From a virus: DNA of 29,274 nucleotides. Below are positions 1 to 29,274 of this stretch, in pieces. The position numbers were made by a program, and so were the translations under genes. The stretch's first letter is position 1. The number at the start of each line of letters is the position of its first letter. The notes beneath the pieces are model-generated. The model had not been told where the DNA came from and ran no database searches. It worked only from the letters and a program-made list of their open reading frames with translations. The stretch lies in the IMG/VR virus record IMGVR_UViG_3300033990_000324; one strand, given 5' to 3'.

Positions 1-151
1 CGTGGCCGCACAACCATAAGGGATTTGGATGTATCGCAACTATGCGCCGGTCATAATCCTCAAATTGCTGCGGCTGGACGATGATGGCGAAAGGCGCGGA
101 GGGGCTCAGCGTGTCGTTTTCGGTCGTCACGCTGGGTGCCACCCCTCCGCG
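1..151 (+). repeat. Terminal direct repeat, left copy (circularisation overlap)
   Basis: 1-126 is identical to 29124-29249; 127-151 matches 29250-29274 at 19 of 25 positions. Confidence 0.97.
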
Positions 152-153
152 CC
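93..153. other. GC-rich stem-loop
   Basis: GGCGCGGAGGGG (93-104) pairs with CCCCTCCGCGCC (142-153); CTCAGCGTG (105-113) pairs with CACGCTGGG (128-136) with one G-T; there is a 5-nt bulge at 137-141. Confidence 0.85.
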
Positions 154-171
154 CGCCAATGAAGTGGTTGC

Positions 172-432
172 ATGAAGAATAAAAACAAGAAAACTGGCAA
201 GTTCCCGTATGACCTGATCGTGGCAGCGTTCCTGCTCACAGCGAACTTCGTGATTGGCTATTCTATCGAGCAGACGTTCATATCGCAAGTCCCAGCGAAC
301 TCGTCACTGGAATCGACGGCAACACCGACATGCGGCGCAGCCCCGCTCACATTAAGTGAGTTCGCAGTCATCTTCGTCCTGATCGCCATCATTGTCGTAA
401 TAATATTGTTCCTGTATAATCCGCATAAATAA
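172..432 (+). CDS. Small membrane protein, 2 TM helices
   Basis: Basic N-terminus and two hydrophobic segments (LIVAAFLLTANFVIGY; FAVIFVLIAIIVVIILFLY). Confidence 0.7.
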   Translation: MKNKNKKTGKFPYDLIVAAFLLTANFVIGYSIEQTFISQVPANSSLESTATPTCGAAPLTLSEFAVIFVLIAIIVVIILFLYNPHK

Positions 433-438
433 CATAAA

Positions 439-446
439 TTTATAAA
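439..446 (+). promoter_or_regulatory. Archaeal TATA box (TTTATAAA), likely leaderless transcript
   Basis: AT-rich gap; the box lies 22-29 nt upstream of ATG 468. Confidence 0.7.
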
Positions 447-467
447 TCTTATTTCTTATAGCCTACC

Positions 468-779
468 ATGGCGAAGGTCAAGCTGTATTCCTTCATGATT
501 GACCCAGGGATACACAAGCGTTACAGGACCCTGGTCGCGGCAGGTCACCTGCGGCCGAACTATCTGCCCAACAAGCTGCGCGAGACATTCGTGCAGGTGG
601 TATGGGAAGCCGAGCGCAACGCTGGCATGGTAGAGAAGTCACGAAAATATATGGCGACTGACGGCGACAACTCGATAAGAAATAATGCGCCCGCACCAAC
701 GGAGCCTACCACGTCTCTTAAACAAAATAGCATAGACACGACAGCAGCAGCGCAGCAGGGGGTTAGTGGTGGTACCTAA
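468..779 (+). CDS. Putative ribbon-helix-helix DNA-binding protein
   Basis: N-terminal beta strand KLYSFMI followed by two predicted helices and a disordered tail; first gene after a TATA box. Confidence 0.5.
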   Translation: MAKVKLYSFMIDPGIHKRYRTLVAAGHLRPNYLPNKLRETFVQVVWEAERNAGMVEKSRKYMATDGDNSIRNNAPAPTEPTTSLKQNSIDTTAAAQQGVSGGT

Positions 780-1306
780 TGGCTCAAACAGCGCCTTCGC
801 CGGGCCAGATAGTCATGTCGTTCGCCGAGCACTTCGCCTCCATCTACGATGAGCTGACAGGCTCGATTAGCAAAATAAAGCAGGTCGGGGTCACGAAATT
901 GCCGGACGGGACCGAGGTGCCGAACCTGGTGCAGGAATCGGTGCGCGACCCCAACGCCACGCCCATCTGCAACGAGACAGGCGCGCGCAAGATAGTCCAC
1001 GCATTGCGCCTCGTGATGAACGAGCATAGTATGATGGGCGACCTGACGAACGACGAGATAGCGGTGGTGGCAGGCAACACGATACGTCAGCTCGGGTCGC
1101 CGATGCTGGCCAACATGCAGGAATACGGCATAACGGATTCACACAAGTTCACGGCGGAGGCGCTGGGGTTGTTCGATGCGTTATACATATTCCTGACATC
1201 GCTGCGCTCTGGCGGCGTGCGCGGCTGGCTGGGTGACATATACCAAATCAAGGTTGTTGGCGGCGAGGCGCTCAAGGGTCCGGCCACCCAACCGCAGACC
1301 AAATGA
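779..1306 (+). CDS. Hypothetical viral protein, predicted helical
   Basis: 175-aa ORF with a TAATG overlap with the previous gene and codon usage typical of the window. Confidence 0.75.
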   Translation: MAQTAPSPGQIVMSFAEHFASIYDELTGSISKIKQVGVTKLPDGTEVPNLVQESVRDPNATPICNETGARKIVHALRLVMNEHSMMGDLTNDEIAVVAGNTIRQLGSPMLANMQEYGITDSHKFTAEALGLFDALYIFLTSLRSGGVRGWLGDIYQIKVVGGEALKGPATQPQTK

Positions 1307-1325
1307 ACGATTATCGGTCGATACG

Positions 1326-2288
1326 ATGGACGAAACATTGATATGGCTGTTCCTGTTCAGCATGCTGGGCGTCTTGGGCATATTCATTGCGATCGCGGCC
1401 AACAGGAAGTACAAGGGGTACAAGCTGATAATACTGCGCGACTTCAGGAACTTCGCAAAGGGCCCGACGAAATACTGGGCGCTCTACCGCGTGGGCAAAG
1501 ACAGCGCGGTCAAGATGTACGCCAACATATTCAAGCCGACGAAGAGCGAGATGACGCCGCCGTTCGATTTGGGCGCATTCAGCTACAACCGTACCATCTA
1601 TGCAGTTCGTGGCGTGACAGGACACCCAGAGGACGACAACATAGTACCGATACATATCCCGCTCGTGGGGCAGGGCTCGGCGATCGCATACAGCAACGAG
1701 ATAAGCTCGGCTGTAATCTCCGCATTGGCGCACAAGCAGGCGGTCGAGGCAGCTGACATCAGCGTGGGCGACATAGTGGACTACCGCGACAGCCGCTGGA
1801 TAGTGTCGTCGATAGGGGCTGACGGCGTGGAGCTGCACGGGCAGATAGCCGACGGCGGAGGCAGCGGCGCGGACATACCGAAGGCGTTCGTCGCCGACAC
1901 GTCGGAATACGCGAGGTTCAAACCCGTGTCCAAGTCCGCCGACCGCACGCCGCAGGCGTTGTCAGCATATCTCGGTCCCGACTGGGTGTTCCGCTATCTC
2001 GGCCTCGTGCCGGTGCAGGACGCGAACATAATACTGCGCAGCGCGAAAGACGCGATAGCCACGTTCAACAGCGCGATCCAGGAGCGGCAGCAGTCGGTGA
2101 TGTCGATGTTCGCAAGGTACCCATGGGTGATACCGATGGCGCTGCTGTCGTTCGTGGTCGTCATATCCGCGTCGATAATCTGGTACTCTGTCAGCCAGGA
2201 CGCCGGTAGCGTGGCATCCACGGCCACAGCCGCGATACAGCACCTCGTCGGACTGACTGCGACGAGCACCATACCGGTGGCTACTTGA
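1326..2288 (+). CDS. Membrane protein with N- and C-terminal TM helices (morphogenesis module)
   Basis: Start moved to ATG 1326 (MDETLIWLFLFSMLGVLGIFIAIAA); C-terminal TM WVIPMALLSFVVVISASIIWY; internal SH3/KOW-like stretch ISVGDIVDYRDSRWIVSSI. Confidence 0.75.
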   Translation: MDETLIWLFLFSMLGVLGIFIAIAANRKYKGYKLIILRDFRNFAKGPTKYWALYRVGKDSAVKMYANIFKPTKSEMTPPFDLGAFSYNRTIYAVRGVTGHPEDDNIVPIHIPLVGQGSAIAYSNEISSAVISALAHKQAVEAADISVGDIVDYRDSRWIVSSIGADGVELHGQIADGGGSGADIPKAFVADTSEYARFKPVSKSADRTPQALSAYLGPDWVFRYLGLVPVQDANIILRSAKDAIATFNSAIQERQQSVMSMFARYPWVIPMALLSFVVVISASIIWYSVSQDAGSVASTATAAIQHLVGLTATSTIPVAT

Positions 2289-3754
2289 TGGAGCAGGGAC
2301 ACGACGAGGGCAAGCGCGCGACGTTCTCGCATTTCATGCGCGAGGCAGACGACGTAGTCACAGCAAAGGACGAGTACAAGCAGATGCTCGAACACGCGGA
2401 CTACTACGACGACGACGTGCGCGCCGTGATAATTAGGCATGCGCAGAACATGCTCAACGACGAGGTGCACGCGATTTTCTCGCTATCGGACACGCGGGCC
2501 ATAAGGGCGGCAATCGCATCGATGCAGATATTCGACGACAAGATACGCGCGGCAGTCGCGGCTCACATGAACATCAAGCTGGTGGAGCAGAACGTCAGCA
2601 TATTCCAGAGCATGGCAGGCGAATTCCTGCTCCGATACAGCGCCGCGCAGTTCAACTCGCACCTGGGCTTCCAGACCACGCGCGACTCGTCGGAATTCGA
2701 CCGCTTCTTCGCTGCCATAGACGTGCCGAAGGTCATCAAGAACACGTACGGCATACCGGTAAGTCCCGAGATGGTGACGCTGGCGATGGGACTGTGCGCC
2801 CGCACGACGCGCAAGTGGGACAACATAATCATGATCGAGGGCATGCCGGGCGTGGGCAAGACATCGTTTACGTGGGCGCTCGGGACTACGATGTACGACA
2901 TATACCGCGCGTTCTGGGGCATCGACAGGAAGTGGGAACCGGACAAGAACGTGCTCGTGACCGAGACGAGGGAATACTGCAACCGCCTCGTCAGCGACCT
3001 GCCGGGCTTCACTTTCCTCGACTTCATGGAGGCAGGCAACCAGTTCTCCAGCAAACGATTTTTCGACGACGAGCAGCAGGAGCTCGTCAACACGGTCGAG
3101 CGGATACGTTATCATGGCCTGACGCTCGCGCTGGAATGGAACACGGTCGAGGGGCTGGACAAGACCGTACGCGACCGTCGCGCCACGATAGTATGCTCAC
3201 TCGAAGAGCGGGGCAAGGCATACATACGCGGGTTCAACCGCAACCCTGCGCATCGCGGCCTGACGAAGAACCCGCGAACCAAGGACGACCTCGCGCTGAC
3301 GGCGAAGATGGCGTCGGCCATCCTGGAACAGGACGCGCTGCGATTGTTGACAGTGCCGTACTACGAGCTGCCCGCAGACATAATGAAGCAGGCAGACGAC
3401 AGGAAGGACGCCGGCAACAAGTACCTGAGCAGCAGGAAGAAGGCAGAGCACTACTATGAAAGCTTCCTCATCAACCTGCCCGACAACATAATACGGATAA
3501 CGAGCGAACAGCTGCACGACTACGCGATAGCGAACCATCAGGTGCTGTCGATGGCGAAGCTGGCGCAGATAATATCCGAGGCCATAGGGCTCGGCAAGAG
3601 GTCGAGGCTGTTCCAGCAGACGGACATAGCGGACGCGACAGTGGGCTACATACAGGTCGATGACATAATACGGAGCTACATCAAGCACCTGCGCGCGGAG
3701 CTGCAGGGAGCGGTGCAGTACAAGCAGGAGCGTGACGAGGATGGCAGCGCCTGA
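2288..3754 (+). CDS. P-loop ATPase, SSV1 B251-like (putative packaging/assembly ATPase)
   Basis: Walker A IIMIEGMPGVGKT and Walker B-like FLDFMEAG, with downstream pattern RIRYHGLTLALEWNTVEGLDKTVRDRR; start at ATG 2288 overlapping the upstream TGA. Confidence 0.8.
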   Translation: MEQGHDEGKRATFSHFMREADDVVTAKDEYKQMLEHADYYDDDVRAVIIRHAQNMLNDEVHAIFSLSDTRAIRAAIASMQIFDDKIRAAVAAHMNIKLVEQNVSIFQSMAGEFLLRYSAAQFNSHLGFQTTRDSSEFDRFFAAIDVPKVIKNTYGIPVSPEMVTLAMGLCARTTRKWDNIIMIEGMPGVGKTSFTWALGTTMYDIYRAFWGIDRKWEPDKNVLVTETREYCNRLVSDLPGFTFLDFMEAGNQFSSKRFFDDEQQELVNTVERIRYHGLTLALEWNTVEGLDKTVRDRRATIVCSLEERGKAYIRGFNRNPAHRGLTKNPRTKDDLALTAKMASAILEQDALRLLTVPYYELPADIMKQADDRKDAGNKYLSSRKKAEHYYESFLINLPDNIIRITSEQLHDYAIANHQVLSMAKLAQIISEAIGLGKRSRLFQQTDIADATVGYIQVDDIIRSYIKHLRAELQGAVQYKQERDEDGSA

Positions 3755-4295
3755 CGATTTCATGGTGATTTCGCTCGCCCTCGCAGCCGCAGCCATGCTC
3801 GGCATAGCTATACTGTCGCGCGACAATGCCGGTCTCGGCTCTGCGTGGAAGGTATTGGTGGTGTTCGCGTTCGCGTTCCTGCTCGCCGCCTCGTTCTATG
3901 CCCTGTCGCTGCCAGCGTCGTCGGCGCTGACGGTCAACGGCATCAACGCAGGATACATCAACGCCACCGACTACTACAACCTCCCGACCACGACCATACC
4001 TGCCGCGTCGCTGATACCGGCCAACATAGTCAGCAACACGATATACCAGAACCCGAACTCTACGCGCACGCTGCTCATATACTCGGTAACCAAGTCGGCA
4101 CCGCTGTCAGCATGGCTCGGGAGCAGCGCGAACACGCTGACCGAGGTGGTCGACAACACCGGCGGGTCAGTGACGGTATCGGCGACAGTGTACTCACTCG
4201 CAGGATACAACATGACCGCGCTCGTCGTCGTGCCGCCTTCTTGGTACTACAAGTACAACTACACGACTGCGCAGTTCTACTACGAGAGGTCATAA
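3741..4295 (+). CDS. Membrane-anchored protein with predicted external beta-rich domain
   Basis: Two N-terminal TM helices; Thr/Ser/Tyr-rich domain with sequons NAT, NST, NMT and NYT. Confidence 0.75.
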   Translation: MAAPDDFMVISLALAAAAMLGIAILSRDNAGLGSAWKVLVVFAFAFLLAASFYALSLPASSALTVNGINAGYINATDYYNLPTTTIPAASLIPANIVSNTIYQNPNSTRTLLIYSVTKSAPLSAWLGSSANTLTEVVDNTGGSVTVSATVYSLAGYNMTALVVVPPSWYYKYNYTTAQFYYERS

Positions 4296-4296
4296 A

Positions 4297-4569
4297 ATGC
4301 TCGCCTTCGACATGATTATCATGACGCTCGCCTTCGTAGCCGTCGGCATGGCATCGCAGGACGCGCCGATGCGGCAGGTGATGCGTTACGGCGCGATGCT
4401 CGCGCTGATGATCTCGATGTTCGAGCTGCAGGTCGAGTACGGCTTCACCACCATACTCGGCGCTCTGTTCGCCATGCTCGTGTTCCTGTTCGTGCTGTTC
4501 CTCCTGCTCGACGTGATACGCTTGATATCGCTCGCACTGGGCTTCATGCGGAAGAGGCGCGTGATATGA
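4297..4569 (+). CDS. Small 3-TM membrane protein
   Basis: Almost wholly hydrophobic 90 aa with a basic C-terminus RKRRVI. Confidence 0.75.
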   Translation: MLAFDMIIMTLAFVAVGMASQDAPMRQVMRYGAMLALMISMFELQVEYGFTTILGALFAMLVFLFVLFLLLDVIRLISLALGFMRKRRVI

Positions 4570-4718
4570 TACCTACTGCTTCGCTGTTGATGTACGAGCT
4601 CGCTATAGCGTTGTTCATAGTCCTCCTGTTCCTCGCGTCGTACAACCTTGACGTCGATGCGTTCGGCGCGTTGACATACAGGTTGCGGTACGGCAGGTGG
4701 AAGAAGGTGGATAGATGA
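4566..4718 (+). CDS. Small membrane protein, 50 aa (not in the ORF track)
   Basis: MIPTASLLMYELAIALFIVLLFLASYNLDVDAFGALTYRLRYGRWKKVDR; ATGA overlaps at both ends. Confidence 0.65.
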   Translation: MIPTASLLMYELAIALFIVLLFLASYNLDVDAFGALTYRLRYGRWKKVDR

Positions 4719-5155
4719 CCGACGAAGTGGATGACCTGCTGCAGCAGGCGGGCAAGGAGACGGGGATTGGCGGCAAGGCAGTCACGCGCCTCGTGAAGGG
4801 ATTCAAGGCAAAGGGGCGCGAGGGCAAGGCGTTCGTCGATACCCTGATGCTGATGACCGCCGCCGTGAAGCTGTCGCAGCTCGCAGAGAAGTCATACTGG
4901 GACGCGGGCCACAACAAGATAAAGAGCAACGCGGACTTCGACAGGGCAGAGGAGCTGGCAGACAGGGGCATCAAGCTGCTTGATAAGGCAATGGTGGATT
5001 TCCCCTCGACAATATCGACGCTGCAGCCAGTGAGGAAGAAGCTCGAACTGCAGCTGATAGACGTAAGGCACCAGAGGCAGGGGCAGACGCTGTCGGTCGA
5101 GGAACTTGAGGCGGAATACAACGCCCACCACCATCCGGATACGGCGATTGGATGA
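4715..5155 (+). CDS. Hypothetical helical protein
   Basis: 146-aa ORF with ATGA overlaps on both sides. Confidence 0.7.
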   Translation: MTDEVDDLLQQAGKETGIGGKAVTRLVKGFKAKGREGKAFVDTLMLMTAAVKLSQLAEKSYWDAGHNKIKSNADFDRAEELADRGIKLLDKAMVDFPSTISTLQPVRKKLELQLIDVRHQRQGQTLSVEELEAEYNAHHHPDTAIG

Positions 5156-5781
5156 AAGCGATACTATACGCGCGGGTGAGCAGGACAGACCTGCACACCG
5201 AAAACCAGGAGACCGTGCTCAAGGCGTGGGCCGAGCACCACAAGGATGAGCTGGAAAAGGTGCTTTTTCTCAAGGAAGAGGTCAGCACCCGCAAAACGCG
5301 GCCGGTCAAGCAGCAGGCGCTTACCCTGTTTCGTCGCGGAGAATACGACACGATCGTAGTAGTAAAGATAGACAGGTGGGCCCGCTCGATGATAGAGCTG
5401 GTGCAGGACGTGCAGGGCATAGTGGACAGCAGGGGCAGGTTCATAAGCATAGATAACGGCTTCGACTTCTCCACGCGGCTGAGCGCCAGCCAGCAGCTGC
5501 AGTTCCAGATATTCGCCGCGTTCGCCGAGTTCGAGCGAGAGATAATAAGGGAGCGCACGCTCGAAGGGCTGGCTACAGCACGCAGCAGGGGCAAGAAGCT
5601 CGGCAGGCCAGCCAAGGGGCATGAATACAAGGACATAAATGCTGAGCAACTACTGCCCTACAACACACCGGACTACTCGGTGCGGCAGATAGCCAGGCTT
5701 CTGGAAACATCCCGCTGGCGTGTAGCCAAGGCGTTCAACTCGCTGTCTCAAAGGGGCGTGGACATAAAGGTGGTCGATTGA
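5152..5781 (+). CDS. Small serine recombinase (resolvase/invertase family) with C-terminal HTH
   Basis: Catalytic YARVS motif, VVVKIDRWARS, FQIFAAFAEFEREIIRERTLEGL, GKKLGRP and HTH YSVRQIARLLETSRWRV. Confidence 0.93.
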   Translation: MKAILYARVSRTDLHTENQETVLKAWAEHHKDELEKVLFLKEEVSTRKTRPVKQQALTLFRRGEYDTIVVVKIDRWARSMIELVQDVQGIVDSRGRFISIDNGFDFSTRLSASQQLQFQIFAAFAEFEREIIRERTLEGLATARSRGKKLGRPAKGHEYKDINAEQLLPYNTPDYSVRQIARLLETSRWRVAKAFNSLSQRGVDIKVVD

Positions 5782-5852
5782 CAGGGGGGTATTTCAGAGT
5801 GAAGTCGGCAGGTGGCTATATCGGGCGTTATTCACGCTGACGCGGTGTTAGA

Positions 5853-6374
5853 ATGGGATTGTTCAGTTTCATAGACGGGCATGGCGACCAGCCGCTGACC
5901 GACGCGCAGGTATCTACGCTGCTGCACAGCGCGACCGGCAAGGACAAGGCGATACTGCAACTGATACTCACCACGGGCATAGACGAGGCAGACCTGGCCC
6001 AAATCCGTGGCAGCTGCATCGACGGCAACTGCATAGACATCTACGACAGCAGCCTCGGCAGGCCACGGCACATAATAATGCCGGGATACGTGGCGGAGTC
6101 GTTGAGGCAATACGCCAAGTTCGATGAACCACTTACGCGCCTGTCTGCATATAAAATAAGAAAAAGGATAGAGCACCTCACGAAAACCGCGCTCGGCAGG
6201 GCGTACAACATACATACGCTGCGCCTGACATACCTATGCCGCGCCCGCGCCAGCTGCCCAATCAACGTCGTGTCGGAGAACATGGGCGTGGCGCTGCGTT
6301 CCATAATAAAATACTGGCCGACCGACTATAAGGAGGCGGCTGCAGCCGTGGACGTGGGGTTGCGATGGGAATGA
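5853..6374 (+). CDS. Degenerate tyrosine recombinase catalytic-domain protein
   Basis: LILTTGIDEADL (canonical TGxRxxEL), HTLRLTY (HxLRH), ENMGV (LLGH) and IIKY; no N-terminal core-binding domain. Confidence 0.75.
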   Translation: MGLFSFIDGHGDQPLTDAQVSTLLHSATGKDKAILQLILTTGIDEADLAQIRGSCIDGNCIDIYDSSLGRPRHIIMPGYVAESLRQYAKFDEPLTRLSAYKIRKRIEHLTKTALGRAYNIHTLRLTYLCRARASCPINVVSENMGVALRSIIKYWPTDYKEAAAAVDVGLRWE

Positions 6375-6622
6375 AGAGGTTTGTGCGTCTTCTGCTGGTT
6401 TATACCGTGTTGGTAGCCCTGCTGCTGTCGTATTTCCTATTTGCGGCGTTCAGGCTGTCGCAGCTGCCTCAGAACGGCTGCACCCAGCAGGTCGGGTCCA
6501 GCATGAAGCTGTACGTCGATGCGCTATACACCTTCAGCGCGCCGCAGCTGTACAACGACGCCATGCGATACTGCGCTTCCCTGCCGCCGACGCAGCTCAA
6601 TACGGGTTCAGCGCTCCCTTGA
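6371..6622 (+). CDS. Small membrane or secreted protein
   Basis: MKRFVRLLLVYTVLVALLLSYFLFAAF signal/TM with two Cys; last gene of the + strand block. Confidence 0.65.
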   Translation: MKRFVRLLLVYTVLVALLLSYFLFAAFRLSQLPQNGCTQQVGSSMKLYVDALYTFSAPQLYNDAMRYCASLPPTQLNTGSALP

Positions 6623-6980
6623 GTAGCAACACTATGGTAAGTAGCACGTTGAGGGCGAAAGCTATCCCGATCACGCTCGATGACAGCAGCCCGAGCTGCA
6701 CCAGCAGCAGCGATGCGAACACGGACACCCACCCAGCCGTAGCACCGGCAACGCCCACGTCGAACCGCAGCGCCAACACTCCGAACGCGATTATCATCAC
6801 GAGCGCGAGCATGGCGAACCCGACCGCCGACTGCCCGAACAGGCAGGGACTGCCATTTACGGCCTGCAGGAACTGGTTCACGTTCGTCAGGTTGCTGAAC
6901 TGCGACGACACCGACGTGCCGTTTGCCGACATTATGCAGTATTGCGCGGCCAGCATGATGAATGGTATCATAGTAATCAC
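6597..6980 (-). CDS. Multi-TM virion membrane protein
   Basis: N-terminal loop with sequons NGT and NLT, then three hydrophobic helices. Confidence 0.75.
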   Translation of the reverse strand: MITMIPFIMLAAQYCIMSANGTSVSSQFSNLTNVNQFLQAVNGSPCLFGQSAVGFAMLALVMIIAFGVLALRFDVGVAGATAGWVSVFASLLLVQLGLLSSSVIGIAFALNVLLTIVLLLKGALNPY

Positions 6981-7417
6981 TATATCGGGAATAGGAATAT
7001 CGCGCTGAGTATGGCGAGCACGATTATTATGACGAGCAGCAGTATCATGTCAGCTTCGATGGTAGACATCTGCACGCCGAGCACACCTGCGAACGGCTGT
7101 GTTATGAGTATCGCCGCGCTCTGGTAGACCGCAGGCACCGCGCCGATGTACTGCGCGGCCATGCCTATGGTGTTGAGCGTCGACAGGCCGCCGAGGTCGG
7201 CGCTCTGCTGCTGCGCCTGCTGCGACAGGTTGCCCGTGGTGCCGAATATGCCCCTGTCGCTCGAATTGCCAACCACCGCCATATACTGCGTCTTAAGCGT
7301 CGCGTTTATGGCTATGCTGTTGTTGAGTTCGTAGCTCCCCACGAACCCGATGAAGGCCCACAGGTAGACAAATGCTATGATGCCTGCAAATATTAGCGTT
7401 CTTATCGGTACTGCCAT
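6980..7417 (-). CDS. Virion membrane protein (N- and C-terminal TM)
   Basis: TM at both ends; external loop with sequons NNS, NAT, NSS and NLS. Confidence 0.75.
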   Translation of the reverse strand: MAVPIRTLIFAGIIAFVYLWAFIGFVGSYELNNSIAINATLKTQYMAVVGNSSDRGIFGTTGNLSQQAQQQSADLGGLSTLNTIGMAAQYIGAVPAVYQSAAILITQPFAGVLGVQMSTIEADMILLLVIIIVLAILSAIFLFPI

Positions 7418-7418
7418 G

Positions 7419-10400
7419 CTATCTCCTGTTCAAGACGAATATGAGGACGCCGGCAGATATCCACATGAAGCCGATGCCAGCAGCCCCCAACGTCAGCGCG
7501 CCTATGAAATTCATGGCCGTCATTCCTGCGGCTACGAGGGCTATGCTGACCGTCGGGTTCCTCGTGACGAACATGAAGAACAGCATCAGTATGGCGAGCA
7601 GCGCGAGGAACACCCCATCAGCACCGAACGCCGTCGGCCTGCTGCCGAAGCTGCCCTGCACCAGCGTGTACCAGCCGTTGCGCACGAATGCCTTGAACTG
7701 ATAGGTATAATACGTGACGTTCACGTCTTTCGCCGTGCAGGTGCTGCTCCCGGACGCCGTCATTAGGTATTTCTGGCATACTAAGTTGGTTGTCGCGTTG
7801 TACGTGTTGTTCTCCACCGACAGGCTCGTGTTGTACTGCGTGCCGTTCAGCGACAGGAACGAGCACGACACGGTCATGGAATTCGATGGCGCCGCGCTCG
7901 TCGAGCACGAATACTGGAAGTTCTTCAATACCGACTGTATCAGGTTGACTGAGAAGTTGCCCACGGGTATCACGAACGGGCACGCGGTGCTGGAGCATGG
8001 CGCCGCTACCATGTAGTTCGTGAGCGCCAGCAGTGCCCCAGTAGTCGTGTTGTACGCGCCCCACTTGTACGTCGCCTGGTTCTGCAAATATGTGTACGTG
8101 CCGCTGCCAGGCTGCGTGTGGAACTCATCGACGAGCAGCGTGCTATTGGTGTTCGCGTCGAAGAGCAGTTCCTGCACCAACGCCCCCATATACTGCGCGC
8201 TGCTCACGTTCTCGACCGCTACCTCATACAGTATAGGGTCCGTCATGTTGTATATATAAAGTTTCAGGTCTGTCACCGTGCTCGACGTCAGCAGGTTCTG
8301 CAGGTAGTAGTTCGCCTTCGTCGGTGCAGTGACCGCAGAATACTGGAAGCTGCCGCCCGTCCTGAACTGCGCCCACGACGGGTACAGGCACGTCATGTAG
8401 TTGTTCGCCGTGGCCGTGGACGACAGGCCGGCGTCCGTGCCGACTATCGTGTTGCTGCTGTAGAGCTGATTCTTCACCGTGAAGCTGCCTGTGAACAGCA
8501 CGTTGGACGGCCATGCCGTCGTCGGGCTGGTGGCGTTCCAGAAAGTCCATGAAATCGCGTTGGCAGAACCTGCGACGTTGCAGTTGACGACGCTCGGCAG
8601 GTAGGTGCCGAACGTGCCCGTGCTGTTGCGCCATACGGTTACGCCATTGTACGCGAGCGATAGCGGCACCTTGTACGATACCGTCACGGGGCTACCAACC
8701 GTCGGCATCGACAGCGCATAGTTCGAGTTGATGAAACTGTAGAGTTTCGCATAGTAGTGGAACGTCGATGCCACATAGAAGCTGACCGTCTGGTTGCCCA
8801 CGCCCACATCGGCGCTGTTGGCCGTCGCTGTATCGAGGCTCTTGAGGTTGCTGACGTTTAGGTATATCGTCTCGTTCGAGCCCTCTATAATGTTCGCGGC
8901 CGACGCGCTCACCGACGGTATGAAGTTCCATAGCTCGGACTGCACCAGCGTGTTGGCCACGAAGTTCCCTGGTATCGTCGGTATGTCGACGGTCGCGTTG
9001 AACGTATACGCTGTGTCGTTGTTCTGCTGCAGCGGCACAGGGTACGTGTAGTTGTACCATGCGGCTACGTTGGGCGTGGCAGCGATCGCATTATACGCCG
9101 CGTTGTTCGCGTCCAGTGTCACCTTCGTCGCGTCAGGGCTGACGTTGAGCTCGTAGTCTATCTTCTGCGTCGTGGTCTCGTACGCAGTCGCAGGTATCTG
9201 CGGCACAGATACCACGATGGCCGCCACAACGTCCAGGTATTTCGTCGCTGATGTCGCAGCGGTGGTGTCCTTGACCGTTATGTTGTATGTGCCGATGCCG
9301 TAGTCGCTCTCGCTGTATTTGACGCTGCCGGTTCCCGACGCGACCTCGACGCCGTTCACGTACATGGTCAGGCTGTCGGTCGACAATGCGGTCGCGGTGA
9401 ACGTCGCCGTGTCGCCGTAGTTAACAGGGCTCGGCGACACCGACAAGACCAAGCCGGCAGTAGTCAGCGCGCCGAACGTCACTGTCGGCATGACATTATC
9501 CGGCGGCGCAGTCCTGCTCCTGAACCAGTATATATCTATCGGAGCAGCGCCTGCATTCTCTTCCCAGCCGAACGTCAGCGCGTTAGGCACCGTGCTCGAA
9601 TTCCCGTGCAGGTAATCGACCAGTTTGCCGACGTTGGCTGCGGTGCAACCGCCGCTGTTGCCGCAGGGATAGAACGCGCCTGCCGCCACGCTGTTCGGGA
9701 ACAGGTACACGCCATAGACCGTGAAACTCGACGTAGGGGCGGATACTGTATCGTTCGCTATATTATTAGAGGAATTCAGCGAGAACATCCCGCTGCCGAA
9801 CCCCCACCCAGTTATGTGGTCGAGGATGCCCGAAGTCGCCAATCCGCCGACGAGTCCCTTGGTGAAATTCTGTGATGACGCCAACGTCTCTATTATCGCG
9901 TTGGGAGCCTCGCCGTACGCCGAATAATAATATGATGACCTGCAACTGCCAGGAGGCTCGATGCTTAACCCATTATCGACCTGGAAAACGGGCGCACTGC
10001 AGCTTAGATTGGTCCACCCAGTCGGCAACGTGTTGGCCGCGAGCGTGCCGGCGAAATCCTGGTACGCAGGGAACACGTTCGCGCCGTTGTCGTACTGCGC
10101 GTACGACGTCTGCGGGCAGCCCGATGAGCAGTACAGCTGCGGAGCCACGCCCACCGTCTTGCCGTTGAACAGGTCAGTTCCCGTTGACATGAAGTCGATT
10201 GTCAGGACATCCGCAGCGGTCGAGGAAGCGGCTATGCTGGGGTTGAGCTTGACCCAATATATTATGTTCGCGCTGCTCGACAGCGACGCGGCCTTTGTCT
10301 CGTTGAGCGCGTTGCCTTCGAGCCACGTATCAGCTACGGTGCCGTTGTTGCTGTAGGAGAACTCTATGTTCTGCAGGTTCGATGCCTCGTAGCTCGTGTA

Positions 10401-10604
10401 TGCGAGCGCGTTGAACGGTATCATCACCTGCAGGTAGTTGCCAGTCGCGGTCGTCTGCGTGTTCTGCAGCGAGACGTTGACGTAATAGAGGGTGTTGGCC
10501 GGCAAGGAGAACGCCCCAGCTACGTGCATGAGCATGGCTGCAGCGACGGCGAAAAACAGCAAATATCGGCCTGATAGCCTACCCAAACGAGACATTTTAC
10601 CCAT
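7419..10604 (-). CDS. Large adhesin/terminal fibre, SSV VP4-like architecture, DUF2341-like N-terminal domain
   Basis: Start moved to ATG 10604; class I signal peptide; YYVNVSLQNTQTTAT..SNLQNIEFSY..TWLEG..IIYWVKL..YDNGANVF pattern recalled from DUF2341-like archaeal surface proteins; about 28 N-x-S/T sequons by manual count; three C-terminal TM helices. Confidence 0.75.
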   Translation of the reverse strand: MGKMSRLGRLSGRYLLFFAVAAAMLMHVAGAFSLPANTLYYVNVSLQNTQTTATGNYLQVMIPFNALAYTSYEASNLQNIEFSYSNNGTVADTWLEGNALNETKAASLSSSANIIYWVKLNPSIAASSTAADVLTIDFMSTGTDLFNGKTVGVAPQLYCSSGCPQTSYAQYDNGANVFPAYQDFAGTLAANTLPTGWTNLSCSAPVFQVDNGLSIEPPGSCRSSYYYSAYGEAPNAIIETLASSQNFTKGLVGGLATSGILDHITGWGFGSGMFSLNSSNNIANDTVSAPTSSFTVYGVYLFPNSVAAGAFYPCGNSGGCTAANVGKLVDYLHGNSSTVPNALTFGWEENAGAAPIDIYWFRSRTAPPDNVMPTVTFGALTTAGLVLSVSPSPVNYGDTATFTATALSTDSLTMYVNGVEVASGTGSVKYSESDYGIGTYNITVKDTTAATSATKYLDVVAAIVVSVPQIPATAYETTTQKIDYELNVSPDATKVTLDANNAAYNAIAATPNVAAWYNYTYPVPLQQNNDTAYTFNATVDIPTIPGNFVANTLVQSELWNFIPSVSASAANIIEGSNETIYLNVSNLKSLDTATANSADVGVGNQTVSFYVASTFHYYAKLYSFINSNYALSMPTVGSPVTVSYKVPLSLAYNGVTVWRNSTGTFGTYLPSVVNCNVAGSANAISWTFWNATSPTTAWPSNVLFTGSFTVKNQLYSSNTIVGTDAGLSSTATANNYMTCLYPSWAQFRTGGSFQYSAVTAPTKANYYLQNLLTSSTVTDLKLYIYNMTDPILYEVAVENVSSAQYMGALVQELLFDANTNSTLLVDEFHTQPGSGTYTYLQNQATYKWGAYNTTTGALLALTNYMVAAPCSSTACPFVIPVGNFSVNLIQSVLKNFQYSCSTSAAPSNSMTVSCSFLSLNGTQYNTSLSVENNTYNATTNLVCQKYLMTASGSSTCTAKDVNVTYYTYQFKAFVRNGWYTLVQGSFGSRPTAFGADGVFLALLAILMLFFMFVTRNPTVSIALVAAGMTAMNFIGALTLGAAGIGFMWISAGVLIFVLNRR

Positions 10605-10605
10605 T

Positions 10606-10842
10606 TCATTCGATGCTTCCGCGACGCCTCTTATACGGATGCCCGTGCTGCTCCCTATATACCTTGCCGACCACTGCGCCATACACGTAGTCGCCCCTGC
10701 TCTTGCCGTAGCGGTGCTCGAATTCCCTGCGCTCCCTGTCCTTCGCGCCGTGCTTGTACAGGTGCGCACCGCCGCTGCTCGACCTATGCCGCCATTCTGC
10801 GTAGCTTTCCGCGCGCGTATGCGGCATCTTCCTGTGTCCCAT
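10606..10842 (-). CDS. Small basic His/Arg-rich protein, candidate virion DNA-binding protein (VP2-like role)
   Basis: 78 aa rich in R, H and K, fitting tightly between two structural genes; function inferred from charge and position. Confidence 0.55.
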   Translation of the reverse strand: MGHRKMPHTRAESYAEWRHRSSSGGAHLYKHGAKDRERREFEHRYGKSRGDYVYGAVVGKVYREQHGHPYKRRRGSIE

Positions 10843-10850
10843 TGTCTCAC

Positions 10851-11318
10851 CTATTTTATGAACGTGACGGCTATTATTATGACCGACAGCACGAGCGTAG
10901 CTGCGGGCAGGTACTGGAACAGCTGCATTATGACCGGATACTGCGCAGCCACGGTGCCGAACGACGACGCGCCGATTATGCTATAGAACGCGTCATGCAG
11001 TATGAACGAGAAGAACACTTCTATGGGCAGTATCACGAGCGCTGGGACTATGAACACCGGACTGCTGTCAGCGAACGCCGCAGCCACTGCTGACGCGACT
11101 GCTCCGATCAGGAACAGTATCACCACCGCGTTGTTCAATATGCTTATCGACGTGCCTGCGTTCTTGTACGCGAGTTGGCCCTGCGGCGTGGCGTTGAACA
11201 GCTGACGTGACGTGGGGTTGCTGCCGAACGCCGTCCAGATGCTGTCCACTGCGAACAGCGCCACTATGACGATGAACAGCATGGCGAGGAGGAATATGAT
11301 GTCGACCTGCCCCTTCAT
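10851..11318 (-). CDS. Pilin-like hydrophobic virion protein with class III signal peptide (MKG/Q)
   Basis: MKGQVDIIFLLAMLFIVIVALFAV fits the archaeal [KR]G/Q prepilin motif; three further hydrophobic helices; sequon NAT. Confidence 0.65.
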   Translation of the reverse strand: MKGQVDIIFLLAMLFIVIVALFAVDSIWTAFGSNPTSRQLFNATPQGQLAYKNAGTSISILNNAVVILFLIGAVASAVAAAFADSSPVFIVPALVILPIEVFFSFILHDAFYSIIGASSFGTVAAQYPVIMQLFQYLPAATLVLSVIIIAVTFIK

Positions 11319-14300
11319 CTCCTCCGCCTCTTCGTTATCGGCCTGCTCAGCCCTATCTGCGTCCGCGTCCCCGATATGCCCAGCATCGCATGCGTCAGGT
11401 CGGGTATGTAGCCGAAGTGCGGGCGATGGTGCACCGCTGCCTTGTGCTGCTGCTGCGCCGGCTTCTTCTTGCCGCCGGGAGCTATCACCGAGTAGTCCAC
11501 GGACGGCACAGCGGGCGGGAACGGGAATATGGCCGGCGGCGGGGGCGCTGGCACGGTCTGCTGCTTTTGGTTCTGTGGCGATGTCGTCTTCTGGGTCGTG
11601 GTGGTCTTCTGCGTCGTGTTGTTGGTCGGCGTGGTCAGCGGCGTCGCTATCGGTATATCGATGTTTATGTATCGCGGCACGGCGCGCTGAGTGGTGGGTG
11701 TCTTGTTGGTCGTCCTGAATCCGCCGCCGGTGAATACGCCGACGTCTACCAGCCCGGGCACAAGCCTGTTGGTCGCGTTGTTCTTCGTAGTCGTATCGAA
11801 TATGCCGACGGTCGTCGTTCCGGTACCTGTGTTAGTGCGGTCTATCGTCCTGCTTATCACGGCGCCGCTCTGGTACCTGTTTATGCCCGCGAGCAATGGG
11901 TCTATGCCCTGCAGCGTGAACGACGACACTGTCTGCGGCGCGAACAATGCCACTGGGATTGTCGGGTTCGCCTCGACGCTCAGCGTGGTCGGCAGCGAAG
12001 GGACTATCTTCGCAGTAGCCATTGCCGTCGATGTCTTCGTCTCTGTCACCTGCGACTCTGCACCAGTTGATAAAACTGGTTCTGGCGATGCCGAACCTGT
12101 CGTTGTAGCCGTCGTGGTTGGCTCCATGTTGGACCATGGACTGTATTGCTTCGGAGGTTTCGGTGCGGGCGGAGTCGGTTCCTCTTCGGGACCGGTTCCC
12201 AAGTCCACGCCGATTTTCGTCGCTGCGGTATTGAGGTCCGCCACCTCGTAATATGTCGTCGGTATCGTGAACAAGCTGTATCGCACATCAAGCAGCTTGC
12301 CGTTGTTGTATCTCTCGGTTATCACGTTCTTGTATACGTCGCCGGAGTATTCCTTTCCTATACCAGCAGAATCTGGTTCTGTGACTGGATTGCCGTAAAA
12401 CGCCGTGTTCGACAGCGCGTCGACCAGCGAGGCGCCCCTTACGACGGGGTAGTTCGCGCCAGCGAAACCCGTACCAGCGTCTGTTTCGCGCGCGATGACC
12501 AGCGCCGAGTTGACAGGCAGCGTGCCGGTGTCTATGGTTACCGCCTTCGTATCTTCGCCGGTGAAGAAGCGCGTTATCGGATTGCGCTGCACTATCAGGT
12601 CTGTGCGGTATTCTGCAGTTCCCGCAGCAGTCTGCGTAATTCCTTCCTCCGCCGTCCCAGCCGGCACGGTGCCAGCGAACTCTATAGTCAAGCCCAATAT
12701 GCGCTTCACCGGTATGCCGTATACCGACCTGACGCCGTTCGGCACCGAGAGGTCTGCTGTAGCCTTGCCGACGAAGCCGATGTTGCTGCCCGCGCCCTCG
12801 TATTCGTAATAGAGGTTAGGGAGCAACCTGTCGGCGAGCGAGGCGGAACCTGACACACGCGCGGTTATCGTGCTGAGCACGCCGTAAGCCGCCCCTTCCT
12901 GGTCGACTGCTGGATTGAGCGAATAGCGTATCGTAGGACCGCTGAAATCGACCGCGTACTTGGGCGTGGCTACGAAATCCTGGGTTCCTGCAGCTACTGT
13001 GACGTATGTTCCCTGCTCGACGTTAGGTAACATCGCAAGCGCCTGCGTCGGCGTGCGCTGCGTTATGTACGCTATGTTCGATGTCTCACCGGTCGGCTCT
13101 GATTCGTACGCTATCGTCTGCGATGTGGGTTTGACCCTTATGTTCGACGCCTGCTCCGGCGTAGGTTCTCCTGCGACGACATCGAGGGCGAATGGGTACA
13201 GCGCCCCGACCGTGCCCTCGACGACTGCCTGTCCAGGCGACGCGCCGGTGGCCAGAGCGGAACCGCCCACCACGCCGAACGATAGCGCATACTTGACCGG
13301 AGAAGCCAGCACCTTTGCTGTGCCGCTCACCAATATCGACGGCGACTTGACTGCAGTTGACAGGGCGGCACCTGCCACGCCGAACTCGCCTGCGTATTCG
13401 GTGCCGAAGGTGAAGCCCTGCGCAAAAGAGCCAGCTTCACCATTTATAAAGCTCGAAAGCGTAAAGTTACTGGGATTCGATGTTGAGTTTGTTTGATTGG
13501 TTTGTAGTGCTGTCGACACTTGTGTTCTTTGGCTTCCTGTTTGTGTATTCGTTGCGCTGGTTCCCGTTAATTGAGTATACGCGGTCACAGCAGCCGACGT
13601 CAAACCATAGAACGCCCCTATCGACAGTCCAAATTTGGCTGTCTGCCCTGCTACGTAAGCTGCGGTCGCTCCTGCAGTAGACGTCGCTGTCAACGCCTTG
13701 GTAGCGATGCCGACCTCTCCGAGCAGGCCGCCTGATGCTGCACCTCCGACGGCGTATGATGTGACAGCCCCGAGCGACGGTGGCTTGCCCGTGGTCAGAT
13801 ACGTCGCCGTGGTGCCTGCTACTGTTGTTATGCCCGCATTTGTGAGCGCAGCGACAGGGAAGTAATATATGCCGGTGAGCGCACCTGCCTGCGTAGCTGC
13901 CGTGAACGCGCCCGACGCGCGCTGGATGGGCGACGACTGTGGCGAGTACAGGTATGCGCCCTGCGTACCCTCGTATATCACCGCGTTGAATAACAGGTTT
14001 GACCGTCCGCCGTAAGCCGTGTTGAACTCGTATTGCTGCACAGCAGCCTGCACCGGCACCTGCCACGGTTGCAGCATCTCAGTCACGCTGCTGGTGGAGT
14101 TCTGCGGTGTCAATCCCGATGCGGTCGCGTTGGGTATCACGTTGCCGTTCGCGTATGCAGTATACGACGTCTTTACGTTGAAGTTGTATGCGGACTGCGG
14201 TGTTGCGAACAGCGCGAACGGCCCGAGCGCATACGTGAGCGCAGCCGTCCCTATTGCCCGCGAGGTAGCAGCTGCACTGCCGCCGGTGACTGTCACGGTC

Positions 14301-16093
14301 GTGACAGGTGTGATGGTTATTGGATTGGTAGTCGTAGCAGACACGAACCGACCGGTAGATGTGCCTGAATAGTCCTGAAGCGCGAAGTACACCTCTCTCG
14401 CCACTTGGTTGGATGGCGGCTTGGATGCGCGTGCGGTGCCTGACGGGATTGCCACTGCCGCACCGCCCGACGCACCACCTGACGACGCGATGGACAGCAT
14501 CGACGACAAGGAGGACGACAACGATGGTGACGATGACGACGACGGCTGCTGCGTGTATGTGTATGAGTAGTTGATCGCACCTGTTGCGCTGTTGACTGTC
14601 TCCGTTATGGAGCCGCCTGCAGGGACGTTGGTGAACCCAAGCGACGCGAGGGTTGCCGACGACACGTCCGCTATTGTCTGCGTGTTGGGTCCCGACGCGA
14701 ACGCGAACGACGACGGAGTGTACTGCACTTTCGGCGACGCGGGGTTGCCGACAAGGGATAGCTGGCCGGATGATACGACCGAGCCGCTGGACGTGGATGC
14801 AGCGGGGTTGACTATCGAGTATGTGGGCTGGCCGCTGCTGCTGAACGTAGTCACGAGCTTGGCTGCAGTAGTCACGCCCGTAAGGGACAGCGGCGACACC
14901 TGCCCTGTCTCGACGATGTTGCCGTTCTGTATCGCGTATGTCGTCGTAGTCCCGTTGGCCGCCTTTATCGTCGTCGTCTGCGCGTTGCCCGCGCCGAAGC
15001 CGGTATAATAGGTGACTTGTCCAAGCGGCGACACCGACACGTTCTGCCCCACCGTGCCGACGCCGGCCACCGATGCCTGCACAGGCTTGAGGAACAGGTT
15101 TGACGACTGGTTGAACACCTGTCCGAGCGAGGGGAACACCACCGACACGTTGCCGTTCGAGGGGTTGTACGTGGTCGGCTTGCTGGGATACGTGTAGCCG
15201 ACCTTATAAGCGTAGTCGCCGTAGTAATATGTTATCGGGACTGTCTTGTATATGGTCGTGCCGCTGAACTTCACGAAGTCGAAGCCCACCGTATTGTTGC
15301 CCGCGTCGTATGCAGTCGATTCAGTCAATGTGCCGAGGTACACCGGATGGCCGATGCCTGCGACGGAGCCGGTGAGCTTCTGGGTTATAGTCGTGCCTTT
15401 GAACGAGTTGTAAGCGAACGTTATCGCGTTGGTCGAGGGGTTGTATGTGGTCGATTCCGTCAGCGAACCGAGATATGTCGACTGGCCGATGCCGGACACA
15501 TTACCGGTAACTTTCTGCGTTATCGTCGTGCCGCTGAATGAATTGTAAGCGAACGTTATCGTGCCGTTCTGCCCGAGCGTGGATACGTCGGTGAGCGTGC
15601 CGAGGTATTGCCCGTTCTCTGTTATCGGCTCGATTATCTTCGCGCCAGTAGCTGTGACCGTGCCGTTTTTTATGGTCGCTATCTCTACGTTCTGGTTCGG
15701 GCCAGAGTTGTAGTACACGCCGAGATTCTCTGCTATCTGTTTTGCGGTGAGCGTGCCGCCGGTGAGCGCGTACGTGAACGACTGCGTGCCCTTCTCCGTG
15801 GTCGTGCCCTGCGTCTGGTTGACCGGCAGCGTGAACGTGCGGTTGCTGACTATCGACGATGGGTAGTACTTGCCGAAGCGGTTGACGTATAGGACGGTTA
15901 TCGGGCCCGTGGGCGTGGATACCTGTCTCGTCAGCGTGGCTGGGGGCGGTCCCTGCGAGGTCTGCGGCTGTATCGGCGACAGCGCGGCTGCGGCGGGCCC
16001 TGCCGGCGCAGGTATGAACGTGTCGCTGCTTATGGTGTTCGGATTGCTCGTGAACCTCGAAGGTATCCCTGCGCGCGTCACCGGTCGTGCCAT
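11315..16093 (-). CDS. Giant Thr/Ser/Gly-rich virion protein, 1592 aa (fibre or pilot/ejection-like)
   Basis: Uninterrupted ORF with N-terminal beta repeats, a poly-Ser linker, a central Ala/Gly hydrophobic region, a Pro/Thr-rich tail and a basic end PITKRRRR. Confidence 0.8.
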   Translation of the reverse strand: MARPVTRAGIPSRFTSNPNTISSDTFIPAPAGPAAAALSPIQPQTSQGPPPATLTRQVSTPTGPITVLYVNRFGKYYPSSIVSNRTFTLPVNQTQGTTTEKGTQSFTYALTGGTLTAKQIAENLGVYYNSGPNQNVEIATIKNGTVTATGAKIIEPITENGQYLGTLTDVSTLGQNGTITFAYNSFSGTTITQKVTGNVSGIGQSTYLGSLTESTTYNPSTNAITFAYNSFKGTTITQKLTGSVAGIGHPVYLGTLTESTAYDAGNNTVGFDFVKFSGTTIYKTVPITYYYGDYAYKVGYTYPSKPTTYNPSNGNVSVVFPSLGQVFNQSSNLFLKPVQASVAGVGTVGQNVSVSPLGQVTYYTGFGAGNAQTTTIKAANGTTTTYAIQNGNIVETGQVSPLSLTGVTTAAKLVTTFSSSGQPTYSIVNPAASTSSGSVVSSGQLSLVGNPASPKVQYTPSSFAFASGPNTQTIADVSSATLASLGFTNVPAGGSITETVNSATGAINYSYTYTQQPSSSSSPSLSSSLSSMLSIASSGGASGGAAVAIPSGTARASKPPSNQVAREVYFALQDYSGTSTGRFVSATTTNPITITPVTTVTVTGGSAAATSRAIGTAALTYALGPFALFATPQSAYNFNVKTSYTAYANGNVIPNATASGLTPQNSTSSVTEMLQPWQVPVQAAVQQYEFNTAYGGRSNLLFNAVIYEGTQGAYLYSPQSSPIQRASGAFTAATQAGALTGIYYFPVAALTNAGITTVAGTTATYLTTGKPPSLGAVTSYAVGGAASGGLLGEVGIATKALTATSTAGATAAYVAGQTAKFGLSIGAFYGLTSAAVTAYTQLTGTSATNTQTGSQRTQVSTALQTNQTNSTSNPSNFTLSSFINGEAGSFAQGFTFGTEYAGEFGVAGAALSTAVKSPSILVSGTAKVLASPVKYALSFGVVGGSALATGASPGQAVVEGTVGALYPFALDVVAGEPTPEQASNIRVKPTSQTIAYESEPTGETSNIAYITQRTPTQALAMLPNVEQGTYVTVAAGTQDFVATPKYAVDFSGPTIRYSLNPAVDQEGAAYGVLSTITARVSGSASLADRLLPNLYYEYEGAGSNIGFVGKATADLSVPNGVRSVYGIPVKRILGLTIEFAGTVPAGTAEEGITQTAAGTAEYRTDLIVQRNPITRFFTGEDTKAVTIDTGTLPVNSALVIARETDAGTGFAGANYPVVRGASLVDALSNTAFYGNPVTEPDSAGIGKEYSGDVYKNVITERYNNGKLLDVRYSLFTIPTTYYEVADLNTAATKIGVDLGTGPEEEPTPPAPKPPKQYSPWSNMEPTTTATTTGSASPEPVLSTGAESQVTETKTSTAMATAKIVPSLPTTLSVEANPTIPVALFAPQTVSSFTLQGIDPLLAGINRYQSGAVISRTIDRTNTGTGTTTVGIFDTTTKNNATNRLVPGLVDVGVFTGGGFRTTNKTPTTQRAVPRYINIDIPIATPLTTPTNNTTQKTTTTQKTTSPQNQKQQTVPAPPPPAIFPFPPAVPSVDYSVIAPGGKKKPAQQQHKAAVHHRPHFGYIPDLTHAMLGISGTRTQIGLSRPITKRRRR
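15237..15610 (-). repeat. Three in-frame repeats of about 44-45 aa in the giant protein
   Basis: YLG[TS]LT[DE]..T[IV].F.[YF].[SK]F.GTTI recurs at about 132-135 nt spacing. Confidence 0.85.
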
Positions 16094-16094
16094 G

Positions 16095-16322
16095 TCACCG
16101 CCTCTTCTTTATCGTTGCGCCCATGAAGAGCGGCAGCCCCTCGCCGATGGTCTGCGCGCGTGGCAGGTCGCTCACCCTGATTATCGGGGTGACCTGCGCT
16201 ATCTCGTGAGTGTTGCACAGCGAGGAGCGCAGCCTGTGGGCCTCGTGGTTCGACGCGGCTACATGGGTGTCCTTGATTATGCCTGCGGGAGTGCGCCTGA
16301 ATACGGAGAACGCGTAACGCAT
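16095..16322 (-). CDS. Small basic hypothetical protein
   Basis: 75 aa; the stop is immediately followed by the giant-protein ATG. Confidence 0.6.
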   Translation of the reverse strand: MRYAFSVFRRTPAGIIKDTHVAASNHEAHRLRSSLCNTHEIAQVTPIIRVSDLPRAQTIGEGLPLFMGATIKKRR

Positions 16323-16383
16323 GGTACCGCCTGCAGCGGATTGGTGCCGTGCGCCTGCTGCGCATCAGCCTGGCCTGGTGCCG

Positions 16384-16707
16384 TCAGAACCTCTCTCCTT
16401 CGCCCCTACCCCTGAATGCGAAGGCCAACAGCACTATCCCGATTAGTATCGCTGCAACGATGACGAGGGCTATGAGCGGCAGGTATGACATTATGGTGTT
16501 CACACCCCTGAGGCCGTAGCCCGTCGCGTTGTACGCGATGCTGTTCGGTGTTATGCTGCTGCTGCTCTGGAAGTTCTGCAGTATCAGTGCGCCGACCGCA
16601 CCGACTATGGCGATCAGGACGAACGCCACGACCGCTGGCAGCAGGTCTTCCAACCCTGCGGCGACCCTTCTCTTCTGCAGCTGCTTCTGCAGCTGTATCT
16701 GCTTCAT
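16384..16707 (-). CDS. Major capsid protein, spindle-shaped virus type (two hydrophobic helices, basic propeptide)
   Basis: Start moved to ATG 16707 (AGTGATAGG upstream, own TATA box); MKQIQLQKQLQKRRVAAG-LEDLLPAVVAFVLIAIVGAVGALIL-loop with NAT-IMSYLPLIALVIVAAILIGIVLLAF; same architecture as SSV1 VP1 and the His1 MCP. Confidence 0.8.
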   Translation of the reverse strand: MKQIQLQKQLQKRRVAAGLEDLLPAVVAFVLIAIVGAVGALILQNFQSSSSITPNSIAYNATGYGLRGVNTIMSYLPLIALVIVAAILIGIVLLAFAFRGRGEGERF

Positions 16708-16738
16708 CCTATCACTGCATAGGTCGTAGTCCGCAGCC

Positions 16739-16744
16739 TTTAAA
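16739..16744 (-). promoter_or_regulatory. TATA box of the capsid operon
   Basis: TTTAAA preceded by A-rich GAAAAAATCGCAAAGC on the - strand, about 32 nt upstream of the MCP ATG. Confidence 0.6.
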
Positions 16745-16792
16745 TGCTTTGCGATTTTTTCGATTGTCGTGCCGATTACGCAAAAACACTGG

Positions 16793-17245
16793 TCATGCCA
16801 GCGCGAGCAGCAACAACGACGACAGCAGCAACGATGCAGCGTAATACGCGAGGGCTGGGAACTTCGACGGATAATCCCTTTGCCGGTGCAGGGCATGCGC
16901 ATCCACTGCAGCAGCTACCGACACCACGAACTGCATCAGCACCAGCCCCACTATCCCGGGTATCGGCGCGGTCAGCAGCACCAGCAATATCGCCGCGCGG
17001 TCGGCAGGCGCGTACAGCTTGCGCAGCACCGGCAGCGCGACGGCGAACACCGCGCCGCCCACCACGACGGACAGCAGCGTGATTGCGGGAGACAGCACCA
17101 GCAGCGCCACGAGGACGGCAGACATGATGGACAGGGACAGCAGCAGGATTGAGGTCGAGACCGACAGGTGCTTCCAGTCGTCGACCGCGCACGGCAGCAG
17201 CGCGGCGACGTCGAGCAGCGATACGATTATGTATGTCGTTACCAT
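16793..17245 (-). CDS. Putative prepilin/class III signal peptidase (A24, FlaK/PibD-like GxGD aspartic protease)
   Basis: Multi-TM; Asp23 at the end of TM1 in AVDDWKHLSV (cf. xxxDLKxRxV); Asp82 in YAPADRAAILL (cf. GGAD/GGGD); spacing 59 aa versus FlaK D18-D79; C-terminal FPALAYYAASLLL resembles the PFxPxxxxG tail. Confidence 0.65.
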   Translation of the reverse strand: MVTTYIIVSLLDVAALLPCAVDDWKHLSVSTSILLLSLSIMSAVLVALLVLSPAITLLSVVVGGAVFAVALPVLRKLYAPADRAAILLVLLTAPIPGIVGLVLMQFVVSVAAAVDAHALHRQRDYPSKFPALAYYAASLLLSSLLLLALA

Positions 17246-17246
17246 C

Positions 17247-17384
17247 TCAACGCCTGCGTGCCGCGCGGCGCTGCATGCGTTCGCGCACAGTACCCCGATA
17301 ATGCGCGTGGCACGACGTACACAGACCTACAGTACCGTCGGTGTAGACCGCACACTTGCCGCAGATGCAGCAGCGCGTCACCAT
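17247..17384 (-). CDS. Small zinc-finger protein, 45 aa (not in the ORF track)
   Basis: MVTRCCICGKCAVYTDGTVGLCTSCHAHYRGTVRERMQRRAARRR with a CxxC..CxxC pattern. Confidence 0.6.
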   Translation of the reverse strand: MVTRCCICGKCAVYTDGTVGLCTSCHAHYRGTVRERMQRRAARRR

Positions 17385-17524
17385 AGGACACCACCGCCCA
17401 ATCCCAGTATCACAAGGAATACCACCGCATCGGCGACCAGTATCAATGCGGTCAGCTCCATCGCGGTCGGCGCCGGCTTCGTTTCTGCGAACGGTTCGTA
17501 TATCTCTTTTGTTTCGTCGGTCAT
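17378..17524 (-). CDS. Small C-terminally anchored membrane protein, 48 aa
   Basis: MTDETKEIYEPFAETKPAPTAMELTALILVADAVVFLVILGLGGGVLW; ATGA overlap with the upstream gene. Confidence 0.6.
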   Translation of the reverse strand: MTDETKEIYEPFAETKPAPTAMELTALILVADAVVFLVILGLGGGVLW

Positions 17525-19188
17525 GTTATCATCGTGAGGTTGACATGGTATATTGTTATGCCGTTCTGCGAGTACACCTGCGTGATGCCGCGCATGTCGG
17601 TGTTGCCGTCGATTCCAGTGAGCGCTGCTATGTTGGTGTTCGCGGTTGGCGGCGGCGAGCAGGAACCCGATAAGCTGTCGGCTGCGTCGGGTTGCGTGCG
17701 CCAAGATGGGGGCACGACTATATAATCGATATGCATCGTACGCAGCAGCGTGAGATTGCCTGCGGCGGAAAACAGGAACCGCGTCAGGTTGGCAACCCTC
17801 GCGTAGCTCGTCGAGTTGGAAAAGTTGACGTAGATGCTGCGGTCCGACCAGTATCTGAGGTATGGTCCTGTGTTGATGCCTGTCAGCACCGTCGAGTTCG
17901 TTGGCGAGTTGTTGGCGAGCCACAGCGACGCGGCCTCGAACTGTACGGTCGCATAGTCGGGTCGCGGCATGGTCGGCAGCATCAGCACGTCGGTAGCTGC
18001 GACCACGATGACGCCGGCGACCATGACGGCGCGCAGGTATTTCGGCGCGTATCCATATCCTGCTGCAGCTATCGCCGACAGGGGCAGGTACGCGAACACG
18101 AGCCATCGCGTATCGGCCGCAATCAGCGGCAGGGACACGAGCACCATCACGCCGAGCGCGAGCAGCGTCCATGACCGAGAACCTGTACCGGCACGATGGC
18201 GGAACAGCACGACGATGGTCGGCAGCGAGAACATGGCGAACCCGACCTCGGCGAGCAGCAGCCATGACGGATTGCCGCTGGACATGAACGACTGGTACAG
18301 GAACGTATAGCCGTCGTAGTAGTCGAATGTGGCGAGGCCGGCGGCGGCCGCGACCCATTGGGACGGGGAGTATGTCCATGCGTTTATCTGGCACAGCAGC
18401 GGGTTTGCGAGATTCACTGGGGTCGGCAGGAACTGCGAAGCGTAAGCCGCGAACAGCTGCACCGGTCCGGTCGAGGCGTAGTATAGCTGCATGGGCGTGA
18501 CGACCAACGAGAAGAATAACCATGCGACGAACACTACGGCGGACATCACTGCGAGGGATTTGGATGCACTGTGCAACACCCATGCCAACGCGAGCGAGAC
18601 CACTACTGCAACAGACAGCAGCAGCACGAACGGACCGCCCGACCATACCAACGCCCCGAACAGCGCCGACAACGATGCGAGGACAACCCATAACAGTTTA
18701 TGGGTATCGACGAACCGCAACGTGGAGTATGCGAACGCGAACGCGGCCACTGCTGCGAACGTGTCGCCGGTGAAGTTGACGTATGATTCCGCCCATATAG
18801 CTATCTCGCCGACAGCCCAGCATGCGACCGCGAACAGCACGGCGGGCTTCGAGTCTGTGAGGCGGGAGGCGAGCTTATATACCAGCGCGAAGGCGAGCAG
18901 GTCGAAGGCGAGCTTGAGCATCGTTATCGCGCCCTGCAAGCCGAGCCAGCGCGACAGCGGATAGACGGCGAGCAGCAGCCACACCTGCCCCATCTCGCCG
19001 TAGTTCTGCGGCGCGTGCCCAGCTACGGTCTGCTGCAGCGCGGTCAGCGTGGCTATGTTTATGCCGTTGTCGTCGTTGCCGACGAACGGCTGCTGCATGG
19101 ATTGGAACCCGCGCAGCGCGAGGCCAAGCATCAGTATAGACAGTATCGCTACCAGCCACAGGACGCGCACAGCATCACGTTGGTTCAT
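17521..19188 (-). CDS. AglB/STT3-like GT-C glycosyltransferase (oligosaccharyltransferase-like) with degenerate WWDYG
   Basis: Start moved to ATG 19188; about 12 TM segments; EL1 GNDD (cf. AglB GNDP); DTRW (cf. the conserved Arg in RF); C-terminal WLANNSPTNSTVLTGINTGPYLRYWSDR and LRTMHIDYIVV match the STT3 C-terminal domain layout. Confidence 0.7.
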   Translation of the reverse strand: MNQRDAVRVLWLVAILSILMLGLALRGFQSMQQPFVGNDDNGINIATLTALQQTVAGHAPQNYGEMGQVWLLLAVYPLSRWLGLQGAITMLKLAFDLLAFALVYKLASRLTDSKPAVLFAVACWAVGEIAIWAESYVNFTGDTFAAVAAFAFAYSTLRFVDTHKLLWVVLASLSALFGALVWSGGPFVLLLSVAVVVSLALAWVLHSASKSLAVMSAVVFVAWLFFSLVVTPMQLYYASTGPVQLFAAYASQFLPTPVNLANPLLCQINAWTYSPSQWVAAAAGLATFDYYDGYTFLYQSFMSSGNPSWLLLAEVGFAMFSLPTIVVLFRHRAGTGSRSWTLLALGVMVLVSLPLIAADTRWLVFAYLPLSAIAAAGYGYAPKYLRAVMVAGVIVVAATDVLMLPTMPRPDYATVQFEAASLWLANNSPTNSTVLTGINTGPYLRYWSDRSIYVNFSNSTSYARVANLTRFLFSAAGNLTLLRTMHIDYIVVPPSWRTQPDAADSLSGSCSPPPTANTNIAALTGIDGNTDMRGITQVYSQNGITIYHVNLTMIT

Positions 19189-19319
19189 GCATCCATGCAG
19201 TCGTCTTCGGTCAGCGCGGTGAACGAGTACCGCACCTTGCCGCACTTTCTGCAGCGGTAGTACGGCACGCCGTCGTCATCCGCCTCGCGCATGATGTCGT
19301 GGGTTATGTCAGTCGTCAT
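19185..19319 (-). CDS. Small CxxC zinc-finger-like protein, 44 aa
   Basis: MTTDITHDIMREADDDGVPYYRCRKCGKVRYSFTALTEDDCMDA; ATGA overlaps at both ends. Confidence 0.6.
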   Translation of the reverse strand: MTTDITHDIMREADDDGVPYYRCRKCGKVRYSFTALTEDDCMDA

Positions 19320-19591
19320 CTGATTCGCCTCGCTATAACGTATATCAACGTCATCCCAGGAACGGCGAACAGCGCGATACTGACAATCATCGCCGCCCAG
19401 AACTGCGGGAACATGACTGCCGGCGACATGCCGCAATTGGGCGATTGCTGGCATTGCGTCAGTTGCACGAGCTCGGCCGGCGTCTCCCATTGAGCGAGTA
19501 GGTAATTAAACAGCAGGAGCGCGGCCACTATCAGGATGGCCGCGAACGCTGCGGCAACCACGTAGTACTTATCAAATTCCAGTTCTCCCAT
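19316..19591 (-). CDS. 2-TM membrane protein
   Basis: Two hydrophobic helices with a Cys-containing loop. Confidence 0.7.
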   Translation of the reverse strand: MGELEFDKYYVVAAAFAAILIVAALLLFNYLLAQWETPAELVQLTQCQQSPNCGMSPAVMFPQFWAAMIVSIALFAVPGMTLIYVIARRIR

Positions 19592-19595
19592 CGAA

Positions 19596-19676
19596 TCAAT
19601 CCATGAAGACGCGAGACGAGAAATATGCGCATGTCAGCATCGATAGCATATACGCCCCTGCGGTATTGTCTGCCAT
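19596..19676 (-). CDS. Possible 26-aa peptide
   Basis: MADNTAGAYMLSMLTCAYFSSRVFMD, preceded by an AGGTGAG SD motif and filling the gap exactly. Confidence 0.35.
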   Translation of the reverse strand: MADNTAGAYMLSMLTCAYFSSRVFMD

Positions 19677-19680
19677 CCGC

Positions 19681-19812
19681 TCACCTGCCCTCTGCCCTGT
19701 CGAGCAGCTGACGTATCACGTCGTCGTACGTGTCGCCCTTGCGCCCCAGCTTGCGCAGCCGGTCGCGCGTGGTCTTGCTCACCTGGATCACTGTGCCATC
19801 GGTCTTCGTCAT
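19681..19812 (-). CDS. Ribbon-helix-helix DNA-binding protein, 43 aa
   Basis: MTKTDGTVIQVSKTTRDRLRKLGRKGDTYDDVIRQLLD is a classic archaeal RHH pattern; SD GAGGTGTGAAC. Confidence 0.85.
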   Translation of the reverse strand: MTKTDGTVIQVSKTTRDRLRKLGRKGDTYDDVIRQLLDRAEGR

Positions 19813-19814
19813 GT

Positions 19815-19919
19815 TCACACCTCTAACGGCAGGATTGCGGTCCAGACATAGTCGGGAGCGGCAGCGATGGATAGAGCTATTTCCTTTGCCGCGCGCGCAC
19901 CGCATAAGTATTCAGTCAC
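19815..19919 (-). CDS. Possible 34-aa peptide
   Basis: GTG start after a GGTGA SD motif; MTEYLCGARAAKEIALSIAAAPDYVWTAILPLEV; fills the gap. Confidence 0.35.
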   Translation of the reverse strand: MTEYLCGARAAKEIALSIAAAPDYVWTAILPLEV

Positions 19920-19924
19920 GTCAT

Positions 19925-20293
19925 TCACCCATCGACTACCCACATGTGTTGCTGGGGGTCGTATGTTATATGCGTTCCATCGTGCAGAACAATGTCATCA
20001 TCATCATCTTCCTCTGATGCGTCGACGTCCACACAGTCGAGATGATATATGACATCCTCCCAAATGTTGTTTGCCCACCCATCAATGGTGTTGTCGCAAT
20101 AATGCGTCTCGTCGTATCTGTTCAGCACGTCGACGATATCGGCAATCACACGCGGCGTCAGCTCGTCATGCTCGTTTATTTGCTTTACGCGCCGCCTGAT
20201 TGCCGCGTTAATCTGCGCCTGTTTCTCTTCCGCCATCTCCTCCGCAGTCGCGGTCTGCGTCGCACCAGTTTCGGTCGTCATGTCATTCACCAT
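19925..20293 (-). CDS. Acidic hypothetical protein
   Basis: 122-aa ORF with its own TATA box and a poly-Asp tract; possible alternative start at 20281. Confidence 0.7.
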   Translation of the reverse strand: MVNDMTTETGATQTATAEEMAEEKQAQINAAIRRRVKQINEHDELTPRVIADIVDVLNRYDETHYCDNTIDGWANNIWEDVIYHLDCVDVDASEEDDDDDIVLHDGTHITYDPQQHMWVVDG

Positions 20294-20321
20294 TTCACAG
20301 TATATTATATGTTGCGATAGG

Positions 20322-20329
20322 TATTTATA
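20322..20329 (-). promoter_or_regulatory. TATA box (TATAAATA on the - strand)
   Basis: Lies 29 nt upstream of ATG 20293 in an AT-rich intergenic gap. Confidence 0.7.
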
Positions 20330-20397
20330 CGTTGCTATGCGTTGTTATTTATTCCACGTAATCGTGAAAACATAGGGTTTAAAAACCTTGCGCCAAG

Positions 20398-20787
20398 TCA
20401 CCGACGGTAGTACGCGTATCCGCTCGCCTTGAGCCTCGACAGCACGGACTTCTCCGCGACTGGGCCGAGCTCGTGGAGGAAGCTCAGCAGACGCATGTAT
20501 TCTTCTGTCGTGAGGTCGCCCTTCGCCCTGTTGCATGATTTGTGGCACAGCACGATGTTGCTCCACCCAGCGTAGCCGCCGCGCGAGAGCGGCGTCGCGT
20601 GGTCTATGCTGATGTCCTTGATACCCATCACAGTCCCACAATATGCGCATTTGCCGTTCGACGCGTCGATGCGACATGTGAGGATGAACTCTATTTCCGC
20701 GACGGACTCGTAGAAGCCGAGATGTGCGAATTTCTGCTGCGTCAGCACCGCGCGGCGGTGCAGGGTCATGTCCGGTCTCTTCGTCAT
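20398..20787 (-). CDS. HNH endonuclease
   Basis: KCAYCG..SIDHATPLSRGG..NIVLCHKSCNRAKG. Confidence 0.92.
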   Translation of the reverse strand: MTKRPDMTLHRRAVLTQQKFAHLGFYESVAEIEFILTCRIDASNGKCAYCGTVMGIKDISIDHATPLSRGGYAGWSNIVLCHKSCNRAKGDLTTEEYMRLLSFLHELGPVAEKSVLSRLKASGYAYYRR

Positions 20788-20789
20788 GT

Positions 20790-21017
20790 TCACACCCCGC
20801 TCTTCGTGCCTGCCCCGTTGACCTGTTCTATGCTCCCCTCGTGCATGACGTAGTGGTCACAGAGCCTGCAATGATAATACTCGTATCCGGCTGCGGAGAC
20901 GCCCATGCCCCGTTCCTGGCATGCGCAGGCGGCGCAGTCTATCTCTATCGCCTTCGACGCTATCGCCTTGCACTGCGCGCATATCTGCCTGACGAACACG
21001 AAACATTTATTGCACAT
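20790..21017 (-). CDS. Cys-rich zinc-binding protein
   Basis: Start moved to ATG 21017 (GAGGCGAG SD); several CxxC pairs (CNKC, CAQC, CAAC, CRLC). Confidence 0.6.
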   Translation of the reverse strand: MCNKCFVFVRQICAQCKAIASKAIEIDCAACACQERGMGVSAAGYEYYHCRLCDHYVMHEGSIEQVNGAGTKSGV

Positions 21018-21169
21018 CTTCTCGCCTCTCGACCATATGCTTTTTTGCCAACTTAAGTTCGCCACATTAAACCTTAAAAGGTAGGAGGTTACGTGTTCTT
21101 TGATCAACATGAACAGCGTAACACTACCATTAGGTAGTATATCAATCATGGATAACTATGGACTGCATG

Positions 21170-24100
21170 TCACTCCTCCCCTCCGACCACCCGCCAGATG
21201 CCCGGTCTGGGTTGGTAGATGTCCCCTCCGCGCTGCAGCTCCTCCAATGCCCATCCGATCTCATAGGTAGTCATGCCCTCAAGCGCGCTATTCAGCCGCG
21301 AGTCCGGGTTCTCCGGGTCGAGATGTATGCCCAATTCGGTGGCCAGGCGTATGGCTGCCAGGGTCTTCTCTACCATCTGCTCCTTGCTCAATCCTTCGTC
21401 TTTCGCTTGAATTTGCGTTATTTGAGCGTTGTCTTGTACTTTAGGTGTGAGTTGGGTTTGAGGCGCTGATTGCTGAATTGGGGCTGTTTTGGGGTCGTTT
21501 GGAGGTTGCGGAGGGAATGGGACAGCGGCTTGCGGCCCTGTGGCTGGGTCCATATCGGCAGATTGCGACTCTGGTTTTGGAGGCAGGTCGGCTGCGGCGC
21601 TGCCCGACTCGGCAACTGTCGAATGTTCGACAGACGAAGGTTCGACATGCGGTAAATCTGCGCCAGTTGCAGGTGCACCCAAAAGTTCATTTTTTTGGTT
21701 ATAAGACAAGTCGCACCGCGCGGACTGATTTTCTAAAAGATTGTTAGAAGATTGGGATTGGGGTGGTAGGTTGGTAGGGATTGGTTGGTTTTTTATACTA
21801 CCGCTATATTCTTTATTTTCTAATTTTCTCTCTGACGGGAGTATGAAAAGCTTGCCATATCCTACCAACCTACCATTGTCTATACCCTCCTTTCCGCCAA
21901 TTTGGGCATTTTGTTGCGTTTCATCCTTTTCATTTTTTTGGGCTTGTTGCTGTCCCTGCGCGCTGGGTTCGATTGCCGCGAACCTGTACTTCGCCCGGTT
22001 CGCATGCAGTTTTGGCTTGTCCTCCTCCATGCGGATACCATCCATTATGCGCCCAGCGTACTTACCTAACAAAATCGCGAACCTGTGTTTCGCGCGACTC
22101 TCATCCTTCTGCCACCCCATATACGCGAATATGCCGAAGATTGGGCTGTTCGGATCCGTTATCTCGCTTATGATGTCGCCCTTGTTTATCCACTTACCGC
22201 TCCAGCGTTCCGCCATGAACGCGTATAACTGCCGCATGTCATTCGTTTCGATGTCGCCCCCAACCGCATTTATCACATCGTTCTGCTGCGGTACCCCTAT
22301 GCCTGCGCATTCCAGTATGCCGCCGACCACGGCCATCCATTCGGGGAACGAAGCGAACGGCTTGCTGCATCTCGGGCAGCCGGCCTCGACCCAATGGCGT
22401 ATCAGCGTATACAGCGCGCTCAATATGTCCGACCTGTGCGCCTTCGCCCAGCCGTGCAGGTCTGGATTGTGGAACGTCCTCGCATTCGGGTCCTCGATGT
22501 CGAGGAACAGGTTGACGAAGATGCTGCGCTGCGCCAGGTCGGGCGTGTAGCTCAGGCCGATGTTTGCGGACAGGCTGAGCTCGAGCACGTTCGGGAATTC
22601 GAGCGACACGTTGCTGCCCAACTGCCTGTCGGAGTACACCTCCTTCGTCGCGAGCGCCTCCAATTCCGCGCTATTAAGGTGTCCCTTGTTGTTGCTGCTG
22701 TGCAATATGCGCCGGCCGGAACTGAGGACGCCTATGAGCTTCTTCCTGAACTCGTCATCCGTCTGCGCATGCCCCTTGCTCACCGGCGGGTCCTCTATCG
22801 CCTCGCCTTGGTAAGTTATCCCGACGATGCCGGCGCAGTAGTCCTTGCCCGCGCGTTCCCTGTTGGCGAGGTAGATGAATATGGGCGTGCGTATAGTCTC
22901 CCTCGAATATAGGCCACGGCACAGCGGGGTCAGCAGGTGCGCGAGCGCATTGACCTTGTCCTGTGCCCCCTTGAACGCGAACTCGGCGTAAACCGAATCG
23001 AGCAGCATCTTCGCGTCGTCGAGGCTCATCTCGGTTATCGTCGGCGCGTCGAAGGGCAGGAACGACATGAACTTGGGATCGTAGCCGCGCCTGGGGAATT
23101 CGAGCCTGCCGCCGTTCAGCTTCGGCAGCGGCACGGTCAGCAGGCGCTTCATTATCGGCAGCTTCGTCAGGAACTGGTCGACGCTCTTGAGCAGCACGCG
23201 CGCGGTGCCGGCAGGCAGGCTCTTCGCCCGCGTCTCGTCGTCCGCTCCCATGGCCACGAGCTGCAGATCCCTGTCGAGGAACGTGACGAGCGCCTCGCCG
23301 TCGACCGGCACGAGCCCGAGGACCTCGTGGCCGTCATCGTCTACCTTCACCATGCTGACGCGCTCGACCTCGTGCATGTCCGGCCGGTAGAAGAGTTCCT
23401 CCCTTCCGCCGTAATACTTGGCCACGTCTTCGGCGAACTCGCCGATTGTCCGGCCGGTCCCCGGGAGCAGTATCATAGGGCGTTCGCTGCCGTAGTTCGG
23501 CGCATATCCGTATTTCTGCCGCGCCGCCCCGTACACCTTCCTCCAAAGTTCCTTGTCGCCATATCCCGGTACGGCGTTCTCGCATCCCATGAGGCCCTCT
23601 GCAACGGCTATGTAGCTCAGCGGACCTCCGCCGGAGTTGTGGCGGAAGCAGTGCCACACGTTCCGCTCGGTATTGACGGTGAAGTTCGCGCCGGTGGTCG
23701 AGCCGTGCACAGGATGCGCGCCCTGATATTCACAGTCGCCGATCTTGCGCAATCCCTCAAGGCGAACCACGTCGGCTATCCGTAGCGTGTCCTTCCGCTT
23801 CTCGTCCCTCTCCATCCTCTTCGCTATCTCTTCGTCGCTGAGGCTCTTCTGCCGTATGTAGCCATCGATTGCTGCGTATATGCGTTCTGCATCGACGTGC
23901 ATTATCGGCGCATCGTTTTCGACCTTATAACGCTCGCCGTTTGGATGCAACGACCCTGGGCCGACCACGCAGCCGTTGCACTTTAAGTCACCCCTGTGCA
24001 CGCCGTCACGCTCGAGTGGGATTGTCGTCATGGCTGTATCGCAGAGGTAATAGAAGTGATGGCCGCCGCTGCCGCTACGCACAGTGAACGTGCCGCCGAG

Positions 24101-24340
24101 CCCCTTCTCGACTACGGCATCGGCCAGCTCCTTCGTGTCGGCGTCGATGACGACAATGCCGCCGATGCCGCACATGACGCCGTAATTGCTGTCTGCGTCA
24201 AGCGCCGACTGCAACTTTGCGTCGTCGAAAGCGTAGTTCGCCGTCGTAGTCCAGTCCTTCTCGTGTCCGCTCTTCGTGCCCTTCGTCATGATCGCGAAGC
24301 GGAACGCCGCGACCCTGAGCTGTTGCGGGATTTCCGTCAT
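21170..24340 (-). CDS. Replicase: bifunctional primase-polymerase (AEP prim-pol) + zinc-binding domain + P-loop helicase-like domain
   Basis: NYGVMCG..IVVIDAD and TVRSGSGGHHFYY (prim-pol); GAHPVHGSTTGANF..WHCFRH (CHC2-like Zn domain); NRERAGKD Walker A variant, DRQLG and DLAQR; start at ATG 24340. Confidence 0.88.
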   Translation of the reverse strand: MTEIPQQLRVAAFRFAIMTKGTKSGHEKDWTTTANYAFDDAKLQSALDADSNYGVMCGIGGIVVIDADTKELADAVVEKGLGGTFTVRSGSGGHHFYYLCDTAMTTIPLERDGVHRGDLKCNGCVVGPGSLHPNGERYKVENDAPIMHVDAERIYAAIDGYIRQKSLSDEEIAKRMERDEKRKDTLRIADVVRLEGLRKIGDCEYQGAHPVHGSTTGANFTVNTERNVWHCFRHNSGGGPLSYIAVAEGLMGCENAVPGYGDKELWRKVYGAARQKYGYAPNYGSERPMILLPGTGRTIGEFAEDVAKYYGGREELFYRPDMHEVERVSMVKVDDDGHEVLGLVPVDGEALVTFLDRDLQLVAMGADDETRAKSLPAGTARVLLKSVDQFLTKLPIMKRLLTVPLPKLNGGRLEFPRRGYDPKFMSFLPFDAPTITEMSLDDAKMLLDSVYAEFAFKGAQDKVNALAHLLTPLCRGLYSRETIRTPIFIYLANRERAGKDYCAGIVGITYQGEAIEDPPVSKGHAQTDDEFRKKLIGVLSSGRRILHSSNNKGHLNSAELEALATKEVYSDRQLGSNVSLEFPNVLELSLSANIGLSYTPDLAQRSIFVNLFLDIEDPNARTFHNPDLHGWAKAHRSDILSALYTLIRHWVEAGCPRCSKPFASFPEWMAVVGGILECAGIGVPQQNDVINAVGGDIETNDMRQLYAFMAERWSGKWINKGDIISEITDPNSPIFGIFAYMGWQKDESRAKHRFAILLGKYAGRIMDGIRMEEDKPKLHANRAKYRFAAIEPSAQGQQQAQKNEKDETQQNAQIGGKEGIDNGRLVGYGKLFILPSERKLENKEYSGSIKNQPIPTNLPPQSQSSNNLLENQSARCDLSYNQKNELLGAPATGADLPHVEPSSVEHSTVAESGSAAADLPPKPESQSADMDPATGPQAAVPFPPQPPNDPKTAPIQQSAPQTQLTPKVQDNAQITQIQAKDEGLSKEQMVEKTLAAIRLATELGIHLDPENPDSRLNSALEGMTTYEIGWALEELQRGGDIYQPRPGIWRVVGGEE
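21764..21875. repeat. Perfect 15-bp inverted repeat inside the replicase gene
   Basis: TGGTAGGTTGGTAGG (21764-21778) and CCTACCAACCTACCA (21861-21875), with an 82-bp AT-rich spacer. Confidence 0.9.
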
Positions 24341-24371
24341 GGCGTCGCCCTCGACTCCGCATTGCTGCGGC

Positions 24372-24638
24372 TTATCTTTTCCACTCGCGCACCGGCCCAC
24401 GATTCCTCTTGTCTGTGCTGTCGAGTTCGAGCACGTGATGGCAGTATTCGCACCTGAAGTCGGTCCGATACCTGTTTATGAGCACCTGCGCGAACGCATT
24501 TTTGTCCGGTGGCGCGATTCCCAAGTTGCGGCTGCGCCGCGCCTGGGTCTCATACCGCCTCGCGATTATCGTAGCGAGCCTAAGTCGTTCCCACGCGCCG
24601 ACGCCGGCCAACGCGTCGCGGATAGTTTCTTTACCCAT
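24372..24638 (-). CDS. Zinc-finger protein resembling the N-terminal half of an HNH nuclease (possibly truncated)
   Basis: FRCEYCHHVLEL, then a stop before any SxDH/HNH motif. Confidence 0.5.
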   Translation of the reverse strand: MGKETIRDALAGVGAWERLRLATIIARRYETQARRSRNLGIAPPDKNAFAQVLINRYRTDFRCEYCHHVLELDSTDKRNRGPVREWKR

Positions 24639-24644
24639 TCCCAC

Positions 24645-24784
24645 GTCAAAATCCCAACCGAAAACGGTTGCTACGATTTAAAAAGAGAACGTATTTTAAC
24701 GTTATTATTCGGTGCAGGAAGTTTAATGTTGAAATATATTAAGATAAGTTTAAATATGTAGCGAATAGATAAGATACGGATTGC
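24645..24784. promoter_or_regulatory. Divergent promoter region
   Basis: AT-rich gap between divergent blocks; rightward TTTAAATA at 24749-24756; leftward TTTTTAAA at 24677-24684; inverted repeat CAACCG-aaaa-CGGTTG at 24655-24670. Confidence 0.75.
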
Positions 24785-25000
24785 ATGGCAACGGAAGACG
24801 ACGGCACGAACGTCGTGGTCAAGCTGTCGCAGGACGCGATGCTCGTGCTCAAGATGTACCAGACGGCGCACAACTACGACAAGCGCGACCTTGCATTGGA
24901 TGCATTGCTGAAGGAGCAGGCGGTGCGCGATTTCATAGCAGATACAGCGCAGACCGCATTGCAGAAGCACAACCGCAAGGAGAAGCCGAAGGCAGATTGA
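24785..25000 (+). CDS. Putative RHH regulator
   Basis: TNVVVKLSQDAMLVLKMYQTAHNYDKRDLALDALL beta-alpha-alpha pattern; first gene after a TATA box. Confidence 0.55.
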   Translation: MATEDDGTNVVVKLSQDAMLVLKMYQTAHNYDKRDLALDALLKEQAVRDFIADTAQTALQKHNRKEKPKAD

Positions 25001-25144
25001 ATGCCCGCTATATTCGACGTTACGCGAACGAAGGTCAAGGACTTCGCAGAGTTCGTAGCTTCCCTCGCAGCAGACGGCCACGACGGCCACATCACAGTGG
25101 GTCTGGACGGCATCGATGGCGTGTTCTGGGTCGTGGACGGGTAG
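25001..25144 (+). CDS. Small hypothetical protein, 47 aa (not in the ORF track)
   Basis: MPAIFDVTRTKVKDFAEFVASLAADGHDGHITVGLDGIDGVFWVVDG; TGAATG coupling to the previous gene. Confidence 0.6.
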   Translation: MPAIFDVTRTKVKDFAEFVASLAADGHDGHITVGLDGIDGVFWVVDG

Positions 25145-25149
25145 ATCGA

Positions 25150-25623
25150 ATGGCAACGAACGCCGAGATAATGAAGAAACATTCCACCAATCCCAATGCA
25201 GCAGTAGAGCAGATGGATTGTTCTTTAGATAATTTAATGGACGAAGCCAGAGCCGATGAAAGAGAAAAGATAGAAAAGCCCATTATCGAGAATGCTATTG
25301 AAGAAATATATCGTGAATTGCATAACGGAATAAAAACTAAAAAATATAGTGTGAACGAATTGGCTTTTGCCACACGAATACTTGAACGCATAAGAAGAAT
25401 GTGTCTGTTGCAATTTGCTAAATCTCCAAAAGGTTATTTGACGAAAACAGAGAGAGAAAACGAAGCCCGTGCCGACACAACCAAGCAGATATTCAGCGAA
25501 ATAGACAAACTAATGAAAATAGAACTTTTGCGGAGATGGGGCAAAGGCGAAAAAATGAAACAACACGGAGTTATTTGGGTCACGGAGTACCAAAACGTTA
25601 AAAAGAAATACGAGGTAGATTGA
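25150..25623 (+). CDS. Hypothetical helical protein
   Basis: Start moved to ATG 25150; AT-rich codons; EARAD motif occurs twice. Confidence 0.7.
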   Translation: MATNAEIMKKHSTNPNAAVEQMDCSLDNLMDEARADEREKIEKPIIENAIEEIYRELHNGIKTKKYSVNELAFATRILERIRRMCLLQFAKSPKGYLTKTERENEARADTTKQIFSEIDKLMKIELLRRWGKGEKMKQHGVIWVTEYQNVKKKYEVD

Positions 25624-25630
25624 CATGGCA
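25613..25630 (+). repeat. Gene-junction repeat AGGTAGATTGACATGGCA, copy 1
   Basis: Exact 18-mer also at 26834-26851; 17-mer at 26625-26641. Confidence 0.9.
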
Positions 25631-25765
25631 TCCATACTCGCAATCGTAGAAGTAATCGTGGTCGCCTTGATCCTGATAGCGTTCTTCATAGCCTACGCCG
25701 CGCCCTCGCCGCAGAATAGTCCAACTGGCTTTCCGATAAATCCGGGTCCAACGCATAGCGGTTGA
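25625..25765 (+). CDS. Small membrane or secreted peptide, 46 aa
   Basis: MASILAIVEVIVVALILIAFFIAYAAPSPQNSPTGFPINPGPTHSG; starts inside the junction repeat. Confidence 0.65.
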   Translation: MASILAIVEVIVVALILIAFFIAYAAPSPQNSPTGFPINPGPTHSG

Positions 25766-25770
25766 CGAAC

Positions 25771-25914
25771 ATGAACTTAACATATCAGTGTTTCAAAAAC
25801 GTGCATACTACATGTCAGGGTTGGTATTGCAAGTATGAGGAATTAGGCACTTGCGACCACCATGGGGATTGCCAAGTTAAATGCGATTGCGGATGCCATC
25901 ATGAAGAAGAGTGA
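25771..25914 (+). CDS. Cys/His-rich metal-binding peptide, 47 aa
   Basis: MNLTYQCFKNVHTTCQGWYCKYEELGTCDHHGDCQVKCDCGCHHEEE: 8 Cys, 5 His. Confidence 0.65.
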   Translation: MNLTYQCFKNVHTTCQGWYCKYEELGTCDHHGDCQVKCDCGCHHEEE

Positions 25915-25919
25915 TAACC

Positions 25920-26342
25920 ATGACAACGAAAAATGAACCGATGACCAACGACAAAGAACTAACCTACCTAAAGGACACACTCAAATACTCGGGACTCAAT
26001 CCAGAGCAATTACTTACGGTCAATAGAATAGAGTCCTTAGCCCGCGCCTCCGAACGCGCCTCCGAACGCGCCCCCACTGACGATATAAAAAGATTCGTCC
26101 TGAGAGCGCATAACATAGAAATAACAGATGAGGGGTTCGTGTGCAACGATGGTGACATATTCGACGATGTCTGGAGGGCGTTAGAGCACACAATCTGGCT
26201 CGACCTGATGACAAAGAGGATAACAGACGACGGAAAGGAAAGGGATTGCAATGATTATTACGAGATCATAGAAGAAAGGCCAAGCAACCAGAGTAATGTA
26301 GAGGCGGCGAGAGACGATAAACATTGCCAAAAACATTTTTGA
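25920..26342 (+). CDS. Hypothetical protein with a 12-bp tandem duplication
   Basis: GAGTGAT SD-like motif; CGCGCCTCCGAA repeated about 2.5 times at 26043-26072 (ARASERASERA). Confidence 0.65.
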   Translation: MTTKNEPMTNDKELTYLKDTLKYSGLNPEQLLTVNRIESLARASERASERAPTDDIKRFVLRAHNIEITDEGFVCNDGDIFDDVWRALEHTIWLDLMTKRITDDGKERDCNDYYEIIEERPSNQSNVEAARDDKHCQKHF

Positions 26343-26353
26343 CTGGTGTAAAA

Positions 26354-26629
26354 ATGAGCAAATATGCATATCTGATAATAGAAAGCACTGTGGCTACAGT
26401 TAAGGTAGGAGACCTTGTCGTAGATGGCGAGGTAAAGGAGCAAGACCATACTTGGAAAGTTTTAGATATTACGGAAAATGTGCTTACTGCCGAGTATTAT
26501 AGGGGACTCAGATTGTTTGAATGCCCAGAAAAAATTGAGGAGAGGAAGAAACTGATGGACATGATTTTTAGAGCGATGAAAAATGTCGTCAAGGAGAAGG
26601 AAGCAGAAGCGAGCAAGGTAGATTGGTAG
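26354..26629 (+). CDS. Hypothetical protein
   Basis: MSKYAYLII..; ends in the duplicated junction repeat. Confidence 0.65.
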   Translation: MSKYAYLIIESTVATVKVGDLVVDGEVKEQDHTWKVLDITENVLTAEYYRGLRLFECPEKIEERKKLMDMIFRAMKNVVKEKEAEASKVDW

Positions 26630-26641
26630 ATTGACATGGCA
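26616..26641 (+). repeat. Gene-junction repeat copy 2, with tandem GGTAGATT duplication
   Basis: AGGTAGATT-GGTAGATTGACATGGCA. Confidence 0.9.
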
Positions 26642-26839
26642 ACGCAAAACAGAAAACAGGTTGAGCCTGCACATGACATTGCAATGGTAAGAGCAGTCAA
26701 AGTCTTGAGCAAAGATATGCAGAATACAGCGAGGGAAGCTGGCTATAAGCCAGATGATATAGTGTTCATAAGGATAGAAAAGATTGAAGGCAGCATAGTA
26801 GAATGGCTGCGAAAGAAGGGTGTAATAATCAAAAGGTAG
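26636..26839 (+). CDS. Small hypothetical protein
   Basis: 67 aa bounded by junction repeats on both sides. Confidence 0.65.
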   Translation: MATQNRKQVEPAHDIAMVRAVKVLSKDMQNTAREAGYKPDDIVFIRIEKIEGSIVEWLRKKGVIIKR

Positions 26840-26851
26840 ATTGACATGGCA
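26834..26851 (+). repeat. Gene-junction repeat copy 3
   Basis: Exact AGGTAGATTGACATGGCA. Confidence 0.9.
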
Positions 26852-27166
26852 AAATCAAAGATGATGCTGATCGCGGAATTCAATGGGTACGTAGACCGCC
26901 TGCTTGAGGAAAATGCCGCCGCCGGTCTTTCCGCAGGAACGGTGGCCCTTGAAGGGGTGCATACGAAGAAGGAGACAGACGTTTTCATGAAGAACTTCGA
27001 GGACCTGCTCAAAGATTTCAGCGGCGACAAGAATCTGAAGGTCGAACATTTTATCGTGCGAATCTATTGCGCCGACTGCGGTTCAAAATTCAAGACATTC
27101 ATGCAGTTGCAGAAGCATCTGAAAGCGACAGGGCACAGGGACATCCCCAAAGCGGTGAGACAATGA
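26846..27166 (+). CDS. C2H2 zinc-finger protein
   Basis: IYCADCGSKFKTFMQLQKHLKATGH. Confidence 0.85.
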   Translation: MAKSKMMLIAEFNGYVDRLLEENAAAGLSAGTVALEGVHTKKETDVFMKNFEDLLKDFSGDKNLKVEHFIVRIYCADCGSKFKTFMQLQKHLKATGHRDIPKAVRQ

Positions 27167-27405
27167 CCGACGCAACGACTACCGGCCCGACCGCGCTTGA
27201 TGTACTGGTCGGCGTACTGATTGCAGTAGTGGTCGGTGCTTTCGTCGCTTGGATGCTCTCCTTGGCTAATCCGCAATGCAACGCGATAAGGAGCATGACG
27301 TCGAACTTCACGAACATGAACATGACGCTACCGGCCAACGTCCTGGGCGCGTTCAACCAATCGGACGCGCTGCATATCTGCACGCAGGGTGTGAAATATG
27401 GATAA
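27163..27405 (+). CDS. Single-TM membrane protein
   Basis: Start at ATG 27163; TM VLVGVLIAVVVGAFVAWML; sequons NFT, NMT and NQS; two Cys. Confidence 0.7.
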   Translation: MTDATTTGPTALDVLVGVLIAVVVGAFVAWMLSLANPQCNAIRSMTSNFTNMNMTLPANVLGAFNQSDALHICTQGVKYG

Positions 27406-27541
27406 CGCTGCCATGGCATCATCGGGACCCAGGCCACACGGTCGTCTTGCCCGCAGGGGCCTGGGCCCCATCCACTACAGGCTGGCGGTGGGCTTGCTCG
27501 TCGTACTTGCTATAATATGCAAATATTTTGAAAAGTGGTAG
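27398..27541 (+). CDS. Small membrane peptide, 47 aa
   Basis: MDNAAMASSGPRPHGRLARRGLGPIHYRLAVGLLVVLAIICKYFEKW fills the gap. Confidence 0.45.
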   Translation: MDNAAMASSGPRPHGRLARRGLGPIHYRLAVGLLVVLAIICKYFEKW

Positions 27542-27542
27542 A

Positions 27543-28190
27543 ATGAACGAAACACAACACGAATGGGGGAAGAGCGACAGGATATTGAGCGCGAACGACT
27601 ATGCGCTCGGCACGAAAGTGGTAGTGGCGCCGCATGCGTTCTTAGGCCGGAAGGAATACGAATCCGCCGACGGGTCGAAGCAGGAGGGATATGCGTACGC
27701 CGTCAGGTCGGACGATGGCCGCACGAAGGAATTCAGGATCACGCTGAAGAACGAGCGCATCCTCCGCCTGCGTTTCGGGATCAAATCGCCCGAGGAGGTC
27801 GTGGGCGTCGAGCTTACGCTCAACGTGGTGCCGTACACCAGGGGGAACGGCTTCGTGGTGATAGACCTGAAGCGCCCCGCCGCGCAAAACAAGCAAGAGC
27901 CCAAACCAGCCGCGCCAGCGCCCGCGCAGGCCCAGGAGTTCAAGATATCGGACGCCCAAATCGGCGCGGTCAACAAGATAGTAGCCAGCGATCCAGCGGC
28001 TGCGGACTACGTCGCGTATTTCCTGCAGCGCATCGGAGTAAAAGACCTTTACGGCCTGGACAAGGTGCAGGGGTCCGGCCTGATAGGCAGCATAGCGTCG
28101 CTGAAGAACGGCAAACCTGTCGCGCCGGCATACAAGGCCGATCAAGGCTTTCTCGCATGGCTTGCGGGCCAGAAGAGGGTAATCGCATGA
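27543..28190 (+). CDS. Putative ssDNA-binding/recombination protein (beta-barrel plus small helical domain)
   Basis: N-terminal beta-rich OB-like pattern, a Pro/Ala linker and C-terminal ISDAQ..LDKVQGSGLI resembling annealase tail domains; lies next to a nuclease gene. Confidence 0.4.
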   Translation: MNETQHEWGKSDRILSANDYALGTKVVVAPHAFLGRKEYESADGSKQEGYAYAVRSDDGRTKEFRITLKNERILRLRFGIKSPEEVVGVELTLNVVPYTRGNGFVVIDLKRPAAQNKQEPKPAAPAPAQAQEFKISDAQIGAVNKIVASDPAAADYVAYFLQRIGVKDLYGLDKVQGSGLIGSIASLKNGKPVAPAYKADQGFLAWLAGQKRVIA

Positions 28191-28405
28191 TGGAAGAGAA
28201 GTGCCAGGCATGCGGAGCGAAGAGCATGAGGTCGATAAGGATGCGGAACCACTCCAGAGTGAGATACAGATGGGAGTGCGTGCGCTGCGGCGAACTTACG
28301 CCCTACCCGACGGCCAGCGAACAGAACCAGTCGAGAGCCCTGCGTGAAAAGGCGTTGCGTATCAGGTATGAAAAGCGCTCGACGCGCAACAGGAAGACTA
28401 GGTGA
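28187..28405 (+). CDS. Zinc-ribbon protein with a basic tail
   Basis: KCQACG..WECVRCG. Confidence 0.75.
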   Translation: MMEEKCQACGAKSMRSIRMRNHSRVRYRWECVRCGELTPYPTASEQNQSRALREKALRIRYEKRSTRNRKTR

Positions 28406-28409
28406 TCGA

Positions 28410-29078
28410 ATGTTATACCCATATGCGCAGTCGCACATGAGATACGAGGAGAACGGCGTATTGTACCCGAGCGTCACGCAGATCCTGTCGGTCGTGAACA
28501 AGCCGTACCTAGTGGCCTGGGCGAACAAGCTCGGCCTGCAGGGCATAGACAGCAGGAACGTGGCCGTGGAGGCCACGCGCGTCGGCACTCTCACGCACGC
28601 GCTGATCCAGGGCTTCCTTACCGGTGAGGAGGTGTCGACGCAGGGTTACACGGACGCGCAGAAAACGGCCGCTAATACGGCGTTCGCCGGATTCAGGTCG
28701 TGGCACGCGAAGCATGACGTCAAACTGATGTTCTCCGAACTGCCCATTATATCCGCAGAGTTCGGTTATGGCGGCACGATCGACGCGTTGCTTGAGGTGG
28801 ACGGTTCGCTCGCCCTAGTGGATTTCAAGACGAGCAAGGCCATAAGCAGGGATTACATGGTGCAACTGTCCGCATACAGGACCCTGCTCCGAGCCGTGAG
28901 GAAGATGGACCCGGCGAAGTCGATCATCCTGCGCTGCGACAAGGACGTTATCGGCTATTCCACCGCGGAACTCGCAGAAAAGGACTTCGATTTCTACTTC
29001 AGGTACTTCCTCGCTGCGAAAGAGCTGTATAAGCTTATAAAAACCGCAGATTCCATGGTGGTGGAGACTAGGATATGA
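28410..29078 (+). CDS. PD-(D/E)XK exonuclease (phage exonuclease/Cas4-like fold, no Fe-S Cys)
   Basis: YPSVTQIL, GTLTHALI, YGGTIDAL, LVDFKTS, VQLSAY; SD AGGTGATC before ATG 28410. Confidence 0.9.
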   Translation: MLYPYAQSHMRYEENGVLYPSVTQILSVVNKPYLVAWANKLGLQGIDSRNVAVEATRVGTLTHALIQGFLTGEEVSTQGYTDAQKTAANTAFAGFRSWHAKHDVKLMFSELPIISAEFGYGGTIDALLEVDGSLALVDFKTSKAISRDYMVQLSAYRTLLRAVRKMDPAKSIILRCDKDVIGYSTAELAEKDFDFYFRYFLAAKELYKLIKTADSMVVETRI

Positions 29079-29085
29079 GATCCGA

Positions 29086-29131
29086 CGGCCACTGGCAGCG
29101 CGCGGTCCCGCCTTCGCGCTGCCCGTGGCCG
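29086..29131. other. GC-rich stem-loop after the nuclease gene (possible terminator or structured element)
   Basis: CGGCCAC-t-GGCAGCGCG pairs with CGCGCTGCC-c-GTGGCCG: 16 bp, one mismatch, 12-nt loop. Confidence 0.8.
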
Positions 29132-29274
29132 CACAACCATAAGGGATTTGGATGTATCGCAACTATGCGCCGGTCATAATCCTCAAATTGCTGCGGCTGG
29201 ACGATGATGGCGAAAGGCGCGGAGGGGCTCAGCGTGTCGTTTTCGGTCGGCTCGCTAGGCACCAGCCCTCCGCG
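29124..29274 (+). repeat. Terminal direct repeat, right copy
   Basis: Matches 1-151, with 6 substitutions confined to 29250-29265. Confidence 0.97.

Follow-up and report, generated by a model that had tools for sequence, protein, structure and literature searches.

The stretch of DNA analysed here (29,274 nucleotides, hereafter the window) encodes a member of a short STT3 paralogue subfamily without the sequon-reading motifs, and the gene for this viral enzyme is tied to a virion module. The window appears to be the complete genome of an undescribed Micrarchaeota virus lineage; the viral genome is probably circular, with a size of ~29.1 kb, and its host is probably a Micrarchaeota (DPANN) archaeon. 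We suggest that the locus is a membrane-enzyme operon heading the virion module in an undescribed virus of spindle type, in which glycosylation by the STT3 paralogue would be combined with leader removal by a diverged peptidase. For this reading as a whole we estimate a probability of about 0.35.

The features of the locus are given in Table 1. The three ORFs of 555, 150 and 107 aa described in the first-pass annotation were confirmed in position and strand, and gene callers made the same calls for them on two near-identical public contigs (L001 and L002). The glycosyltransferase (GT) gene is followed by the 48-aa membrane ORF, the 45-aa zinc ribbon and the 150-aa membrane protein gene, with starts and stops that overlap or abut: the 45-aa ORF has a start that overlaps the 48-aa stop, and it ends 1 nt short of the 150-aa ATG. 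Downstream lie the coat gene with its own TATA-like box and then the fibre genes. The 150-aa gene is real, and its translational coupling is with the GT genes rather than with the coat gene. Few substitutions separate the window from L001 and L002 in the 555-aa and 150-aa genes, for which pN/pS is ~0.25–0.3, the former being under purifying selection; the value for the 48-aa ORF was 0.34, on 4 differences. The 45-aa zinc-ribbon protein is identical in both contigs despite 3 and 1 nucleotide changes.

Table 1. Features of the enzyme operon and virion module in the window.
Feature	Coordinates	Strand	Basis
555-aa GT-C glycosyltransferase, WWD-less STT3/AglB paralogue	17521..19188	-	Profile, fold and motifs
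48-aa single-helix membrane ORF; start overlaps GT stop	17378..17524	-	Called on L001 and L002
45-aa CxxC...CxxC zinc-ribbon ORF, bridging the 48-aa and 150-aa ORFs	17247..17384	-	Translation; overlooked by gene callers
150-aa polytopic membrane protein with D23 and D82; candidate diverged GxGD-type leader peptidase	16793..17245	-	Called on L001 and L002
TTTAAA TATA-like box, ~34 nt upstream of the coat-protein ATG	16739..16744	-	Read from sequence; promoter function inferred
107-aa major capsid protein (MCP) candidate	16384..16707	-	Homologues; N-terminus and sequon comparison
75-aa basic ORF between coat and fibre genes	16095..16322	-	Called on L001 and L002
1592-aa Ser/Thr-rich fibre-like virion protein	11315..16093	-	ORF; GYSYP/GYTYP motif in common with L042 fibre proteins
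155-aa multi-helix membrane protein, N-terminus MKG/QVD fitting the class III signal pattern	10851..11318	-	Homologues in L042 and L064
1143-aa sequon-enriched virion protein	7419..10850	-	Sequon count; homologous pieces in L042

The 555-aa protein is almost certainly an STT3 homologue, as had been proposed, and both profile and fold place it in the STT3/AglB family of GT-C enzymes. HMMER recovered 65 homologues, with a match to homologues at 2e-25, and a profile built from 42 homologues matched human STT3A (E 2e-26) and Archaeoglobus fulgidus AglB (E 5e-25) in the PDB. A profile of the near subfamily matched the C-terminal core of STT3A (1.1e-6). The Pfam STT3 score of the single protein was below detection, and PF02516 was matched by 5 of 43 family members. 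The AF2 model (pLDDT 81, pTM 0.84) has the GT-C architecture of a multi-helix membrane domain followed by a C-terminal external domain. Its top Foldseek matches were STT3A/B, yeast Stt3, DPY19, AglB and PglB, with E values of 2.5e-10 to 3e-5 for STT3/AglB/PglB; Atlas structures gave TM scores of 0.69–0.74 to STT3 clusters across residues 1–555, and the embedding lay at 0.98 to PMT_2/STT3/Dpy19 clusters. The C-terminal domain holds 8 sequons (3.3 expected), which fits an extracytoplasmic domain.

The motifs set this enzyme apart from canonical forms. The catalytic Asp of external loop 1 (EL1), D47 in A. fulgidus AglB (AfAglB) and D56 in PglB, is kept: G37-N-D39-D40 falls in the 'EPD' column of the family and is HMMER-aligned to the G-N-D in the D47 region of AfAglB, at a place of low local model confidence. 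At the place of the second, metal-binding acidic motif (DxD, DxE or DxH in the family), F-T-G141-D142-T-F is aligned to the family EWRGE and to the S-Y-D-N-E region of STT3A, with a single acidic residue kept, and R450 is aligned to the Arg of the STT3 ANRT. The WWDYG of STT3A is replaced by G-I-N-T-G (437–441), in the column where the subfamily has 'egdG'. The Glu of the EL5 motif (TIXE/SVSE) is absent, Gln267 (C-Q-I-N) occupying the aligned column in a loop that is poorly modelled and uncertainly aligned. The WWD and the EL5 Glu are the elements by which canonical oligosaccharyltransferases bind and activate the N-x-S/T sequon. Having lost both, the GT may be inactive or may use another acceptor, a point that counts against the combined reading.

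It is the absence of WWDYG and of the EL5 Glu that places the 555-aa protein in the short STT3 paralogue subfamily, whose members retain the Asp of EL1 (GND) and the acidic G-D/E motif. At ~20–25% identity, E65, G141, W182, G184, G185, P369 and R450 are invariant, and residue 142 is always acidic. Among the near-subfamily members shown, most have Gln in the EL5 column; more distant family members and the long AglBs of the hosts have SExQP, TIQE or SVAE there. In Micrarchaeota-type genomes, the short paralogue coexists with a canonical long AglB carrying WPDGS or WWDYS together with TIQE or SVAE.

The description of the 107-aa product as a two-helix capsid protein with a basic propeptide and one loop sequon was borne out, with homologues in six other elements. 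Two hydrophobic helices form the hairpin of this protein, which also has a basic leader of 18 residues, a conserved G-L-x-D junction and a loop sequon at N60 (YNAT). The best homologues were found in L059 (1.6e-44), L060 (4e-19), L042 (3.5e-10) and L061 (5.5e-8); those in L062, L064 and L065 were weaker. Neither Pfam nor PHROG gave a match to VP1_VP3 or to any capsid family, and tblastn against the phage and archaeal-virus collection found no match; the MCP family is so far confined to Micrarchaeota-type bins and metagenomes. The loop sequon (NAT, NVT, NIT or NGT) is present in 6 of the 7 MCP homologues, including those of viruses without a viral GT. Since it is conserved there, host AglB can account for it, and the coat loop sequon is more probably served by that enzyme.

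The 150-aa protein had been described as an A24-like membrane aspartic protease. This assignment was not confirmed: we detected no sequence or fold link to A24, and the likeness consists of embedding neighbours, motif and topology. No match was found in Pfam, NCBIfam or PHROG, and at E<=10 neither Peptidase_A24 (PF01478) for this protein or its 137-aa positional counterpart in L042, nor the NCBIfam Peptidase_A24 models for the 150-aa protein, gave a hit; the PF01478 model recovers A24 enzymes in 37 of 41 host-phylum genomes. Against a custom HMM from 30 Micrarchaeota A24 peptidases the protein scored no better than shuffles, and hhalign against A24 gave a probability of 1.3%. Foldseek returned nothing at E<=0.001 with an AF2 model (3 sequences; pLDDT 52, pTM 0.29) too poor to carry much weight. 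Among the 30 nearest Atlas clusters in embedding space, 18 fell in a set for which the listed cluster carries Peptidase_A24 on 22% of its members (score 0.92, 184 shared features).

The protein is a polytopic membrane protein, probably with six helices, and the basic loops 1, 3 and 5 fit an N-out topology with both Asp residues at the cytoplasmic face. Asp22/Asp23 stand at the end of helix 1, and D23 has a D-aromatic-basic-x-x-x-V context in both the window and L042. Asp82 follows 59 residues after D23, is preceded by a basic patch and belongs to a Y-A-P-A-D motif in place of GxGD. The Micrarchaeota A24 enzymes have G-A-A-D or G-x-G-D with a similar Asp spacing (59 residues in L037); the Gly at -3, invariant in 16 real A24 enzymes, is Ala here. 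The overall likeness between the 150-aa and 137-aa proteins is not significant (z 0.2–0.6; local BLAST E 0.23), so the 'conserved' Asp is a matter of position, not of proven homology. Based on these features, we tentatively regard the 150-aa protein as a very diverged intramembrane leader peptidase of the two-Asp type (GxGD-like, with A-P-A-D in this case).

Because the 150-aa gene is coupled to the GT genes, a role as GT accessory fits as well as a protease. The module may serve glycosylation only: together with the 48-aa and zinc-ribbon ORFs, the 150-aa protein would be a lipid-linked-sugar translocator or a stabilising subunit of the GT-C enzyme, as GtrA is to GtrC, and the coat would go untrimmed or depend on a host enzyme, for example PibD. 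We consider this possible, if on the doubtful side. It is favoured by the overlapping or abutting ORFs from the GT to the 150-aa gene and by the negative outcome of every A24 sequence and fold test. The 137-aa gene of L042 begins 7 nt downstream of a second GT-C-like gene (weak PMT_2 match, E 0.003). The coat gene, by contrast, comes after a gap of 56–85 nt and has its own TATA-like box. The coats of L062 and L064, which do not carry a 150-aa-type gene, are leaderless (MAGLAD, MPGIGD directly after a stop codon), and therefore the leader is not intrinsic to assembly. However, neither GtrA nor any flippase family was matched by the 150-aa protein at E<=10 in Pfam and NCBIfam, and its embedding neighbours point to A24 and not to GtrA.

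A glycosylation-only module also leaves unexplained why long coat leaders occur only in viruses with a 150-aa-type gene, a co-variation that covers two clades only. In the window and L042, where this gene is present, the coat leaders have 18–29 residues, and the 155-aa homologues start with MKG/Q or MRA/Q; in L062 and L064 the 155-aa homologues have no basic residue. A class III signal peptide, as described in the FlaFind literature, consists of [KR][GA] followed by a hydrophobic helix. The 155-aa protein (MKG/QV) and its L042 homologue (MRA/QA) fit this pattern; the coat leader has Ala at -2 (VAAG/LE) and no K/R there.

The synteny expected from the first-pass annotation was found in part. 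One divergent virus (L042/L005) has the same order of GT, small membrane protein, MCP and fibre genes, and this order is absent around the MCP homologues of L061, L062, L064 and L065. The lack of a GT around the MCP in these four relatives is consistent with another explanation, in which the STT3 paralogue would modify host envelope glycoproteins (to exclude superinfection or mask receptors while an infection is chronic or temperate, comparable to seroconversion by phage GT-C enzymes) and its adjacency to the coat gene would be incidental. The conservation of the coat sequon without a viral GT agrees with this, and the WWD-less paralogue beside canonical AglB in plainly cellular contexts (G001, L003, L009) suggests a cellular acceptor. 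Nevertheless, we judge such host-surface remodelling unlikely: two viruses with GTs of only ~22–25% identity both have the GT gene immediately upstream of the coat gene, the GT homologue of L004 directly precedes a small hairpin-like, sequon-bearing membrane protein, and the virion proteins are exported and rich in sequons or Ser/Thr. Less likely again is a catalytically dead GT serving as a scaffold or lectin-like membrane protein, with the 150-aa protein as a minor structural virion membrane protein, as the loss of WWD and EL5 Glu and the many small hydrophobic proteins without known role in spindle-type virion modules might suggest, since the invariant residues and the acidic residue 142 listed above, the EL1 GND aligned to the region of AfAglB D47 and a pN/pS of ~0.3 all speak against it.

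Two further claims concerned proteins downstream of the coat gene. The 155-aa product had been called an MKG/Q pilin-like protein. Its N-terminus fits as described, but it was rejected as a pilin; it is conserved, belongs to the virion module and is a multi-helix membrane protein with ~4 hydrophobic segments by a simple hydropathy count on homologues, which were found in L042 (3.6e-14) and L064 (1e-5). The fibres had been described as heavily sequon-loaded. This holds for the 1143-aa protein (29 sequons vs. 19.3 expected; 3 of 500 shuffles reach 29) but not for the 1592-aa protein, whose 20 sequons lie at the level expected from composition (18.5 +/- 3.6).

Returning to the combined reading of an STT3-paralogue GT and a diverged leader peptidase, we suggest the following pathway. 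The 555-aa GT would take a sugar from a lipid-linked donor at the outer face of the membrane and transfer it onto virion or other surface proteins, acting without classical N-x-S/T recognition. Before assembly, the 150-aa protein may trim, at the cytoplasmic face, the coat leader near AAG/LED and the 155-aa protein at MKG/QVD. It had been proposed that the virus carries its own cleave-and-glycosylate line for capsid subunits rather than relying on host enzymes. An STT3/AglB homologue beside a spindle-type coat gene, in an order conserved in a second, divergent virus, agrees with this proposal. Its second half, the independence from host enzymes, is unsupported, because the GT has neither WWD nor the EL5 Glu, the sequon is present without a viral GT, the 150-aa protein shows no detectable A24 link and its gene is coupled to the GT. 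In its strongest form, a Micrarchaeota spindle-type virus lineage would carry its own coat-maturation line, with an extremely diverged two-Asp intramembrane peptidase removing the leaders of the coat and of a second virion membrane protein and a WWD-less STT3 paralogue glycosylating virion proteins outside N-x-S/T, e.g., Ser/Thr-rich fibres; we regard this form as decidedly unlikely.

In a literature search, we found no paper on an STT3/AglB-type enzyme or a prepilin-type peptidase encoded beside an archaeal-virus coat gene. The short paralogue occurs together with canonical AglB in DPANN genomes, and the link between a paralogue without assigned function and a virion module gives a handle on non-canonical archaeal protein glycosylation. 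Should the 150-aa protein be a leader peptidase, this would be relevant to the maturation of spindle-virus coat proteins; to our knowledge, no protease has been assigned to SSV1 VP1. A virus-encoded coat-maturation line, if true, would name the enzyme class behind spindle-virus coat processing and would suggest what the short paralogue does in cells, as well as which enzyme might carry out archaeal O-glycosylation.

The locus can be compared with four known systems. With AglB, STT3 and PglB (structures 3WAJ/5GMY/7E9S for A. fulgidus AglB and 6S7O for human STT3A), the 555-aa protein shares the whole-length fold of membrane and C-terminal domains, profile-level homology, the EL1 G-N-D corresponding to AfAglB GND47, the G-D/E motif in the STT3 D-N-E region and Arg450. 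It differs in being virus-encoded and only 555 aa long, with GINTG for WWDYG and Gln267 for the EL5 Glu. The 150-aa protein resembles Peptidase A24 (FlaK, PibD, EppA; GxGD aspartyl intramembrane proteases) in its ~6 predicted helices, in the Asp with aromatic and basic neighbours at the end of helix 1, in a second Asp ~59 residues on, just before helix 4, and in that the product of a neighbouring gene has a short basic leader, with a terminal Gly ahead of a hydrophobic helix; the reference for the Asp spacing and for motif 1 is FlaK (D18/D79). It differs in having half the size of the host-phylum A24 enzymes (~285–320 aa) and A-P-A-D for GxGD, and no test gave a sequence or fold match to A24.

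The MCP candidate is similar to those of spindle-shaped viruses (SSV1 VP1, His1 VP21; Fuselloviridae, Halspiviridae, Thaspiviridae) as a hairpin of ~100 aa in which two hydrophobic helices flank a short glycosylatable loop, encoded upstream of large fibre genes. It has an N-terminal extension like that of the SSV1 VP1 precursor, which is processed, but forms a family of its own that does not match VP1_VP3. Finally, phage gtrABC (the GT-C enzyme GtrC and the small membrane protein GtrA) offers a parallel for a virus-encoded GT-C translationally linked to a small polytopic membrane protein. Here, no GtrA or GtrB homologue was detected, the GT is STT3-like and not GtrC-like, and the module lies inside a block of virion genes.

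The virion module is headed by a coupled membrane-enzyme operon, which begins with the gene for a 555-aa STT3/AglB-family GT-C enzyme (GT) and is followed by the candidate coat protein gene. Each of the first four genes overlaps or directly adjoins the next, so that together they read as a single translationally coupled unit. The zinc-ribbon ORF bridges its two neighbors: its start overlaps the stop of the 48-aa ORF, and its stop lies 1 nt ahead of the ATG of the 150-aa ORF. An 85-nt gap precedes the 107-aa gene and includes a TTTAAA box ~34 nt 5′ of the ATG. L001 (ENA) and L002 (Logan), public contigs nearly identical to the window, showed the same gene calls. Comparison with these contigs gave pN/pS values of 0.24–0.30 for the 555-aa and 150-aa genes and exclusively synonymous differences in the zinc-ribbon ORF, so the genes of the locus are real. 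The G+C content is ~58% across the window, and its ends form a 151-nt direct repeat with 96% identity (1–151 vs. 29124–29274), so that it probably represents an entire genome, circular and ~29.1 kb in size.

Features of the virion module and other loci in the window
Feature	Position	Strand	Remarks
555-aa ORF (GT)	17521-19188	minus	first in gene order
GT insertion F-D-Y-Y-D-G-Y	18309-18329	minus	residues 288-294, external loop 5
GT C-terminal domain	17521-17915	minus	residues 426-555
48-aa ORF	17378-17524	minus	single helix; start overlaps GT stop
45-aa ORF	17247-17384	minus	CxxC...CxxC zinc ribbon; uncalled on L001, L002
150-aa ORF	16793-17245	minus	polytopic; after zinc-ribbon ORF
107-aa ORF (coat)	16384-16707	minus	two helices; after 150-aa ORF
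75-aa ORF, 1592-aa Ser/Thr-rich, 155-aa multi-helix and 1143-aa proteins		minus	downstream of coat, in this order
HNH endonuclease	20398-20793	minus	Pfam E 6e-10
1076-aa protein	21170-24400	minus	L001 counterpart with Prim-Pol domain
145-aa membrane protein	6980-7417		4 sequons vs. 0.7 expected

By itself, the 555-aa protein had no match in Pfam, PHROG or NCBIfam. Exhaustive HMMER searches collected 65 homologues, most with 22–30% identity. A profile built from 43 of them matched human STT3A (E 2e-26) and Archaeoglobus AglB (5e-25), and a profile limited to the ten nearest homologues matched the C-terminal core of STT3A (1.1e-6). Among the 43 homologues, five matched STT3 in Pfam and five matched PMT_2. 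The AlphaFold model computed on the homologue alignment (pLDDT 81, pTM 0.84) found STT3A/B, yeast Stt3, DPY19, AglB and PglB as its top PDB matches. In the Atlas model comparison, residues 1–555 aligned with STT3 clusters at TM 0.69–0.74, and a language-model search concurred (0.98). Based on the profile, fold and language-model results, the homology of the GT to STT3/AglB is established.

The alignment places G37-N-D39-D40 of the GT on G-N-D47 of AfAglB, G141-D142 on the acidic D-N-E region of STT3, and R450 on the Arg of STT3 ANRT. The elements that read the sequon in canonical enzymes are replaced: Gln267 occupies the position of the EL5 TIXE/SVSE Glu, and the loss of WWDYG, already reported in the first-pass annotation, is borne out by G-I-N-T-G at the aligned site. 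Both losses are common to the nearest relatives of the GT, while the motifs EPD, EWRGE, SExQP and WxDGS are kept in more distant family members. The WWDYG-like insertion F-D-Y-Y-D-G-Y is poorly modelled and confined to the virus of the window and near-identical strains. The GT itself contains eight sequons (3.3 expected), seven of them in the C-terminal domain.

Small archaeal genomes bearing relatives of this virus encode long AglB proteins (open frames of 676–832 aa) with WPDGS or WWDYS, and most genomes with long AglB have a TIXE/SVSE-type Glu motif (TIQE, TVQE, SVAE). In one of the genomes of the host phylum, G001, a short viral-like STT3 paralogue lacking WWD occurs in addition to a canonical long AglB with WPDGS (C1 and C11; L073, L078). 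In a second cellular genome of this phylum (contig L003, 1–3611), the two kinds, the long canonical one again with WPDGS and the short one without WWD, form a tandem pair followed by a methyltransferase. Judging from the motif losses and from this coexistence of long AglB and short paralogues, the viral GT is a member of the short STT3 paralogue subfamily without sequon-reading motifs, and not a canonical N-oligosaccharyltransferase.

The 107-aa coat protein has a basic leader of 18 residues that ends at a G-L-E-D junction, as well as two hydrophobic helices and one loop sequon, Y-N60-A-T. It matched no known capsid family in Pfam or PHROG, and a metagenome scan with the coat alignment gave no matches. 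A profile search of 401 small archaeal genomes (0.5–1.4 Mb) of one phylum, that of G001, revealed homologues in G325, G141, G118, G160 and G273; the contig of G325 bears the label Candidatus Micrarchaeota. The loop sequon is present as NAT, NVT, NIT or NGT in six of the seven coat homologues. Also kept among them is the junction G-[LI]-x-D (G-D in the divergent virus L042) with a hydrophobic residue after it. The leader varies from none in the relatives L062 and L064 to at least 29 residues. In these two, the coat starts with MAGLAD and MPGIGD, respectively, each immediately past a stop codon and with GGAGG upstream. A variable extension ahead of a conserved junction has the appearance of a removable leader, which may be cleaved off.

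Three further loci deserve mention. A Candidatus Micrarchaeota MAG contig (DAHWXM010000017.1; L059/L090) carries at 6741–7070 a lone coat homologue with 79% aa and 75% nt identity. The similarity to the window is limited to this gene, which sits among ordinary cellular genes and a tRNA-Gly (7247–7320) on a 7.4-kb contig without another viral gene. The 1.18-Mb contig G118:C1 (L062/L063) gave identical coat matches at 357046, 383035 and 409024, spaced by exactly 25,989 bp; either a related virus of ~26 kb is present in three tandem copies, or the assembly artificially repeated a circular genome. On the 100-kb contig L004 (10001–11915), the gene immediately after a GT homologue encodes a 120-aa membrane protein that bears a coat-like A-Y-N-I-T loop sequon; its BLAST similarity to the coat was not significant, and it is kept as a hint.

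The proposed synteny of GT, candidate peptidase and coat genes was recovered in the closest divergent relative but is missing in more distant ones. The 19.7-kb ENA contig L042 (the same as L005) encodes, in order, a 537-aa STT3-like GT, a 390-aa GT-C-like protein, a 137-aa polytopic protein, the coat (30% identical to that of the window) and fibres; the 155-aa and 1143-aa proteins have homologues there, too. In the window, the place of this second GT-C-like gene (L042 4549–5721; weak PMT_2 match, E 0.003) is occupied by the 48-aa and 45-aa ORFs alone. Around the coat homologues of L061, L062, L064 and L065, neither a GT nor a 150-aa-like protein was found. The 150-aa and 137-aa proteins (the latter with Asp21 and Asp78) share a local N-terminal match only (E 0.23). 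Since their global alignment score did not exceed that of shuffles, demonstrable homology was dropped, and they are positional counterparts, not proven homologues. The 155-aa protein starts with MKG/Q in the window and its L042 homologue with MRA/Q (the slash marking the putative cleavage point), while the homologues in L062 and L064, whose coats are leaderless, begin with MSNAID or VSNIID. This apparent co-variation of leaders and the small gene favours a peptidase–substrate relation, albeit in two clades only.

The first-pass annotation had read the 150-aa protein as an A24-like membrane aspartic protease (FlaK/PibD type). Of its 30 nearest Atlas clusters, 18 belong to one set; in the cluster listed for that set, 22% of the members carry Peptidase_A24 (0.92, 184 shared features). 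Helix 1 ends with Asp23, around which the sequence reads D-aromatic-basic-x-x-x-V; 59 residues on, after a basic patch, comes Asp82. The distribution of basic loops is compatible with a six-helix topology that has the two Asp residues at the cytoplasmic face. True A24 enzymes of the host phylum have G-A-A-D as well as G-x-G-D and a similar Asp spacing, e.g., 59 residues in contig L037. Yet PF01478, the Pfam model of Peptidase_A24, gave nothing for the 150-aa protein at E ≤ 10, though 37 of 41 genomes yielded host-phylum enzymes with it. NCBIfam likewise gave no A24 match at E ≤ 10, an HMM from 30 host-phylum A24 enzymes scored the protein no better than its own shuffles, and hhalign assigned a probability of 1.3%. 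PDB phmmer searches for an A24 link were negative or uninformative. The AF2 model, based on three alignable sequences only, was poor (pLDDT 52), and the empty Foldseek result obtained with it is uninformative either way. The predicted complex with the coat protein scored 0.00 and allows no verdict. A profile search of the 401 genomes gave seven weak matches; four long open frames from this set, when read, were unrelated membrane proteins. An A24-like peptidase is a tentative assignment, somewhat under even odds. The 150-aa protein may instead be an accessory of the GT; its translational coupling to the GT genes suits an accessory as well as a peptidase. An LspA-type (A8) signal peptidase was rejected because of the wrong Asp spacing.

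We suggest the following working of the locus. The GT would take sugar from a lipid-linked donor and attach it to exported proteins of the virion or the surface; N-x-S/T would not define its target sites. The coat sequon is probably glycosylated by host AglB, because it is kept in relatives without the GT. The 150-aa protein may act as a diverged leader peptidase or, alternatively, as an accessory to the GT. As for the self-contained cleave-and-glycosylate line proposed earlier, an STT3/AglB homologue does head the virion module, but the peptidase part is unproven. Such a line is possible; the combined reading, as stated, has a chance of roughly one in six.

No matches were returned by tblastn against phage and archaeal-virus records for the GT, the coat or the two small membrane proteins. 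IMG/VR yielded nothing when scanned with the sequences of the GT and the coat or with the coat and A24 alignments; the prim-pol of the window also had no relative there. Word-index searches with the GT and the 150-aa protein matched near-identical or already-known sequences only. Our literature search found no description of a virus-encoded AglB/STT3, of an A24 peptidase next to an archaeal-virus coat gene, or of a Micrarchaeota spindle virus. A pibD knockout of S. islandicus did not support SSV9 replication, which its authors attribute to pilins (PMC7217056). The solid part of our result is the GT: an STT3 paralogue without WWD, encoded by a virus, and in this form a novel version of a known kind of enzyme.

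Follow-up and report, generated by a model that had tools for sequence, protein, structure and literature searches.

A minimal peptidase A24-like protein encoded directly ahead of a putative coat gene in a probably Micrarchaeota-associated virus group

The 150-aa gene and its surroundings

We analysed a 29,274-nucleotide stretch of viral DNA (IMG/VR record IMGVR_UViG_3300033990_000324; hereafter the window), in which a string of minus-strand genes encodes, in order, a 574-aa multi-pass membrane protein, a 48-aa membrane protein, a 45-aa Cys-rich product, a 150-aa protein and a 107-aa protein, followed by a 75-aa protein, a 1592-aa Ser/Thr-rich giant protein, a 155-aa protein and an 1143-aa protein. 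The features considered here are listed below, with an arrow marking the putative cut in a leader.

17521-19245, minus strand: multi-pass membrane protein of unknown family, 574 aa, upstream in the same gene string
17247-17384, minus strand: Cys-rich ORF, 45 aa, CCxC...CxxC with a basic tail
16793-17245, minus strand: A24-like protease gene, 150 aa, six helices, very hydrophobic membrane protein
16384-16707, minus strand: putative major capsid protein and candidate substrate, 107 aa, two-helix hairpin
10851-11318, minus strand: pilin-like protein and second candidate substrate, 155 aa, class III signal MKG↓QVDIIFLL

The ORF of the 150-aa protein is real. Its GC content by codon position (0.68/0.42/0.82) is typical of coding DNA and the same as that of the adjacent genes. 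In strain L001, whose DNA is about 97.5% (96-98%) identical, the ORF shows seven nucleotide differences: four are synonymous and at third positions, and the other three fall in two codons, yielding the conservative replacements G100A and L145V. A Ser/Thr-rich ORF of 172 aa on the plus strand (17019-17537), antisense to the protease gene, was rejected as a gene and is considered a shadow frame, since the third codon position is shared, its GC2 is abnormal and it spans three minus-strand gene junctions.

The 45-aa Cys-rich ORF, which stops two bases ahead of the start codon of the protease gene, is identical in L001, where the gene caller left it uncalled, and absent upstream of the other eight members of the protease family described below. 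The 574-aa protein matched nothing in Pfam, PHROG or NCBIfam, and a homologue search returned only one copy, 97% identical. In related contigs the slot upstream of the protease is occupied by a PMT_2 (GT-C) glycosyltransferase gene in L006 (L006:4322-5461, E 1.4e-11) and in one further contig, by a GT1 enzyme in L009-L011 and by sugar epimerases in L089.

A first-pass annotation of the DNA had singled out two aspartates, D23 (in AVDDWKHLSV) and D82 (in YAPAD), as mirroring the spacing of D18 and D79 in FlaK. The ORF translation and the sequence bear this out: D22 and D23 lie within AVDDWKHLSV, with the D23 codon at 17177-17179, D82 lies within YAPADR, with its codon at 17000-17002, and the spacing of 59 residues is close to that of the FlaK pair. 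The absence of the soluble insertion of FlaK, also proposed there, was confirmed, in that helix 5 is joined to helix 6 by a 12-residue loop only. At the site of this loop, cellular A24 enzymes of Micrarchaeota carry about 120 extra residues, and the soluble domain of FlaK is four-stranded (PMC4985597).

Family conservation and relation to peptidase A24

Searches that started from the 150-aa protein itself were uninformative. A word-indexed search of 5.8 billion proteins recovered near-identical copies only and an exhaustive phmmer search of 1.8 billion representatives found no divergent relative, the matches from both amounting to one 99% identical copy and one fragment; tblastn against phages and comparisons with Pfam, PHROGs, NCBIfam and PDB sequences gave no match. 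Relatives were identified by synteny instead, using contigs with homologues of the neighbouring 107-aa protein and inspecting the genes upstream of these. This yielded eight divergent positional homologues, encoded by 132-149-aa membrane-protein genes (including one on contig L013), which are 17-30% identical to the window protein and each lie directly upstream of a coat-like gene. Iterated HMM searches linked them to the window protein, with E-values from 1e-12 in round one to 1e-15 or 1e-16 for the last two members.

In the alignment of these nine distinct sequences, the only invariant residues are M1, D23 and D82. The earlier proposal had named loss of the two aspartates among homologues as one possible refutation, a test that it passes in 9/9 members. 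Judged from the alignment, the D23/D82 pattern is beyond chance, since these are the sole invariant residues besides M1 among nine homologues at 17-30% identity; D22, which is not conserved in the family, was rejected as a catalytic residue. Motif 1 reads A-aromatic-x-D-aromatic/hydrophobic-K/R-x-x-x-I/V. Motif 2 reduces to x-x-x-D and takes the forms APAD, QPID, SPLD, ALAD, ASAD, SRLD, KKAD and VKTD, so that GxGD or GxHyD occurs in none of the nine members: the residue at -3 (A, Q, S, K or V) is never Gly, and that at -1 is A, I, L or T. The replacement of the GxGD glycines, first noticed in the single sequence APAD, is thus a family-wide trait, with both glycines gone in all nine proteins. 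Also common in the family are a Pro about 12 residues past D82 and a (Y)(Y/F)P(A)L motif ahead of the last helix, with P-A-L itself seen by eye in five of the nine members shortly ahead of that helix. Lys and Arg are concentrated in loops 1, 3 and 5 (64, against 3 elsewhere), and this clustering indicates an N-out, C-out topology with both aspartates at the cytoplasmic face. The two aspartates of FlaK likewise lie at the cytoplasmic membrane face (PMC4985597).

AlphaFold2 (AF2) gave an uninformative model from the window sequence alone (pLDDT 57). From the nine viral sequences only, without templates, it predicted six helices with a pLDDT of 89.4 and a pTM of 0.82. By the helix boundaries of this model, D23 is found where helix 1 ends on the cytoplasmic side, and D82 falls at the beginning of the central helix 4, which is short (residues 80-92). 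An exhaustive structural alignment against 48,161 PDB chains ranked FlaK (3S0X_B) first, with Z 10.8, an rmsd of 3.5 Å and 138 of 150 residues aligned; it was the only chain with Z of at least 8, the runner-up reaching 5.9. Foldseek against the PDB also placed 3S0X_B first (TM 0.60, probability 0.85, E 1.3), no other chain exceeding TM 0.37. A shape search of the ESM Atlas returned clusters of 145-aa proteins, 92-100% of them PF01478, at TM 0.68-0.72, and 18 of the 30 nearest clusters in an ESM language-model feature search belonged to the PF01478 set. Presenilin and signal peptide peptidase (SPP) structures compared poorly with the model (SPPL2a, TM 0.20; PSEN1, Z 4.9 on 55 residues). The predicted fold therefore matches FlaK (3S0X) and short Peptidase_A24 models, in keeping with the initial description of a minimal FlaK-like protein.

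Among the viral models in BFVD, only two unnamed proteins (A5Y2D8 and A0A5Q2W8A6; 138 and 141 aa) had the same fold, at TM 0.56-0.60. ORF138 of Pyrococcus abyssi virus 1 (PAV1; L092:10909-11325), annotated only as a membrane protein, shows by eye D23, D78 and, ahead of its last helix, a VPLSP motif. HMM and hhalign comparisons of ORF138 with the viral family gave no significant similarity.

At the level of sequence, the relation to A24 is weak. The window protein had no match to PF01478, Arc_PepC or other libraries even at E 10. PF01478 was nevertheless alone among Pfam families in matching several members (three of nine, 12-18 bits, best E 0.04), none of the nine reaching its curated threshold of 26.5 bits. 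In a six-frame search of genomes, the L013 member reached 18 bits across positions 2-94 of the 104-position profile, and some Micrarchaeota ORFs of about 290 aa, the size of cellular enzymes, scored only 16-25 bits. Aligned by hhalign with 32 cellular A24 enzymes of Micrarchaeota (none from genome G032), the viral family gave a probability of 45% (51% for the trimmed core), E 2e-4 and a score of 32-33 over 78 columns, with D23 and D82 in register with the catalytic aspartates of the host enzymes; 22 controls, two reversed and 20 column-shuffled, scored 8.7-15.2. After removal of the insertion from the host enzymes, the match still fell short of the C-terminal helix. A search of 401 Micrarchaeota genomes with the viral-family profile gave only matches of 15-20 bits and no host A24 enzyme at E <0.01; on inspection, these matches resembled unrelated membrane proteins and not A24 peptidases.

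Such uniformly sub-threshold sequence statistics, together with the failure of an HMM search to recover FlaK from PDB sequences, would suit an unrelated six-helix membrane protein (for an envelope, transport or lysis) in which the aspartates and the FlaK-like packing are convergent or reflect modelling bias. The Z of 10.8 also falls in the range that the comparison tool warns may arise for helical bundles, where values near 10 can be unspecific. We regard this reading as very unlikely: three independent structure libraries indicate A24 and nothing else, hhalign registers both aspartates at scores far above the controls, and the topology places both on the cytoplasmic face. Going by the models, the 150-aa protein adopts the A24 fold, and its candidate catalytic Asp pair is correctly placed along the sequence, meeting the A24 criterion of two conserved aspartates, after TM1 and at the start of a short TM4, at the cytoplasmic face. 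It fails two formal criteria of the family, the Pfam threshold and the GxGD motif. The criteria for presenilin/SPP (A22) are not met either, as the protein has six helices and no match to PF04258 or PF06550.

Intact SPP/presenilin-type (A22) genes are present in relatives (L009:4696-5508, L088:3662-4537 and L090:3596-4456; also L010 and L011), immediately upstream of the A24-like gene. They encode 270-291-aa proteins with intact (F/Y/W)D, G(A/L)GD and PAL motifs and a Pfam SPP match at E 2e-9. These relatives would accordingly have two different intramembrane aspartyl proteases in tandem ahead of the coat gene, and in three of them the SPP-type protease could be the processing enzyme instead. 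The separate SPP-type protease of relatives, the loss of both glycines across the family and the lack of any sequence library that calls the 150-aa protein a peptidase at threshold speak for a reading in which the protein is a catalytically dead A24 fold that binds the coat leader without cutting it, as a membrane chaperone, insertase helper or scaffold for the very hydrophobic coat protein. An inactive chaperone had been offered from the start as the alternative. An HMM built from the SPP-type relatives, however, found no match in the window, and no SPP gene was present in the available DNA of L006, L008, L089 or L091. Moreover, a pseudo-enzyme is unlikely to keep precisely the two catalytic aspartates at 17-30% identity. 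Owing to this selective retention we consider an inactive chaperone less likely, indeed improbable, although it is not excluded. The 150-aa protein is probably an active, divergent A24-fold protease; cleavage has not been shown.

Candidate substrates, element type and interpretation

In each relative with available upstream DNA, the coat-like gene follows immediately on the A24-like gene. The 107-aa window protein has 63 homologues at 49-97% identity. An alignment of 41 of them shows an N-terminal stretch of 10-45 residues, variable in length as well as sequence, and conservation that begins with (K/R)RR-x-A-A-G, in which the Gly is nearly invariant, continuing into L-(E/Q)-D-L-L-P-A-V-V and a hydrophobic helix. 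In the window protein, the leader comprises residues 1-18 (16654-16707) and is basic and variable, ending in the conserved RRxAAG; helix 1 is followed by a loop with an N-x-T sequon and then by a second membrane helix. The putative cleavage site, RRxAAG↓L-E/Q-D-LLP, is non-canonical in having Ala at -2 in place of the usual K/R. Charged N-termini of just this kind are what A24 enzymes cut away, sparing the hydrophobic helix (PMC4858521).

The nearest named ESM clusters to the 107-aa protein are VP1_VP3 (0.84) and His1_capsid (0.81), which are leads only; none of 41 coat-like members matched Pfam, PF06281 (VP1_VP3) and PF25665 (His1_capsid) included. Its designation as a coat protein is putative and rests on weak language-model leads and on architecture, which fits the hydrophobic two-helix hairpin of about 80-130 aa expected of spindle-virus major capsid proteins. 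A complex prediction for the protease with coat residues 1-60 scored 0.00 and, having no controls, speaks neither for nor against an interaction. Scans of IMG/VR gave no match, whether started from the coat protein, from its alignment or from the prim-pol. JGI metagenomes contain distant coat-like genes, at 26-44% identity, as tandem paralogues (L018:3654-3965 and 4001-4294; L039:845-1111 and 1110-1466), and these keep D-(L/M)-L-P ahead of the first helix. On 27 JGI contigs with distant coat-like genes, the family HMM detected no adjoining A24-family gene.

The second candidate substrate is the pilin-like 155-aa protein, whose gene lies about 5 kb from the protease gene, past the gene for the giant protein. 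Its N-terminal pattern, MK(G/A)↓Q(A/V)D, is kept in homologous genes located after the giant protein in five related contigs. Because the pilin-like and coat-like proteins share (G/A)↓x-x-D (Asp at +3) followed by hydrophobic residues, one enzyme could serve both. It is also conceivable that an active A24-like peptidase has real substrates other than the coat, namely this viral class III protein (10851-11318), host pilins or archaellins, or both, with roles such as building a viral fibre or remodelling or blocking host surface filaments. The fold and aspartate evidence is the same for this reading as for one that includes the coat, the leaders of the 155-aa protein and its relatives are of the textbook class III type (K/R at -2, G/A at -1, Q at +1), and the Ala at -2 of the coat-like protein fits less well. 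Yet the invariant tight adjacency is with the coat-like gene and not with the more distant pilin-like gene; in addition, the hosts already have an A24 enzyme of their own that can deal with canonical leaders. Restriction to non-coat substrates thus remains a minor possibility. The host enzyme also counts against our preferred explanation below, as it leaves no obvious need for a viral copy.

Coat-like homologues occur in three Candidatus Micrarchaeota MAGs and also beside archaeal housekeeping genes on a 45-kb contig, which makes Micrarchaeota the likely hosts. The coat-like genes L005:6001-6348 and L014:6001-6177 lie on archaeal MAG contigs of 45 kb and 165 kb, the 165-kb one labelled Candidatus Micrarchaeota, and adjoin genes for ProRS, an AlaX-like protein, geranylgeranyl reductase and an RNA polymerase subunit, which suggests that they are integrated copies. 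A 2026 survey reported 0 proviruses in 1356 Micrarchaeota genomes (PMC13573593).

Besides the genes above, the window encodes a prim-pol/helicase, a serine resolvase, HNH nucleases and a weak tyrosine-recombinase match. The resolvase, helicase and HNH genes would fit any mobile element, and Pfam identifies no capsid family. One rival reading takes the element for a plasmid or an integrative element that has a pilus-like apparatus, the gene pair then encoding a prepilin peptidase and an unusual pilin; prepilin peptidases and pilins are indeed carried by archaeal integrative-conjugative elements (PMC6563490). We give it very little credence. No VirB4, TraG, PilB/FlaI-type ATPase or TadC-like platform was detected, and the coat-like protein, as a two-helix hairpin ending in a C-terminal membrane helix, does not resemble pilins. 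The 489-aa ATPase of the window, on the other hand, weakly matches AAA and a DnaA-like AAA+ PHROG, and the combination of a hairpin coat protein with an AAA+ ATPase is the hallmark of spindle-shaped viruses (bioRxiv 10.1101/2025.02.15.638363). The virus group is probably Micrarchaeota-associated and spindle-type, with the virion type inferred.

Our preferred explanation, to which we assign a probability of roughly 0.58, is that the 150-aa protein is a minimal, highly divergent homologue of the A24 (type IV prepilin/class III signal) peptidases of the FlaK/PibD/TadV type, with neither a soluble nor a methyltransferase domain, that acts as a leader peptidase maturing the coat and is paired with the coat gene. 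The gene, its family conservation and its synteny are observed, as are the fold and topology at the level of prediction and the substrate-like motifs; catalysis, substrates, exact cut site and virion type are inferred. Under this explanation the coat precursor would insert in the membrane with its basic leader in the cytoplasm, and the protease, with two aspartates at the cytoplasmic face, would cleave this leader off at the conserved Gly or beside it (RRxAAG↓L-E/Q-D), so that the remaining protein starts with a hydrophobic helix and can enter virion assembly. Cleavage of the pilin-like protein (MK(G/A)↓Q-x-D) would probably follow the same scheme. The first-pass annotation had also suggested that a reshaped active site could suit a non-canonical substrate. 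The first half of that suggestion stands, APAD-like forms having replaced GxGD throughout the family, while the second depends on a catalysis that is undemonstrated.

Spindle-shaped viruses are the most widespread archaea-specific viruses. Given the position of the gene directly ahead of the coat-protein gene, the A24-like protein may represent the type of coat-maturing enzyme used by spindle-type viruses, and the conserved pair of A24-like protease and coat genes suggests that coat maturation borrows the pilin-processing mechanism. We found no description in the literature of a virus-encoded A24-like peptidase beside a spindle-type coat gene. A more far-reaching proposal, which we advance only tentatively and at less than even odds, is that a GxGD-less clade of the A24 fold was recruited by archaeal spindle-type viruses as a dedicated capsid-maturation protease that cuts a pilin-like leader off a hairpin coat protein. 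If true, it would establish a mechanistic link between virion assembly and type IV pilin biogenesis and would name the class of enzyme responsible for the unexplained N-terminal processing of coat proteins such as SSV1 VP1 in spindle viruses. PAV1 ORF138 is a possible structural counterpart in other viruses of this kind. According to the models, the A24 fold tolerates loss of both GxGD glycines while both aspartates are kept, which bears on how active sites are constructed in GxGD proteases, presenilin included. The findings also add to the very sparse knowledge of Micrarchaeota viruses.

Comparison with known systems

In SSV1 (Fuselloviridae), VP1 is synthesised in a precursor form whose N-terminal extension is poorly conserved, with a conserved patch immediately ahead of the cut; the protease responsible was unidentified as of 2017 (PMC5748691). 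By analogy, the coat-like protein of the window has a poorly conserved N-terminal extension followed by a conserved patch before its putative cut. SSV1 encodes no recognisable protease, its mature VP1 begins with Glu, and no sequence link between VP1 and the 107-aa protein has been demonstrated. The viral gene pair, an A24-like protease followed by a coat with a pilin-style leader, nonetheless offers a directly testable candidate for coat cleavage of the SSV1 type.

Presenilin and SPP (A22) resemble the viral family in being of the intramembrane aspartyl type, although activity is only inferred for the viral protein, and in type II-oriented helices; the viral P-A-L recalls the presenilin PAL motif. 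A22 enzymes have nine helices with YD, GxGD and PAL motifs, whereas the 150-aa protein has six helices and is FlaK-like rather than presenilin/SPP-like. Short bacterial A24 enzymes (TadV/CpaA, about 140-170 aa, no methyltransferase domain) are closer in size and architecture. They differ from the viral protein in retaining GxGD, passing the Pfam model and acting in tad/cpa pilus loci. The substrates of TadV, the Flp prepilins, have long variable leaders that end in Gly.

The cellular A24 enzymes of Micrarchaeota (about 290 aa; contigs L042-L044 and L058-L087) share with the viral family motif 1 (A-aromatic-x-D-hydrophobic-basic...V/I), a motif 2 Asp with a conserved Pro about 12 residues on, and a Pro motif before the last helix. 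They differ from it by a G-x-(G/A)-D motif and by additional elements, namely two helices and a soluble domain rich in charges.

The preflagellin peptidase FlaK of Methanococcus maripaludis (3S0X, MEROPS A24B) and the archaeal PibD/EppA resemble the viral protein in its predicted six-helix core and short central helix 4. FlaK and the viral protein further agree in having one Asp after helix 1 and one at the start of helix 4, at the cytoplasmic face, and FlaK-type substrates resemble the viral candidates in a basic leader and a Gly followed by a hydrophobic helix. Unlike FlaK, the viral protein has APAD in place of GxGD/GxHyD, lacks the four-strand soluble domain and shows similarity below every curated threshold. 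FlaK-type genes are located in archaellum or pilus loci, whereas the viral gene adjoins a coat-like gene in a virus-like element.
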